From IMG/VR virus record IMGVR_UViG_3300007513_000001, positions 124,001 through 188,000 of that record: a DNA stretch of 64,000 nt. One strand, given 5' to 3'. A program made the translations under genes and the position numbers. How positions within the stretch are numbered: the stretch's first letter is position 1; each line of letters starts with the position of its first letter. The notes under the pieces are model-generated. The model did not search any database. It was not told where the DNA came from and was given only the letters and a program-made list of their open reading frames with translations. Shown here in pieces: positions 1 through 64,000 of the stretch.

Positions 1-1
1 G

Positions 2-475
2 AAAGCTCCTGTGAGTAAAGTCAGAGCTGAGAACGCGGCATTCGACGATACCAGGTTTAGTATTGAAGTTTCCGCTGTTCGAGCTTTAAATGAAGACATT
101 GTTCTCATTATGTCTTCATTAGACTTTTTTAATAATGCTATCGGAAGTCCAGAGCTTCAGTTTGCTGTATCTTATCCCGAGTTAGAAAAAATGCGAAGGA
201 TATATTTTAATAGGCTAGATAAAAAAATGAGTTTCAAACAACTGTTTGAATTCTTTAAATGGTTTGATGATTCTCTTTCAATCATGATTGAAAGGCTAGT
301 ACCACGCCACACTAATTTCCTCGGCATTAACTTTGTAATAGAGTCTCATATGCTAGAAAGAAATAAGATGTGCTATGCATCTCAAGCTGCCGTATATCTC
401 GGAGAAGAAGATAGAAGACAGCTACAGACTGATTTGCTGCTTAGACAAATTGTGATAAACTTGAGGAAGATGTAA
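2..475 (+). CDS. C-terminal end of a large structural (probably baseplate) protein, truncated by the window start
   Basis: The frame is open from base 2 (aaa gct cct gtg...), so the GTG at 11 is probably not the real start. The stop overlaps the next start (TAATG at 473-477). Structural role inferred from context. Confidence 0.55.
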   Translation, partial: KAPVSKVRAENAAFDDTRFSIEVSAVRALNEDIVLIMSSLDFFNNAIGSPELQFAVSYPELEKMRRIYFNRLDKKMSFKQLFEFFKWFDDSLSIMIERLVPRHTNFLGINFVIESHMLERNKMCYASQAAVYLGEEDRRQLQTDLLLRQIVINLRKM

Positions 476-3081
476 TGGCTAGTACTGTATATCCGCCACT
501 AACAGCGTCTTACCCATTCGTCCAAGGATTAAATGTAAAGACTTTTAACATTTTCTCTCAACGACTCATCGGGACCGTGGGTAGAAACTCTAGATCTAAA
601 ATAGTGTCTCTCAAGACAGTGGTTTCAAGTTCTACTAGAGGCCATAATTTACCCGCTGGAGGCTCTGGTTACAAGATAATAAACCAATCTATGCCTGGGT
701 ATTTCGATGATTCTCTCTATTCGCAACAGGGAGTTACTGTAGAAAAAGGCTCGGGCCCAGCAACTAATTCTTATGTCACGATCGAAGTATTAACCGCTTC
801 ATGGACGCAGACCGGCTCTCCATTTATTGAAATTCAGGTTTGGGATAATTCAAATCTTTCTTCTGGTGGAGCAGAAGAAATGACTCACGGAACTGGATCT
901 GGTGGAACAGAAATCGATGGAGTACAAAGATGGACTAATGACTCTAGTGCATATACAGTTAATGACGGCATGTTTGGGGTGTATGGAAGCGAAACTGGGA
1001 CGGACGCGGGGTTCGGTGATGCACATAGGTACACCATAGGAACACCGGTATTTTGCATAACTGGAAGTGATGGAACAACAGTTACAGGCTCACAACATGT
1101 GGCGCAAGATTTATGGACTGTGCTGTCGGGAGCCGTGTATTATGGCAGGGATGGCTATGGTATACCAGGCTATTCTAGTGGATGGAATAATGGTCCGGTT
1201 TTCGAAATGGCCAGTCGCTGGTCTGGATTACCTTTAAATGTTGAATATGCACCAAACGGCTTAAGAAATGTAGTAAGAGTATCCGCAGCATCAGGCAGCA
1301 TTACAATTGGCATTACTTCTTCTTTTCCAGAAGATGCAATAAGAGTAACTTCTGTACCTGCTGGCACGGCCGAAGCATCATTTGCCTCCGAAGTAGGGAT
1401 CGCTTCCTTTTCAGAAACTGAAGGCTCTCTAACCTTTTTGCCACAGTATAATTTAGAAATTGCAAATTTTGGGTACGATCAACCAGAAACTTATGAACCA
1501 TTCGTAGAAAAAGTTTCTCTCCTCGGCCGTGGTTTGTCGGACGGAGGAGGCTTATTTACGAGTGTGGGATCTGGATCTGAAAAGGGCGCTGTTTCTGTAA
1601 GAGCTTCTCAAATGTTCGCTAAAAAATCGGACAATTATTCTGCTGGGGTAGCTAGCTCTAAACATCCCTTTGCCGAGAAGGAAGCTTTCCTGAGGACGAA
1701 ATTTAATAAAGCAGTAAATGTAGAGCATCCTGGAAAACTTTATCTTGTCAGTCAATTTATTTCTGGCGCAGAGTTAAACTATGGCACCGAAGGTTCACCA
1801 TCTTATTTTTATACAGAGGGATTAAAATTCTTTCATTACGATTATGATATAGCTCAAATACCGGGCAGTCGATATGATATAAAAAATAAATTCTATTGGA
1901 ATGGAATAATAGAGCCTTTGGACATAAGAAAAGAAATAACGGGCCTGCATACTTTTGTTGGCGATTTCTATGATCCAATTTCAAACACTCTTAAAGGGTC
2001 AGTAAGCTCTACAGAAAGACAGCTTACTCATTTAGGTTTGACAGTTCCAATAAGCGAAAATTATGATATAGTAAACGATATAAAAATTACTCCTTTTGAA
2101 TTTATAGACAAGGGGGCAAACATATACGGTCTTTCGTTCCCGGTAGAAAAATATGTTGAGTCTATTCCTAAGCAGTACAGGATGACGATAACTAACACGT
2201 TTAGGGATCCCGACACTGGCGATATGTTGACTTACGATCCAATTCTCGAAGAAGTCTCGGCTATTCATCTAGAACGAATAAGCGGTGCTGGCGGAAGTTA
2301 CTCATTTAGCCTGATGGGCAGTATAACACCGCATATAGACGCCACCACAGACCCAGACTATTCGCTGGGCCAATTTAGTATTCGACCGAAAGCAAAAATT
2401 GATATCGCTCGCGAAATTACTTTTGCTATTAATTCGGGAACTATGGGATCGTATCTTTCTGCTTCTTGTGCCGAAAATCCACCAACAGTAATTATAAATG
2501 CAATTTCTGGGTCTGTATCTTCAGGCACATCTACCCCTGTTTCTTGGCCGAGTAGTTTCACCCTTAGAGACTTTAATGAAGTCGTCCAAGGATTCGATCA
2601 ATGGTCTTGGTCTAGCATACCATGTCGAGAATCTACAGGCGGATCTTATAATGACTACTCTATTTACCTTAATTTGTTAGACTTGTCTGAAAATCCAGAC
2701 CCATTTATAGAAATTGAAACAAATGTTGAAAATTACGAAACGCTTCTTAGAACTAGTGATAGAGAACTTCAAGTGATATTAGCAGTATCTAGTTCCGTTG
2801 CGACGATCCGCACCGATAAATATGCCGGGGCTATTCCAGATGAAGCTGGCGTAGCGCGCGCTTCAGATGGTGCTATCATCAGGTTTGGTTCTACAGGGCA
2901 TCCTGGGACCCCAGCCGTCTGGGATCAGCGAGGGTACAATCAAAGAATACAACGGTTCACGTCCAATCGTCGACCGATGGACCCATTTTCTGACACAGAG
3001 AGATCTACACCAAGAGGCATAGTTTATGAAAACACTCCATTTGGATATGATTCTATAGCTTATGGAGGTTATAAAAAATGA
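475..3081 (+). CDS. Hypothetical virion structural protein (868 aa, Ser/Thr/Gly-rich)
   Basis: Long ORF translationally coupled at both ends; many [ST][GA]S motifs; lies in the structural cluster. Confidence 0.6.
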   Translation: MASTVYPPLTASYPFVQGLNVKTFNIFSQRLIGTVGRNSRSKIVSLKTVVSSSTRGHNLPAGGSGYKIINQSMPGYFDDSLYSQQGVTVEKGSGPATNSYVTIEVLTASWTQTGSPFIEIQVWDNSNLSSGGAEEMTHGTGSGGTEIDGVQRWTNDSSAYTVNDGMFGVYGSETGTDAGFGDAHRYTIGTPVFCITGSDGTTVTGSQHVAQDLWTVLSGAVYYGRDGYGIPGYSSGWNNGPVFEMASRWSGLPLNVEYAPNGLRNVVRVSAASGSITIGITSSFPEDAIRVTSVPAGTAEASFASEVGIASFSETEGSLTFLPQYNLEIANFGYDQPETYEPFVEKVSLLGRGLSDGGGLFTSVGSGSEKGAVSVRASQMFAKKSDNYSAGVASSKHPFAEKEAFLRTKFNKAVNVEHPGKLYLVSQFISGAELNYGTEGSPSYFYTEGLKFFHYDYDIAQIPGSRYDIKNKFYWNGIIEPLDIRKEITGLHTFVGDFYDPISNTLKGSVSSTERQLTHLGLTVPISENYDIVNDIKITPFEFIDKGANIYGLSFPVEKYVESIPKQYRMTITNTFRDPDTGDMLTYDPILEEVSAIHLERISGAGGSYSFSLMGSITPHIDATTDPDYSLGQFSIRPKAKIDIAREITFAINSGTMGSYLSASCAENPPTVIINAISGSVSSGTSTPVSWPSSFTLRDFNEVVQGFDQWSWSSIPCRESTGGSYNDYSIYLNLLDLSENPDPFIEIETNVENYETLLRTSDRELQVILAVSSSVATIRTDKYAGAIPDEAGVARASDGAIIRFGSTGHPGTPAVWDQRGYNQRIQRFTSNRRPMDPFSDTERSTPRGIVYENTPFGYDSIAYGGYKK

Positions 3082-6000
3082 AAAGGGATTTTAGAAGATC
3101 AGAAATTCCTGATCTTAATCAAAATTTTCGAAATTATCGTAGCGGTGCATCTCTTTTAGCGCATTATGTTTTTGGTCAATATGATTCTAATACTGGAACT
3201 ATTGAAAATATAGCTAAGGGCAGCAGCTATGCTGCGTTGACTTATGAATCGTCAGTTGATCCTATTACTGAGTCAGTGTATGGATCGCCCTACGTAGGAA
3301 AAACTGATCTAAGATCATTTTCTTTTAAAAAACTTAGAAAACAAAGTGTTAGATTAGTTTATTCAGCGACTGGACTAAGTTCTAACCAAGCGCCTGTTAC
3401 TATAGCTGGCTGGGCCAGAATGCCATCTTTAGACGGAGACGGTGATGCCACGCTCAGCATATTTACGAGTGTTACGGCTGGATCTACTTATAGTGAAAAC
3501 GTTACAGGAGCTTTAAAGTTTACTTATAGACCATCAATAAGCAAATTTTCTTTTTCTATATCTGGTGTCGATTCAAACGGCTCAACAACTACGCTGGTTT
3601 TACCAACTAGAGTAATTCAAAGTTTTAAAAATTCTAAAGCTATAATGGGCGGTAAATGGTTTCATTTTGCAGTAAACATTTCAAATAGTTTAACTAATGG
3701 TGTTAGCGCAGACGATTTTATTTCTTCTCACACCAGTATTTACATTAACGGAGAGAAAGTCGCTGACGGCTCCAACGCAACAGGCGGTGACGGCACATCT
3801 GGAAATAAACTTGCTGGTAATTTTACTATAGCTAATTTATCTACAGATTTAATATTTGCCAAAGGGCCAAGCGACACTGGATTATTAGCTAATTTTTCTA
3901 CTTTAGAAATTCATGAAACAGCTATCTGGTCGAAAGTTCTTGGAGCTGTTGAAATAAAGTCTCTCTATGAAGCTGCTATAATGTTTGTTGGGAGCGGTGT
4001 AGTAAGTTTGCCGCCAAGAGTGCAAATTCAAAACGTTTCCAACAATGCTATTGTTAACCCATTAAATATTTCAGTGGCACAAGACATCCGCTTGTTAAAT
4101 ACTAGCTCATTTTTTGATGACACTATATCTAGAGAGTTTGGTAGCGAAATATTCATAAACTATTCTGCCAAAGTTCCCGTCACAAGTTTTTCTCACATAT
4201 ATTCAGGTGTGGCAGAAAATGTTATATTAAATCATCTAATAACTGCTTCAGTGGCCTCTCCTTCACTTCCACCAGACATTTATGTTTCTGCTTCTTTGGG
4301 ATCTGCGTTCTCTGCTTCGCACAATGTTTCGACTGGCTCCGGTATTTGGAGTGATGAAACTATTAACAGGGCAGATTTTACAGCAATTAATTATGGAGAT
4401 AATTCCGATCGGCGATATTCGTATCTTAACAATTCTAGGCCGAGTGGCTTTATATTTCCATCTTACGGAAGAGGGTATAGTTGGAATACTTCTAAAACCC
4501 CAGCTCCGTATGAGCCGTTTGTAGATTCTGCAGTAACGTTTGATAAGTGGAACCAGGTTTGGACGAAAGATTCTAAAATAGGGTTAACTTTTAGTGCTAG
4601 TCTTGATGCGCCAAGAACAGATCGAAGAATCGTATCTATTCCGTTTACGAACCTCAGCACGAAAAATCTTAGAAGATACGATGCTGGCGCAGAAGATCAG
4701 GACTACGACGGTTTCAAAGGCGCGGGCAACTCTGCAACAGCATCGACTACGGGATTTTGTTTTTTCGACTGGAAGCAGGGCCGGTGGGCAGACAAAGGAG
4801 ACGGCCTTGCAGACGGAACTAATGGTATATACCATTTTAGGTTAATAGCTGAAAGATTCTATCGGTGGAATTGGCTTACGCAATCAGTAGACCCAGGTGA
4901 TCTTTCATCACCATCCTACCCAAGTAACAACTCGACGTTCTACCTATCTGAGTCATACATAGACGGCCGAGGTTCTGGCGGACCAACTATGCCAATCTAC
5001 AAAAGGGATCCTGTCCCCGGCCAAGTCTGGAGAAAATGTTCGCCGCCAATAGCTGGTTTTGATAGTATACCAAGACAATTTTTCCCTGGTTTCAAAGATG
5101 TAGATAGCTTGTTTAGCAGCCGCTCTTATGCAGAAAGCATCAAAATGCCGGCTTTCTTAACATCGAATAAATATGCTGGACACCCTATGGTTCAATACGG
5201 TGCACCGCAAGACACGAGATATTATGCTCCTGATACGCAAGTTATAGATACTTCTAATTACTTAGCGGCTCCATTCATGCTTGAAAAAATAATATTAGAG
5301 CTTCCCGTTGAAGGGATACGAACCTACTCTAATAAAGATAGATATCCAGGAAATGCATATCCGCAAGATGATTATGTGTTTTTCTTATATAGACAAGAAA
5401 GAAATAATCCTGTGTCTTCTAAGGAAACTTCAACCGCAATCCAGGGAGTGCTCTCTGCGAGCAATAGATATTTAATATGCAGCGGAAACGTTGCTGTTTA
5501 CGCCAACGATTGCTGGGATTCGGATTCGAGATCTGTAAATCCATACGGTGGCGCCCCAGTCGGTCTTCGAGGTAAATCTTACACAGACCATTTTTATGAC
5601 ACAGAAACAGGCGCAACCAATCAATTTTCTCCAGTAAATAGCCCAGATCAGGCTTTACCATTATTAAAATGGAAACTTACTGGGGACCCATTTAACACTG
5701 TTCAAGATATAAAATGGAGCGATAAATATCTTTATTATGGATATCCATCCGCTTTCGCTGGTAGCACCCCGGCAAAAGAAGTAACTACGGGCGAAACTAA
5801 TGTAGTTATTTCAATGACGCCGGCAGTTGCGCCAAAGAGAAGATATGGTAGATTTTGGGAACACACTCAAGTTTTAAAAGTTTATTCTGGAAATTATGAA
5901 CAATTGTCTAAATATGGAAGGCTGTACTACCCGGGAGGAGGGGGAACTTACCGTATCCCAGTGAATAATCAAACAGCTATCAGAGACTCCGAAGGCTTAA

Positions 6001-8678
6001 ATATTAACAAATCTTTTCTTTTTGCTTCTTCGGCGATAAGTGCTCGAAACCCCAACGCTAATATAATGACGATGCCTACCGATATATCGTCTTCTTTAAA
6101 TTATAATTGGTGCGCTCCTGTATGGTCAGTCCCTGGCGGTGCGACATACCCTCAGGGCACTCTTGGACCACAGCCCGTAAATGATAGTGGCGCCCCATCC
6201 GGATATAATGTTAGCGCAAATGGTAATTTTCAATTTAAACATTTTGATATTACTAAAGATCCCACTTTTGCACCAAAATCAGATCCAACTAGCAAGAAGT
6301 GGGTAACCGTTATTCCAGGTGAAGTCCCGCCTGATTTCAATAGGGGAATGCCTGTTTTCTGCACTTGGCTAGGTGGAACGTCTACAGTAGGATTCCACCA
6401 GATCAACGAGGGGATAAGAGAACCATCGTTAGTTAAAACTTACCTGACTAAAAAATCTGCAGCCTCAGCAACTCCTTGGTATGGACAGCGTTTTCCATAT
6501 TCAAAACCACCTGTTACTCTTACACCGCTCGGCGTGATAACAGCTTCAAACGAAACATATTTTAATTATTCTAATGAGCCATTTTCTGCAGTTCCCAATA
6601 GGCACCCTAATGCGTTTTTTGAAATAAATCAATTAAACGAAGTTAATACTAAAAGATATTTTTCTGCCGAAGTTAACGATCCAAGAACCGTTAATCACTC
6701 TTTTTCTCATAGATACACACCATATAGAGAAACGGTTTCATCTTCTTTCTTTTCTGGATCTATCGGAGTCGACGATTTTTATGCAACAGCTAGAGATTTT
6801 GATATTGTTTGGAATAGTACGAGATTAAAATTTGATCCACCGCCTGCAGCTTCATCTACAGAAACTGGATATCTACTTTTTCCAGGAGACGAATTAATAC
6901 TTGGCGTCGAAGCAGCGATCGCTGCTCCTTCGTATTATTGCTCTGGAAGTATAACTTGCATAACAGGGTCTTATCTAAAGTTACTGCCCGGGGATTGCAA
7001 GATTACACTGGTCGGATCTTATGTTAAAGACAAAAAGAGAGTTTTAAATAATTCAGCTCAACAGCTATTAAATGCTAATGCTTCATTTGCGATCGGAATG
7101 GATATTGTCACCGATCAGTTTGAAATAGAGTCTAGAGATTCATATACTGGAAATTTCTTATCTCAAGAAATGTCAGGTGCCGTCGTTACACCGGTGGCCA
7201 AGTCCCCGATACAACCATCGACTATTGCAGTTCATCTCCCGCCATATGGCGCTTACCTGAACGGCAGAACTGTTTTAGAATGGCCAGGAATGGAAAATTT
7301 CCGAAACTACAGAAAAGTAGTTTCGGAGACACTCTATGAAAATATGGGAGATACATATGCATTCAATCGATTTGTTAAACTTTCTCAAAGCGGCTCTCTG
7401 TTTTATGATAGTTTAGTCCCCAATGTTCAAGATTTATGGGCGTCTTATACGCCATTCCAAATAGGGTATAATCCCAGTACGGTAACGCCCGTTCTTGGAA
7501 TGACGTTATCTCCAGGTCCAGATGGAATAATTGATACGCGTCATAAACTTTCTGCATTTGGAACTATTTCTAGAGCTTGGCTCCAAGCTCTTTGGCCAGG
7601 AGCTAAAGGAAGCGCTGATGTAATGAATCCAAGACAGTCTGAAATATTTTTAGAAGCTTATAACGAAAACTGGAATAATTCTTTTCCCTATGAGCCAAAA
7701 TATACCAGAAAGATGAAAACTGCAGATGGTGAAGTATTGACTATTCTGCCAACAAGAAATTCAGAGCAGAAGTTTGTAGGCGTGGCAAATGCTCATGACG
7801 GAAATGGCCCATCGCTCAGCCTTCAGCGGGGTATGGTTGGAATAGTTACCCCTCTTAAGATGACGAATGTAAATAATCTGCTTCCAGATCCTGCTAGCCC
7901 GAGAGCTGGAGTAGATCAAGTTAACTTTTTAGATTCTCCCGGTTTAATAATGTGTTCTCCTAAAAAGAAGTCTAAAGGCTCAGTTCCTTATGTTGCAGGC
8001 ACAACCGCAGCCGGCTCCCCCCCAGACATAAATGCCTTTAGGAATGCTTATTTGGCACCAAACCATAAATTTTGGTATCGCTCAGATGACTCTAAGATGC
8101 TTTTGAAATATCTTTACGGAATAGAAACTGGAAATGATTTCTTCGCAACAAGAACTTATACTTCTGGAGCAGCGCTACAGGATTCTAGAGAGTATATGAT
8201 GGGAGCTAGCACCGGTATAATACGTTGCCCTTATGCTCCATCACCGAGAACTTATCCATACTATCATCAAAAATTTATGACTACTAAACCCAGAGGCTGG
8301 AAATATGGAGTGATGAATGCACTTCCAATCGCGCCTTCCGCTATTTTCCGTGGTAATAGGTTCGGGCAGTTTAGAGATATGTTAGAACAGAGAAGAGATT
8401 CGGTGGTTTTCAATGTTGGAGGAGAAAGTGTGGACTTTTCCACACTTCCAGTTGTTGTTACTTTTAAAGAGCCATCTTGGAAGACGAATTTAACTGATCC
8501 TGGAGGCGAAGTATCTGTTTCTCCAGAAGAAACACACAGCTCCAATCTAAGCTTGTACGCCACTAGTTCTGTTCCATATTTTGACGATCCAAAACAAGCT
8601 CAATATCCTACTGGCCGAAATAGATCTTCTGTATGTGATTTTAGAGATTATGTTGAAGTTACAACTGACACGGAATAA
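3078..8678 (+). CDS. Large structural protein (1866 aa) with N-terminal LamG/ConA-like beta-sandwich; putative baseplate or receptor-binding protein
   Basis: LamG-like signatures TIAGWARM...GKWFHFAVNI...TSIYINGEKV...EIHETAIWSKVLGAVEIKSLY. Confidence 0.65.
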   Translation: MKRDFRRSEIPDLNQNFRNYRSGASLLAHYVFGQYDSNTGTIENIAKGSSYAALTYESSVDPITESVYGSPYVGKTDLRSFSFKKLRKQSVRLVYSATGLSSNQAPVTIAGWARMPSLDGDGDATLSIFTSVTAGSTYSENVTGALKFTYRPSISKFSFSISGVDSNGSTTTLVLPTRVIQSFKNSKAIMGGKWFHFAVNISNSLTNGVSADDFISSHTSIYINGEKVADGSNATGGDGTSGNKLAGNFTIANLSTDLIFAKGPSDTGLLANFSTLEIHETAIWSKVLGAVEIKSLYEAAIMFVGSGVVSLPPRVQIQNVSNNAIVNPLNISVAQDIRLLNTSSFFDDTISREFGSEIFINYSAKVPVTSFSHIYSGVAENVILNHLITASVASPSLPPDIYVSASLGSAFSASHNVSTGSGIWSDETINRADFTAINYGDNSDRRYSYLNNSRPSGFIFPSYGRGYSWNTSKTPAPYEPFVDSAVTFDKWNQVWTKDSKIGLTFSASLDAPRTDRRIVSIPFTNLSTKNLRRYDAGAEDQDYDGFKGAGNSATASTTGFCFFDWKQGRWADKGDGLADGTNGIYHFRLIAERFYRWNWLTQSVDPGDLSSPSYPSNNSTFYLSESYIDGRGSGGPTMPIYKRDPVPGQVWRKCSPPIAGFDSIPRQFFPGFKDVDSLFSSRSYAESIKMPAFLTSNKYAGHPMVQYGAPQDTRYYAPDTQVIDTSNYLAAPFMLEKIILELPVEGIRTYSNKDRYPGNAYPQDDYVFFLYRQERNNPVSSKETSTAIQGVLSASNRYLICSGNVAVYANDCWDSDSRSVNPYGGAPVGLRGKSYTDHFYDTETGATNQFSPVNSPDQALPLLKWKLTGDPFNTVQDIKWSDKYLYYGYPSAFAGSTPAKEVTTGETNVVISMTPAVAPKRRYGRFWEHTQVLKVYSGNYEQLSKYGRLYYPGGGGTYRIPVNNQTAIRDSEGLNINKSFLFASSAISARNPNANIMTMPTDISSSLNYNWCAPVWSVPGGATYPQGTLGPQPVNDSGAPSGYNVSANGNFQFKHFDITKDPTFAPKSDPTSKKWVTVIPGEVPPDFNRGMPVFCTWLGGTSTVGFHQINEGIREPSLVKTYLTKKSAASATPWYGQRFPYSKPPVTLTPLGVITASNETYFNYSNEPFSAVPNRHPNAFFEINQLNEVNTKRYFSAEVNDPRTVNHSFSHRYTPYRETVSSSFFSGSIGVDDFYATARDFDIVWNSTRLKFDPPPAASSTETGYLLFPGDELILGVEAAIAAPSYYCSGSITCITGSYLKLLPGDCKITLVGSYVKDKKRVLNNSAQQLLNANASFAIGMDIVTDQFEIESRDSYTGNFLSQEMSGAVVTPVAKSPIQPSTIAVHLPPYGAYLNGRTVLEWPGMENFRNYRKVVSETLYENMGDTYAFNRFVKLSQSGSLFYDSLVPNVQDLWASYTPFQIGYNPSTVTPVLGMTLSPGPDGIIDTRHKLSAFGTISRAWLQALWPGAKGSADVMNPRQSEIFLEAYNENWNNSFPYEPKYTRKMKTADGEVLTILPTRNSEQKFVGVANAHDGNGPSLSLQRGMVGIVTPLKMTNVNNLLPDPASPRAGVDQVNFLDSPGLIMCSPKKKSKGSVPYVAGTTAAGSPPDINAFRNAYLAPNHKFWYRSDDSKMLLKYLYGIETGNDFFATRTYTSGAALQDSREYMMGASTGIIRCPYAPSPRTYPYYHQKFMTTKPRGWKYGVMNALPIAPSAIFRGNRFGQFRDMLEQRRDSVVFNVGGESVDFSTLPVVVTFKEPSWKTNLTDPGGEVSVSPEETHSSNLSLYATSSVPYFDDPKQAQYPTGRNRSSVCDFRDYVEVTTDTE

Positions 8679-8709
8679 CCATTTATAATATCTCTCTTTT
8701 TTAGGCTGC

Positions 8710-8717
8710 ATATTTAT
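8710..8717 (+). promoter_or_regulatory. Putative late promoter core ATATTTAT
   Basis: Matches the ATAnTTAY motif seen in most intergenic gaps; about 40 nt upstream of the ATG at 8759. Confidence 0.4.
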
Positions 8718-8758
8718 GGTATACTTTAGAAACAAGATCACTATCTAAGAGCGAATCT

Positions 8759-11700
8759 ATGGCCAGAATTAAAAAATCTAAGCTTAAAACTAGCGATTTC
8801 TTAACCATATCTAACAGTCGATCTGGAAAAATCGATACTTTAGTAGCTCCTAATGATTTGCAGATCGGTTTAGATGACGCAGGCTTTCGATCTTCTCTTA
8901 CTTCTACTGGAATAATAGTCGCCAAGCAGGGTTTTTCTGGCTCTTTAACTAAATTAGTAGATGGTAGCCCATATCTTAAAGCTGGAAGTAACGTTGCTTT
9001 AGCGACAGGCTCTGATGGAGCAGTAACAATTTCTGCTTCTGGATTTACAAATAATCCATTGACTGCTACAGTTGCTGGCGGTTTATTTTTTGATACTGGC
9101 ACCACTTACGATGGGTCTGCTGCAAAAACTTTAGCTATTGATATATTCCAGTCTCGGGGTCTCAGTATCCATTCAAGCTATGGTCTGCAAATTGATTTTA
9201 CATCAGCTTCATCTGCAACCCCAGTAACTTCAGACAGAATTTTAATCGGTGACGCTGGTTCTTCATATGCTGCAAAATACTGCACAATAAGTGATATATT
9301 AAGCTTAGGGACCACTAGCACACTTTCAAATGCAATAACTTTTGGAAACGGAATAGAAGATTCTGCAGGTGCAGCTTCATCTTATAATAATACGGCTGCA
9401 GTCACTTTAGCAATAACTGCAGAATCTTCTAAGGGTATAGGAGTAACTTCAAGTGGAGTAAAAATAGACCCTTCCACACTATCTTCTGCTACTGTAGCTA
9501 CTGGTGACAAAGTTTTAATTGGAGATGTTGACGACAGCGATAATATAAAGTATGTAACAGCCCAATCAATTGCCAACTTGGCAACAGTTGGAACATTAGA
9601 TAACGCTCTGACCGTTGGAGATGGACTACAGTTAGATTCAGGAACAACTTTTACAGGAGCTAGCGCTAGAACAATTTCAGCCCAAGCTGCTGACGCTACA
9701 ATTTCAGTTGGTGGTTCTGGTTTAAGCGTTTTAAAAGTTCCTAATCATCTTACGAGTGCACGTGGTATTTCTAGTTTTTCTTACGACGGCTCAACTTCTA
9801 GTGTTTCAGTTGCAGTAGCATTAAGGTCGAACGGGGGAATAGGTTTTGACACAGACGATAAATTAGCGCTCAACATCTATAATTTAGCAGACGCAGATAT
9901 TTCTCTTTATGACTATATTCCATTTTATGACTATAGTGGAGGAACTTCAGCAGTTTCAAAAACCTCAGTTGGTCAATTAAAAACTTTAATATCAGGGGAT
10001 ATTACTGCTGTTTTAGCTGGAAACGGTCTCACTGGAGGAGGGACTTCAGGAGATGTTACTTTAGCTATAGACGACAGTATTGTTGCGACGGTGTCTGGAG
10101 CTACTTTTACTGGAGGTGTTAATTTTAATTCTGGTGCAGATTTTACAGGTGCAGCTAAATTTAACACTGGATTAAGTGGCTCATTAACTAAGCTCGCAGA
10201 TGGAAGCGACTTTTTAATACCTGGCGCAAACGTATCTTTGAGTGTCGGTGCAAAAGGCCAAATTACTATTAGCGCAGTCGCTGGCGGCGGCGGAATAGCA
10301 GATGGAAATGCTGAGTATTTAGTGCTGGCAGCTACAGGGTCATTATCTAATGAAAGAGTGCTTACTATGGGCACTGGACTAACTTCTTCTGATTCTGGCG
10401 CAGGAAACAACTATACGCTAACGGTAAGAGATTCTATTTTCGCAGCCTTAACTGGTTCTCAGTTCTCCGGAAACATCGGAGCAACAGGATCTATAGGATC
10501 TACTACTCTCGTAACTTCTCCAGCCTTTTCTGGGTCTTTAACACGCCTTCAAAATGGTTCTTCTTATTTAGTCGCTGGAACTGGAATAACTATAGCATCT
10601 GCATCTAACGGCCAGGTAACAATCACAGGAAACGTTGGCGATATTACAGGCGTCACCGCCGGTACTGGACTTACCGGAGGAGGCACTTCTGGCGATGTTA
10701 CTTTAAATGTAGATGATGGAGTAGTGGCCACAGTTTCTGGATCTACTTTTACAGGCGCTGTCCAGTTTAATTCAGGGATGAGTGGATCTCTTACACAACT
10801 TACAGATGGATCGTCTTATATAGTCGCTGGATCTGGAATCACGATAGCATCTGCTTCAAATGGCGCAATCACTATCACGAATGACGGTACGGTAGGAGAT
10901 ATTACAGGCGTCACCGCTGGAACTGGCTTAAGCGGTGGAGGGACGTCTGGTGATGTAACTCTCAATATAAGAGACTCTATCGTAGCTACCCTAACAGGTT
11001 CTCAGTTTTCTGGAAATGTTGGCGTAACAGGATCGATCGGATCTACTACTCTCATAACAGCTCCATCATTTTCCGGGTCTTTGACTCACTTACAAGATGG
11101 CACTTCATATATTTTAGCTGGCGCTAATATAACTGTAGCTTCTGCCTCGAATGGGTCTATTACAATAACCTCCGCTGATACGACTTATACAGCAGGCGAC
11201 GGCCTAGACCTTTCAGGCACTATTTTCAGTGCAGATTTAAAATCATCTGGCGGTTTGAAAATAGATTCTACTGAGATGGCTATTGATGACTCTGTTGTCG
11301 CTACCGTTTCTGGTTCTACGTTCACAGGTGCAGTTAAGTTTGATTCAGGAATGAGTGGTTCACTTACGCAACTTACAGATGGAACGTCATATTTGATAGC
11401 TGGTTCTGGGATCGGAATTACTTCAGCGTCTAACGGCGCAATTACAATTACAAATGACGGAACCGTTGGAGATATTACCGGAGTTACTGCTGGCACTGGA
11501 TTAACTGGCGGGGGTACCTCTGGGACGGTAACTCTAAACATCAATGATTCTATTGTCGCCACTCTTTCTGGTTCTCAGTTTTCTGGAGAGGTTGGTGTAA
11601 CAGGATCGATCGGATCTACTACAGTCATAACTTCACCAGCATTTTCAGGATCTTTAACAAATCTTCAAGATGGTACTTCATATCTAGTTGCTGGAAACAA

Positions 11701-14700
11701 TATCCAGATAGCAACCGGTTCTTCAGGCGCAATTACAATTACGGGGACTTCTACAGGCGATATTACTTCTGTAGTCGCTGGAATCGGATTATCGGGCGGT
11801 GGAGCTTCTGGAGATGTTACTTTAAATATAGACAATAGCGTTGTAGCTACCCTGACAGGATCTCAGTTCTCCGGGAATGTAGGAGTAACTGGATCTATAG
11901 GGTCAACGACAGCTATTACTTCTCCAGCCTTCTCTGGGTCTTTAACACAACTTCAAAATGGTACTTCTTATTTAGTCGCTGGCGCAAACATAACAATAGC
12001 TTCAGCTTCAAGTGGCCAAATTACTATTACCAGTACAGCAACATCAACTGATTCATATTTCGATAGTCCCTCTAGTGGCAATTTAGTTACAACCGGGTCT
12101 ACTAGCTTTTCTGGCGGAAAAGGTTCTTCTTATGAGACTTCCAACGTTGGAACTGATACTTTTTTCTTTGTTAGCGGATCTTTAACGTCTAAAGATACCA
12201 CAACCCGCGGTACTGCTGTATTTGGTGGCGATCTAGTTGTTTCTGGAACAATGTATGGAACAGGAACTATTGGACCAGCTGAAGATGGAACTTATACTGA
12301 TGGCCTTTTTGCTAGCTTTGTATCTACTACTCCAATAGGTACAGCAATAGACAGGTTTAACGAAGTGCTTAAAGCTCTTTCACCTGCTCCTGCTCCAGAT
12401 CTAGATAATATAAACAGTGCAGAAACCGGTGTTACTTCTTTCCTTTCTTTTGGTACTAGTAATGCTGTTGGTGGTTATACTAATGTGGCGGCTTCAGCAG
12501 GGCTAGGTTCTGCCGTAGATGTCAATGGTGCATATCAAATAACTACAGCTAGTAATAATATTAGAGTTGCAACTTTTGCAGGTTCAACTTCTATGACGGG
12601 AACGCTGAATTCTGATATAGCGGCTAGCAATTACTCTAATGGAGTAACCAACTACTTTACATCTTCTTTTGGCGATGCTAATACTGGCGTTTTAAGATTA
12701 ATGGTTAACGGCTCTAATGTTAAAGAGATAGATTTAACTGTTGGGTCAATAGGCTCTGGTATTCCAGGCGCAGGTACGGGAACTTACACGAATTCTAATG
12801 GCTCTGGGTTTATTCAATTTTCTCAAACTGGATCAGCAGTATTTTCTGATAGCAATACTTTAGCTTTCTTTCAACACCGTACAGGAAAATATGTAGTGTC
12901 TACCACAGACCAAAGAGATGGCTGGAATTATGCAAGAGTTCTCCACGTAGTAACTGGAAGCACAAAACAAACAAATTACATAGAGTGGGTTAATGATTCT
13001 AATGCCAATGCTTTGGCAGCTAGCGGCGAAAAAATTGATAACTTCGATTTAGGAAAGGGGATACACCTTTCCGGAATTCAATATTACATTAGCGGCACTG
13101 CAGACTACAAAGTAAACGTTAGCAATGTCTATAGAAATGTTTATAGCGGATCTTCTACTTTTAATACTACTAATTGTTCTATATCTAGCCAAACAATTCC
13201 ATCTCTTAATACTGGAGCTGGTGAAAATAACACAACAGTTCTTAAAGTTACTGGTTCTGCTACTATTACAGCAACAACTTTATTAAACCAGTCTATAGCA
13301 TCTTCAATTAATGTCGACCATCCAATCAAAAGCAATCTTTCTACTGGGGGTGCAGTAACTTCTGGTGGAATTCTTTTATATAGTGCATCTAATGATTCTA
13401 CTGTATTAGTAGAAACTTTTAAGAGAGAAAACTATAGAATAACATCAGCTTCTTATGACACTCAATCTTCTGTTACTGATGCTGCAGCTTCTTGGAATTC
13501 TACTTTTCATCTTTCTTCTTCGCTTTCTCAATCTGATGGATTAATATTTTATAACCAAAAGCTCTATACACCTACAAATTCTTTGCTTTCGGGAGATTTT
13601 AGAAACAGTGCTGATGGAGGCTCAATCACTTACGCTCCAGCGTCAAATCCAAACTATTCTGGATTGACTTCTGGCATTAAAACATTTTATAGATATTTTC
13701 AAAATACTGGTGCAGCAAAAAGAGACTTTTCTATAGATATTGATGGTTCCGGAACTATAGTTCAACAAGGCACAACTAATGATACTTCAAAAATATCTGT
13801 TTTATTTAAGCTTCCAAATACGAGCACATATCAAACAGGATGGCTTGATTTAAGTCAGGCGTTTGTTGCAGGAAGCTACTCAAATGCAGCTGGGTGTTTA
13901 GTTGGAAGTCTAGATTCTAGCTTAGATGCAGTCAATATAGCAACTTTTGGAACTCAATCTATTGGAACCAATGAATACATTGTGGCGAAAATAGAGGCTA
14001 GCGCTTCTTGGACTGGAAATATAGATGACATTACTATATCTTTTGGCGCTGGAACAGGAGTTGCGCCTTCTGAAGCTCCAGCATTAGATGATATAGATTG
14101 CGACGATTCAGGAACTGGAACAAAACTTTCTTTTGGAAGCGCTCAATCTATCTCTGGGTACACTAATGTAGCGGCTTCTGCTGGTTTAGGTTCGGCAGTA
14201 GATGTAAATGGAAATTATATACAAACTAACTCTGGGAACAATTTAAGAAGAGCAGTTTTTGATGGATCTACTATAGTAAATGGAACTCTTAATGAAGATG
14301 TTTCATCTAATGGATCTAGTTACGTAGCTAATGCTTTTAGCAGTGGATCTTTTGGATCTCTTAAACTAGAAGTTAATGGTTCTGTAGTGCATACTACTAA
14401 CTTAGTGAATTTTAGTTCTGGAAATAGTTTGAATGGAAATAGTTCTGGTTTTAAAAGTTTGCTGTCTGCTACGCCTGGGGAATATAGCGGAAACAGCGTA
14501 CCAGATTATACGTTGATATATAGAACAGGCGAATTTCAAGTTGGAACAGCCGATCAGCGCGACGGCTGGAATTATGTTAGGGTGATTCATTCAGTTAATG
14601 GATCTGATACAGTAACAAATTATGTAGAGTGGGTTAATGATCCAAATTCAGATGCGTTGTCAACATCTGGAGAAGTTTTTGATAACTTTGGATCTAATTC

Positions 14701-15808
14701 TACATTATTTTATCAAAGTGGCGTAAAATACTTTATATCTTGCACATCTAGTTTTGCTTATTCTGCTGAGAATGTTTATAAAAACGTTTATTCTAGAAAC
14801 TCTGCGGCTGTTACATCTCCAGTTAGAAGCAATATAAACGTAACGCAAATATCAATTAACGGAGACGGAGTAACTAACAGCACTAACGCAAACTATTTTA
14901 GCTCTCTTGCTTCTTTAGACACATCTATTGCAAATTGCGAACAAAAAAATATCGGTGTGACAGGATCTATTTCTTTCGGCCAAAGCAATTCTACGGTCGG
15001 TCCATATGGAGCAGGGTATTATACAGCTTCTATTTCTGGACAAGTCCTTCACCCTCTAAAAAGTAACACTACAACTTCTACTTTTGCTAAATCCAACTTT
15101 TTAGTATTTAGCGCTAGCCAAACTTCTACAAAATATACTACAGAAAATTTTGATGACGAAAACTATAGATTAACATCTGGCTCTTTTACAACTCAGTTAT
15201 CAGTCAACAGCGCAACTTGGGACCCTTCTATTTCTATGAATGATGGATCTCAAGCTGCTTATTATGACGGATTGCTAATATATAATGGTCGTTTAATTAG
15301 TCCAAAAACCGGAGCTATGGGCAATGGAGATTTCCGAAGCGTAAGAGATGGAGGAACGCTACAGTCTCCTGATAGCAATGTAAATTATTCTTCTTTGAGC
15401 TTGAGCACTAGAAACTACACAAGATATTTTGAAAACAATACCACAAACGACGTACCCCAAATAAACGTTATGATGACAGGAAGCGCGACATTAGTAGCAC
15501 AATCTGGCCCAAATTCTGGATCTTTAGGAGCTAATAATAATTTTCATTGCTCGGTTAAAATACCTGGAAAGACGGGCTGGCTTGATATCGCAAAACCTTC
15601 TGCTGGAGCTGGTACCACATCAGATAACGATGGAGGCTTAAGCGGAGACTTAACATCTGCAGTTAGTCCTACTGGAATTTTAAATATTTGTACTTTTAAT
15701 GCAGAGACTCAAAATGGTACCACTTCGGGTGCAGAATATGTAGTAATAAGAATAATTGCTCACGAAAATTGGATAGGAAACTTATCTAATATTACAGTTG
15801 GATATTAA
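8759..15808 (+). CDS. Giant repetitive tail-fibre/adhesin-like virion protein (2349 aa)
   Basis: N-terminal half built of GDITxVxAGxGLxGGGxSGxVTL and SGSLTxLxDGxSYLxAG repeats; C-terminal half is a tandem duplication of a ~560 aa unit. Confidence 0.75.
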   Translation: MARIKKSKLKTSDFLTISNSRSGKIDTLVAPNDLQIGLDDAGFRSSLTSTGIIVAKQGFSGSLTKLVDGSPYLKAGSNVALATGSDGAVTISASGFTNNPLTATVAGGLFFDTGTTYDGSAAKTLAIDIFQSRGLSIHSSYGLQIDFTSASSATPVTSDRILIGDAGSSYAAKYCTISDILSLGTTSTLSNAITFGNGIEDSAGAASSYNNTAAVTLAITAESSKGIGVTSSGVKIDPSTLSSATVATGDKVLIGDVDDSDNIKYVTAQSIANLATVGTLDNALTVGDGLQLDSGTTFTGASARTISAQAADATISVGGSGLSVLKVPNHLTSARGISSFSYDGSTSSVSVAVALRSNGGIGFDTDDKLALNIYNLADADISLYDYIPFYDYSGGTSAVSKTSVGQLKTLISGDITAVLAGNGLTGGGTSGDVTLAIDDSIVATVSGATFTGGVNFNSGADFTGAAKFNTGLSGSLTKLADGSDFLIPGANVSLSVGAKGQITISAVAGGGGIADGNAEYLVLAATGSLSNERVLTMGTGLTSSDSGAGNNYTLTVRDSIFAALTGSQFSGNIGATGSIGSTTLVTSPAFSGSLTRLQNGSSYLVAGTGITIASASNGQVTITGNVGDITGVTAGTGLTGGGTSGDVTLNVDDGVVATVSGSTFTGAVQFNSGMSGSLTQLTDGSSYIVAGSGITIASASNGAITITNDGTVGDITGVTAGTGLSGGGTSGDVTLNIRDSIVATLTGSQFSGNVGVTGSIGSTTLITAPSFSGSLTHLQDGTSYILAGANITVASASNGSITITSADTTYTAGDGLDLSGTIFSADLKSSGGLKIDSTEMAIDDSVVATVSGSTFTGAVKFDSGMSGSLTQLTDGTSYLIAGSGIGITSASNGAITITNDGTVGDITGVTAGTGLTGGGTSGTVTLNINDSIVATLSGSQFSGEVGVTGSIGSTTVITSPAFSGSLTNLQDGTSYLVAGNNIQIATGSSGAITITGTSTGDITSVVAGIGLSGGGASGDVTLNIDNSVVATLTGSQFSGNVGVTGSIGSTTAITSPAFSGSLTQLQNGTSYLVAGANITIASASSGQITITSTATSTDSYFDSPSSGNLVTTGSTSFSGGKGSSYETSNVGTDTFFFVSGSLTSKDTTTRGTAVFGGDLVVSGTMYGTGTIGPAEDGTYTDGLFASFVSTTPIGTAIDRFNEVLKALSPAPAPDLDNINSAETGVTSFLSFGTSNAVGGYTNVAASAGLGSAVDVNGAYQITTASNNIRVATFAGSTSMTGTLNSDIAASNYSNGVTNYFTSSFGDANTGVLRLMVNGSNVKEIDLTVGSIGSGIPGAGTGTYTNSNGSGFIQFSQTGSAVFSDSNTLAFFQHRTGKYVVSTTDQRDGWNYARVLHVVTGSTKQTNYIEWVNDSNANALAASGEKIDNFDLGKGIHLSGIQYYISGTADYKVNVSNVYRNVYSGSSTFNTTNCSISSQTIPSLNTGAGENNTTVLKVTGSATITATTLLNQSIASSINVDHPIKSNLSTGGAVTSGGILLYSASNDSTVLVETFKRENYRITSASYDTQSSVTDAAASWNSTFHLSSSLSQSDGLIFYNQKLYTPTNSLLSGDFRNSADGGSITYAPASNPNYSGLTSGIKTFYRYFQNTGAAKRDFSIDIDGSGTIVQQGTTNDTSKISVLFKLPNTSTYQTGWLDLSQAFVAGSYSNAAGCLVGSLDSSLDAVNIATFGTQSIGTNEYIVAKIEASASWTGNIDDITISFGAGTGVAPSEAPALDDIDCDDSGTGTKLSFGSAQSISGYTNVAASAGLGSAVDVNGNYIQTNSGNNLRRAVFDGSTIVNGTLNEDVSSNGSSYVANAFSSGSFGSLKLEVNGSVVHTTNLVNFSSGNSLNGNSSGFKSLLSATPGEYSGNSVPDYTLIYRTGEFQVGTADQRDGWNYVRVIHSVNGSDTVTNYVEWVNDPNSDALSTSGEVFDNFGSNSTLFYQSGVKYFISCTSSFAYSAENVYKNVYSRNSAAVTSPVRSNINVTQISINGDGVTNSTNANYFSSLASLDTSIANCEQKNIGVTGSISFGQSNSTVGPYGAGYYTASISGQVLHPLKSNTTTSTFAKSNFLVFSASQTSTKYTTENFDDENYRLTSGSFTTQLSVNSATWDPSISMNDGSQAAYYDGLLIYNGRLISPKTGAMGNGDFRSVRDGGTLQSPDSNVNYSSLSLSTRNYTRYFENNTTNDVPQINVMMTGSATLVAQSGPNSGSLGANNNFHCSVKIPGKTGWLDIAKPSAGAGTTSDNDGGLSGDLTSAVSPTGILNICTFNAETQNGTTSGAEYVVIRIIAHENWIGNLSNITVGY
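9990..12040 (+). repeat. Intragenic array of ~80-95 aa fibre repeats
   Basis: Five GDITxVxAGxGLxGGG units and seven SGSLTxLx(D/N)G units in this span (an eighth near 8935). Confidence 0.85.
12390..15805 (+). repeat. Tandem duplication of a ~560 aa domain block (about 12390-14047 and 14075-15805)
   Basis: Both halves share GYTNVAASAGLGSAVDVNG exactly, plus DQRDGWNYxRVxHxVxGS, TNYxEWVND, HPxKSN, ENYRxTS, GDFRxxxDGG and TGWLD in the same order. Confidence 0.85.
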
Positions 15809-17908
15809 ATGGCTGGAAAAACTACTACAACTGCTTTAGACTTTGCTTTTAAAAAGCTTTTGGGAAAAGCTAATACTTCTAATCTTAAGTCTGACTCTCA
15901 AGAAACTATAGGGAGCAATATTCAGGTAGGAGCAACTACTGTATTTGGTTTGCCTCTACCGCCATCTCCGTCTAAGAGTTTGTACACAGTTCAAAATAAT
16001 GCAGTAGAATATGTGGTTTTTGATATAAGCGCAATCCCTGGAACGAGCTATGATGCTAACGACCCAGGCGGAGGAGGAGACGAAGGCTCTAATCCAGGCA
16101 CGCACGGTTATGCATTAGCTCTTACCGGTAGTTATCAATCTCTTACAAACAATTCTAAATCTGGAACTTTTCCATTTACTAACAGCCAAGTTCTTTCGGG
16201 GTCTGCTGGAGCGTTGCAAATTGTTCCAGAGCTTTTTTCTTCAGATTCTCCAAACCCATATTCACTAACTCTTTATGAATCAAACGGGTCTGGTGGAATA
16301 GGAGACCAAATACCTTTACTTGACGAAGTAGACTGGCTAATAGATACATTTAGCGGAGTTTTATTTCTTCAAGAATATGATTCTACTAAAATACCAGCGT
16401 ATGCAAAAGCGTTTATATACGTTGGAGATATGATGAGTTCGCTCACTGGTTCCGGCGGCGGCTCTGGACCCGGGGATGCGAATGCAGAATATTTAGTTTT
16501 GTCTGCTACTGGTTCATTAAATGCAGAAAGAGTTTTAACTGCTGGAACAGGAATAAAATCAGTTGATTCTGGAGCAGGGTCTGCTTTTACTTTGTCCATC
16601 GACAATTCTGTTGTAGCCACTCTGACAGGCTCTCAGTTTTCTGGAAACCTTGGGGTAACAGGATCTATAGGATCAACGACCGCTATTACTTCTCCAGCTT
16701 TTTCTGGGTCTTTAACGCAACTTTTAGATGGAACTAGTTATCTAGTTGCCGGTTCCAATGTTACAATAACTTCTGCTTCTAATGGTTCTGTTACGATAGC
16801 TTCTACCGGAGGTGGAGGCGGCTCAGGTGATGGAGATTCAAAAGCTGAATACTTAGTAAGCAAAATTACTGGCTCTTTATCTAACGCAAAATTAATAGAA
16901 GCTGGTTCTGGAATTACTATAGTAACTGGGTCTAATTCTCTTACTATTTCTTCTAACTCTTCTAACATTACTGGTAGAAGCAAACAAAGTTATTTTATAA
17001 CAAGTTCTATACCTGCAAACTCTCAAATAGAAACTCAGTTTTCTAACTTTTCTGATGTTCTTTTTGATAAAGACTTAATAGATGTTTATTTAAACGGACA
17101 ACTACTACATTCTGGTACGGCTGCCGAAGTTTCTTCTTCAGACAAAGACTATACTGTTTTTACTTCTGGGAGCGTTAAGCTAGCTTTCGGCCTTGAGGAT
17201 GACGATCAACTAGACGTAATACTTTCAAAGCTGTCTGGAAACGCAACTGGCACTGGAGATACAAGCGCTCAGTATTTAGTGTTGCAGGCAACTGGATCTT
17301 TAAGTGCTGAAAGAGTTTTAACTGCTGGTACCGGAATAAAATCAGTTGATTCTGGAGCTGGGAGTCCATTTACTCTATCAGTAGACAATTCTGTTGTAGC
17401 CACTCTGACAGGCTCTCAGTTCTCCGGAAACATAGGAATAACAGGATCTATAGGATCTACTACTTTCGTAACTTCTCCGGCTTTTTCTGGGTCTTTAACA
17501 AACATACAAGATGGTACTTCGTATTTAGTTGCTGGCTCTGGAATAACTATTACTTCTGCTTCTAATGGATCTATCAATATATCTTCTTCTGGTGGTACTA
17601 TTACAGGAGTTACGGCTGGAAATGGATTATCTGGCGGAGGGTCTAGCGGAAATGTTACTCTAGCAACGGCACCTAGTTCTAGTTTATATTTTGTTACCGG
17701 CACTCATGCTTCTGATAGCACTCTTTCAATTCCAAGTGCAGATTTTTCTAAAAATTCTTATGATTATGAAAAAACACAAATTTTTGTAAACGGAGTATGC
17801 ATGATATCTGGTTCTTCTTTAGATTATGAATTAGATGGAAACACCACTGACATAACATTTAAATTCACGTTAGAATCAGACGATATTATTTTAGTGAAAT
17901 ACTTGTAG
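15809..17908 (+). CDS. Tail-fibre-like repetitive structural protein (699 aa)
   Basis: Shares YLVLxATGSLxxERVLT and VATLTGSQFSGN...SGSLTxLxDG modules with the upstream 2349 aa protein; carries two (Y/F)xNG...DY domains. Confidence 0.7.
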   Translation: MAGKTTTTALDFAFKKLLGKANTSNLKSDSQETIGSNIQVGATTVFGLPLPPSPSKSLYTVQNNAVEYVVFDISAIPGTSYDANDPGGGGDEGSNPGTHGYALALTGSYQSLTNNSKSGTFPFTNSQVLSGSAGALQIVPELFSSDSPNPYSLTLYESNGSGGIGDQIPLLDEVDWLIDTFSGVLFLQEYDSTKIPAYAKAFIYVGDMMSSLTGSGGGSGPGDANAEYLVLSATGSLNAERVLTAGTGIKSVDSGAGSAFTLSIDNSVVATLTGSQFSGNLGVTGSIGSTTAITSPAFSGSLTQLLDGTSYLVAGSNVTITSASNGSVTIASTGGGGGSGDGDSKAEYLVSKITGSLSNAKLIEAGSGITIVTGSNSLTISSNSSNITGRSKQSYFITSSIPANSQIETQFSNFSDVLFDKDLIDVYLNGQLLHSGTAAEVSSSDKDYTVFTSGSVKLAFGLEDDDQLDVILSKLSGNATGTGDTSAQYLVLQATGSLSAERVLTAGTGIKSVDSGAGSPFTLSVDNSVVATLTGSQFSGNIGITGSIGSTTFVTSPAFSGSLTNIQDGTSYLVAGSGITITSASNGSINISSSGGTITGVTAGNGLSGGGSSGNVTLATAPSSSLYFVTGTHASDSTLSIPSADFSKNSYDYEKTQIFVNGVCMISGSSLDYELDGNTTDITFKFTLESDDIILVKYL

Positions 17909-17938
17909 CAAGACCTAAGAAACTGTTCGTTTTTCTTT

Positions 17939-17947
17939 ATACTTACA
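17939..17947 (+). promoter_or_regulatory. Putative late promoter core ATACTTACA
   Basis: ATAnTTAY motif about 40 nt upstream of 17986; the identical 9-mer recurs at 18219. Confidence 0.4.
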
Positions 17948-17985
17948 GATGCAGGTCATGTTTCTTCTACGGGGTAAATTAATCG

Positions 17986-18207
17986 ATGTTTATTATTAAC
18001 GATTTAGGACTAGCAGCTTATTTTATGATAAATGGGCTGGTTTTGAAAGACGCCCGCGTAAATGACCGAGGAGTTTTTGTTTTTGAGTTTGATGATCCAA
18101 ACAAAGAAGCAAAAAAACTTTCAATAAATTTTTTAAACTCTGAGTGTTCAAGATTTGACCAGCAGGTAAGAAATTTAAGAACTCTTCTAAAAACTTCTGG
18201 AAATTAA
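17986..18207 (+). CDS. Small protein resembling DUF5659 family (73 aa)
   Basis: Pattern DLGLAAYF..NG..L......G.FVFEF.D resembles DUF5659 small phage proteins (from memory, not searched). Confidence 0.5.
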   Translation: MFIINDLGLAAYFMINGLVLKDARVNDRGVFVFEFDDPNKEAKKLSINFLNSECSRFDQQVRNLRTLLKTSGN

Positions 18208-18218
18208 TCTAGTTTTTA

Positions 18219-18227
18219 ATACTTACA
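18219..18227 (+). promoter_or_regulatory. Putative late promoter core ATACTTACA
   Basis: ATAnTTAY motif at the start of the ~90 nt U-rich leader of the 690 aa gene. Confidence 0.45.
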
Positions 18228-18317
18228 TTCGTTACGTTAAATCGTTTTATTTCGTTTTTTTAGTTAGTTTAGGTTTTTTTATACGTTTAGCCTAATTTTT
18301 AAAAAAAGGAGTAAATA

Positions 18318-20390
18318 ATGGCTAATAGAACACAATTAAGATTGACCCAACTCACCGCATCTTTTGGTACGGCAGCTGGCGAGATCAATGATCAAATCAG
18401 TTCATCCCAGACAGGATCTGCACTAAATGTTGATTTCACCGGAGTGATGAGCATGGTAGCTGGTGCTATTAAAAGAATTAACGGAGCTGACTCATTCAGT
18501 CAGTCGGCCGCTGGTCTTTTTACCCACGCCACGTCGACCTTCTCTGGAGATATCAGACTTAATGGTAACGACATTCAGGCTTCTGATGGCGTAGCTACTT
18601 TAACAATGTCTGGTAGAGATCTTACTGTTGCTGGAGATCTTACTGTTACTGGTAATGATATTAAAGGCTCTGGCGGAACAGTAATCACGCTAGATGGTTC
18701 CAACAACGCAGCTTTTGCAGGCGACGTTAGTGTTAATGGCGGAGACATTGTAGTAACAGCAGCCAATGATACAGGTGCCACTCTTAATCTTCAAGCTGAT
18801 AATAATGATGATAATGGAGACGCTTGGACACTTGGAGCTCAAACATCTCAAGCCTTTGGAGTTTTAAACAATATCAGTGGCACGCCAGCTACTATGTTGA
18901 GTATCGTTCCACACGCTACTCCAACAAACTCAGTTACAAATGTTGCTGGTAAGCTTAAGGTTTCTGGTCTTGAGATTCAGAACGCTGACGGTGAAGCTTG
19001 CATTAGTATTGATGCAGATCAAAATGCTACAGTTGCCGCTGACCTTACTGTTGCTGGTAATGATATTGACTTTTCTGCTGCAAATGCTGCAATTGGTGCT
19101 AGTGTTGGAGCTAACGTTCTTTCGCTTGGTGCAGCTACTTCTACAGTTGCTGCTCTTAACCACCTACGCGTTGACGGTAACATCCTCGCTGACGCCAACG
19201 AAGCTAAAGAAATTTTTGCTGCTGTAACAAGCGCAAATATTACTCTTGGTGGCGGTGGTAAAGTTATCATTCCCGGTGACCTAAATGTTGAAGGAACAAC
19301 TACTACTATTGACTCTGTCAATCTTTTAGTTAAAGATCCAGTTATTGCGATGGGCGCTGGTAACACTACTGCTGACTCTAATGGCGGTATGGCAATCATC
19401 TCTGGTTCATCTGCAGGTACTGATTTAGTTTTTGGTAGGGTTGCTGCTGACACCATGGCCGTTGGTATCCTTGATACCCAGAGTGGCTCTGTAGCTTCAG
19501 TTGCAGGTATGGCGGTTACTAACTTCCGTGCTGGAAGACTAGAAGTCGACACTGCTACTAACTACATTGATAGAAATGCTGAGAACCACATGATAGTTGT
19601 TTCTGCTGCAGATCTAATTCTTGATCCAGGCGGTAGCGATGTGTTGGTCGATGGTCATTTAATACCATCTACTTCTAACGGTGGTGCTCTTGGCTCCGCG
19701 ACGATGCAGTGGCAAGACCTCTTCCTTGCGGAAGGTGGTGTTATTAACTGGGACGGCGGCGATATGACGATGACTCAAGCTAGCAACGTTCTTACTGTTG
19801 CTGGTGGCGATCTCAACATGGACGGCGCCCAGAAAGTAACTTTTGGTGGATCTAGTAACTCAATTCAGTTAGATACTGATCTTAAGATTGTTGCTGCTGC
19901 TGATATCCGTATGGATGCTGGTGGTAATGACGTTCAGCTGGTGTCAGTTGGAACAAATCCATTCTTGCAGTTCAATCGTGCATCCGCTAACACTTCATAT
20001 TTGAACTTTAGCACAAACGATGGTGCGGCGATCGGTAACGGTTCCGCTGGTTTTGGTATTCGCAACAACAATGGTACTATGCAGTTTAAAAATAGTACTG
20101 GAGCCTGGACTACTTTCGGAGCCGGTGCAACTGCAGACAAGAAAACTCTCGAAGTTTCTGGTTCGGGCATTGCGTCTGGTGATAGAGCCCACATTGGAGC
20201 TTTAGATCTCAGCTCTATTCCAGTTGCTGACAGAGAAGACCGTGTTGATGCATACGTTAATGGACAGCTTCTGCTTTCTGGATCTAGCAAAGATTACATT
20301 CTTGACCAGACTGATGGCGCTGCCGCGACTGATATTAGAGTTCAGTTCGCCCTTGTAAACGATGACGTTCTTACTGTTATCGTTAGATAA
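18318..20390 (+). CDS. Probable abundant fibre or decoration structural protein (690 aa)
   Basis: Strong SD (AAGGAG); codon choice resembling the capsid genes (ggt, gct, aac, gac); DLTVAG/NDI repeats; LNVEGTTTTIDSVNLLVKDPVI fibre-type motif; own terminator. Confidence 0.7.
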   Translation: MANRTQLRLTQLTASFGTAAGEINDQISSSQTGSALNVDFTGVMSMVAGAIKRINGADSFSQSAAGLFTHATSTFSGDIRLNGNDIQASDGVATLTMSGRDLTVAGDLTVTGNDIKGSGGTVITLDGSNNAAFAGDVSVNGGDIVVTAANDTGATLNLQADNNDDNGDAWTLGAQTSQAFGVLNNISGTPATMLSIVPHATPTNSVTNVAGKLKVSGLEIQNADGEACISIDADQNATVAADLTVAGNDIDFSAANAAIGASVGANVLSLGAATSTVAALNHLRVDGNILADANEAKEIFAAVTSANITLGGGGKVIIPGDLNVEGTTTTIDSVNLLVKDPVIAMGAGNTTADSNGGMAIISGSSAGTDLVFGRVAADTMAVGILDTQSGSVASVAGMAVTNFRAGRLEVDTATNYIDRNAENHMIVVSAADLILDPGGSDVLVDGHLIPSTSNGGALGSATMQWQDLFLAEGGVINWDGGDMTMTQASNVLTVAGGDLNMDGAQKVTFGGSSNSIQLDTDLKIVAAADIRMDAGGNDVQLVSVGTNPFLQFNRASANTSYLNFSTNDGAAIGNGSAGFGIRNNNGTMQFKNSTGAWTTFGAGATADKKTLEVSGSGIASGDRAHIGALDLSSIPVADREDRVDAYVNGQLLLSGSSKDYILDQTDGAAATDIRVQFALVNDDVLTVIVR

Positions 20391-20415
20391 TTTTTAGCTT
20401 TTAGCTATTTTGTCT

Positions 20416-20447
20416 GTGGGGACCTCTTCGGGGGTCCCCACTTTTTT
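20416..20447 (+). terminator. Rho-independent terminator with cUUCGg tetraloop
   Basis: GTGGGGACCTC-TTCG-GGGGTCCCCAC (11 bp stem, one G-U) followed by TTTTTT, just after the 20390 stop. Confidence 0.9.
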
Positions 20448-20500
20448 ACTTTGGTATGAAAGAAGATATTTTTTATCTGTATTTTTATTTTGGAGAAAAA

Positions 20501-21025
20501 ATGTCAAGTACTATTTCTGACAAAGTTACAAACTTTATAAAAAATGCAGAAAATGATTTAACTAAATGCAATCAAGACCTAGCAAAATTATTAGATTCTA
20601 AAAGTCAGATTTCAAGTTTATGTAATTCTATTTCTTCTTATTTAACTAACGTTATTAATGGAGTAACTACAGTAGAGAACTTAGAAGATCAGGCAACGAT
20701 GCTGCTTAATTCTTTTGGCGAGCTTTTACAGTTTTCGCAAAAATATCCAGCAGAAATAAATGATAGCTTTAATATTTTGAACGCTAAAAAAGAAATTCAA
20801 ATAAAGAATCTACAGGATCTTAGCGTTCTTTTAGTAGAGATAAAAGAAGTAGAAAAGCATCAAAAAGAAATAATGGAGCAATTAGAGATTGGAAATTCCG
20901 GCTCTAACAAAACTAAAAAATCCCGTCGAAAACCAGGCCAGCGGCCGGAAAGTGTGAAAACTAAAAGATCTTCCTTGCCAAATGTTAAAGAAGAAGATGG
21001 AGAAATTGCTCTCGAAGATATTTAG
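20501..21025 (+). CDS. Hypothetical coiled-coil protein with basic C-terminal tail
   Basis: GGAG SD at 20492-20495 favours ATG 20501 over 20456; helical composition; tail contains KKSRRKPGQRPE. Confidence 0.6.
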   Translation: MSSTISDKVTNFIKNAENDLTKCNQDLAKLLDSKSQISSLCNSISSYLTNVINGVTTVENLEDQATMLLNSFGELLQFSQKYPAEINDSFNILNAKKEIQIKNLQDLSVLLVEIKEVEKHQKEIMEQLEIGNSGSNKTKKSRRKPGQRPESVKTKRSSLPNVKEEDGEIALEDI

Positions 21026-21043
21026 TCTAAGAAGGAACATATT

Positions 21044-22000
21044 ATGGCCGGCATATTAGACAACAAAACTCGAGTAATGGACGTTATAATCACTCCGCTC
21101 GGAAGATCTCAGATGGCTTCTGGTAGGATGAAAATTGAATATGCATCTTTTACAGACAGACAGATTATTTATGAATCTGGTTCTTCAGGAGCTCTTTTAG
21201 ATTTAACAGATAATCTCTATTTTGAAGCTTCTCATACTGAAAATGATCAAATAATTTATGAAATTGATCCCGACGGCAATCTTGCGCCATTTCAGTCTGG
21301 AGAGTATGTAATAAACGGGCAAGATGTTACATTTACGACTGGGTCTGCTCAGGGTGCAGCTTATACCGGATCAATTGATTTAATATCGGAAACTATTTGC
21401 AATAATGCTACAGATCATTTTAGGGCTCAAAGAATTATTGGCACCAGAGACCTCTTCAAAGAAGACAAAGGGGCAACATTTAAAATAAATCCAACTACTG
21501 CATCATTTTATGTCTCCGACGACGGTCCTTTAAACGAAGACGAAGATTTAACTAGTATTTCTCAAGATGATGTAGAATGTGTCTTTCAATCTTCTATGTT
21601 TTCTCACTTACCAAATTTTAAATATTTGCCCCCTATGTCTAAACCGCATCTCGACGCTCCGGACGGAGCAGTCTTAGCTGAATATACTCAAATTAACGGT
21701 GTGGGAACAACCGAGTGGTCTACTGTTGAAAGTTATCTCTCAAAATACGATTATCAAACTATAGACTTTGAAGAAACTTCTGGAGAAAATAATATACTGT
21801 GCCAAATTTTTGAAGAAATTTCTGATAGTAGCTCAGGTGGCACCTTGGAAAAACTTTCCGTAATAGATTATGGTACTTTTAATATAGAGTCAGACAGGTC
21901 AGCTCACGTATTTTTTGTGGGTAAGTTATTTAGAGATTCAGTAGGGTCTTTATGTTTCGCAAATTTGATGACTTTAGTATTTGACGATGAGGCAGACTAA
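21044..22000 (+). CDS. Putative baseplate/tail structural protein; N-terminus paralogous to 33005..33709
   Basis: N-terminus MAGILDNKTRVMDVIITPLGRSQMASG..KI...FTD..I.Y aligns with MGFLDHSTNNIIVDAVLTDIGRKKLAEG..SI....GD..V.Y. Confidence 0.55.
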   Translation: MAGILDNKTRVMDVIITPLGRSQMASGRMKIEYASFTDRQIIYESGSSGALLDLTDNLYFEASHTENDQIIYEIDPDGNLAPFQSGEYVINGQDVTFTTGSAQGAAYTGSIDLISETICNNATDHFRAQRIIGTRDLFKEDKGATFKINPTTASFYVSDDGPLNEDEDLTSISQDDVECVFQSSMFSHLPNFKYLPPMSKPHLDAPDGAVLAEYTQINGVGTTEWSTVESYLSKYDYQTIDFEETSGENNILCQIFEEISDSSSGGTLEKLSVIDYGTFNIESDRSAHVFFVGKLFRDSVGSLCFANLMTLVFDDEAD

Positions 22001-25000
22001 TGGGTGGATTCGGTGATTCGATACTTGACTCAGAGGGCGACGGGTCTTCTGGTACAGACAGCGATAGTGAAACTTTCACTCCAGAGACTCACGGTCGAAC
22101 TTTCGCTGAGCCCGGTGGGCCCACCTCGGGCCCCGGTGGGTACACTACTCCCGGGGGCACGACGGGCACCGATGAAGGAAGCTGTGTTATAGAGGGAACG
22201 CTAATTCAAACTCAAAGAGGCTCTATACCTGTTGAGTGGGTTGAGCTTGGAGATAAAGTATATTCTTATGATTTTGATTCTTGTAAATTCGGGTATTTCG
22301 AAGTCTTAGAAATTTTACTACCTGTTAAAAAAGCTTCATGGTTTAAAATAACTACGGCTCTTGGATATACTCTTAGTTGCACAGCTGATCACCCTATTTT
22401 TAGTACTAGCATAGAATCTGGTGAGCTTCCAGTGTCAGAAGCTGAAATAGGAGATCCAGTTTATGTTTTTCAAGATGGAGAAATTGTTAAAGATTTCTTA
22501 GTTTCAAAAGAAAAAATAATCGAAGAAACGATAGTATATAACTTTGAAATCGATATCGTTCATTCTTATTTTAGTGATGGCATCCTTTCCCACAACGCTG
22601 GCACCAAAGGCAGAACTGCAGAAGAAACTATGGAATCTGCCACTGACGCAGCTAGCGCTTCTAGTAAATCGACGTGGCTTGGCGAAGTCGCAGACACCAC
22701 TTCAACGTTCGTGTCGGCAGGGAGGGTCATGGGTGGCTACTATGCCATGGACGCAGCAGATGGCTCAGAGTTATCCACAACAATACCGACCGAAGTGGAC
22801 GGGTGGTCCGGCTCAAGCTATTATATTAATAGTGATGTCGGTCCCTGTATTACTGATATGAAAATAGATTTAGTCGGGACCGATGCAGATTCTGGCAGAA
22901 GTAATTACTTGATGACTCTAGAGTGCACCGCTTGGATAAGAGAGATAGATTTATACAACATTGGCGTTTCCACAGTAGTCGGCCAGCTTTGCAAAAGCTC
23001 TGGTGGAACCACAGCTGATTATTTTTCTTCTGTAGATCCATCTTCTGCCGATGTTATATTTTCGACAATGTCTACGGGTGGACCAGGTCAAGAATTCGTA
23101 GACGAAATTGAAGAAACAGATTATTCTGTAGTTGAAGTATGCAGCGATTGGCCATCTGATCCAGGTATAGTGTTCGGTGACAATATTTCTCTCGATTCGA
23201 GCCACCGTCTTTCGCTTGAATACAACCAAAGAGATACTGCCACTAACGTATTGTTGGAAGCAAGCGCTCTTTTAGAGAGAAGCGGTGACTCTACACCTAC
23301 GCTGATCAATTCTCTTATGGAATTCAATATAGATCCAGCCCTGATAGGCACACTTCAATCTCCAATAGAGACTTGGGAACAATATTATGCAGGGACCCTT
23401 TCGCCGTCCGGCCTGTATACAGTCGAAGGACATGAGTATAGAACACAATATCGATTGTTATATGAGTACCAAGATAGTTTAACTGAGGTTAGCAGCCCCG
23501 TGGCCGCAGGTATTCGTAGTACTTCGCTAAACTTAGCGTATACTCCAATGAAGTTTTATTTTGTTGGATCTATGAGTGACACTCAATTTGAAGATTTCGC
23601 TAGTGACGATTTATTTCTTCGACTTACGTATGTTGCTAGTCCAATGGGTACTTTTACTGAAGCTGATTTAACTTCAGATTTAAAACAAGGGGCCACTAGC
23701 GTTTCATTAGACATACAGGCCGCAGCTAGGGGATATTTTGCTAGAGATTTTGAAACAGTTAACATTAGCGTAGATTCAGCAAACGCTGAAAGACCTTATG
23801 ATATTATTGAATTAGTAAATCCGAATCCGTTTTATGTAAATTGCACAGTAGAAGAAATATCTTATCTTCCGTCCTATGAAAGAACAGCTCAAACTGTGAA
23901 AATGGAACCACTTTCTACCACTTCGATCCATTCACTCAATAATTATCAATTAACTGACACTAGATTTTATAGGTGTGCAGCAACAAGCGCTTTAGATACA
24001 GAGATACAAGTTTACGACGCTGCTGAGTTCAACTCTTGGACCAGGTCAGTATGTATAGCGAGAGCGGATGTATCTATAGACTCTAATGGAGATACTTGGT
24101 TTATTAATTTGCCATCATCATGCACTAAAATAAAGTGGGTAGCTTTTGAAAAGGGAAAAGAAGGAGCTACCGGAATTGAAAAATCGGTACCCTCTCAAAA
24201 TACGATTTATAAAGGGACTATATCTGTTACTACTGAAGAACAAATATCATCATCGTTCACGCGGCGACTCGATATAGGATATGGTAACGGCGCAACTTAT
24301 ACTGTCGAATTTATTTTTCAAGATTCGGATGGTACTATGTTGGGATATTGGGATGCTGCGTATACTACTGCGAGAACTTTTATGGACGCACCAGTGCAGC
24401 CGATTTCTTTTGCGGTAGTGTACGATGCAGATGAGTCGACTGGCTCTGTTAGCATCACCATAGCCGAAGCGATATCTTCTAATTTAACAAGCGAATATAT
24501 GACCGCAGCTACATTTGGAAGCTCTGGTGGAGCGTGGCAGTCAGAAGTAGAATCGATAAAAAATAATGCTGGTATGGTTACAACTTATACAATAACACGC
24601 CAAGATTGTATTACTGGCGAAGAAGAAGTTTTGTCGTCAAATGCCATTGCGGGAGCTACGACTTCATATTCTATTAATAGCGGTGGAGAGTCTAGTAGAA
24701 AAGTAAAATTTAAAGTTGCTCTAAAAGTTGCTTCGTTAGCCGCAGCTTCTGAACAAACAGCAGTCACAACAAAAGAAACAAGGAGTGGAGTAGGAGACGT
24801 GCAATTTGCTTATTTAGCTCAAGAATTAAACTGGCCGCAACTTTTCTACGGCGCAGCTAATCCTGGCCAAGTGTATGGTTTAACAGATTATTTTGAGCAA
24901 CTTTATACGCAAAAAGAAGTTTATTTCACCATAGACCCTAGAGGAGAACTTTCTACCCCGTATGTTATTTCTGTAGATGTAGAAAGAAGCCTAATAGCGC

Positions 25001-25332
25001 AAGCTAATATTGTTACTGTTACGGTTGGTGGAACTTTAGATGAAATAGATCATATTATTTTATATTTGGATCACAATGGTGTTGTCGCTCCTTATAAAGT
25101 CGGCTCGCCGCTGAATTCTAAAGTAGTGTTTGTAGATAAAGACCACTACGATTCGATTGGATACCTATATTATAGGGCCTCTATTTTCTTTGGCACAGAT
25201 AAAACTTATACTCCGGCGAGCGACAGTCCCGCGGGACAAATATTTAGATATAGCGATATCGACTTAAATACAGCTTCCGATGGAATTTGGGGAAGTACAG
25301 ATACCATAGAATCGCTAGAAGGAACGGGGTGA
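22000..25332 (+). CDS. Acidic structural protein (1110 aa) with an N-proximal Hint (intein-like) domain
   Basis: Hint blocks CVIEGTLI (A), SCTADHPIF (B) and VYNFEIDIVHSYFSDGILSHN (F/G). Confidence 0.75.
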   Translation: MGGFGDSILDSEGDGSSGTDSDSETFTPETHGRTFAEPGGPTSGPGGYTTPGGTTGTDEGSCVIEGTLIQTQRGSIPVEWVELGDKVYSYDFDSCKFGYFEVLEILLPVKKASWFKITTALGYTLSCTADHPIFSTSIESGELPVSEAEIGDPVYVFQDGEIVKDFLVSKEKIIEETIVYNFEIDIVHSYFSDGILSHNAGTKGRTAEETMESATDAASASSKSTWLGEVADTTSTFVSAGRVMGGYYAMDAADGSELSTTIPTEVDGWSGSSYYINSDVGPCITDMKIDLVGTDADSGRSNYLMTLECTAWIREIDLYNIGVSTVVGQLCKSSGGTTADYFSSVDPSSADVIFSTMSTGGPGQEFVDEIEETDYSVVEVCSDWPSDPGIVFGDNISLDSSHRLSLEYNQRDTATNVLLEASALLERSGDSTPTLINSLMEFNIDPALIGTLQSPIETWEQYYAGTLSPSGLYTVEGHEYRTQYRLLYEYQDSLTEVSSPVAAGIRSTSLNLAYTPMKFYFVGSMSDTQFEDFASDDLFLRLTYVASPMGTFTEADLTSDLKQGATSVSLDIQAAARGYFARDFETVNISVDSANAERPYDIIELVNPNPFYVNCTVEEISYLPSYERTAQTVKMEPLSTTSIHSLNNYQLTDTRFYRCAATSALDTEIQVYDAAEFNSWTRSVCIARADVSIDSNGDTWFINLPSSCTKIKWVAFEKGKEGATGIEKSVPSQNTIYKGTISVTTEEQISSSFTRRLDIGYGNGATYTVEFIFQDSDGTMLGYWDAAYTTARTFMDAPVQPISFAVVYDADESTGSVSITIAEAISSNLTSEYMTAATFGSSGGAWQSEVESIKNNAGMVTTYTITRQDCITGEEEVLSSNAIAGATTSYSINSGGESSRKVKFKVALKVASLAAASEQTAVTTKETRSGVGDVQFAYLAQELNWPQLFYGAANPGQVYGLTDYFEQLYTQKEVYFTIDPRGELSTPYVISVDVERSLIAQANIVTVTVGGTLDEIDHIILYLDHNGVVAPYKVGSPLNSKVVFVDKDHYDSIGYLYYRASIFFGTDKTYTPASDSPAGQIFRYSDIDLNTASDGIWGSTDTIESLEGTG
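22183..22596 (+). other. Hint / bacterial intein-like (BIL or PT-HINT type) autoprocessing domain, 138 aa, no homing endonuclease
   Basis: Starts at Cys62 (TGT 22183), has the TxxH motif, ends His-Asn (22591-22596); the +1 residue is Ala. Confidence 0.85.
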
Positions 25333-25336
25333 ATAA

Positions 25337-28300
25337 ATGTCTGGCACTAATGACTCTACTAATTTTAATTTATGGACTACAGATAATCTAAGCACTACTA
25401 GCGGAGAATCTGCAGTTGATATTTCAGCTTCTAGCGTTGCTTTGGATTCATCAGTCAGTGATATTCCAAGTACGACTAATTCTTCTTCTGGGCTGTCTAC
25501 TACATCTGCAACGATTGATAATGCGGGCACAAATAGAATGCTGACTGAAGTGTTACTTAATCCATTACGCCCAGAGCTTTTAGCAATTTTAGACCTAAAG
25601 TCTTTTAAAGAGTCATCTGATGGTGGCCTGACTCGCACCGATAGTTCTTTTTATGATTACGCCGTAGCAAAACTTGCAGTAAGAGCGTCTGATGCATCGA
25701 CAGTTGCAGAAACTATAGAAAGTCTTTCTACTAGTTATCCAGATGAATTTAGGTCTGCGCTGGCGCAATATGAAACTTCACTTTCTTCTTCTTCTAGCGA
25801 AATAGAGATGCTTAAGCTAGCGTATATGCTAAAACAATATGCTATTTTAGGACCAAATTTTCGTGATTTTTTAGAGATCTTTGATTTCGAAGGTTCAACT
25901 AGCGTAGACCTTGGTCTTGTCACAGATGACGAATACAACGTTTATGATTATTATAGAAAAGTTTTTGGAATTCGAGAGGATGACGATATTTACGTTCCTA
26001 GTAGTACGTTTTTTGCTGAAGCAATTCAACAAACTGCTTTTATGACAGTTATTGGTGCCCCCTATACTATCATGGGCTTTGATCTCAAATCATATGATTC
26101 CGATCTCCGCCCCACAATGTCCCGCAGTTATGTCGGGTGGTCTAATAATTTTGCACTTCCTGAATCTTCAGGCCCCGGCAAATATAACGTTTTCCGCCGC
26201 GGCGGACGATCTACGGAGATGGGTAATATCTCAACCATGCGCCGCGGCGGAAATAGGGGATATTTAGATGCTGAGCGGGCTGTCAGAATAAGAGTTGCCG
26301 TATACAATTCTTTAGATGGTGAATCAGAAAACGCATATCAATCTAAGCATTATCCGCACACTCAAGTATTTTCTTCTATATTGGGAAATAATTTAAACTC
26401 AAGCTATGTAGTAAAACAATGCCAAAAAACCGATGGAGCTTTTGACACTGTTTTGTGGAGCATATTAAAAAAGAAAGCGGGCGCGATCGTTAACACTTCT
26501 TTTTCTACACCTGGAGCGTCAATTTTTAAAAGCTTGGCTGGTTGGGATCCATATTTACAGACACGCTTTAATTCTTCAAAACTGGAAGATGATTCGTTGA
26601 TTAATAGACAGTTTTTACCTGATTTGACCATGTTCGAAAATGGAATTATGGGAGCTGCTTTTGAAGAAAATGAATGCTATGTAGAAAAATGTAAGGTTCA
26701 ATACACAAGCGACACAGGAGACACTGTAGAAACTTCTTCTATCAGAAAAACAATCAATGAAGCTTTTGGTAGTGTAGACGGATCAATATCTTTTGGTGAT
26801 TATGAATCGATTGCAAATAACTTGAGTTCTGCTTGCAAGGATTTTGGCAAAGCGATGGGAAAAATGCATCGATCTGGTAAATACCAAAACTTAAACAAAG
26901 CAGAACAAAATGCTCCTATGAATAAGGGTATTTTTAAAAATTATCCACAGACAGCTTTTGACCCAGGCTCTGTATTTAGCGCGTGTCTTGAGACATTCAA
27001 AGAGAGATTTGCAGAAAATTTTGAAGAATATTATCTTTGGTATGGATTTCAGTTAGATCCAACAATCCCAGACGCATCCACTTCATGGCCCAGGGGAATG
27101 CACGCCACAAGCACTGAAAACATGCTTGGCATGTTCAGTCAACCAGATCCACATCATATTAAAAGGTTTGCTTCTTTGATGGCGTACGGAATAATAAATT
27201 CTGATGACCAAGTAGGAAACAATAACGCAAGATGTTTCGGCCTCGCTATAGCTAAACAAATAGCGGGAGCTTTTGTTGGAGACTTTTATAAAGGCCACTT
27301 AACATTCAGCAACGAAACTGAGGAAGTTGTAGAATTTGAAACCGTTACGTCTACAGATAGCGAAGGGAATCCAACCACAAGCGTACAAGAAACTAAATTC
27401 ATGGCAAAAGTGAACGCCAATCCACTCACTGGCGCGCCAGCGTCGTTAAGAGGCTCATCAAGCGGGGTTTGGGGTGTTTTAGTTCCTCCTAAAGATTTAG
27501 TCGCTTCAGATGGGTCGATAATGAAAAATGTTGCAGATATGAATGTAGACACCGATAAGGCGACAGTCAGCTCAGATTATTTAGCTATCTATCAAAGATC
27601 TGCACACGGTAATGGTTTCATAGCAGATAATGCTTTTGCTGGTGAATCGCTGGGCGGAACCAATTTTTCCGATATGCAGCTGTCTGGCTGGATGCAGTGG
27701 GCCCCATGGTTTAATCCAGAAGCAGATAATATATACGGTGGCGGAGCTCACTTTTTTACCAAACAGTTCTGCTCTTTACGCTCAGCCGGAGGGGGCGGCC
27801 AAGCCTATCTCAAGGATAAGTTCGATGAGCTCTTAGAGTCTTCTTATCAAGAAGCAGAAATCTCTTGGGGCGCTGACACCCTCCACGCGAGCGGTAAGAC
27901 TTTTACTCCCAAGGACTCTCTTTTTGAAGCTTGCAACATGTGGAAATATTCTTGGCATTGGGCGAAAGATTTCCACGAAGAGTCAGATGTTCCTTACATT
28001 CCACTTTTGGCAAATTTATGGGCTGCTGAAATGATAGAGATGTGTTTATTGACTTTTAGAAAAATTTTAAAAACAAGAGGACATAATATTGGACCAGCAA
28101 GCCCAGCTGATCTTTGTTTTCCATTCGAAGCTAATACAGCTCCATATACAGACTCGGGTGGATATGCAGATATAATAATGGACAACTTAGAACGAGTTGG
28201 CGAAACGGATTGTGAAGATTTTCCAGCCAGCGAGTGTTTCTGGCAGGCTGAGGCGCACGATCAAGATTATTCTACTGGGATTGGGTTTAGATACTGGGTA

Positions 28301-31138
28301 CCAACAATGAGATCTATCCACGAGAACTTTTGTAATGATGATGGTACTTTAGCTGCTACTGGAAAACCATTAGCAGAAATATTCGGCCATATTATTGATA
28401 ATATGGCAATGATAATGAAGCAGACTTATCCATTTTTTCATGTTGCTTATATACAATGGGAAGGGGTTGGTACCTCAAATGCCTATACGCGTTTTCCAAT
28501 ACTCGGAAATTATCACAACATGGTAGACGGAGATGCTGTTGCATCTGGAGAAACTCGAGAAAAAGTCGGCGCGCCCGTTTATCCCAGGATGCTGTACCCC
28601 TATTACAATTCCCACCACGATGATGCACTCGACAATGACAAGTTGTTGAAATACACTGACCACCTCGTTGAGCAATGGATTGAAATGAACCTGAGACAGA
28701 ACGACGATACCGCGACACATCTTGCAGTCGATATGCAAAATGTGACAACTAGCTGGTATGGTATGGAACAGACTGACTCGAATAAGATAGGCGAGGGCGT
28801 GGGTACCGCCATCAGCGGCGAACGAAGCCGTACGGGTGACACGATTAGATCAAATTTTGTTGGCGAAGAGGTTATATGGAACCGCGTTACTTTTCCAGAA
28901 ATTCTTGAAGCCGATGATATTATTTATTGGGATTCTACTTCGAATCACGACGACCAGGATATTTCATTAATAGATTTTTCTGTGCTTTTTGCCTTGACAG
29001 GAAACACGAGTTTAGATTCATTCGCGGATTCGGAAGTAAACGATCTCACAGACTTCACCGGAAGAGCTAGGTGGATAAAGGGAGGCTATTATAATAGCGA
29101 CGACGAAAACGTCGATGCATGGGGAGACATCATCTCATCTGGAGATACCGGTATGACGCCTCGCGCTTTTTGGGTGCCATGGTATATAGCTGCGATTCCC
29201 ACTATTATTGAAAAGCTACTAGAGTTAGAAATAACTCCTGCTGATACTGGTGCGCTCTCTTATACTTCATCTGATAGTGTTCTACAACGAATGATGGGTG
29301 GATTGGTTGAAAACAGTTCGGGGATATATAGTTTTGGAGATGACGGGATATTATTGGGTGTAGCCCCAATGTTATCTTTAACAGGCTACACCCCTTATTT
29401 AAACTCTGGAGGCACCGGGCCGACCGGTTATGCTGGCGTCGGTGGCCTGGGTCAAACAGGTAATGGGGGTGATGCTCGATTTGGTGGCACAGTCACCAAC
29501 GGCCATCTCCGATACATAAATAATTATATAAATAAGCTTTGGAGAGGTTTGATTTTATCCTGTAGAGAACCATATTTTAAAGCTATAGCTTTTAATTTGT
29601 TTGATAAGTTCGGCGAAAGAATCGAAGATTATTCTGGCACCGCTATTAAAGCTTTTAACAGAGACGGCGATGCGAAGAACCTCGAGCCGGTGGTTGAATA
29701 TATTAGTGATCTTATAGAGTCAGGCGAAGCTGGTGCCGATATATTGCAGAATTTAACAGATCAGCAGATGGCTTTGAAATATTTATCTTTTTATCGTCAG
29801 AAAGGAGATAGCAGCAGTGGATTGATACCAGCACAAGAGACCATAGACTCTAAATTAATGGCGGCAATTAATTTAATGTTTGACACCCGTGATATGTCAA
29901 AAGAGGGTTTGAGAACGTTGTGTTTTGGTATACCTGCTACCGGCGTAGAAGAGTTTGATGATTCCTCAAGTGCTAGTAATACCCTGGGTGGCTCTAGATA
30001 TATCCCACAAAACATGTGGATAGGAATTACAGGTTACAATTTTGAATACCCTCAAGTGTCACTAGAGCCCATTTGCATACCTTTTAATGCCAATTTGTTC
30101 GTTGTTACTGAAAGTTTTGAAGACTTAACTATTGAAGATATATTGTCTTATGGATCGATTAGCGATATAAGAGATAATATGAAATTCTTAAAAGCAGAAT
30201 TAAGCGTACAAGAAGGCGAAGGGGAATCGACTCAAATAATAGTGAATGATGACGTTAGGATTGCTACTTTATCTGATTTGTATGGAGATGATTTAAATGA
30301 TAGAATTCTTGTATCAGCATACCATATTCTAAGAAGCTATTTGTTAGAAAATTATTATAGGATAGTTTTAGGTGTCAGCATAAATGAAGACACATTCCCA
30401 AGCACCTCAGAAGAACTTGGTCTAGGAATTAATGATTATGCTTCTAATTTTGCTGAAGCTCTTTCATCTGAATTTTCATCCTACAATTCTGGAGTTTCAT
30501 CGGCAGTTTCTCAAGTGATGAGCTCATTATCAACTTCAGTTTCAAATTACAATACAATCGCTTCTGGATTTAGCACAACGTTGGGAGCAACTAGATTTGA
30601 AGATCTTTCAGATGAAATTTTAGATTCTGCCACTAATGCTGTGGGGTCAAGATTATATACTGCGGAATCTATGCGGCAGCAAATTATCGGAGCTAAGAGA
30701 TTTGATAGAGTTATATTTTTCCCATTTCATCCAGACGATTTTTGCGTACGCTGGGAAAACTCAGTGGGCACAACTGCGGGATCTCCAGCATGGGATGATA
30801 TGGTGCCTTATACTACTGGTGATGATGTCAGAGAATTGATAGGCTACCGCTTCACTGGCGAAACCGAGACCGCCGTCACTTTAGACGATGAGGGCTGGAT
30901 TTTAACTACCGGAGTAGAAGAAGCTGCAGACGGTGATGACACTGTACAAGAAAGTGATTATAATAATCTTTATGATAATATGCTCTTCAGCTACTCCGGT
31001 CTCGTGGAATACAGTTCCTGGGGCACTGTGATTGACACAGGGATAAAATTTAAAGCTCGTGACGGTGAAAATAGTATTAATTTCTTTAGAGCTTCCGTAA
31101 TTATATACGACGGAAATACGTTGGGAGACGATGCATAA
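25337..31138 (+). CDS. Giant acidic hypothetical protein (1933 aa), probably virion-associated
   Basis: Long ORF coupled to its neighbours in the structural cluster; no catalytic motif recognised. Confidence 0.55.
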   Translation: MSGTNDSTNFNLWTTDNLSTTSGESAVDISASSVALDSSVSDIPSTTNSSSGLSTTSATIDNAGTNRMLTEVLLNPLRPELLAILDLKSFKESSDGGLTRTDSSFYDYAVAKLAVRASDASTVAETIESLSTSYPDEFRSALAQYETSLSSSSSEIEMLKLAYMLKQYAILGPNFRDFLEIFDFEGSTSVDLGLVTDDEYNVYDYYRKVFGIREDDDIYVPSSTFFAEAIQQTAFMTVIGAPYTIMGFDLKSYDSDLRPTMSRSYVGWSNNFALPESSGPGKYNVFRRGGRSTEMGNISTMRRGGNRGYLDAERAVRIRVAVYNSLDGESENAYQSKHYPHTQVFSSILGNNLNSSYVVKQCQKTDGAFDTVLWSILKKKAGAIVNTSFSTPGASIFKSLAGWDPYLQTRFNSSKLEDDSLINRQFLPDLTMFENGIMGAAFEENECYVEKCKVQYTSDTGDTVETSSIRKTINEAFGSVDGSISFGDYESIANNLSSACKDFGKAMGKMHRSGKYQNLNKAEQNAPMNKGIFKNYPQTAFDPGSVFSACLETFKERFAENFEEYYLWYGFQLDPTIPDASTSWPRGMHATSTENMLGMFSQPDPHHIKRFASLMAYGIINSDDQVGNNNARCFGLAIAKQIAGAFVGDFYKGHLTFSNETEEVVEFETVTSTDSEGNPTTSVQETKFMAKVNANPLTGAPASLRGSSSGVWGVLVPPKDLVASDGSIMKNVADMNVDTDKATVSSDYLAIYQRSAHGNGFIADNAFAGESLGGTNFSDMQLSGWMQWAPWFNPEADNIYGGGAHFFTKQFCSLRSAGGGGQAYLKDKFDELLESSYQEAEISWGADTLHASGKTFTPKDSLFEACNMWKYSWHWAKDFHEESDVPYIPLLANLWAAEMIEMCLLTFRKILKTRGHNIGPASPADLCFPFEANTAPYTDSGGYADIIMDNLERVGETDCEDFPASECFWQAEAHDQDYSTGIGFRYWVPTMRSIHENFCNDDGTLAATGKPLAEIFGHIIDNMAMIMKQTYPFFHVAYIQWEGVGTSNAYTRFPILGNYHNMVDGDAVASGETREKVGAPVYPRMLYPYYNSHHDDALDNDKLLKYTDHLVEQWIEMNLRQNDDTATHLAVDMQNVTTSWYGMEQTDSNKIGEGVGTAISGERSRTGDTIRSNFVGEEVIWNRVTFPEILEADDIIYWDSTSNHDDQDISLIDFSVLFALTGNTSLDSFADSEVNDLTDFTGRARWIKGGYYNSDDENVDAWGDIISSGDTGMTPRAFWVPWYIAAIPTIIEKLLELEITPADTGALSYTSSDSVLQRMMGGLVENSSGIYSFGDDGILLGVAPMLSLTGYTPYLNSGGTGPTGYAGVGGLGQTGNGGDARFGGTVTNGHLRYINNYINKLWRGLILSCREPYFKAIAFNLFDKFGERIEDYSGTAIKAFNRDGDAKNLEPVVEYISDLIESGEAGADILQNLTDQQMALKYLSFYRQKGDSSSGLIPAQETIDSKLMAAINLMFDTRDMSKEGLRTLCFGIPATGVEEFDDSSSASNTLGGSRYIPQNMWIGITGYNFEYPQVSLEPICIPFNANLFVVTESFEDLTIEDILSYGSISDIRDNMKFLKAELSVQEGEGESTQIIVNDDVRIATLSDLYGDDLNDRILVSAYHILRSYLLENYYRIVLGVSINEDTFPSTSEELGLGINDYASNFAEALSSEFSSYNSGVSSAVSQVMSSLSTSVSNYNTIASGFSTTLGATRFEDLSDEILDSATNAVGSRLYTAESMRQQIIGAKRFDRVIFFPFHPDDFCVRWENSVGTTAGSPAWDDMVPYTTGDDVRELIGYRFTGETETAVTLDDEGWILTTGVEEAADGDDTVQESDYNNLYDNMLFSYSGLVEYSSWGTVIDTGIKFKARDGENSINFFRASVIIYDGNTLGDDA

Positions 31139-32907
31139 TGACAACTAGTTATCCATCATACGGAGCCTTTGTTTTTGACGTACCAGAACCAGGCAGTTTT
31201 TCTGGGCAATTTATATACAATTTTTATGTTTCTAATGAAAGAACTTCTATAAATACGCATATAGTTGAAGAAGTTGATGGCGAAGAAAAAGATTATGGCT
31301 ACGCTCGATATATTCAATTAGAGCTTACACCTCCAGTAGATGCTTCACTGTTATCGGCAGTAGAAACTATTGACATTGAAGCTGCAGAAAAAGCAGCTAT
31401 TCTAAACACATACTATGACACACTGAATTCTGAACATACAATTCAAGGAAACAATTTTTCTACTATTACGTTAGAAGATTCTGAAATTTCTGGAGATGTT
31501 ACGGCAGCCATTATTGAAGCAGCCGCAACCCAGTCTGGATTCACTAATCTTGGTTTGGCAGATGCTTTGAGTTTGATGTCTACAACCAAAGATGTTCTTG
31601 ACGTAGATGCTTTAATGAATGGAGCTCAAATAGATTCTGCGAATGAATATTCTTATTACGATCCATCTTTGGGAACGGCTGTTCAATACTCTCAAACAGA
31701 AGAAAATGGTGAATTTTCGATGACGTTTGCTGTTAATAATAAATTTTTATCTGATATTTTAGCCTTTTCAGAATCTGCTCCATTGAGCTCCCTGTTTGGA
31801 AAAATAGATTCAGATTTATCATCTGCTGCATCCACTCAGGCTGGTGCTAGAGCAGGTCAAGATTCTTCTTTGCTGTCTATAGACCAATATATGCCAACAA
31901 TGCAGGTTATGTCTGAAGAATCTTCTACATCTTCAGATTCTGGTTTTATGCCAGGAATTGCTTTCATGGGGTATGTAGTTGATAAAAGCGAAATAATAGA
32001 TTCTTCTACAGAAGAATTCATTACCAGAGCATTTTTTACTGGAGATAACACGGATGCTTTAGACAGCGTTGCAGATTACGAAGTTAAATACGGCTCCACT
32101 TATTGTTATCAAATAAGTACGGTTTATTTGCTACGGTGGAATGAATATTCTGCTTCTGGTGAGGATACAATAACAACACAAAAATATTCTTTAGTTAAGT
32201 CTCGCTCTGCTCCAAAAGCTGTTGTAGAGTGTGTCGAAAAAATACCACCAGAGCCACCATCTGGAGTCGAGTTTCATAGAAATTCTAATGGAACTATAAA
32301 AATAATTTGGACTCCAGGCGCAAACCCTCAATTAGACGTTGTAAAATATCAAGTTTTTAGAAGGTCTTCTATTGATGATCCATTCGTTCTTCAAATGGAA
32401 ATAGATTTTGACTACACCGAAGATCAACAAGAACCATCTGAAAATGTTCCATCTCAATATATCAACAAAGTAGAATACCAAATATGTTCTTATACTGATT
32501 CTGGCTTTGATAATGAATCTGATTATATTTACGCTATTTGTGCTGTCGACACGCATATGCTGAGCTCAAACTATTCAGCGCAATATAGAGTAAAATATGA
32601 TAAAACTAACGGCCAGCTCGATATTTCATGGATTTCTCCTAAAGGGTCTCCGAAGCCATATCCAAATTTTTTAATTCCGGGTATTTTAACAGAAGATTCA
32701 ATTAAAGACAGCTTACATAGTTATCTTAAGATATATTTTACGCCAGACTATTATAAAATATTAGATGCTGATGGTGTTGACAGTCAATTTATTCCTTGGA
32801 CTAATGCTAATGATATCGGTGGCGCTAGAATGCAAATAATTAACTTAGATAGGCAAAATAGTAAAAATATAAGAATTAGATTCAAAGATCAGAGGACTAT
32901 ATCTTAA
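31138..32907 (+). CDS. Structural protein with fibronectin type III-like domain(s)
   Basis: PPEPPSGV...IKIIWTP...VVKYQVFRR...YTDSGFDNESDYIYAICAVD...SSNYS is an FN3 pattern; a second partial pattern reads DYEVKYGSTYCYQISTV. Confidence 0.65.
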   Translation: MTTSYPSYGAFVFDVPEPGSFSGQFIYNFYVSNERTSINTHIVEEVDGEEKDYGYARYIQLELTPPVDASLLSAVETIDIEAAEKAAILNTYYDTLNSEHTIQGNNFSTITLEDSEISGDVTAAIIEAAATQSGFTNLGLADALSLMSTTKDVLDVDALMNGAQIDSANEYSYYDPSLGTAVQYSQTEENGEFSMTFAVNNKFLSDILAFSESAPLSSLFGKIDSDLSSAASTQAGARAGQDSSLLSIDQYMPTMQVMSEESSTSSDSGFMPGIAFMGYVVDKSEIIDSSTEEFITRAFFTGDNTDALDSVADYEVKYGSTYCYQISTVYLLRWNEYSASGEDTITTQKYSLVKSRSAPKAVVECVEKIPPEPPSGVEFHRNSNGTIKIIWTPGANPQLDVVKYQVFRRSSIDDPFVLQMEIDFDYTEDQQEPSENVPSQYINKVEYQICSYTDSGFDNESDYIYAICAVDTHMLSSNYSAQYRVKYDKTNGQLDISWISPKGSPKPYPNFLIPGILTEDSIKDSLHSYLKIYFTPDYYKILDADGVDSQFIPWTNANDIGGARMQIINLDRQNSKNIRIRFKDQRTIS

Positions 32908-32955
32908 CAAGCATGCTTGTTTTTAATATGATTCTCTTGTTTATTAGGGTTGAAT

Positions 32956-32963
32956 ATATTTAT
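32956..32963 (+). promoter_or_regulatory. Putative late promoter core ATATTTAT
   Basis: Within TGAATATATTTAT, about 40 nt upstream of ATG 33005; a GGAG SD follows. Confidence 0.45.
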
Positions 32964-33004
32964 TTGATGAGTAGTATTGCTATAATTAAAGCATTGGAGA
33001 AAAA

Positions 33005-33709
33005 ATGGGATTTTTAGATCACTCTACCAACAATATTATTGTGGATGCAGTTTTAACTGACATTGGAAGAAAAAAACTCGCTGAAGGAACCTTTTCAATA
33101 TCAAAATTTGGTTTGGGCGATGACGAAGTAGACTACACTATTATTAAAAAGTTTGGTAGAACAGTCGGTAAAGAGAAAATAGAGAAGAACACGCCCGTGT
33201 TCGAAGCTCAGACTAACGCTGATTTAGCTTTAAAACATAAGTTAGTAACAGTCAGCAATCCATATTTAACGAAACTGCCGTATTTAGAAGTTTCTTCAAC
33301 ATCAAATGTTACGGAAGCAACTAGAGGAGTAACTTCAACTATTTCAGTAGTTCAGAAACCAGATGATCTGTTTTCGTCTTCTACTGCGACGGGTGCTTCT
33401 GATGTAAGAGATACTCTTTTTACAATTGAATATGATTCTAGATTTTTGTCCCTATCGACTGCGAGCTCTACTGTTGGTAATAACAATATAGCTACTGCGA
33501 CAGTTGACTATTCCGGAAACGCTAGCGCCTCAGGTTGGAACGGAGCGGCTGTTACGCTATCGTTTACAGTGAGAAGCTTTTCTGATTCTTATTTTGCGTA
33601 TTATTCTACTAACGCTTCTAACAGCACTATAACGACTTATGTTGAAATTACTGGCGTGTTCAGTGGCCAACGAGTAGTTCAAGCAGTAAACATCGTTAAA
33701 TCATCATAA
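33005..33709 (+). CDS. Putative baseplate/tail structural protein (234 aa)
   Basis: DAVLTDIGRKKLAEG...KFGLGDDEVDY N-terminus, paralogous to 21044..22000; GGAG SD. Confidence 0.6.
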   Translation: MGFLDHSTNNIIVDAVLTDIGRKKLAEGTFSISKFGLGDDEVDYTIIKKFGRTVGKEKIEKNTPVFEAQTNADLALKHKLVTVSNPYLTKLPYLEVSSTSNVTEATRGVTSTISVVQKPDDLFSSSTATGASDVRDTLFTIEYDSRFLSLSTASSTVGNNNIATATVDYSGNASASGWNGAAVTLSFTVRSFSDSYFAYYSTNASNSTITTYVEITGVFSGQRVVQAVNIVKSS

Positions 33710-33723
33710 TGGAGAAATTTTAA

Positions 33724-35109
33724 ATGGCAACTTTTACTAGCATAAATGCCAGCGCTGGAGATTCTACTACGTCTACTAGCGATTTGACTCAATTAGTAGA
33801 CGTCATCCAAGAAGATGTCTCGGGGTCTAGTACCAGAAGAGCATATCAAGTTTTTGTTACGGGGGGTATCGGCCCTGGGGTGACTTCTTCTTTGTTTCAA
33901 ACAGTGTATGATCAAGATTTCTCTCTGCAGACTTCTAACGCGATCATGGATATGACTTTTGGGATATTTAGCGGAAGCTCTATGGTTACCGATGTAAGAA
34001 CTGGTATTGACACTAATGGAAAATACATGTTTCCATCCGAGTCTTTGATGATGCGAGAAAAACTCTCAAACTACGGTCAATATGCGCAAGTTCTATTAGG
34101 AAATGCAAACAAGCAGTTTTACGCCCCTGGAGTCACTGCCTTTGATAGCAGCTTAAGCAGTAACTCGCAACTTGGAATAAAGGGAGATAGAATAGAGCAG
34201 GCGCTATTTTTGAACTTCAGAAGACTTTTTGCTCGAGATGAGATCAAAAAAGAAACTTTTGCAATGAGATTATTTCAATCTGCCACTTTTGATAATTTTG
34301 ACTATTGGGACTCTTCTACAAATAGAAGATCTGATGAAGCAACCGCACTTCAAAAAGTCGGATGGTATCTTACAGGGTCTACTGGAATTTTTAATGGGTT
34401 AGATGCGTTTACTGGCTCTTGGGGATCTAATGTTTCGCGCACTTCTACCAGCGGATCATCTATTTATGCGGATATCAATGCTTCTACAAGACAGCTTAAA
34501 TCAGATGGAGGAGATGTAGCTTATATAGTCAACACTTCTAACACTAGCGAATATGTTGGATTAATGTTTTATGATCAAGGAATCGCAGTACTTGATATGG
34601 GTAAAATTTTCATGTATGATCAGCATATGTCGGGGACTATCTCGGCTATGCGAGCCGGCTCGACAACCAGCGACGGCATAACTATTAATCCGGGACAAAC
34701 TGTTATAGGAAATGGTAGATTTGGAAATCCAAATGCTCTCTTTATGCCAGACTTTTTATGTTCTGGGTCTATTGATAACATTATAGACCATCTTGCAACT
34801 TGCAGATTTGGTTCTGGTAGTTTAACATCAGCTACTTTTCAAAATGTCACTAAGATTAATTCTAACATCTATTTCTGCCGTGCTAAATCAAGTGAATACA
34901 ATTATTCATCTAACCCAAGTTATACGGACGAATCAGGAAATATTAATGTAATAGATGACCCCACGACAGACCAGAGAACGTTTACATATATCACAACTGT
35001 TGGATTATATGATTCTGCTAACAATCTATTGGCGGTCGCTAAGTTGTCTAGACCAATTGAAAAGAACGATGAAAAAGATCTTACTTTGAGAGTTCGTCTG
35101 GATTTCTAA
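33724..35109 (+). CDS. Putative baseplate protein with C-terminal tail-collar/fibre-attachment-like domain
   Basis: C-terminus SSNPSY...YITTVGLYDSANNLLAVAKLSRPIEK...LRVRLDF resembles the P2 gpH N-terminal/DUF3751-type 'xGLYDxxxxLxAVA' module. Confidence 0.6.
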   Translation: MATFTSINASAGDSTTSTSDLTQLVDVIQEDVSGSSTRRAYQVFVTGGIGPGVTSSLFQTVYDQDFSLQTSNAIMDMTFGIFSGSSMVTDVRTGIDTNGKYMFPSESLMMREKLSNYGQYAQVLLGNANKQFYAPGVTAFDSSLSSNSQLGIKGDRIEQALFLNFRRLFARDEIKKETFAMRLFQSATFDNFDYWDSSTNRRSDEATALQKVGWYLTGSTGIFNGLDAFTGSWGSNVSRTSTSGSSIYADINASTRQLKSDGGDVAYIVNTSNTSEYVGLMFYDQGIAVLDMGKIFMYDQHMSGTISAMRAGSTTSDGITINPGQTVIGNGRFGNPNALFMPDFLCSGSIDNIIDHLATCRFGSGSLTSATFQNVTKINSNIYFCRAKSSEYNYSSNPSYTDESGNINVIDDPTTDQRTFTYITTVGLYDSANNLLAVAKLSRPIEKNDEKDLTLRVRLDF

Positions 35110-35122
35110 GCGATGGATATAA

Positions 35123-37657
35123 ATGTCAATTATAGCATTAAATGCAAAGAATTTTGATGTCGTAACCCTACAGATGCATCCGAAGAGAATGTTCTCTTCA
35201 TCATCTAACGGAATTACGGGATCTATCTTCGTATATGCAGAGAGATCAACGTCTATAAAAGATCAAGCTCACCCGACTTATTCTTCATCTGCGGGAGCTT
35301 CTGGGTTTAATGATAGCAGTTTAGACGAATTTAGAAGCGTGTTGTGGGCTACAGCTTCTGTTGCCGAAGAGATAATGCAAGATGGAAATAGAAACTCTCA
35401 TGGAGTTCTTTTATCAGATCTAGGATTATCAACCACTCTCTTTCCATCTTCGTCGGTTCAGCCGATGGTCTCTAGCGGCTCCCTACACGATTCATTCGTT
35501 CACTATCTCACGGGAGTAAATGAAGTTGTTCAGTCTCCAAACTTGAAAAAATATGTAGAGATTTTAAGGTTTAAACCAACTAATAAATTTACTTCAGACA
35601 CTCTTAGAAAAACTGTAGTAGTCAATAATCTTTTCAAATATTACAGAGTTCAATATCCGCAAGCTCAATTTTCTTACACTAACTATAATGCTATTAATTT
35701 CTTTACAGCATCGTCGGTTTCTCCAAACAGAGCGCTAATTTATCCTTCGCCTTCTACTACAGCCGATCCAAGCGTAGGGACTTATGCTATAACTGGTTCG
35801 TTTAATATTAGTTTTTATATAAACCCTAGATACACCACTGAAGGTCCTGAACTAGAATATAAAGCGGGCACCCTTATGCACATGAGTTCCTGCTATGCTG
35901 TGACTCTCCATACGGGCTCAGGACTAAACATGAAAGGGCTGCCTAACACTTTCCGAGTGGCACTTCAGCTATCATCGTCAGCCGATACAAAACCTTCTGA
36001 GATAGATTTAAGCATTAAAAATAATTCTAGATCTTACCCGCAAGATTTAATATTTGTCTCAGACGAGCATTCTTTAAAATTAAATCACTGGCATCATGTG
36101 TCGATCAACTATATGGGCAAAGCGGCCTGGGCTGAGGGGGGAACTGGGTCTTTTTGGATAGACGGTGTGGAACAGAATAAATCTATGTTTAGTGTCCCAT
36201 CTAGTTCTTTCAACGAACCGTTTTATACGAAGTTTAATCCGTTGTTTATCGGAAATTATTACGATGGCCAGAACTCTGGAGCGACATCAGATCTCCGCGC
36301 GTTTTTTAACGAAAATGCAGCGTCAACAGAAGGTGTACAAGATTGGGGCGTTGGTTTTTCATCAGACCCAACTGCCACTCTTTTAAATCATCCACTAAAT
36401 GCAGAATTTCACGATCTTAGAATATACAATAGAGTTAATACTACTAACGAAATTATAACTGCTAGCATCAAAGGTCCCTCAAGAGAAGTGTTGGATGCGT
36501 CGATTAAATTTTATTTACCCCCATTTTTTACTAAAGATAGCACATCTAGAAAAGTTTTGAGAACACCGTTTCAGTCTATAAAACAAAAAACCGAGCAGCC
36601 ATTTAATACTTGGTTATCTTTTGACGTAGATGGAAAAGATATAAATTTGCAAAATTTTGTTAGAGATCATCGTCATCACACGTTCCCCCGGTTGTTTCAT
36701 CTTACATCTTCAGAAATATCTGATACGACTAAAGATTGGCAGACCGCGAATCGACTTCTTTACGAATTTGGCGTTCAGTCTTCTTATGTTAGGGCAAGAA
36801 ATCTTACTATTGTTCCATGCGACAATGGGTTATTTAGTCCATCTTTCGATCTTTTAATGACAGCTTCAGATCCGAATGGAGTTACTTCTATTTTGGGTTC
36901 TGCACCGGCCTCAGGATCTTTTATAAGTTCTTATGTTGATGATTTGGGCCTCTCTAATCTTTCTTTGATAACTTTGAGAGATATGCATAAGATGCCTATG
37001 TTGGTCACAGGCACAATGCAAGACGATTCTGATAGCTCTTATGTAGTTCAAATGACAGAATCTGGTGATTGGTCAAGTCGTTCCGAACCGCAGATATTGC
37101 AGCTTACAAGAGATAATTCTTCTGATGAAGTAGTATTTTTTGATTCTTCTAATTTATTCTATGGTCAATCTATTAAACCTGGAACTTATTCTTTGTTCGA
37201 TAAAGCTATTACTGGGTCTAATGGAAAAGTTTCGATGAGAATAGTTGATGACCTAAGAGGAAATCTATATAGGGCTGACTCTGCAACTCCACCAGCCACT
37301 TGGAATTCAGTTGGAAATGTTCTTTACGAAGAAGGTATCTCTATTATAAAATCTCCAAATATTCTATTTTTTGGAAGAGATCAATTTGAAGTAAATCTAG
37401 AAGGCTACCAAAATGTCCATTCGCAAGAAGTGAATATTAACGCCAACGTAGGAAGAATTAACTCATCTTCAAATCCCACGTTTCATCCCATGAAACCAGA
37501 TAATTACGCGAATACTGACACGGATGTATTCGTTGCGATTAGTGAAGTCTTGCTTCATGATAATAACTTGAATGTCGTTGGTAGAGCACAGCTTTCTCAG
37601 CCAGTAGTTAAAAAAATAACTGATAAATATCTTTTTAGGATTAAAATGGATTATTAA
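35123..37657 (+). CDS. Putative baseplate protein with LamG-like domain and the same C-terminal module as 33724..35109
   Basis: FNISFYINP...NHWHHVSI...FWIDG...EFHDLRIYNR is LamG-like; C-terminus SSNPTF...ISEVLLHDNNLNVVGRAQLSQPVVK...FRIKMDY. Confidence 0.6.
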   Translation: MSIIALNAKNFDVVTLQMHPKRMFSSSSNGITGSIFVYAERSTSIKDQAHPTYSSSAGASGFNDSSLDEFRSVLWATASVAEEIMQDGNRNSHGVLLSDLGLSTTLFPSSSVQPMVSSGSLHDSFVHYLTGVNEVVQSPNLKKYVEILRFKPTNKFTSDTLRKTVVVNNLFKYYRVQYPQAQFSYTNYNAINFFTASSVSPNRALIYPSPSTTADPSVGTYAITGSFNISFYINPRYTTEGPELEYKAGTLMHMSSCYAVTLHTGSGLNMKGLPNTFRVALQLSSSADTKPSEIDLSIKNNSRSYPQDLIFVSDEHSLKLNHWHHVSINYMGKAAWAEGGTGSFWIDGVEQNKSMFSVPSSSFNEPFYTKFNPLFIGNYYDGQNSGATSDLRAFFNENAASTEGVQDWGVGFSSDPTATLLNHPLNAEFHDLRIYNRVNTTNEIITASIKGPSREVLDASIKFYLPPFFTKDSTSRKVLRTPFQSIKQKTEQPFNTWLSFDVDGKDINLQNFVRDHRHHTFPRLFHLTSSEISDTTKDWQTANRLLYEFGVQSSYVRARNLTIVPCDNGLFSPSFDLLMTASDPNGVTSILGSAPASGSFISSYVDDLGLSNLSLITLRDMHKMPMLVTGTMQDDSDSSYVVQMTESGDWSSRSEPQILQLTRDNSSDEVVFFDSSNLFYGQSIKPGTYSLFDKAITGSNGKVSMRIVDDLRGNLYRADSATPPATWNSVGNVLYEEGISIIKSPNILFFGRDQFEVNLEGYQNVHSQEVNINANVGRINSSSNPTFHPMKPDNYANTDTDVFVAISEVLLHDNNLNVVGRAQLSQPVVKKITDKYLFRIKMDY

Positions 37658-38205
37658 TGATACTTGGACTTGACATATCAACTAGTTGCACGGGGTGGTG
37701 TTTGGTCGACGTTTCTGGAAAATTAATAAAAATGGGATACGTCGATCTTCAAAAAGAGAAGTCTTCGTTTGCGAAAGCAAAAAAAGTTAGAAGTCTTCTT
37801 GGGCAGCTAAATATTGATTATGAAATTGAAAGAATTTGTATTGAAGAAAACTTGCAAGCTTTTCGCCCAGGGCTCTCTTCTGCAAAAACACTTTTAACGC
37901 TAGCTCGATTTAATGGAGTAGTTAGCTATCTAGCCCAAGATGAGTTTTGCGTAGCTCCAGAATTCATAAACGTAAACACGGCTAGGAAATCGTTGGGGAT
38001 TAAAATTGTTAGGGGAAAGAAGGCAGAAAAATCTACTAAAGAACAAGTTTTAGACTGGGTAGATTCTCAACTGAAAACTTTCGATTGGCCGGTTAAAATT
38101 CTTAAAAGCGGACCCAGAAAAGGGCAATCGGTTTTAGAATCTAGCTGTTATGATATGGCAGACGCTTATGTTATTTCCATGGCTGGGATCGTTCTTGAAC
38201 AATAG
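37657..38205 (+). CDS. ruvC: RuvC-like Holliday junction resolvase
   Basis: ILGLDISTSCTGW (catalytic D), ICIEE (catalytic E) and DMADAY (DxxD) give the RNase H-fold RuvC pattern. Confidence 0.85.
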   Translation: MILGLDISTSCTGWCLVDVSGKLIKMGYVDLQKEKSSFAKAKKVRSLLGQLNIDYEIERICIEENLQAFRPGLSSAKTLLTLARFNGVVSYLAQDEFCVAPEFINVNTARKSLGIKIVRGKKAEKSTKEQVLDWVDSQLKTFDWPVKILKSGPRKGQSVLESSCYDMADAYVISMAGIVLEQ

Positions 38206-38230
38206 CATAAATTAAGTTACTATTTATTAG

Positions 38231-39190
38231 ATGCAACAAAATTTATCTGCGAAAGCCGCTTTTTTACAAGCTACATTTGGACCCGGAATAGTTAACGGCG
38301 AAAGCATAGCTCTCACATGTCCACAGTGTTCTAAAGACAGGAAAGATAAAAAAAAGCTAATAGTTAAATTGATCAATGGAATGCATCACTGTTGGGTTTG
38401 CGGGCTAAAGGGAAAAACTCTCAAATACACTATTAGAAAATACGCTCCTAAAAAATACAGTGAATACCAATCTCTGTTTTTTGAGGGCGAATCTGAAGAA
38501 GTGATAGAGCCAGAAGCTTTTATTAAAGTAGAAATTCCAAAAGGGTTTGTATTGCTAGCACAAAATTTAAAATCTAGAGATCCAGATATTAGAAGCACTA
38601 TAGAATATGCAGTCTCTAGAGGCTTATCTGAAAAAGATTTATGGTTTTATAAATTTGGAACTTGTCGATCTGGAAGTTTCAGGCGTAGATTGATTATGCC
38701 TTCTTTTGATAAACTTGGAAATTTAAATTATTACACGGGAAGAAGCATAGACGGTTCTAGTCGTAGAAAATACTTGAATGCTAAAGCCAAAAAGAAAGAT
38801 TTAATCTTTAATGAAATAAATATTGATTGGGATAAAGAGCTTACGATCGTTGAGGGCCCTCTAGATTTGGTGAAGTGCAATTATAATGCAACTTCAATTT
38901 TAGGGTCTTTTTTAAACAAAGATTATGCTTTGTTTCAAGAAATTGTAGCTCACTCCACGCCTGTAATTCTGGCTTTAGATATAGACGCAAAGCTTAAACA
39001 ACAGAAAATATGCCAATCTTTATATTCGTATGGGATAAAAGTCAGAATTTTAAATGTTGAAAATTATGATGACGTCGGCGAAATGACAAGGGCGCAATTT
39101 ATAAAATTGAAAGATACCGCAAAAATTTGGAGCCCTAGAGATATTCTAAAATATAGAATAAAATCTATTAAAAGCGGATCTTTGGTGTAG
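38231..39190 (+). CDS. dnaG: DnaG-type DNA primase (Zn-binding + TOPRIM)
   Basis: CPQC...HCWVC zinc ribbon; RLIMPSFD...YYTGRS...KYLN; TOPRIM motifs IVEGPLD and ALDIDA. Confidence 0.85.
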   Translation: MQQNLSAKAAFLQATFGPGIVNGESIALTCPQCSKDRKDKKKLIVKLINGMHHCWVCGLKGKTLKYTIRKYAPKKYSEYQSLFFEGESEEVIEPEAFIKVEIPKGFVLLAQNLKSRDPDIRSTIEYAVSRGLSEKDLWFYKFGTCRSGSFRRRLIMPSFDKLGNLNYYTGRSIDGSSRRKYLNAKAKKKDLIFNEINIDWDKELTIVEGPLDLVKCNYNATSILGSFLNKDYALFQEIVAHSTPVILALDIDAKLKQQKICQSLYSYGIKVRILNVENYDDVGEMTRAQFIKLKDTAKIWSPRDILKYRIKSIKSGSLV

Positions 39191-39198
39191 GAAAAAAT

Positions 39199-42100
39199 AT
39201 GTCTTTTAAATGTATCCACCTTTCTGATGTTCACTTCCGCGGGTTATCTCGTCACGAAGAATACAGAGAATCTTTTTTAGATTTCTTTGAAAAAGCTAGG
39301 AAAATTAACCCTGATTTAATATTTGTCGGTGGAGATATAGTCCATTCAAAAACACAGGGAATATCTCCAGAGTTAATTGATATTTTATCTTGGTGGTTTG
39401 AAGAATTAGCTAAAGTAGCTCCAACTCATGTTATTCTTGGAAATCACGATGGCTTAATTTCTAACCCACACAGGCAAGATGCTATATCTCCTATAATTTC
39501 AGCCCTTAATAACAGCAATTTGCACTTGTATAAGGATTCTGGAACTTACTCAACTGGCATCCCTGGCTTTAACTGGGGAGTTTTTTCTTGCTTTGATGAA
39601 GAGAATTGGGAAAATGTTAAGCCTGTAGAGGGAGAAGTAAATATTGCTCTGTTTCACGGTGGAGTGCTCGGATCTTTTACGGATATCAATTGGGAAATTG
39701 AGGGTGAAGTAGAGCACACATTCTTTAAAGATTTTGAGTTTGCTTTTCTTGGAGACATCCATAAATTTCAGTTTTTAAATGAGTCTAAAACTATAGCGTA
39801 CCCCGGATCTACTATACAACAAAACTACGGAGAAGATCCTGGAAAAGGATTTTTAGTGTGGGACATAAGATCAGCTGATGATTTTGACGTTGACTTTGTT
39901 GAAGTTTTTCACTCTAAGCCTTTCGCCACTATAGACTGGAAAGACACTGTTGTAGATACCGTTAGGGAATCTAGCAAATATCCAGATGGTTCGAGATTTA
40001 GGATTAGATCGCAATTTCAAATACCCCAAACCGAGATAAAGCATTTATATTCTGAGCTAAAAGAAAAGAAAAAAGCTTCTGAAATAGTTTTTAAATTCGA
40101 CGATATAAAATCTCAAATTATAGAATCATCAACTAACGATGAGTCTTTTTCTAATTTTAGAGACCCTTCAGTTATTTTAGACTTACTAAAGCAATACTAC
40201 AAAGAAGCGTCTATATCTGAAGAAGAATGGCAAGAAATTTCAGTGTTGTTGAAAAAATATACAGGCTCAGTAATAGAAAATGACACCCCCAGAAACGTTA
40301 AATGGTCAATAAAAAAGCTTCAATTTGACAATGTTTTTTCTTATGGAAAAAATAACGTTATCAACTTTGATTCTCTTCACGGCGTGGTGGGTCTTTTCGG
40401 TAAAAATAGATCTGGAAAATCTTCTATTCCAGGATCGATCATGTATGGTCTTTATAACACAACGGATCGAGGATCTATTAAAAATCTTCACGTAATCAAT
40501 ACCCGAAAGGGCCACTGTAAAGTTGAGCTTGATTTTTTAGTAAACGGAGTTTGTCACAGATTGGAGCGCCAATCAGTAAAACACCAAAACCGACGTGGCG
40601 AGATCAATGCTGTCACTCACTTAAACCTCTATCGTGTAGACACCAATGGAGAACTCAAGGATTTATCTGGTGGCCAACGAAGGGAAACTGACGCAATATT
40701 AAGATCTTTAGTTGGAACTTACGAAGACTTTATGTTAACTTCCTTTGCGTCGCAGGGAGGGATAAACACTTTTATAAAGCACCGCGCGACTAAAAGAAAA
40801 GAAATTTTAGCTAGTTTTTTAGATTTGAATATATTCGAAACTATTTTGAACAACGCAAAAGAAGACTCTATTCATATTAAGGCTTTACTAGACAAATCTC
40901 CTGAAAGAGAGTGGAACACTCTTATATTAGAAAAGGGCTTGATTTTAAAAAGTCTAAAAGAAGAGAGGCTGAAAATCGATTCTGATTTAGCTTCTGCAAA
41001 TTCTAAAATTCAAGAAATAAAAGTTGAATCAGCATCTTCTTTTTCTGAAATCATAACAGAAGCTGATTTAACTAAATCAGAAAGCGAGATATCTGAAAAT
41101 AGAGAACGAATTTCTGAGCTAAATTCAGCTGTAGAAACTAACCAGATAACTCTGGACAATCTCGATGCAAAATTAACTAAAATAGATCAACTAAAGAACC
41201 AGTTCCCAATTGATCAATTAAAAGAAAAATATGGAGCTCAACTTGAGCTAGAAAAGACTTTATTGGTTTTGGAGGGTAGTCTAGATCAAGAAAAATCTAC
41301 TTTAAAAAATAAGAGAGACTCTATCTCGCTTTTAGACCAAGTTCCCTGTGGAGATAAGTTTCCAACATGCAAATTTATTAAAAGATCTCATCTCGACAAA
41401 AGTCTAATTGAAGAACAAGTTAATTTAGTAGAAAATATAGAGAAGCAAATCCAATCAGCGAAAAAAGCTTTTTCTATATTGCTTGACGAAGATTTAAAGT
41501 CTAAAATTGATAAATACCAAAACCTTTTAGAAAAAGAGAGTAATTTCAAAATAGAAAGATCTACGTTAGAAGCTAAATCTAGAGAGGCAGAATCTGCAAA
41601 AGATAGAATTTCTTTGCTTATATTAGAATTAGAAAAAGAGTATGAAAGTCTAAAATCTAGAGTGGATATGTCAGATAAATCTGAGAGGATTAATTCTATA
41701 AAAATAGAGCTTATGAAACTCGAAAAAACAGCTAGAGATTTAGACGCTCAAAGAATAAGTACAAGTGAATCTATCGGACTAACGACTTCAGAGCTAGCTA
41801 AGCTAAAAGAAGAAAAAACTAGCTATGAAAATCTATTGATGGAGTGGAGGATATACGAAATTTTGATGAATGGCGTGAACAAAAAGGGCATACCACTTCA
41901 TATTTTGACAATGCAGCTTCCTAAAATCAATAAAGAAATTGCAAAGATACTACATGGAGTTGTAGAGTTTACTGTTGAGCTTGAAGCTGACTTAAAATCA
42001 AATTCTATGGATGTTTTTATAAATTATGGAGACTCAAAGAGAATTATTGAATGCGCTTCAGGCATGGAGAAAATGATATCCTCTATAGCTATTAGAGTGG

Positions 42101-42330
42101 CGTTAGTAAATGTTTCTTCTTTACCAAAGTGCGACACGTTTATAATTGATGAAGGATTCGGAGCTTTAGATGAAACTAACGTCGAAGCTTGTAATAGACT
42201 TCTTCAATCATTGAAAAAATGGTTTAAGAATATTTTAGTTATTTCTCACGTAGATGCTGTGAAAGATAGCGTAGATACTATTTTAGATATATTTTCAAAA
42301 GGTATTGATTCGCAGGTGATTCATGAATAA
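39199..42330 (+). CDS. Fused SbcD/Mre11 nuclease - SbcC/Rad50 ATPase (T4 gp47-gp46-like) in one polypeptide
   Basis: Phosphoesterase motifs SDVH, GGDIVH, GNHD, FHG, LGDIH and YPGS; then Walker A GKNRSGKS, Q-loop FASQG, coiled coil, signature ASGMEK, Walker B/D-loop IIDEGFGALD and H-loop ISH. Confidence 0.92.
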   Translation: MSFKCIHLSDVHFRGLSRHEEYRESFLDFFEKARKINPDLIFVGGDIVHSKTQGISPELIDILSWWFEELAKVAPTHVILGNHDGLISNPHRQDAISPIISALNNSNLHLYKDSGTYSTGIPGFNWGVFSCFDEENWENVKPVEGEVNIALFHGGVLGSFTDINWEIEGEVEHTFFKDFEFAFLGDIHKFQFLNESKTIAYPGSTIQQNYGEDPGKGFLVWDIRSADDFDVDFVEVFHSKPFATIDWKDTVVDTVRESSKYPDGSRFRIRSQFQIPQTEIKHLYSELKEKKKASEIVFKFDDIKSQIIESSTNDESFSNFRDPSVILDLLKQYYKEASISEEEWQEISVLLKKYTGSVIENDTPRNVKWSIKKLQFDNVFSYGKNNVINFDSLHGVVGLFGKNRSGKSSIPGSIMYGLYNTTDRGSIKNLHVINTRKGHCKVELDFLVNGVCHRLERQSVKHQNRRGEINAVTHLNLYRVDTNGELKDLSGGQRRETDAILRSLVGTYEDFMLTSFASQGGINTFIKHRATKRKEILASFLDLNIFETILNNAKEDSIHIKALLDKSPEREWNTLILEKGLILKSLKEERLKIDSDLASANSKIQEIKVESASSFSEIITEADLTKSESEISENRERISELNSAVETNQITLDNLDAKLTKIDQLKNQFPIDQLKEKYGAQLELEKTLLVLEGSLDQEKSTLKNKRDSISLLDQVPCGDKFPTCKFIKRSHLDKSLIEEQVNLVENIEKQIQSAKKAFSILLDEDLKSKIDKYQNLLEKESNFKIERSTLEAKSREAESAKDRISLLILELEKEYESLKSRVDMSDKSERINSIKIELMKLEKTARDLDAQRISTSESIGLTTSELAKLKEEKTSYENLLMEWRIYEILMNGVNKKGIPLHILTMQLPKINKEIAKILHGVVEFTVELEADLKSNSMDVFINYGDSKRIIECASGMEKMISSIAIRVALVNVSSLPKCDTFIIDEGFGALDETNVEACNRLLQSLKKWFKNILVISHVDAVKDSVDTILDIFSKGIDSQVIHE

Positions 42331-42586
42331 ATTTGAATTTTTAAACATAGTAGACAAAACAAACAAAGAAAATTTTATTCCTTTCGATTGTCCGGTTTGT
42401 CTTACTTTAATGAGAGATAATCATGATTGCTCTACGATTAATAAATATGGATGTTGCTCTCTTTGCGTAGACGAAGTAGTGTGGCCAAATAAGAAGCGCT
42501 GGGATCGAAATTGGAGGCCTGGCAAAAGAAAGAAGGCACAGATGAGAAAAAAACGATTAGAGTTGCCTAGTTATTATGTGAAGTAG
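42323..42586 (+). CDS. Small putative zinc-finger protein
   Basis: CPVC...CCSLC followed by a Trp/basic tail; start overlaps the SbcCD stop. Confidence 0.6.
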   Translation: MNKFEFLNIVDKTNKENFIPFDCPVCLTLMRDNHDCSTINKYGCCSLCVDEVVWPNKKRWDRNWRPGKRKKAQMRKKRLELPSYYVK

Positions 42587-42597
42587 AGGATTACAAA

Positions 42598-42969
42598 ATG
42601 CTTTCAATTCAACAAACCAATGTACTCGGACAGATTTTAGAAACTTCTTGGGGTAAGAGTAGCCAAACTTATAGCTGTAAAGCTAATTTAGTTGGAGAAA
42701 ATACTCTTAGAGTAATGTTTAGCACGATAGTGTATTTAGCATCAGAGCGAGGAATGGAAGTTCAAATTCCAAGAGTTGCCGAAGAAGCAAATGAACGAAT
42801 CGCGGGACTCATATCAAACTGTAAACAACAGTATAAAGATATTTCAGGCGAAGCTTTAGGACTAAAAGAAGAATCTCAAAGAGACAGTGTAGAGCTAGTT
42901 CAAGCATCTTCAGTAAATCCCCGTCGAGTAGCGCTCTATAGAAAATTTGTAGATTTTTCCATAAGCTAA
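42598..42969 (+). CDS. Hypothetical protein (123 aa)
   Basis: GAGG SD; fills the gap before terL. Confidence 0.6.
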   Translation: MLSIQQTNVLGQILETSWGKSSQTYSCKANLVGENTLRVMFSTIVYLASERGMEVQIPRVAEEANERIAGLISNCKQQYKDISGEALGLKEESQRDSVELVQASSVNPRRVALYRKFVDFSIS

Positions 42970-42985
42970 CTAACGATGGGTAGAG

Positions 42986-44581
42986 ATGGCTCCGCAAAAT
43001 AAAAAAAGACAAGTTAAAGAAATAATAAAGTGCGGAAAAGACCCTCTTTACTTCATTAACACTTATGTCAAAATTCAGCATCCTTTGCGAGGGACTATAG
43101 ATTTTAAAACGTACCCTTTTCAAAATGATTGCGTTAATGATTTTGTTGAACACAGGTTCAACGTTGTTTTAAAGTCTAGACAGCTCGGCTTATCTACTCT
43201 TGCGGCAGCTTACGCCGCTTGGTTAGCTTTATTCTATAAAGATAAAAATGTCTTAATTATTGCGACAAAATTAAGCGTGGCTATGAACTTTATTAAAAAA
43301 GTTAAAACAGCTATGCGGGGATTACCTCCATGGTTAGTTTTGCCAGAGATAACTGGAAACAATAAGCAGAGCGTAGAATTTAGTAATGGCTCACAAATAA
43401 AAGCTGTTCCAACTTCCGAAGACGCTGGTAGATCTGAAGCGTTATCACTGCTTATCGTAGATGAGGCTGCATTTGTTAGAAATTTTGATGAGCTTTGGAT
43501 GGGGCTATATCCCACTTTGTCCACTGGCGGTAGAGCAATAATACTTTCGACACCAAATGGCGTGGGAGGACAATATTATGATCTTTATATTAAGGCCGAA
43601 TCTAAAGAGAATGAATTTAACCCTATAAAACTTCAATGGGACGTGCATCCGGAAAGAGACGATGCATGGTTTGAAGAAGAGTGCAAAAACCTTTCCGACA
43701 AACAAGTCGCTCAAGAGCTGTTGTGTGATTTTGCTGCTTCTGGAGAAACATTTTTAAAAGCAGAAGATGTAGAATATCTTCGATACATGGTAAAATCGCC
43801 CATGGAAAGATGGGGTCCTGAAATGGCTTGTTGGCAATGGAAATATTCTCTTACTGATCACGATTATATCATTTCCGCAGATGTTTCTAGGGGAGACTCT
43901 AAAGACTATTCAGCTTTTCATGTTATAGACACTAATGAATCTGAAATAGTTTGCGAATTTAAAGGAAAAATCCCGCCAGACCAATTTGGAATATTGTTAG
44001 TTGAAGCTGGAAAAAGATTTAACAACGCCGTGATCTGTCCAGAGTCTAATACATACGGTTATGCAGTTTTAGTTAAATTAAAAGAACTTGGATACACCAA
44101 CATATATTTTGCAAAAGAGAAAGAAAAATATGACGTCTTATATGGAAATGGAAGCATCGGCAAAGCTGGTTTTTCTACCCAGGGTAATAACCGTGGAAAA
44201 ATTCTTACTCGTCTAGAAGAAGTTTTAAGAAACAAGCAGATAAAAATATATTCTTCCAGATTTTATGAAGAGATGAAAACTTTTATTTGGAAAAACAATA
44301 AAGCGCAAGCTATGCGTGATAAAAACGATGATCTAGTTATGGCTTTAGCTATAGGGTTATGGCTTTATGACACCAGTGAAGCCTTCAACAAACAGAGTGT
44401 CGATCTCAACCAAGCAATGCTTCAAGCTATGGGCGTGATGAGTAATGCTCCAAAGGGCATTTTAGATCCTAAGCTTAAAACAGTCAATCAAATCAATCCA
44501 TTTAAGCCAGTCATTTTAGATGAAGCTGATATGGAAGATGACGAAAAAAAGCCATATAGTTTTGGCTGGCTGTTGAAATAG
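42986..44581 (+). CDS. terL: Terminase large subunit (T4 gp17-like)
   Basis: YPFQ Q-motif, Walker A KSRQLGLST, Walker B LLIVDEAAF, coupling motif STPNG, nuclease ISADVSRGDSKDYS and DDLVMA. Confidence 0.95.
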   Translation: MAPQNKKRQVKEIIKCGKDPLYFINTYVKIQHPLRGTIDFKTYPFQNDCVNDFVEHRFNVVLKSRQLGLSTLAAAYAAWLALFYKDKNVLIIATKLSVAMNFIKKVKTAMRGLPPWLVLPEITGNNKQSVEFSNGSQIKAVPTSEDAGRSEALSLLIVDEAAFVRNFDELWMGLYPTLSTGGRAIILSTPNGVGGQYYDLYIKAESKENEFNPIKLQWDVHPERDDAWFEEECKNLSDKQVAQELLCDFAASGETFLKAEDVEYLRYMVKSPMERWGPEMACWQWKYSLTDHDYIISADVSRGDSKDYSAFHVIDTNESEIVCEFKGKIPPDQFGILLVEAGKRFNNAVICPESNTYGYAVLVKLKELGYTNIYFAKEKEKYDVLYGNGSIGKAGFSTQGNNRGKILTRLEEVLRNKQIKIYSSRFYEEMKTFIWKNNKAQAMRDKNDDLVMALAIGLWLYDTSEAFNKQSVDLNQAMLQAMGVMSNAPKGILDPKLKTVNQINPFKPVILDEADMEDDEKKPYSFGWLLK

Positions 44582-44598
44582 TTTATTCTAGAATAAAA

Positions 44599-44610
44599 AT
44601 GAATATTTAT
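44599..44610 (+). promoter_or_regulatory. Putative late promoter ATGAATATTTAT
   Basis: Identical 12-mer at 59834; lies upstream of the portal gene. Confidence 0.6.
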
Positions 44611-44635
44611 TGTAAGAACAAGAGTGATATAGAAA

Positions 44636-46636
44636 ATGGCTGATAACTCACCAAGTTTATTTAGAAGATTAACTGCTCTTTTTAGAGCTGGTCCGTCTAT
44701 TAAAAGAAGAATAAAGTCTTTTGATGGTAAAAATCCTGGACCCGCGAGTTCTTTACAGCAGTTTAGGAAATCACATAGCGACATATACACAAATACAATG
44801 TCCGCATATGGGTCTTTTGACAGGATGGCAAGATATTCTGATTTTTCAGAAATGGAAGCCACTCCAGAGATTTCTTCTGCTTTAGACATATATTCAGAAG
44901 AAACTGCATCAGTAGACGATAAAGGGAATGTACTCCACATATATTCTGAAAATAGAAAAATAAGAGAGCTATTGTTTACTCTTTTTTATGATACTCTGAA
45001 TTTAGATTTTAATCTTCCAATGTGGGTTAGAAATTTATGTAAGTACGGAGATTTTTTCTTGTTTAACGATGTTTCTCCTGAGTTTGGTGTAATAGCTTGC
45101 TATCCAATTCCAATCTCTGAAATAGAAAGAGAAGAAGGTTACGATCCTGAAAATCCAGGAGCGGTTAGGTTTCGCTGGATGACGCAAGGAAATCAGATTC
45201 TTGAAAATTGGCAAATCACCCACTTTCGCTTACTTGGCAACGACGCGTTTCTTCCATACGGCTCTAGCGTATTAGAGTCAGCTCGAAGAATTTGGAGACA
45301 GTTGATTCTCATCGAAGATGCGATGTTAGTTTATCGTATCATACGCGCACCTGAGCGCCGTGTATTTAAAATTGACGTAGGAAATGTTCCACCGGAAAAT
45401 GTGGCCGAATATCTTGAGCAAGCTAAAACTTCTCTTAAGAGAGAGCCAGTTGTTAATAAATCGGATGGCAGAGTAGATCTCAGATATAACCCTCTTTCCG
45501 TGGATGAGGATTACTTCATCCCGGTTCGCGGAGGTGACTCAGGGACCGATATATCTTCTCTGGCTGGAGGACAAAACACGTCAGCTATTGAAGATGTAGA
45601 GTATATTCAAAAGAAATTATTTGCAGCTCTTAAAATTCCAAAAGCATATCTTGGATATGACGAAGAAATAGGGTCAAAAGCAACGTTGGCTCAAGAAGAT
45701 ATAAGATTTAGTAGGACAATTCAAAGAATTCAAAAAACGGTTATATCAGAGTTGAATAAGCTTGCAATGATTCATCTTTATTCTCATGGATTTACTGGCG
45801 ATGATTTGGTAGATTTTGACTTAAAACTCTCTAACCCCTCAAGCATAGCCCAGCAACAGAAACTAGAACTAATTTCTCAAAAATTCGACATTGCTGGAAA
45901 AGTGCCAGAAGGAATGTTGGATAAAGATTGGGTTAGAAAAAATGTTTTAGGTCTTACTAATGAAGAAATAGCATTAGTGGAAGAGGGAAGAGCAAATGAC
46001 AAAAAGAGAGACGCAGAACTTGAAGCTTCGGGTGGAGAGGGCGGTGGTGACGACGCTGGTGGCGGAGATGAAGGCGGAGATGAAGGTGGCTTATTCGCAG
46101 CTGATCAAGTAGTTGGTGATGTACTAGATGGTAACGTCCTCCCAATAGGAGTTTCTCCACTTCCAGAAGCAGATTCAATAAATGAAGATGACGATGAAGA
46201 TGACGATGAAGATGACGATGAAATTATAAAGTTTTCTTTAGATGATGAATCAGGACCAGCTCGTGTAGACAACATGGTTAAAAATATATGGAATGAACCT
46301 ATAAAAAAATCTAGATCTTCTAAATCGCAAAGATTGCATTCTCCAGATTTTAAATCTATGACCGGAGTAGGGTCTTCTACAAGGAAGAGGGATTCTATGA
46401 ACAGCCCTTACGATTCTGAATTTTTTAAAAATCCTTTTGGCGAAAACATGAATTCAGAAGTATCGACACTTTTAGATCATAGCGTAAATGCGCCGAGAAT
46501 GGATGCTTCTATGAAAGATGTTATAAGTAACCTTTCAAATATTATAGATAATCATAGTAGGGGTCTTCTTTCTGAACAAGATGACTCTGCTTTAGAATTT
46601 GATCTAGAAGATTTAAACGAAATGGATGAAGGATAA
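44636..46636 (+). CDS. Portal protein (T4 gp20-like) with acidic C-terminal extension
   Basis: PEISSALDI, WVRNLCKYGDFF, LIEDAMLVYRIIRAPERRVFKIDVGNVP, EDYFIPVRG and DVEYIQKKLFAALKIPK. Confidence 0.95.
   Translation: MADNSPSLFRRLTALFRAGPSIKRRIKSFDGKNPGPASSLQQFRKSHSDIYTNTMSAYGSFDRMARYSDFSEMEATPEISSALDIYSEETASVDDKGNVLHIYSENRKIRELLFTLFYDTLNLDFNLPMWVRNLCKYGDFFLFNDVSPEFGVIACYPIPISEIEREEGYDPENPGAVRFRWMTQGNQILENWQITHFRLLGNDAFLPYGSSVLESARRIWRQLILIEDAMLVYRIIRAPERRVFKIDVGNVPPENVAEYLEQAKTSLKREPVVNKSDGRVDLRYNPLSVDEDYFIPVRGGDSGTDISSLAGGQNTSAIEDVEYIQKKLFAALKIPKAYLGYDEEIGSKATLAQEDIRFSRTIQRIQKTVISELNKLAMIHLYSHGFTGDDLVDFDLKLSNPSSIAQQQKLELISQKFDIAGKVPEGMLDKDWVRKNVLGLTNEEIALVEEGRANDKKRDAELEASGGEGGGDDAGGGDEGGDEGGLFAADQVVGDVLDGNVLPIGVSPLPEADSINEDDDEDDDEDDDEIIKFSLDDESGPARVDNMVKNIWNEPIKKSRSSKSQRLHSPDFKSMTGVGSSTRKRDSMNSPYDSEFFKNPFGENMNSEVSTLLDHSVNAPRMDASMKDVISNLSNIIDNHSRGLLSEQDDSALEFDLEDLNEMDEG
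46184..46222 (+). repeat. Perfect in-frame 12 bp tandem repeat (GAAGATGACGAT)x3 + GAA, encoding EDDD repeats
   Basis: Seen directly; a second small repeat (GGCGGAGATGAA)x2 lies at 46061-46084. Confidence 0.85.
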
Positions 46637-46637
46637 A

Positions 46638-47477
46638 ATGCCGAAGCATAATAAAAAAAGAAATGTTGGAATTATCTATGAACAACTACTTTCTTCTCTA
46701 TCACGCGCTTTAGTAGAGGGCAAAAATGGAGAAGTTAAAATAGTAAAAGGAATCATTGATAAACACTTCAAGCCTGGAACAGAGCTCTATAAAGAGTTTA
46801 GGCTTTTTCAAGCTATGGTTAAAACAAAGGTGCCTCGAGAGTCTTTAGCTATTAAAATATTAGGAGAGGCAAAAACAGCTTCTGTTAATAGAAATGCAAA
46901 AAAACTCCAAAGAGAAAAATCTATGTTGATAAAAGACATAAATTACAAAATGGGCAATTCTAATTTTTATAACCAGAGAGTCCAAGAATATAAAGAATAC
47001 GCAACCGTTCAAAATCTTTTAAACTTGTGGGAAAAAGGTGAGGCGGGATCGCTACAAGAAGCCATCAGATATGAATCTTTAGTGCAGGACATGCTTCTAA
47101 GAGAAGAAGACCAGCATAATTTCGAAGATGAAAAAACTGAAGATGTAAATAAGCTAACTGTGAAAATAATGTTAGAAAAATTTAATAAAAAATATGATTC
47201 TAGCTTAAATCAAATGCAAACAAAAATAATTAAAGAATACGTTTTTTGTTCTGGAGAAAATTCTTTAAAGAGTTTATTAAACGAAGTAAAAATTGCTGCC
47301 ATGCACGAAATATCCCAAGTTCCAAATTCGCATAGCAATAAGGTCATTTGTGAAAAAGTTAACAAAGTTAAAAATAACATTTCTAGATTAGACGAAAATA
47401 TTCATGATGACGAAAATATTTCTAGATTCTTGTTGCTTTCTAAACTTTCAGAAGAACTTAAGGAGGATTCAGTATGA
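46638..47477 (+). CDS. Hypothetical head-module protein between portal and protease
   Basis: Start moved from 46626 to 46638 (AAGGA SD); N-terminus KHNKKRNVGIIYEQL; helical, Lys/Glu-rich. Confidence 0.65.
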   Translation: MPKHNKKRNVGIIYEQLLSSLSRALVEGKNGEVKIVKGIIDKHFKPGTELYKEFRLFQAMVKTKVPRESLAIKILGEAKTASVNRNAKKLQREKSMLIKDINYKMGNSNFYNQRVQEYKEYATVQNLLNLWEKGEAGSLQEAIRYESLVQDMLLREEDQHNFEDEKTEDVNKLTVKIMLEKFNKKYDSSLNQMQTKIIKEYVFCSGENSLKSLLNEVKIAAMHEISQVPNSHSNKVICEKVNKVKNNISRLDENIHDDENISRFLLLSKLSEELKEDSV

Positions 47478-48085
47478 GCGATTCTAAATTACATTTGCTC
47501 ACGAGTTGGACTCCGTTTGAATATACTGTAGATCAAATTAAAGAATCTAGAGAAAATAACGGCGGAAAAATTTTAATGCGAGGCGTACTTCAAAAGTCTG
47601 ATACGCTTAATCAAAACGGCAGAGTCTATCCTCGCGTTATCTTAGATAGAGAAGTTAGAAACTATCAAAAATTCATAGCAGAAAATCGAGCGCTTGGAGA
47701 GTGCGATCATCCCGACTCTTCAGTTGTCGAACTTAAAAACGTGTCTCACATAGTAAGAGAAGCTTATATGGACGGAGATATATGCTATGGAACTGTAGAG
47801 CTTTTAGATACTCCAGCTGGAAAAATACTCCAGAGTTTAGTCGAATCTGGAGTGACTTTAGGTATATCATCTCGAGGAGTTGGATCTACTAAAAATGAGG
47901 GAGATCACCAAGTAGTTCAAGACGATTTTCAATTAATTTGCTGGGATTTCGTTAGTGAGCCTTCGACTCCAGGAGCTTTTATGATGCGTGAAGGTGTAGA
48001 AGTTAGAAGGTCTGATTTAAATAAGCATTTTAATAAAACAGATAGAATTGATAGAATATTTAACGATATTTTAGATTGGGAGTAA
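47474..48085 (+). CDS. Prohead maturation protease (T4 gp21-like)
   Basis: GVLQKSDTLNQNGRVYP, ALGECDHP, VSHIV, LGISSRGVGS and WDFVSEPSTPGAF. Confidence 0.93.
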   Translation: MSDSKLHLLTSWTPFEYTVDQIKESRENNGGKILMRGVLQKSDTLNQNGRVYPRVILDREVRNYQKFIAENRALGECDHPDSSVVELKNVSHIVREAYMDGDICYGTVELLDTPAGKILQSLVESGVTLGISSRGVGSTKNEGDHQVVQDDFQLICWDFVSEPSTPGAFMMREGVEVRRSDLNKHFNKTDRIDRIFNDILDWE

Positions 48086-48088
48086 AAA

Positions 48089-48544
48089 ATGTCAAATTAT
48101 AGAACTGGCCCCGGTTGGAACTTTGCGCCGGAATACCAGTGTTCTGGCACGCCTTTTGTAACATCAAGCAATTATGATGAAATCAGCAGTAGTGGTGTGG
48201 TAAGTGTTAAGTTTCCAACTGTTACAAGATGGGTCCAAATTAGAAATATCGGCGCTAAAGAATTAAGAGTTGGTTTTACCGAAAATGGAGTTGATGGAAG
48301 AGGCGGGTCTGTTTCAGGCTCAGCCGTTGAAGCACAGGGTAATAGCCGCAATTATTATATAATACCAACCGGCTCACTTGACGGAACTTCCACTGTTTTG
48401 TGGGAGCTTCGTTGCGATAAATTGTTTTTTACATCGGGTGAATCTGGCGGAACTGGATTTTCATTGGTAGCTGGGCTTACTAATATTAGACCTTCAGAAT
48501 TCTTTAAACTCACAGGATCCCTTGGTTTCCGAGGAGTTGGATAA
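48089..48544 (+). CDS. Hypothetical beta-rich protein, possible capsid decoration protein
   Basis: 151 aa, beta-strand pattern, three [ST]GS motifs, located in the head module. Confidence 0.5.
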   Translation: MSNYRTGPGWNFAPEYQCSGTPFVTSSNYDEISSSGVVSVKFPTVTRWVQIRNIGAKELRVGFTENGVDGRGGSVSGSAVEAQGNSRNYYIIPTGSLDGTSTVLWELRCDKLFFTSGESGGTGFSLVAGLTNIRPSEFFKLTGSLGFRGVG

Positions 48545-48975
48545 TGGCAAAAATTTCAAAATCTATGTTGAAGGGCATCGTAAAAGAGTGCTTGGTAGAA
48601 ATTCTTGCAGAGGGCCTTCTTGCAGACAGCCCTGCTTCAAGTCTAAAAGAGTCTAGATCTAAAACAAGAACCAAAGCCGGCTCTAAAAAATCAACCCCCA
48701 CTACTCGAAGGCCCGCATTAGATCATATTAAAATGCAGAAAAGAGAAGAATCTATCAATCCGATAGTACCAGATGTAAAAGATCCCATAATGGCGAGTAT
48801 TTTTGCAGATACTGCTGCTAATACATTTCAAACACAAGTATTAGCTGAGACAAAAAATTCTACCGCCCAAAGGATGACCCACGGCGATGCTGCAACTAAA
48901 GCAATGGCCCAAAATGACCCAATGGACATCTTTGACGGTGCAGATAATTGGGCAAAATTAGCGTTTGATAAGTAA
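48544..48975 (+). CDS. Hypothetical head-module protein
   Basis: TAATG coupling; LKGIVKECLVEILAEG N-terminus and basic linker. Confidence 0.6.
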   Translation: MAKISKSMLKGIVKECLVEILAEGLLADSPASSLKESRSKTRTKAGSKKSTPTTRRPALDHIKMQKREESINPIVPDVKDPIMASIFADTAANTFQTQVLAETKNSTAQRMTHGDAATKAMAQNDPMDIFDGADNWAKLAFDK

Positions 48976-49032
48976 AAAAAACGCGGGAAGATGATAAGTA
49001 ATAAGGAACAACCCCGTTCTAGGAGTTTTAAA

Positions 49033-49323
49033 ATGTCGAAAAGAAGAAGCACAAAGAAATTAACACCATCCCTTTTAAGAAGATTGGTATTGCAAGAAAG
49101 AAAGAAAATGGTAGAGACTTCTGACCCAGTTGCGTCAGGAGTTGAAGATCCATCTTATGTTCACGCTGAAGAAGTAGATGCCGACGAACTTGCAGGTAGT
49201 TTAGAGAAAGATTTAGACCATCTCAAAGCTCTTAAAATTAAGGAAGGCAAACTTAGACGCGAACTTACTAAAGTTCACGAAGCAAGAAAGCGCCTTGGTC
49301 GAAGAGTACTTAAAGCACTTTAA
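49033..49323 (+). CDS. Hypothetical small head-module protein
   Basis: AGGAG SD at 49021 favours ATG 49033 over 48991; basic-acidic-basic architecture. Confidence 0.6.
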   Translation: MSKRRSTKKLTPSLLRRLVLQERKKMVETSDPVASGVEDPSYVHAEEVDADELAGSLEKDLDHLKALKIKEGKLRRELTKVHEARKRLGRRVLKAL

Positions 49324-49344
49324 TATTTTTTCAGGAGAAAACAA

Positions 49345-49869
49345 ATGCCCACCCACAAACAAGGAACCGTTACTCCAATTCCGGGAACCGGATACGGAAC
49401 AGGAACCGCAAGATCTAAAGGATCCGCTAATCATGGAGAAATTATAGCTAGTTTCCCTGGTTCGCCATTGAATAATGCTGACCAACTCTTAGATGATGGA
49501 AGCGGTTCTCCATCGACAATGGCTGCATGGTATACTGCAAATGTACTCCAAGCGACTATCAACGATGGTGGGCATACTTTCGGCGAGCAGCCGATGGATT
49601 GGGGATTAAATATTCCAGCTGGAGATATTTCTAATGATGGTGGAGGAGCTCCAGCAAACCAATGGGTGCCCAACACTGTATCTCCGGGCGAAGGCAGCTC
49701 AAACCCAGCAGATCAGCCTGCTGCTCCAGACAGCTTAGCTAACATGGAGCCAAGCGATCCGCCTGGCGTTGGAGTTGGTTCTGGCTTGAGCATTACTGAT
49801 TCTTCCACGGCACAAAATACATCTGCTATCGGAGAACTCGCGTTTGGTAGTTCACCTTACGGAACTTGA
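49345..49869 (+). CDS. Hypothetical Gly/Pro/Ser-rich low-complexity protein
   Basis: AGGAG SD; 174 aa ORF. Confidence 0.6.
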   Translation: MPTHKQGTVTPIPGTGYGTGTARSKGSANHGEIIASFPGSPLNNADQLLDDGSGSPSTMAAWYTANVLQATINDGGHTFGEQPMDWGLNIPAGDISNDGGGAPANQWVPNTVSPGEGSSNPADQPAAPDSLANMEPSDPPGVGVGSGLSITDSSTAQNTSAIGELAFGSSPYGT

Positions 49870-49885
49870 CGAGTTAGAGTGAGTA

Positions 49886-50470
49886 ATGCCACTAAAAAAT
49901 CATGGCCTCGGTCACCCCGCACCTTATGATCCACGGGATGACCTGGGCTATGGTCGTCTAAAAAGAAAGTTTGATTTATCGCGATCTTTTGTTCAGTATC
50001 CAGAAAAAGACGAAGAGGATATAGAAGCTGAAGAGTTTATAGATGATGATACTTACGAATCTATACTGACTAAAGCTTTAGGCTATGAGCCTTCTGATCC
50101 ATACGCCAAATATGGAAATGATCCGTTTCATTTTGTTGATGGAGCTACAAAAATGTCAGAAAATTCGACATCTAAAGGAATGGTTCCTTTTCCAAAAATG
50201 TATAGAGGAAGGACTGGCTCTGGAACTGGCGGGTCGGGTGCTGCTTTACCACACCCCGGTCCAACTAATACTTTTAGAACAGTTTCTAGACCAACGGGCA
50301 CAAAAAAAGGTTATTCTTCTGCACCAGAGCCAATTGAAATTTTACAAGACTTAAATGGCCCCAACTATTCTTTAGAAGATATTATTTTTGGAGATGAAGA
50401 CTTGGCGCACATAGAAAGACTTCAAAATCAAACTGAAAAAATTCATCAAATTCAAAAATATGGGAAATAA
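49886..50470 (+). CDS. Hypothetical head-module protein
   Basis: 194 aa ORF in the operon before the scaffold gene. Confidence 0.55.
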   Translation: MPLKNHGLGHPAPYDPRDDLGYGRLKRKFDLSRSFVQYPEKDEEDIEAEEFIDDDTYESILTKALGYEPSDPYAKYGNDPFHFVDGATKMSENSTSKGMVPFPKMYRGRTGSGTGGSGAALPHPGPTNTFRTVSRPTGTKKGYSSAPEPIEILQDLNGPNYSLEDIIFGDEDLAHIERLQNQTEKIHQIQKYGK

Positions 50471-50502
50471 TTTGGCTTATAGAATTAAATCTTCGCTTTT
50501 AG

Positions 50503-50514
50503 ATGAATATTTAC
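50503..50514 (+). promoter_or_regulatory. Putative late promoter ATGAATATTTAC
   Basis: Matches TGAATAnTTAY; upstream of the scaffold-MCP unit. Confidence 0.6.
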
Positions 50515-50555
50515 GAATACATAGTGATATTAGTTTCTTCTAAAGAGAGAGGGAA

Positions 50556-52244
50556 ATGAGCAAAAATCTTTATAACGAAGCCATCGCAGAAGCAAAACAA
50601 CTGCGTGACATGGCTGAACAAAACGCAAAAAATAAAATTATTGAAGCCGTTACTCCTAGAATCAGAAGTCTTATTGAACAGCAGCTTATTGATGATGTTG
50701 AAGAAGAATCAGATTTAGTAATAGGGGATGAAGCAGAAGAATCTGCAGAAGAAATGGTAGATTTAGCAATTGAAGAATTGCCAATGGCTGCGCCGGCAGA
50801 AGAGCCACCCCCCGCTGCTCCCACTGTATCGATTACTGTTCAGGGTGATCTAGATATGGATCTTGGCGAGGGTGATGATGACGAAGAAGAAGATCTTATT
50901 TTAAGTCAAGAGTCTTTTTTGCGTTTAGAGAATTTTTTGCATAATGTGTCAAAAACAAAGAATATTTCTGGCCGTGTTGTTTCTTTATCTAGAAAATTCA
51001 ACATGCTAAGAGAAGCGATTGATGGAGTAAATCTTAATAGATGTAGCTCTGTTGAAAAACAAACAGCGATTATATTTTATGGTCGTCTGTTAGAAGAAGT
51101 TATTACTTTATCTAATAATTTAATACTTATGAAAGAGTCCATTGACAATAGACTCGAATTACAATTAACTCAACTAATAAAGGAGATGAGCAAAATGTCT
51201 AGAAGACGTGACGCAGCAGCTTTCAGGAGACTCTTTGAAGAGTTAACAAAGGATGAGAGTCTTGAGGAAGTGGGCATGTTTGAACAAGAAGAAGAAGAAG
51301 TTGACCTCGATGTAGATGTCGAGGAAGACGTAGAAGTCGCAGCTGAACCCGATGTGGAAGCAGCTGAAGACGCAATATTAGATCTTGGGGCCGCACTCGG
51401 TCTCGACGTTGAAGTCGCACCAGCCGAAGAAGAGGTTGAAGTCGAGGAAGATGTCGAAGAAGAAGAAGAAATTACTTTAGAAAGTGATGATTCTGACGAC
51501 GGGGACGGAGAAGATCTTGACGAAGTTTACGAAATTGATGAAGCTGCGCTACGTCGTGAGCTCTTTAAAATGAGAAGACTTCGTGAGCAAGAAGAGGGAA
51601 GAGCTGCCGCAGCCGATCCTGCACTTGCACATGGTGGAGAAGATGAAGGTGACGTTATTGTCGATGTCGACGAAGACGCTCTTCTTAACGCTCTCGCTGA
51701 TGAACTAGGTGATCCTGGAGTTCCTGCACCGCAGGTTGAAGCTTTTATTCGCCGTAGACTCCGCAGAGCAAGCCGCCAGTTAGCTGAATCACAGCGACGT
51801 AATCGTAGAACTCGTGGAACTCGTAGAAACAGAAGAATTTCAGAGTCACGTCGCACCAGAAGAGCTGCTCCAGCCCGTAACACTAAAAGAGCCGTCATGG
51901 CTGAAAGAACTGTTACTAAATTAAAGAAGCAGCTTGCAGAAATGAATCTTTTTAACGCTAAGCTTCTGTTTGCTAATAAGCTCATGCAAAATCGTGGGCT
52001 TTCAACAAAGCAGCAGCGTGTAGTAGTCGAAGCACTCGACAAAGCACGCACAATCAGAGAAGCCAAACTCCTTTATAAGAGTTTGAGTGCATCTCTAAAT
52101 CGGGGTTCCGGTAAGACTCTATCTGAGAGTCGCTCCCGATTGCTCGCATCTTCATCCAAATCAACCCGGTCAGGCGCGCCTGCCAGCAATGGGAATGAGG
52201 TAGATCGTTGGGCTTTACTCGCCGGGTTAACGTCAGACAAATAG
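50556..52244 (+). CDS. Prohead scaffold/core protein
   Basis: Directly upstream of MCP; very acidic, with coiled-coil C-terminus (LAEMNLFNAKLLFANKL) ending RWALLAGL. Confidence 0.75.
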   Translation: MSKNLYNEAIAEAKQLRDMAEQNAKNKIIEAVTPRIRSLIEQQLIDDVEEESDLVIGDEAEESAEEMVDLAIEELPMAAPAEEPPPAAPTVSITVQGDLDMDLGEGDDDEEEDLILSQESFLRLENFLHNVSKTKNISGRVVSLSRKFNMLREAIDGVNLNRCSSVEKQTAIIFYGRLLEEVITLSNNLILMKESIDNRLELQLTQLIKEMSKMSRRRDAAAFRRLFEELTKDESLEEVGMFEQEEEEVDLDVDVEEDVEVAAEPDVEAAEDAILDLGAALGLDVEVAPAEEEVEVEEDVEEEEEITLESDDSDDGDGEDLDEVYEIDEAALRRELFKMRRLREQEEGRAAAADPALAHGGEDEGDVIVDVDEDALLNALADELGDPGVPAPQVEAFIRRRLRRASRQLAESQRRNRRTRGTRRNRRISESRRTRRAAPARNTKRAVMAERTVTKLKKQLAEMNLFNAKLLFANKLMQNRGLSTKQQRVVVEALDKARTIREAKLLYKSLSASLNRGSGKTLSESRSRLLASSSKSTRSGAPASNGNEVDRWALLAGLTSDK

Positions 52245-52268
52245 AATAAACATAAAGGAGAAATTCAA

Positions 52269-54167
52269 ATGTCTAAGAAATTTACACTGAATCAGTTAAC
52301 CGAGGGTATTCGTCAACGTAATGTTGGAACGGGTAACAGAAGGTTAATTGAAAAGTGGTCCCGCACTGGTCTCCTTAGAGGCCTTGAGGGCACCACTCGC
52401 GAAAATATGGCTACGCTGCTTGAAAATCAGGCATCACAGGTCTTACGCGAGGCTAACTCAATTTCCACCGGTGGTGGAAACTTAACTAGTTCTGGAGACC
52501 TCCGCGGTTTTCAAAACATTGCATTCCCAATCGTTCGTAGAGTTTTCGGCGGCCTGGTTGCTAATGAGCTTGTATCTGTACAGCCCATGAGCCTTCCATC
52601 TGGCCTCCTTTTCTATCTTGATTACACCTACGGAACCAACGTTGGTGGTCGCGACGACTCAGGTATCGATGCATCTTACCCATCTGGAAGTTCAATTTAC
52701 AATTCTCCAGTCGGTAAAGGCATACGTTCTGGTTCTCTTGGAATCGGCGGTCAGTATAATCTTGCTGGCTCTGGTTATTCAAGAGTACATAAGATTGCTT
52801 CGAGCGTAACGCTCCTTGCATCTGGCGCCTATATGGGGAATACAACATTCTCAGCTGACGCTATCGATGAAGTAAGACGTATGGTCGCTACTGGTTCTGA
52901 TGGCAAGCTTCTACAGTTCGATGAGCAGATTTGTAGAATTATTGAAGATAACCCCAACGATGCAGGCCTCGGCGTATTCAAGGCTTACTTTGTTGACTTT
53001 AGTTCAGGCAAGTTTAGTAATGCAGACGCCACTATGGTAAAAGACTTTGCTCTTATACCACCTGATGGCACTGCGCCGACTATTCTTTCACCAACCTTGA
53101 AATCTCAGGATATTCAAGCAAGTGGCGATAGAGTGCTTAATGTTCGTAGGCTTAATCAGCTTGGTAAGTGGGATGGAACTTCGTTCACCGCAGATCCGCT
53201 AGTTAGAGCTGGTGATGCTAACGCAGCTATTCTAATGATCGTTTCTGGTACTAAGGGCAGCACGGCCGAGCAGACTTATAGCGTTGACTATGTTCTCAGC
53301 CCAAGTCTTGATGCAGGGTCAGATGGTGATGCTCTTACTATTCCAACCTTTGAGTCTAACTTCGCTACTTCGCCTTCACCAGAGATCCCAGAGATCGACA
53401 TTAAGGTAGAGTCAATCGCAGTTACTGCAGTAACCCGTAAGCTCCGCGCTCGCTGGTCACCAGAACTCGCACAGGACTTGAATGCTTATCACAGTCTTGA
53501 CGCTGAAGTTGAGCTTACTCAGATCCTTTCCGAGCAGATTGCTCTTGAGCTTGATAGAGAGATCCTTAATGATCTACTCACTCAGGCTAAGACGAACTTC
53601 TACTGGTCACGTTCACCAGGCAAGTTCATGAACAAGAGAAATGGTAACCTTGTCACTCCTGGTGGAGCTGGTTCTATTGGTCCAAGCTTCACAGGCACCG
53701 TCCGCGAATGGTATGAGACTCTGGTCGAGACCATTATTGATGTTGCTAATGAGATCCACAGACTTACTCTAAGAGGATCAGCTAACTTCATCGTAGTGTC
53801 ACCCGACATCGCGACTATTCTTGAAGCGTCTGTTCTTTACCGTCCAAGCTACAGCTTAGATGGTGATGGCCAGGTTGGTACTCCAATGAGCATTGGTGCA
53901 GAGAAGATGGGAACCCTTAGTAACCGTTTCACGGTATACAAAGATCCTTACTTCCCACGCAACAAAGTTCTCGTAGGATTCAAGGGCGGAAGCTATCTTG
54001 AGACCGGTTATGTATACGCTCCATACGTACCACTTATTGTCACTCCAACAATCTTCGCTCCAGAGGACTTCACCCCACGTAAGGGTGTTATGACTCGCTA
54101 TGGTAAGAAGATGGTTCGTTCTGACTTCTATGGTACTGTTACAGTTGCAGATCTTAACGTAATCTAA
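52269..54167 (+). CDS. Major capsid protein, copy 1 (T4 gp23-like HK97 fold)
   Basis: FPIVRRVFGGLVANELVSVQPMSLPSGLLFYL, TRKLRARWSPELAQDLNAYHSLDAEVEL, ELDREIL, YAPYVPL and PRKGVMTRYG; strong AAGGAG SD. Confidence 0.95.
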   Translation: MSKKFTLNQLTEGIRQRNVGTGNRRLIEKWSRTGLLRGLEGTTRENMATLLENQASQVLREANSISTGGGNLTSSGDLRGFQNIAFPIVRRVFGGLVANELVSVQPMSLPSGLLFYLDYTYGTNVGGRDDSGIDASYPSGSSIYNSPVGKGIRSGSLGIGGQYNLAGSGYSRVHKIASSVTLLASGAYMGNTTFSADAIDEVRRMVATGSDGKLLQFDEQICRIIEDNPNDAGLGVFKAYFVDFSSGKFSNADATMVKDFALIPPDGTAPTILSPTLKSQDIQASGDRVLNVRRLNQLGKWDGTSFTADPLVRAGDANAAILMIVSGTKGSTAEQTYSVDYVLSPSLDAGSDGDALTIPTFESNFATSPSPEIPEIDIKVESIAVTAVTRKLRARWSPELAQDLNAYHSLDAEVELTQILSEQIALELDREILNDLLTQAKTNFYWSRSPGKFMNKRNGNLVTPGGAGSIGPSFTGTVREWYETLVETIIDVANEIHRLTLRGSANFIVVSPDIATILEASVLYRPSYSLDGDGQVGTPMSIGAEKMGTLSNRFTVYKDPYFPRNKVLVGFKGGSYLETGYVYAPYVPLIVTPTIFAPEDFTPRKGVMTRYGKKMVRSDFYGTVTVADLNVI

Positions 54168-54169
54168 TA

Positions 54170-54237
54170 ATGTTTGATTAATCGAATGGCGGCGTCCTGC
54201 GCATAGCGTCGGGGCGCCGTCTCAGATTAAAAAGCAT
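54170..54237 (+). promoter_or_regulatory. Long imperfect RNA stem-loop between the two capsid genes, no U-tract
   Basis: Core GGCGGCGTCCTGCGC-ATA-GCGT(C)GGGGCGCCGTC (54188-54221) with several G-U pairs, extended by TTAATC/GATTAA and ATGTTT/AAGCAT. Confidence 0.65.
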
Positions 54238-54260
54238 CCATTTAAAAGGAATAAAACAAA

Positions 54261-56150
54261 ATGTCAAAAAAATTTACACTGAATCAGTTAACTGAAGGTA
54301 TTCGCCAACGCAACGTTGGAACGGGTAACAGAAGGTTAATTGAAAAGTGGTCCCGCACTGGTCTCCTTAGGGGATTGGAAGGTACCACTCGCGAAAATAT
54401 GGCGACCTTACTTGAAAACCAAGCATCGCAAGTACTTCGTGAAGCCAACTCAATTTCCACCGGTGGTGGAAACTTAACTTCGTCTGGAGATCTTCGTGGT
54501 TTTCAGAATATCGCATTTCCAATTGTTCGCAGAGTTTTCGGCGGACTAGTTGCTAATGAATTAGTGTCAGTTCAGCCAATGAGCCTTCCGTCTGGATTGC
54601 TTTTTTATCTAGACTACACATATGGAACCTCTGTAGGTGGCCAGTCTGATGGTGATTCTGCTACGTACCCTTCAGGAAGCTCTATTTATAATGCTCCTAC
54701 GGGTAAAGGCGTACGTTCTGGTTCTCTTGGAATCGGTGGCCAGTACAATCTTGCTGGCTCTGGTTATTCAAGAGTCCACCAGTTAGCTAACACTATTACT
54801 CTACTTGCTTCTGGAGCATACCAGGGAACTACTACGTTCTCGGGCGGTGGCACTAGCTATAAACGCATGACCGCTACCGGTTCTGATGGTAAGCTTCTCC
54901 AGTTTGACGAACAGATTTGTAGGCTGATCGAAGATCATCCAAACAGCGAAGGCTTAGGCGTTTTCACTGCTGTTTTTGTAGACCTGAACTCTACTCAGTT
55001 TAGTAATGGTGATCTTTCAATGGTTAAGGATTTCGCTCTTATACCATCGGCATCCGCTATTAACTTTGCAGGTCCCTCGCAGACTCTTAAAGATCAAGAC
55101 GTTCAAATTTCAGGAAACAAGGTTATTAACGTTAGACGACTTAACCAGATTGGTAAATGGGATGGAACTTCATTCACTCACGATCCGTTAACTAAGGCGG
55201 GTGATTCAAACGCTGCAATATTGATGATTATCTCAGGTACAGATTCTTTCTCTGAGGGAATGGATATTGATTATATTTTATCACCAAGCTTAAATGTCGG
55301 CAGTGATGGAGACGCGCTAACGATTCCAACCTTTGAGTCTAACTTCGGTACTACACCTTCACCAGAGATTCCAGAGATTGATATTAAAGTTGAATCTATT
55401 GCGGTTACTGCAGTTACTAGAAAGCTCCGCGCTCGCTGGTCACCAGAGCTTGCTCAAGATCTTAACGCGTATCACTCTTTAGACGCAGAAGTTGAGCTTA
55501 CTCAGATCCTTTCTGAACAAATTGCTCTTGAGTTGGATCGTGAAATTCTTAATGATCTACTCACTCAGGCTAAGACGAACTTCTACTGGTCGCGCTCACC
55601 AGGTAAGTTCATGAACAAGCGGAGTGGCGCTCTAGTTACTCCAGGCGGAGCAGGGAACATTGGTCCAAGCTTCACCGGTACAGTTCGTGAATGGTATGAG
55701 ACTCTAGTTGAGACCATTATTGATGTTGCTAATGAGATTCATAGGCTTACATTACGCGGATCAGCTAACTTCATCGTAGTTTCTCCAGATATTGCAACTA
55801 TCCTCGAAGCTTCAGTTCTGTATAGACCTACTTATAGCTTGGACGGAGACGGCCAAGTCGGAACTCCAATGAGTATTGGAGCCGAACAGGTTGGAACCCT
55901 TAGTAACCGTTTCACGGTATACAAAGATCCTTACTTCCCAAGAAATAAGGTTCTCGTAGGATTCAAGGGCGGAAGCTATCTTGAGACCGGTTATGTATAC
56001 GCACCTTATGTGCCTCTAATCGTTACTCCAACAATCTTCGCTCCAGAGGACTTCACGCCGCGTAAGGGCGTTATGACTCGCTATGGCAAGAAGATGGTTA
56101 GAAGCGATTTTTATGGTACTGTTACGGTTGCAGATCTTAACGTAATCTGA
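54261..56150 (+). CDS. Major capsid protein, copy 2 (T4 gp23-like HK97 fold)
   Basis: First 123 aa identical to copy 1; last 264 aa differ at 6 positions; central ~245 aa insertion is divergent. Confidence 0.95.
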   Translation: MSKKFTLNQLTEGIRQRNVGTGNRRLIEKWSRTGLLRGLEGTTRENMATLLENQASQVLREANSISTGGGNLTSSGDLRGFQNIAFPIVRRVFGGLVANELVSVQPMSLPSGLLFYLDYTYGTSVGGQSDGDSATYPSGSSIYNAPTGKGVRSGSLGIGGQYNLAGSGYSRVHQLANTITLLASGAYQGTTTFSGGGTSYKRMTATGSDGKLLQFDEQICRLIEDHPNSEGLGVFTAVFVDLNSTQFSNGDLSMVKDFALIPSASAINFAGPSQTLKDQDVQISGNKVINVRRLNQIGKWDGTSFTHDPLTKAGDSNAAILMIISGTDSFSEGMDIDYILSPSLNVGSDGDALTIPTFESNFGTTPSPEIPEIDIKVESIAVTAVTRKLRARWSPELAQDLNAYHSLDAEVELTQILSEQIALELDREILNDLLTQAKTNFYWSRSPGKFMNKRSGALVTPGGAGNIGPSFTGTVREWYETLVETIIDVANEIHRLTLRGSANFIVVSPDIATILEASVLYRPTYSLDGDGQVGTPMSIGAEQVGTLSNRFTVYKDPYFPRNKVLVGFKGGSYLETGYVYAPYVPLIVTPTIFAPEDFTPRKGVMTRYGKKMVRSDFYGTVTVADLNVI

Positions 56151-56170
56151 TAACTGTTTAGATAATAGTT

Positions 56171-56205
56171 GGGGCGGCACTTAATGTGCCGCCCCTTTTG
56201 TTTTT
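56171..56205 (+). terminator. Rho-independent terminator
   Basis: GGGGCGGCAC-TTAAT-GTGCCGCCCC perfect 10 bp stem followed by TTTTGTTTTT. Confidence 0.92.
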
Positions 56206-56260
56206 ATTAAACGTTTCTGAGAAAAAAATATAATCTAATCTGAATTTGGAGATTCTTATC

Positions 56261-56539
56261 ATGCCTGAAACTACTAAAACTACGAAACCTCGCACAACTA
56301 GAAAAACAACTGCAAAAAAAGAAACCAACACTGATCTTGATGCAGTAAAAAATGCGTTGGCTCGACTTCAACTTCGCGTTGATACCCTTGAAGCTAAGTG
56401 TGCTAAGTTGGAAAAGGCTAAACCAGTAGCTAATTCAGGCGGCGGACTTTCTGAAGAGAGATGGAGTTCACTTAAGCTATTCTTAGAAAAAAAGTTTGGA
56501 AGAGAGCTCTTGAAAAGCAGTGGTATTTGGTTTAAATAA
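56261..56539 (+). CDS. Small hypothetical protein (Lys/Thr-rich N-terminus, coiled coil)
   Basis: GGAG SD at 56248 favours ATG 56261. Confidence 0.6.
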   Translation: MPETTKTTKPRTTRKTTAKKETNTDLDAVKNALARLQLRVDTLEAKCAKLEKAKPVANSGGGLSEERWSSLKLFLEKKFGRELLKSSGIWFK

Positions 56540-56569
56540 GTTTTTTTGAAAAAAATATAGTCTTAATGA

Positions 56570-56581
56570 ATGAGTATTTAT
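56570..56581 (+). promoter_or_regulatory. Putative late promoter ATGAGTATTTAT
   Basis: One mismatch to ATGAATATTTAT; upstream of the neck genes. A second candidate ATAGTTAG lies at 56649. Confidence 0.45.
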
Positions 56582-56677
56582 GTGATTAATTACACGTAGA
56601 AATTTGTTAGGGCAACAATCTAGCTCGGTAATTATGAACTTTAACTTAATAGTTAGTCATAGTTGCCGAGTTTTTTT

Positions 56678-57865
56678 ATGTCAAAATTTTTTCAAACATT
56701 AAATCCAACGCCTTTTGGCTTTTTTGACGACGATTTAGATTTTCAAAAAGAAGCTGATTCTATGATCACGTATGTTAAAAGAAAGCTAGGCGACGATATT
56801 TTAAGTGTAGAGTTAACTAAAAAACAAATATGGGCGTGTTTGGAAGAATCAACATTAGAGTATGGCTCTTTAGTAAACGAATTTCAAACTAAATCGCAGC
56901 TTAGTAACGTTTTAGGGGCTTCTACAGGTTCTAATATTCAGGGTAAATATGCTCATGAAACTCTTGATTTCATCCTTAGATTAGCTGAGCCTTATGCTCA
57001 AGATGCAGGGATTGGAGGGTCTTATAATACGCTGTCTGGATCTATTAAATTGGAATCTGGACGTCAAGATTATGATATTTACAGCGAACTAAAAGACGAT
57101 TCAGGAAATTTAATTTTTTCTTCTAGTTTGAACAATAATGGTTCTGGAAAAATGAAAATACTAGAAGTTTTCCACTTCAGTCCCCAAGCAGCCTATAGAT
57201 TCTTTGATACAACTTCAGCAATAAATTATCTCAATAACGAATTTTCTTTTGAGTCATTTACTCCAGAGACAGTGTTTTATGTTCTTCCAGTTTTCGAAGA
57301 CGTCCTCCGCGGAGGTCAAATGAGCTTATCTAATCGAGTAAGAAGATCTAACTACTCTTTCAGGACTCAGGGAACGAAAATAAGAATTTTTCCATCTCCA
57401 ACTTTTAATGATGGAAATAGTGTGGCTGAAAAAAATAGAAAGCTTTGGATAAGAGTTGGGTTTGGGAGCGATCCATTTAACCCAGCTTATAATGACGGAA
57501 CCATAAATGGTGTAAGCGATTTTTCTAACATTCCATACGATAATATAAAATTTGAAAATATTAACAGTATGGGTCGACAGTGGATTAGAGAGTTTTGTTT
57601 AGCTTCTTCTAAAGAGCTGCTTGGTTTAGTTCGCAGTAAATTCTCTTCAGTTCCTATACCAGGTGGAGATTTGCAATTAGATGGGTCTAATTTAGTCTCT
57701 CAGGGCAGGGAAGACCAAGAGAAACTAAGAACCTCAATGAAAGAACTGCTAGATAGTCTGACTTACGATAAGATGCTAGAGGGCGAAGCTGGAAAAGCTG
57801 GAAACTTACAAACTGTCTTAAAGACAATACCCATCCCTATGGGTAAATGCATTATAATTGGATGA
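56678..57865 (+). CDS. Neck / head-completion protein (T4 gp13-like)
   Basis: YVKRKLGDDILSVELTKKQI N-terminus and WIREFCLASSKELLGLVRSKFSSVPIPGGDLQLDG C-terminus; ATG 56678 preferred to TTG 56663. Confidence 0.8.
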   Translation: MSKFFQTLNPTPFGFFDDDLDFQKEADSMITYVKRKLGDDILSVELTKKQIWACLEESTLEYGSLVNEFQTKSQLSNVLGASTGSNIQGKYAHETLDFILRLAEPYAQDAGIGGSYNTLSGSIKLESGRQDYDIYSELKDDSGNLIFSSSLNNNGSGKMKILEVFHFSPQAAYRFFDTTSAINYLNNEFSFESFTPETVFYVLPVFEDVLRGGQMSLSNRVRRSNYSFRTQGTKIRIFPSPTFNDGNSVAEKNRKLWIRVGFGSDPFNPAYNDGTINGVSDFSNIPYDNIKFENINSMGRQWIREFCLASSKELLGLVRSKFSSVPIPGGDLQLDGSNLVSQGREDQEKLRTSMKELLDSLTYDKMLEGEAGKAGNLQTVLKTIPIPMGKCIIIG

Positions 57866-57874
57866 ATTAAATAA

Positions 57875-58543
57875 ATGGCTAGACTTTTTATTACCCCCAG
57901 AGAAATAGATCTAATTTCCGATATTAATAAGGAGATTGTCAAAGACGTCATTGGGCAAAAAGTTTATTATTATAAAGTCCGTGAAGATTTATCTGAAGTT
58001 CATGACGTTTATGAAGAATCACACCAAAAAATATTCGATCCGCCAATAGATTTAGATGCGAGAATTGAATGGAATCAAGCAGAAATACGAACCAATCAAT
58101 TCGGCTCAGAAGAATATAGCACTATAACGGTTTACGTACAATATAGAGACGTGCTAGATAAAGAAATAGACGTTCAAGAAGGTGATTATGTAAGTTACGG
58201 AGATACTTTTTTTGAAATAGTTACATCGGTTATTGATAGTACTATTTTCGGCGAAATAGAATATTCTACTGGCTATAAAATGACTTGTAAGCAAGCTAGA
58301 AAGGGTCTTATAGATAAAATTCCGCTCGGTCCTACTGACGAAGCATATTCAGACGCTGATGCAGTTGAGAAAACATTTGTTCAGCAGAGAGGGTTTAAAG
58401 AAAATAAAAATGGACCAACTGGTGACGTGAGAGTCCTTCAACAACAGGGAAAACTTCAAAAAGCTCCCGATGGTCCAGTAGAAGTTTCTCCAAAGGGAGA
58501 TGAAGAAGGTATTTCTTCTTCGTTTTATGGAGATGATTGTTAA
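57875..58543 (+). CDS. Neck / head-closure protein (T4 gp14-like)
   Basis: EIVKDVIGQKVYYY...DVYEES...F...NQFG...EGDYV.Y.DTFFEI pattern, located after the gp13-like gene. Confidence 0.7.
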   Translation: MARLFITPREIDLISDINKEIVKDVIGQKVYYYKVREDLSEVHDVYEESHQKIFDPPIDLDARIEWNQAEIRTNQFGSEEYSTITVYVQYRDVLDKEIDVQEGDYVSYGDTFFEIVTSVIDSTIFGEIEYSTGYKMTCKQARKGLIDKIPLGPTDEAYSDADAVEKTFVQQRGFKENKNGPTGDVRVLQQQGKLQKAPDGPVEVSPKGDEEGISSSFYGDDC

Positions 58544-59817
58544 TGTCTACTAGAAAAGAAACTTCTCCAAACTTTATGCCAATGGGCTCGAGTATAGATC
58601 CTGATTTTAATCTTCCTTCTTGCACCGTAGAAGATGTAGATAGGGCTCTGTTTAATTTGTTTGACAAAGATTTAAATTTAATTTTTGAGCAAAAGAAAAC
58701 TACTAAAAAAGTTCCGATAATTTTTGCCACCGGAGAAAGATTTGCGGTTTTGAGAAGAAAGCAACCACTTAGAGACAAAGCTGGCGCTATAATTTTGCCG
58801 CTTATATCTATTCAAAGAACTGGAATAGAGCAATCTCCAACAAAGGGCAACGCTACAAATCAAACATCTCCTATAACAATTAAGAAAAAGCTTTCTCCTG
58901 GAGATTCTACATATCAACAAATTTTAAACAAAGAAAGATTACAAAACTCAGATGAGAGAGCTACCCCTAACCACGAATTAACGACTAGCGAAACCAAAGG
59001 CGGCCAAGGCCGCGGCGCTTCTCCTGGCACCGTTGCGACTCGAAGAAAAGCTCCTAATAAAAAGCAGAAATTCTCTGAGGGAAAACTAATTTCTGATAGT
59101 TTATCAAATAATATTTACGAAATTTACACGCTTCAACCGCCGAAGTATTTTGTCGCTCAATATGAAATAACTGTTTGGGCACAATATACTCAGCAAATGA
59201 ATAATCTTTTAACTGCCATTATGACTTCTTATCACTCTTATGGGCAAAGAACTTTTAGAATAGAGACTGAAAAAGGTTATTATTTTGTTGCTTATTTTGG
59301 AGCATCTATTGGAACTGATAATAATTTTGATGATTTTACGGATAGCGAAAGAATAGTTAGAAACACGTTCACGGTAGAAGTTCCGGGATATATAGTCAAT
59401 CCAGAGTATCCCGGGTCTATGCCGACCCACCGCCGGTATATATCGGCTCCATCGATTTCATTTGATATGACACAAGTAAACGCAATACCGAATAAGATAA
59501 TGGTAGAGGGAATTCCAAGTGGAAATCCAAACGACTATATTTTGCAAGATATTTCTTCTATAGAAGATCCGTCTATTTCAAGCTTAGTTGGTGGAAAAGG
59601 CGTGGTTCCAGGAAAATATTTTAAAAATACCAGCGTTGGTGGTTCACAAGCTGGTAATGTGCCCTTAACAGTAAAAAGAATAGAAATTGACCCTGTTACC
59701 GGGCAAACAATTAAAAAACAACTCACAGTGAGAACTAGAAACCAAAGAAAAGGTGAAACAGTTTATAAAGAATTGCTAACTTATGACTTGGGAGATCTAG
59801 TAATTGAACCAGAATGA
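58543..59817 (+). CDS. Tail terminator / sheath stabiliser (T4 gp15-like)
   Basis: KVPIIFATGERF...LPLISIQRTGI...PKYFVAQYEITVWAQYTQQMNNLL; lies before the sheath; TAATG coupling at 58541-58545. Confidence 0.65.
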   Translation: MSTRKETSPNFMPMGSSIDPDFNLPSCTVEDVDRALFNLFDKDLNLIFEQKKTTKKVPIIFATGERFAVLRRKQPLRDKAGAIILPLISIQRTGIEQSPTKGNATNQTSPITIKKKLSPGDSTYQQILNKERLQNSDERATPNHELTTSETKGGQGRGASPGTVATRRKAPNKKQKFSEGKLISDSLSNNIYEIYTLQPPKYFVAQYEITVWAQYTQQMNNLLTAIMTSYHSYGQRTFRIETEKGYYFVAYFGASIGTDNNFDDFTDSERIVRNTFTVEVPGYIVNPEYPGSMPTHRRYISAPSISFDMTQVNAIPNKIMVEGIPSGNPNDYILQDISSIEDPSISSLVGGKGVVPGKYFKNTSVGGSQAGNVPLTVKRIEIDPVTGQTIKKQLTVRTRNQRKGETVYKELLTYDLGDLVIEPE

Positions 59818-59833
59818 GATTTTTGGGTTTGAA

Positions 59834-59845
59834 ATGAATATTTAT
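59834..59845 (+). promoter_or_regulatory. Putative late promoter ATGAATATTTAT
   Basis: Identical to 44599-44610; upstream of sheath 1. Confidence 0.6.
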
Positions 59846-59879
59846 GAAAGACAGCAAATATGCTTGAGGAGAGATTTAA

Positions 59880-62800
59880 ATGGCTGAACAGACCTTCCGT
59901 TCTCCAGGGTTTTTTGAACAAGAGATAGATCTTTCACAGAGAGAGAAAGCTCCTGTAGGTACTCCTGCGGGTATTATTGGAACCTCACAAAAGGGTCCAG
60001 CTTTCGTACCTGTGATTGTCGGTTCTTTTGCAGATTTCGAAACGCGATTTGGTACATTAGATTCAAACCGTTTTGGTCCCTATGCAGTTAGAGAATACTT
60101 AAAAAACAAAGATGCAATAACTTATCTAAGAGTACTTGGTGCAGGATCTAACGACACCAGTTCTGAAATAAGCAACACACAAAATTATGGAATCGTTTCC
60201 AAAGCTGGATTCGTTGTTTCCGGGTCTCGGGTAGTTGGCTCTACCGGAGCGGGCAGTGGAGATCAGCGACATCGCGGATGCGTGCAGTTCTTATGCGCTC
60301 GCCACTACCTTTCAGCTTCTGAAGGCTCAGTTGGATATCCAATTTTCGACGATAACGATTCCTTTCCGGGGCTGTCTTCTGTTAGTACCCGTGGAACTAT
60401 CAACGTTATCAACTTAGTTCGTGGAATGATAATTCCAGCATCAGGAACTAGAGTTATGTTAGCTAATTGGGATGAATCTATTGGGGGGTCTTCATATTCG
60501 CCTCCAACTGAAGATATTGCTACTAGAAACGATAATCCAACCGCTGAAGCTTATAATACTTTTAAAATTATTATTTCTTCTTCGGCAGGTACAGGTTTTG
60601 CAAATGATGATGCTGTAGCTGGCTTTAGAATTTATTCAGCCTCTTTAGATCCGAATAATGACAATTATATTTCTAAAGTCTTAAATACAGATCCGTGGAA
60701 GTTTGGAGAAGAGCAACATATCTTATGGGCTGATTTCCCTGTAGAAAATGAATTGGCTCCAGTATCCGAGGGCGCAGGCGCCATTGGGATTCTTTCCGGT
60801 ACAAACGCTACAAATGGGATTGGATTAAGCGAGAATTGGAGAGATTCTTTCGGTAGATTTGATACTAGATACACGGCACCACGAACACCATCTCTTATAT
60901 CACAGCCTTTCGGTGGCACAGAATATGATCTGTTCCACTTTGAGTCTCTTTCTGATGGTTCCTATGCAAACTCGAAGCATAAGGTCTCTATTGCCAATCT
61001 CCGGGCTTCTACAGACGAAAATTACCCATATGGTACTTTCGAAGTTCAGCTAAGAAAATTTGATGATAACGACCTTTCAAAAGAAGTGATTGAGGTTTAT
61101 CCAGAGTGTACTCTTGATCCTAAGAGTGATAGATTTATTGGACTTCAGATTGGTGATAAAAAAGTATTTTATGATTTTGACTCTGAAGATCCAGAAGAGC
61201 GTAGACTAGTAGTCGAAGGGAAATATCCTAATCGCTCTCCAAATATTAGAGTGGTAGTTAATAACGCTGTATATAACGGAGAAGTTCCGAAAGCTTCCTT
61301 GCCTTTCGGTTTCCGCGGTATTCCAGTACTTAAAACCACTGATACATTTACTGATATTCCAAGCAGTACAATTACTGGCTGGGAAGGAGGCTGGGGTTCG
61401 ACCGGCACAAGGGTTTGCGGAGTTTTGAACCGGGACACAGCTTCTGGACTTTCTGGTTCTATTTTACCTCCACTACCATATAGATTTAAGTGCACAAGAG
61501 GTCAAGTGGATTCATCTCCGGCATTTGCTGGTGATCCAGGCAAAAACGAGAGAGCAGATTCAAGACTTTATTGGGGAACAATGCCCACGCGTTTACCTCT
61601 CACAGCTTCAGTAACTCACGCTACTTATGATGCTAATATCGGAAGCTTAACCAACAACTTGGTTAAGGGATATACAACATTCCAGGGGATTGTGAAACTA
61701 GACAACTTAGTTACTGGCTCTGGTGCAGATGCGTTTAATAATAACAAGTTTACTCTTGCTAGAGTAGCTCTTTATAACACTGAGACAAACTTGAGCAAAA
61801 TTACTGGCTCTGCCAATGAGCACATGCTCGATGCTGCGTATATTAGAAACGGAATTTATAGTTCTACTGATTATACACTTAGTGATGGCGTCAGGTCTGG
61901 AAGACTTACTTTGGCGACTTTAATAAATTCTAGTTCTATTAAGTTTAACCGGTTCCAAGATTACGCGAAGTTTACTCTTCCGTTCTATGGCGGTTTTGAT
62001 GGACTAAACGTTTTAAATAAAGCTAACGCGCTTATGAATGATAGAGCAGCCTCTACAGATCCAAAAGGTCTTGCTGGGGATGATCCACCGGGCGGTGGAC
62101 TCGGTCTTGGCGGAACAGCTGGAAACGGATCAATGTCTGGGCTGGGACGCCAAAACAACGTAGTTTTCTCTTACAGAAAAGCTGTAGAGATTATGACTGA
62201 TCCAATGATAGTCAACACTAATCTTCTTGCGGTACCAGGCATAAGAGATCCATTCATTACTGATCTTGCTGCTGATAGAACTAGAGATTATTCAATGGCT
62301 ATGTATGTTATGGACATTCAGCAGTACGACGAAGATGAAAATAGACTGTTTGATTCTGACACTGCGAAGCGAGATGTAAGAGAAACTGCCGAGCAGTTTG
62401 AAGGCCGTAGAGTTAATAACAACTATGCTGCGACTTACTTCCCCGACGTATATATCGATGACCCAGTTAATAATAAGAGTGTTTTAGTTCCTTCATCTGT
62501 AGTTGCTATGGGGGCTTTGGGTTATAACGACACTGTAGCATATCCTTGGTTCGCGCCTGCTGGATTTAACCGCGGATCATTAGACAACGTTAGAAATACT
62601 GCGGTGAGATTAACTGCTGGAGATAGAGATGAGCTATATGATGCTAGAGTTAATCCTATAGCTAATTTTCCAAATGGCGGATTCGTCATCTTCGGCCAAA
62701 AGACCCTGCAGATCAACAAGAGTGCGCTTGACAGGGTAAACGTTCGAAGAATGTTACTTGAAGTCAAGAGATTAGTGGTTCAAGTAGCAGATAGACTGTT

Positions 62801-63044
62801 ATTCGAACCAAACACACCGGCAACAAGATCGAGATTTATTTCTCAAGTTGCACCAATTTTAGCACTAGTTCAATCACAGGCAGGTATAGAGAAGTTTTCT
62901 GTGGTCATGGACGACACAAACAATTCGCCACAAGATGTAGAGCAAAATAAACTGAATGGTAGAATAGTGGTTGTTCCCACTCGTTCTGTTGAATTCATTG
63001 CTATTGACTTTATTATCACAAATAGTGGCGTATTGTTCATGTAA
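59880..63044 (+). CDS. Contractile tail sheath protein, copy 1 (1054 aa)
   Basis: SPGFFEQEIDLS, KGPAFVP, PWFAPAGFNRG, VNPIANFP, IFGQKTLQ, ALDRVNVRRML and LFEPN. Confidence 0.95.
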   Translation: MAEQTFRSPGFFEQEIDLSQREKAPVGTPAGIIGTSQKGPAFVPVIVGSFADFETRFGTLDSNRFGPYAVREYLKNKDAITYLRVLGAGSNDTSSEISNTQNYGIVSKAGFVVSGSRVVGSTGAGSGDQRHRGCVQFLCARHYLSASEGSVGYPIFDDNDSFPGLSSVSTRGTINVINLVRGMIIPASGTRVMLANWDESIGGSSYSPPTEDIATRNDNPTAEAYNTFKIIISSSAGTGFANDDAVAGFRIYSASLDPNNDNYISKVLNTDPWKFGEEQHILWADFPVENELAPVSEGAGAIGILSGTNATNGIGLSENWRDSFGRFDTRYTAPRTPSLISQPFGGTEYDLFHFESLSDGSYANSKHKVSIANLRASTDENYPYGTFEVQLRKFDDNDLSKEVIEVYPECTLDPKSDRFIGLQIGDKKVFYDFDSEDPEERRLVVEGKYPNRSPNIRVVVNNAVYNGEVPKASLPFGFRGIPVLKTTDTFTDIPSSTITGWEGGWGSTGTRVCGVLNRDTASGLSGSILPPLPYRFKCTRGQVDSSPAFAGDPGKNERADSRLYWGTMPTRLPLTASVTHATYDANIGSLTNNLVKGYTTFQGIVKLDNLVTGSGADAFNNNKFTLARVALYNTETNLSKITGSANEHMLDAAYIRNGIYSSTDYTLSDGVRSGRLTLATLINSSSIKFNRFQDYAKFTLPFYGGFDGLNVLNKANALMNDRAASTDPKGLAGDDPPGGGLGLGGTAGNGSMSGLGRQNNVVFSYRKAVEIMTDPMIVNTNLLAVPGIRDPFITDLAADRTRDYSMAMYVMDIQQYDEDENRLFDSDTAKRDVRETAEQFEGRRVNNNYAATYFPDVYIDDPVNNKSVLVPSSVVAMGALGYNDTVAYPWFAPAGFNRGSLDNVRNTAVRLTAGDRDELYDARVNPIANFPNGGFVIFGQKTLQINKSALDRVNVRRMLLEVKRLVVQVADRLLFEPNTPATRSRFISQVAPILALVQSQAGIEKFSVVMDDTNNSPQDVEQNKLNGRIVVVPTRSVEFIAIDFIITNSGVLFM

Positions 63045-63055
63045 TGAATAGTTAC
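63044..63055 (+). promoter_or_regulatory. Putative late promoter ATGAATAGTTAC
   Basis: Matches TGAATAnTTAY; about 30 nt upstream of the sheath 2 start. Confidence 0.55.
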
Positions 63056-63085
63056 TTGTAAGAGAAATTTTAGGAGCACAAATAA

Positions 63086-64000
63086 ATGGCTGAATTAACT
63101 TTTAAAAGTCCGGGAGTTGCAACAAGGGAGATTGACCTTTCAGGTCCGACTAGTGTTGCCCCTCAAGGTACCCCAGCTGGAATAATCGCTACGGCAAATC
63201 AAGGTCGAGCTTTTGTTCCAGTGACAGTTGCTACTTACCAAGATTTCATCGCAACATTCGGAGCTTCCGATGGCGAGAAATTTGGACCGTTAGCTATGAA
63301 CGAATGGATGAGAAATGCAAAGGCGGGTACTTATCTAAGAGTTCTCGGCGTTGGCGATGGAAAAAAGAGAATTACATCGCAAACAACAGATGCTGGTGGT
63401 TACGACATTTATCCTGGAGCAGTAAAAAATGCAGGATTTATTGTAGGGACCAAACAATTAAACGATAAAGGATACCTCAACACTAACGTTTATGCTTACG
63501 ACTATGGTGTAGCTGGCGGAACATATATGTTTGGCGCACTAATGTCTGAATCTGCAGGAAGTACAATATTTTCCGATGCGGGTTTGCAGAGCAAAAATTA
63601 TTCGTGGATTGGATATGGCGCAAAAGCAGTTCCAATTTTAAGAGCTGTTTTAATGGTTGCATCTGGTGTTACTTTAGGACTTTCTGGCAACTTAGTTAAA
63701 GGGCCGGGCGCTGGAGTTGTAACAGCTTCTGCCACAGGAACAAAGGGAATATTAAGCTCTGCGTTTGACGGCGGTGCAAGTTGGGGAGAGCTAGATCTTA
63801 CCTCGGCAAACCACTACAACTTTACAATGCTGTTAAACGGGCACAAGAACACCTCGGCTTATCCAAATACAATTACAGCTTCTATGTCTCCTTGGAGCCC
63901 TTCATATTTTACAAATGTATTCAACACAGATCCAACTAAACTACAGCAAGCTGGATATTATATGTACACGCATTATGATATTGCTCCAACTCTTGCGGTT
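63086..64000 (+). CDS. Contractile tail sheath protein, copy 2 (partial, runs off the window; absent from the ORF track)
   Basis: AGGAG SD then ATG 63086. Hand translation gives MAELTFKSPGVATREIDLSGPTSVAPQGTPAGIIATANQGRAFVPV...FGP...TYLRVLGVG...VFNTDP, colinear with sheath 1. Confidence 0.9.
   Translation, partial: MAELTFKSPGVATREIDLSGPTSVAPQGTPAGIIATANQGRAFVPVTVATYQDFIATFGASDGEKFGPLAMNEWMRNAKAGTYLRVLGVGDGKKRITSQTTDAGGYDIYPGAVKNAGFIVGTKQLNDKGYLNTNVYAYDYGVAGGTYMFGALMSESAGSTIFSDAGLQSKNYSWIGYGAKAVPILRAVLMVASGVTLGLSGNLVKGPGAGVVTASATGTKGILSSAFDGGASWGELDLTSANHYNFTMLLNGHKNTSAYPNTITASMSPWSPSYFTNVFNTDPTKLQQAGYYMYTHYDIAPTLAV

What the first reader, a model, noticed from the sequence alone, without database searches (positions are those of the whole stretch)
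52269..56150. Two tandem major capsid genes: near-identical shell core, divergent surface insertion domain (possible mosaic or two-coat capsid)
Seen: two full-length gp23-like genes of 632 and 629 aa. Residues 1-123 are identical and the last 264 residues differ at only 6 positions, while the central ~245 aa carries many substitutions and indels. Established: in T4 gp23/gp24-type proteins the segment between the QPM..P.G..F motif and the IPE/IDI strand is the outward-facing insertion domain, and T4 uses a distant paralog (gp24) for vertices. Inference: the two proteins keep the same lattice and scaffold interfaces and could co-assemble while displaying different surfaces. Options are a mosaic shell, an early-stage hexamer/pentamer split, or condition-dependent coats (for example against capsid-sensing defences). 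This is my best candidate for an undescribed system in this window.
Basis: partly seen in the sequence, partly recalled or inferred. Interest (0 to 1): 0.85.

Follow-up and report, generated by a model that had tools for sequence, protein, structure and literature searches.

The report
Two conserved tandem capsid genes
An uncultured marine T4-like phage and its closest relatives carry two adjacent, long-maintained major capsid genes with the same shell-forming core but different outward-facing domains, so their capsid is probably built from two coat proteins, perhaps an early stage of the split seen in T4 (gp23/gp24).

Summary
ORFs 52269-54167 (632 aa) and 54261-56150 (629 aa) are both T4-type major capsid proteins (MCPs). 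Residues 1-123 are identical, the last 264 differ at 6 sites, and 78 of 84 differences fall in residues 124-368.

It is not a recent duplication or a chimeric assembly:
- The identical protein cores differ at about 40% of third codon positions (dS about 1).
- The same pair occurs in many independent assemblies.
- Three further diverged lineages carry an orthologous pair.
- Copies group by position, not by genome (AU p 2.5e-7).

More than 130 more distant relatives, and one close one, have a single MCP gene.

Both copies are under purifying selection. Copy 1 keeps the ancestral sequence and MCP-like codon bias. Copy 2 evolved 1.4-2.8 times faster in the middle domain, has weaker codon bias, and lies behind a conserved hairpin that lacks a U-tract.

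The variable segment is an insertion domain in the E-loop. It is hypervariable across the whole family, so the contrast between core and surface is not specific to the paralogues.

The most likely reading is a two-component shell with copy 2 as a minor subunit carrying a variant surface. Whether copy 2 is restricted to vertices, like gp24, or mixed into the shell is unresolved. This is a new variant of a known kind.

The parts
47474..48085 (+). Prohead core serine protease (T4 gp21-like). Context only: it would process both MCPs.
   Evidence: Pfam Peptidase_S77 at E 5e-24.
50556..52244 (+). Probable scaffold (gp22-like position), a 562-aa acidic repeat-rich protein immediately upstream of MCP1.
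   Evidence: No family hit. Assigned by position in a T4-type head module and by its D/E-rich repeats. This is an inference.
52254..52268 (+). Start of the duplicated unit, containing the ribosome-binding site of copy 1 (AAAGGAG).
   Evidence: The direct repeat 52254-52553 / 54246-54545 starts 15 nt before each ATG. Sequence read.
52269..54167 (+). MCP copy 1 (632 aa). It retains the ancestral-type sequence and has the stronger codon bias, so it is presumably the principal shell subunit.
   Evidence: Pfam Gp23. AF2 model with pLDDT 87.8 and Foldseek match to T4 gp23* at E 1e-21. GC3 0.40 and ENC 45.0, like single-copy MCPs. Fewer lineage-specific changes than copy 2.
52269..52451 (+). N-terminal propeptide region of copy 1 (aa 1-61), with candidate L-x-E protease sites at residues 50-52 and 59-61. 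It is identical in copy 2 (54261-54443).
   Evidence: L59, E61, E52 and N53 are invariant in 60 homologues. The region is helical in the model. Cleavage itself is inferred from T4 gp23 biology.
52638..53372 (+). Insertion (I) domain of copy 1, aa 124-368.
   Evidence: It lies between E-loop strands 111-121 and 376-386 in the model. It holds 78 of the 84 paralogue differences. It is hypervariable across the family.
54188..54221 (+). GC-rich hairpin between the two copies with no U-tract. Probably a weak terminator, attenuator or mRNA-stabilising stem.
   Evidence: RNAfold prediction. An equivalent hairpin without a T-run is present in all four tandem lineages. It was not called as a terminator.
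54246..54260 (+). Ribosome-binding region of copy 2 (AAAGGAA). No promoter-like motif lies upstream.
54261..56150 (+). MCP copy 2 (629 aa). It is intact and under purifying selection, evolves faster in the I-domain, and has weaker codon bias.
   Evidence: Pfam Gp23. Monophyletic with orthologues at 100/100 support. Core omega is about 0.03 and I-domain omega about 0.1-0.18 among copy-2 orthologues. GC3 0.36 and ENC 47.8.
54630..55355 (+). Insertion (I) domain of copy 2, aa 124-365.
   Evidence: Aligned to copy 1. It is 68% identical to the copy-1 I-domain and 74-80% identical to copy-2 orthologues.
56171..56205 (+). Canonical intrinsic terminator (10-bp stem followed by TTTTGTTTTT) that ends the MCP transcription unit.
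   Evidence: The homologous hairpin plus T-run follows copy 2 in all tandem lineages and follows the single MCP in L097 and L103.

Best explanation
A tandem duplication of the T4-type major capsid gene arose once, in the ancestor of a small clade of uncultured marine large-genome myoviruses. Both copies have been kept since then.

The two proteins share the N-terminal propeptide, which holds the scaffold contact and protease sites, and the HK97 P and A domains, which hold all the lattice contacts. They are transcribed from the same late transcript. They should therefore enter the same procapsid.

Copy 1 is the principal subunit and keeps the ancestral state. Copy 2 is made in smaller amounts, because it is read through an attenuated hairpin and has weaker codon bias. 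After a burst of change in its E-loop insertion domain, it presents a different outer surface.

I consider it slightly more likely that copy 2 is mixed into capsomers as a minor variant subunit, giving a two-component or mosaic shell, than that it is strictly sorted to the pentons. The reason is that every determinant known to sort T4 gp23 from gp24 is identical in the two copies.

Shown: the pair is real, old and orthologous across lineages, under purifying selection, asymmetric in rate, and the variable segment is an E-loop insertion domain.

Inferred: co-transcription, lower expression of copy 2, co-assembly, and the position of copy 2 in the shell.
For: - **Real.** The exact pair lies on contigs from at least 5 JGI samples and several ENA assemblies.
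- **Conserved.** Orthologous pairs occur in L095/L096, L098-L100, and L101/L102/L104.
- **Old.** dS is about 1 in cores that are identical as protein.
- **One origin.** Copy 2 is monophyletic at 100/100. Grouping by genome is rejected (AU p 2.5e-7 and 2e-4).
- **Both functional.** All copies have intact ORFs. Omega is 0.02-0.04 in the core and about 0.1-0.18 in the I-domain.
- **Same assembly interfaces.** Residues 1-123 are identical in the window phage. No copy-specific substitution in the core is fixed across lineages.
- **Asymmetry.** Changes unique to copy 1 versus copy 2 in the I-domain are 15/32, 23/33, 17/43 and 16/44. At the fixed differences, copy 1 has the ancestral state in 4 of 7 and copy 2 in 0 of 7.
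- **Diverged in place.** No single-copy phage has an I-domain closer to copy 2 than copy 1 is.
- **Expression cues.** The hairpin between the copies lacks a U-tract in all four lineages, while a canonical terminator follows copy 2. No promoter-like motif precedes copy 2. Copy 2 has lower GC3 and higher ENC in every lineage.
- **Structure.** The model has pLDDT 87.8 and matches T4 gp23* at E 1e-21. The variable segment is inserted in the E-loop.
- **Precedent.** Paralogous HK97-fold shell proteins co-assemble into mixed shells in a two-component encapsulin (PMC12407261).
Against: - There are no expression, proteomic or structural data for either protein. Co-assembly and stoichiometry are inferred.
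- In every tailed phage with two MCP paralogues that I found described structurally (T4 gp23/gp24; mycobacteriophage Jabs MCPh/MCPp), the second protein is penton-specific. The prior therefore favours the vertex reading.
- In T4 the I-domain sits on the neighbouring subunit within a capsomer and behaves differently in pentamers and hexamers. Divergence confined to the I-domain could therefore be enough for sorting.
- The codon-bias differences are modest, and the hairpin has not been shown to attenuate transcription.
Confidence: 0.45

Rival explanations
1. Copy 2 is a nascent vertex (penton) protein. This would be an independent, young re-run of the gp23 to gp24 split: copy 1 builds the hexamers and copy 2 builds the 11 pentamers.
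For: - Copy 2 lies immediately downstream of the MCP gene. This matches the adjacent ORF72/ORF73 order of Jabs MCPh/MCPp and, from my own knowledge, T4 gene 24 after gene 23.
- There are cues for lower expression.
- Copy 2 has a long stem branch and a faster rate.
- Both copies have been retained for a long time.
- In T4 the I-domain locks neighbouring subunits within a capsomer and behaves differently in gp24 pentamers (PMC9546572).
- gp24 is thought to derive from gp23 by duplication (PMC9958956).
- Single-copy relatives have no gp24-like gene nearby, so a vertex specialist would be a new gain.
Against: - No copy-specific substitution is fixed in the A or P domains, whereas some T4 gp24-bypass mutations map to the A domain.
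- Copy 2 keeps the full-length propeptide, identical to that of copy 1. gp24 loses only 10 residues and gp23 loses 65.
- The paralogue differences fall at family-hypervariable positions. Only one falls at a site conserved in at least 80% of the family.
- Copy 1 is nearly ancestral, so it presumably still forms pentamers, as the single-copy MCPs of relatives must do.
Confidence: 0.32
2. The pair is a dosage duplicate. Two copies simply raise MCP output for a very large capsid, and the I-domain divergence is the ordinary fast drift of that domain with no distinct role. A mosaic shell would be a by-product.
For: - The cores are identical, and the differences occur only at positions that vary freely in the family.
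- These are large-genome phages, with contigs of 229-293 kb for this phage.
Against: - More than 130 relatives with comparable contig sizes (up to 318 kb) have one copy.
- The rates and codon bias are asymmetric, and copy 2 shows a burst on its stem followed by constraint.
- Dosage duplicates in phages are usually young and easily lost. This pair has survived until its synonymous sites are near saturation.
Confidence: 0.12
3. The two genes are alternative coats. Only one is used in a given infection, depending on host or condition, for example to evade a capsid-sensing defence.
For: None directly. The I-domain is hypervariable across the family, which is compatible with some external selective agent.
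Against: - Both copies are on one strand and apparently in one transcription unit.
- No promoter-like motif precedes copy 2, and no invertible segment or switch-like repeats were found.
- Making two sensed proteins in one cell would increase exposure to an abortive-infection sensor, not decrease it (my inference).
Confidence: 0.05
4. The tandem is an assembly artefact: alleles from two strains joined head to tail.
For: The window derives from a metagenome, and the two copies are about 80% identical in DNA, similar to two related strains.
Against: - The same junction appears in independent assemblies from different samples and pipelines.
- Orthologous pairs with co-diverging copies occur in other projects, including a TARA project assembly (ENA PRJEB1787) and GenBank MDSZ.
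- The intergenic hairpin that has lost its U-tract is conserved, and each copy has its own RBS.
- No sampled single-copy genome carries a copy-2-type gene.
Confidence: 0.02

Closest known systems
Bacteriophage T4 gp23 (hexamer MCP) and gp24 (vertex protein)
   Same: Both are paralogous T4-type HK97 MCPs with an E-loop insertion domain that arose by duplication of the MCP gene. The second gene follows the first in a head module with portal, gp21-type protease, scaffold and MCP.
   Different: T4 gp23 and gp24 are anciently diverged along their whole length, with about 20% identity by my own knowledge. They have different propeptides (65 versus 10 residues), and some gp24-bypass mutations map to the A domain. 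Here the pair is 86% identical, with identical propeptide and core, and differs only in the I-domain. Whether copy 2 is vertex-specific is unknown.
Mycobacteriophage Jabs MCPh (ORF72, hexons) and MCPp (ORF73, pentons)
   Same: Two HK97-fold capsid proteins from adjacent genes build one capsid with no decoration proteins (bioRxiv 10.64898/2026.07.24.740622).
   Different: The Jabs proteins differ greatly in size (594 versus 257 residues) and belong to a siphophage with a T=9 capsid. The pair here is nearly equal in length and nearly identical in its core.
Two-component Family 2B encapsulin (Streptomyces lydicus Sl-Enc1 and Sl-Enc2)
   Same: Two paralogous HK97-fold shell proteins co-assemble into mixed shells of variable composition (PMC12407261). 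This is the only documented mosaic HK97 shell I found. From my own knowledge, Family 2B shell proteins also carry an E-loop insertion domain. A Family 2B shell appears among the fold matches.
   Different: That shell is a cellular nanocompartment, not a virus. It has no scaffold, protease or portal, and it is unrelated at the sequence level.
Single-gene T4-superfamily capsids without gp24 (for example Sinorhizobium phage PhiM9)
   Same: These show that a gp23-type protein can build both hexamers and pentamers (PMC4621102). This is the presumed ancestral state here, as in the more than 130 single-copy relatives.
   Different: They have one MCP gene and a minimal E-loop insertion. This family has an insertion domain of about 245 residues, and the clade has two genes.

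Membership tests
T4-type major capsid protein (Pfam Gp23, PF07068) | Significant match to the family profile | tested here: met
   Both copies score 253-254 bits against a cutoff of 24.4. The profile of the family hits T4 gp23 chains in the PDB at E 2e-35.
T4-type major capsid protein (Pfam Gp23, PF07068) | HK97 fold with an insertion domain in the E-loop | tested here: met
   AF2 model of copy 1 has pLDDT 87.8 and pTM 0.86. Foldseek matches T4 gp23* at E 1.4e-21 and HK97 gp5 at E about 1e-8. Residues 124-368 lie between strands 111-121 and 376-386. Copy 2 was not modelled separately; its core is 98-100% identical.
T4-type major capsid protein (Pfam Gp23, PF07068) | N-terminal propeptide removed by a gp21-type prohead protease | tested here: inconclusive
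   A Peptidase_S77 gene is present at 47474-48085. Invariant L-x-E motifs occur at residues 50-52 and 59-61. Cleavage itself cannot be tested with these tools.
gp24-type vertex (penton) protein | MCP paralogue encoded next to the MCP gene | tested here: met
   Copy 2 starts 93 nt after copy 1.
gp24-type vertex (penton) protein | Core (A domain or A loop) adapted to five-fold contacts and distinct from the hexamer protein | tested here: not met
   No copy-specific substitution is fixed outside the I-domain. Only 6 differences occur in the last 264 residues of the window pair, and none of them is conserved across lineages.
gp24-type vertex (penton) protein | Propeptide and processing different from the MCP (T4: 10 versus 65 residues) | tested here: not met
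   Residues 1-123 are identical in the window pair and 94-97% identical in the other lineages.
gp24-type vertex (penton) protein | Low stoichiometry (55 copies per capsid) and location at 11 vertices | not testable with these tools
   There are only indirect cues for lower expression of copy 2: the hairpin lacking a U-tract and the weaker codon bias.
Two-component (mixed) HK97 shell | Two paralogous shell proteins encoded together and made together | tested here: inconclusive
   The genes are tandem on the same strand. No promoter-like motif lies between them, and the single canonical terminator follows copy 2. Co-transcription is inferred, not measured.
Two-component (mixed) HK97 shell | Both proteins present within the same shell or capsomers | not testable with these tools
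   This needs proteomics, cross-linking or cryo-EM. No multimer prediction tool was available.

The most novel reading that the evidence does not exclude
These phages build an obligately two-component, mosaic HK97 capsid. Hexamers, and possibly pentamers, would contain a mixture of two MCP paralogues with the same lattice-forming core but two different I-domain surfaces. This would be permanent heterozygosity for a hypervariable capsid surface domain, fixed by gene duplication. No tailed phage is known to do this.
Probability: 0.4. Interest if true: 0.75.

Novelty: new variant of a known kind. Interest (0 to 1): 0.55.

Why it matters
MCP gene duplication is known only from end-states, such as T4 gp23/gp24 and Jabs MCPh/MCPp, where the paralogues are so diverged that the path cannot be read. 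In this clade both copies are intact, 86% identical, differ only in the exposed I-domain, and come with orthologues and single-copy outgroups.

That makes two questions testable. How does a second coat protein first become useful? Does sorting to vertices start in the I-domain rather than in the A domain? If the shell is instead mixed, it would be the first mosaic HK97 virus capsid.

The family-wide hypervariability of the 245-residue I-domain in an abundant marine phage group is also an unexplained signal of external selection on capsid surfaces. More than 4,800 representatives of the wider gp23-type family were found, and at least 8,000 proteins matched at E below 1e-20.

Tried and rejected
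1. **Recent duplication or collapsed repeat.** Rejected. dS is about 1 in the cores and there are no long identical DNA tracts.
2. **Concerted evolution or gene conversion keeping the cores identical within a genome.** Rejected as the main cause. The core DNA tree groups by position, and the AU test rejects grouping by genome. Third-position identity is only slightly raised for W_1/W_2 (61%) and C_1/C_2 (60%) against a baseline of about 50%, and it is 45% for B_1/B_2. Old, patchy conversion cannot be excluded.
3. **Import of the copy-2 I-domain from another phage.** No sampled single-copy MCP has a closer I-domain.
4. **A scaffold-MCP1 fusion suggested by a 952-aa gene call in L013.** The TAG stop is intact, so this is a gene-caller artefact. 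No read-through protein was used in any search.
5. **Scaffold, MCP1 and MCP2 share one reading frame in the window.** This is coincidental. The spacers in other lineages are 58-62 nt.
6. **A third, gp24-like paralogue in the window.** None was found by hmmsearch with a family profile. The 546-aa gene near the MCP of Flavobacterium phage immuto is not gp23-like.
7. **First AF2 run with a shallow alignment.** It gave a poor core (pLDDT 56), and its Foldseek search gave nothing significant. It was redone with a diverse alignment.
8. **Fold of the isolated I-domain.** The ESM Atlas returned only other Gp23 fragments and weak F5/8-type-C-like hits (TM 0.32). The fold remains unassigned.
9. **Placement of the single-copy relative L097.** Divergence before the duplication and secondary loss of copy 2 are both unrejected.
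10. **Literature searches.** I found no report of near-identical tandem MCP genes in T4-like phages. The library is incomplete.

Full report
**Observation**

The window holds two same-strand ORFs, 52269..54167 (632 aa) and 54261..56150 (629 aa). Both match Pfam Gp23 (PF07068) at E about 1e-75. BLASTP gives 86% identity. A column-by-column count finds 84 differing columns:
- none in residues 1-123;
- 78 (including 7 gap columns) in residues 124-368;
- 6 in the last 264 residues.

**Not a recent copy and not an artefact**

Where the proteins are identical, the DNA is only 77-93% identical per 20-codon window, and every DNA difference there is synonymous. NG86 estimates are as follows:

| Region | dS | omega |
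|---|---|---|
| N-terminal core | about 1.0 | 0.02 |
| C-terminal core | about 0.97 | 0.04 |
| Middle (124-368) | saturated | about 0.11 |

The duplicated unit runs from 15 nt before the ATG to about 30 nt past the stop. Each copy has its own Shine-Dalgarno sequence.

The exact proteins lie side by side on contigs from at least five JGI samples, including a 228,680-bp contig, and on several ENA assemblies. Three further diverged lineages carry the same arrangement:
- L095/L096, 636 + 627 aa, on a 242-kb contig from another project;
- L098-L100, 635 + 629 aa;
- L101/L102 (an ENA assembly under the TARA project accession PRJEB1787) and L104 (GenBank MDSZ), which are essentially one lineage.

A chimeric join of two strains is therefore excluded for practical purposes.

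**History**

Every MCP gene at 75% identity or less in about 70 IMG/VR loci is single. So are 79 of the 80 metagenome loci; the exception is L104. Of those single-copy metagenome loci, 60 have at least 300 nt of flank on both sides of the gene. L103 (75% identical) and L097 (85% identical) are also single.

In an ML protein tree, L097 plus all tandem copies form a clade with 100/100 support. The copy-2 sequences are monophyletic at 100/100 on a long stem.

The middle domain groups by position:
- copy-1 orthologues are 74-92% identical;
- copy-2 orthologues are 73-79% identical;
- paralogues are 61-70% identical.

The core DNA also groups by position. AU tests reject grouping by genome (p 2.5e-7 and 2e-4). 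They leave open whether L097 diverged before the duplication or lost copy 2 afterwards. No sampled single-copy phage has an I-domain closer to copy 2 than copy 1 is, so copy 2 diverged in place and was not imported.

The picture is one duplication, followed by co-divergence of both copies until their synonymous sites are close to saturation.

**Selection and asymmetry**

All copies are intact. Among orthologues of either copy, omega is about 0.03 in the core and 0.1-0.18 in the middle domain.

With L097 as outgroup, copy 2 carries 1.4-2.8 times more unique changes in the middle domain than copy 1: 15/32, 23/33, 17/43 and 16/44. Three of the four comparisons are significant, although they share the stem branch and are not independent.

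Only seven positions are fixed differently between the copy-1 and copy-2 clades, and all lie in the middle domain. Copy 1 has the outgroup state at four of them and copy 2 at none.

**The core/surface contrast is a family property**

Single-copy orthologues whose cores are 86-90% identical are only 44-62% identical in the middle. The paralogue differences fall at sites that are hypervariable across the family. Mean entropy is 2.44 bits at differing sites against 1.27 bits at identical sites (p 1e-16). Only one difference, T255S, falls at a site conserved in at least 80% of the family. The paralogues therefore differ in the same way as two orthologous "serotypes" of this MCP.

**Structure**

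A first model built from a shallow alignment was poor. With 120 diverse homologues the copy-1 model reaches pLDDT 87.8 and pTM 0.86. Its Foldseek matches are:
- T4 gp23* at E 1.4e-21;
- T4 gp24 (1yue) at E 4e-12;
- HK97 gp5 at E about 1e-8.

Residues 124-368 form a beta-rich domain between strands 111-121 and 376-386. That is an insertion in the E-loop, like the T4 I-domain but about 245 residues long. Its fold was not assigned. Dips in pLDDT within the domain (191-210, 271-280, 331-370) coincide with the segments that carry indels.

The N-terminal 61 residues are helical and carry invariant L-x-E motifs. A gp21-type protease gene is present in the window.

**Expression signals**

In all four tandem lineages a GC-rich hairpin lies between the copies but lacks a U-tract. 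A canonical hairpin plus T-run follows copy 2, and it also follows the single MCP of L097 and L103. No promoter-like motif precedes copy 2. An AAAATATAAT-type motif follows the terminator in each genome.

Codon bias is as follows:

| Genes | GC3 | ENC |
|---|---|---|
| Copy 1 (three lineages) | 0.40, 0.44, 0.36 | 45.0, 43.3, 44.8 |
| Copy 2 (same lineages) | 0.36, 0.35, 0.28 | 47.8, 46.5, 46.3 |
| Closest single-copy MCPs (L097, L103, L019, L021) | 0.38-0.43 | 41-45 |
| Other genes in the window | 0.23-0.33 | - |

Copy 1 resembles the single-copy MCPs, and copy 2 lies nearer the genome average. These cues suggest co-transcription with lower output of copy 2. They are indirect.

**Context**

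The neighbourhood is a T4-type head and neck module: terminase large subunit, portal, gp21-type protease, small core proteins, an acidic 562-aa presumed scaffold, MCP1, MCP2, a 92-aa ORF, gp13-like and gp15-like proteins, and the sheath. No other gp23/gp24-like ORF is present in the 64-kb window. The cultured relatives Flavobacterium phage immuto and Microcystis phage Mel-JY01 have one MCP gene and no gp23-like neighbour.

**Mechanism**

Both proteins share the propeptide and the whole lattice-forming core, and they appear to be made from one transcript. The default expectation is that both enter the same procapsid. Long retention, a burst of change followed by constraint in the copy-2 I-domain, and weaker expression cues fit neofunctionalisation of a minor subunit with a variant surface.

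Two positions in the shell remain possible.

The vertex (gp24-like) reading is favoured by:
- precedent in T4 and in mycobacteriophage Jabs;
- gene position;
- the intracapsomer role of the I-domain.

It is weakened by:
- the absence of any fixed difference in the core;
- the identical propeptide;
- the lack of changes at conserved sites.

The mixed-shell reading has a precedent only in a two-component encapsulin. It needs no sorting determinant. I put the mixed shell slightly ahead (0.45 against 0.32). Pure dosage (0.12), alternative coats (0.05) and artefact (0.02) follow.

**Novelty**

MCP duplication leading to a second capsid protein is a known kind of event. What my searches did not find described is a young pair that differs only in the I-domain, is conserved across a clade, and has clear orthology and single-copy outgroups. 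I rate it a new variant of a known kind, of moderate to good interest. It offers a tractable natural intermediate for how two-protein capsids arise.

**Limits**

- All functional statements are inferred from sequence.
- No multimer prediction or codon-model (branch-site) software was available.
- Several contigs of the window phage come from related samples. Independence therefore rests mainly on the other lineages and other projects.

Noticed in passing
window 39199-42330 (+): A single 1043-aa ORF combines an N-terminal calcineurin-like phosphoesterase (Mre11/gp47-like, E 3e-12) with a C-terminal SMC/SbcC-Rad50-like ATPase (gp46-like). The nuclease and the ATPase, which are separate genes in T4, appear fused here.
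   Followed up: no
window 22000-25332 (+): An 1110-aa ORF has a weak, sub-threshold Hint / intein-splicing-like match at residues 68-200 (PT-HINT E 1.8e-5, below the gathering score).
   Followed up: no
window 3078-8678, 8759-15808, 25337-31138 (+): Three very large ORFs (1866, 2349 and 1933 aa) have no Pfam family above threshold. They are probably tail-fibre or baseplate-type structural proteins of a large myovirus.
   Followed up: no
window 56213-56236 and 56540-56563 (+): The motif GTTTYTGAGAAAAAAATATA(A/G)TCT is repeated in the two intergenic regions after MCP2 and after the 92-aa ORF. A similar AAAATATAAT element follows the MCP terminator in related phages, so it may be a late-type promoter. 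The 12-mer occurs in the window more often than in shuffled sequence (8 against 2.4), but only these two matches are exact.
   Followed up: partly
window 56261-56539 (+): A conserved small ORF (88-101 aa in all relatives) lies directly after the MCP terminator. It has a basic Thr/Lys-rich N-terminus and no family hit. It could be a head decoration or accessory protein.
   Followed up: no
window 50556-52244 (+): The presumed scaffold protein is built of degenerate acidic (D/E/V-rich) repeats and has no Pfam or PHROG hit.
   Followed up: no
L013:2-2860: The public gene call (952 aa) reads through the intact TAG between the scaffold gene and MCP1. This is a gene-caller artefact, possible because the two genes are in the same frame. 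It is not a real fusion.
   Followed up: yes
L003:4718-6610: A population variant of copy 2 is 630 aa long and ends ...NVIL instead of ...NVI (C-terminus extended by one Leu) in one JGI sample. MCP1 also shows a variant at 99.8% identity in other contigs.
   Followed up: partly
Family-wide (A1, A2; loci L019-L183): This MCP family, about 620-690 aa with a 245-residue I-domain, is very abundant in marine and freshwater metagenomes. At least 8,000 proteins match at E below 1e-20, and contigs reach 318 kb. Its closest cultured relatives are only 37-47% identical, so this is a large, essentially uncultured far-T4 group.
   Followed up: partly
L183:1-1812: The single MCP gene is split into two ORFs in different frames in this short contig. 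This is probably a sequencing or assembly frameshift.
   Followed up: no
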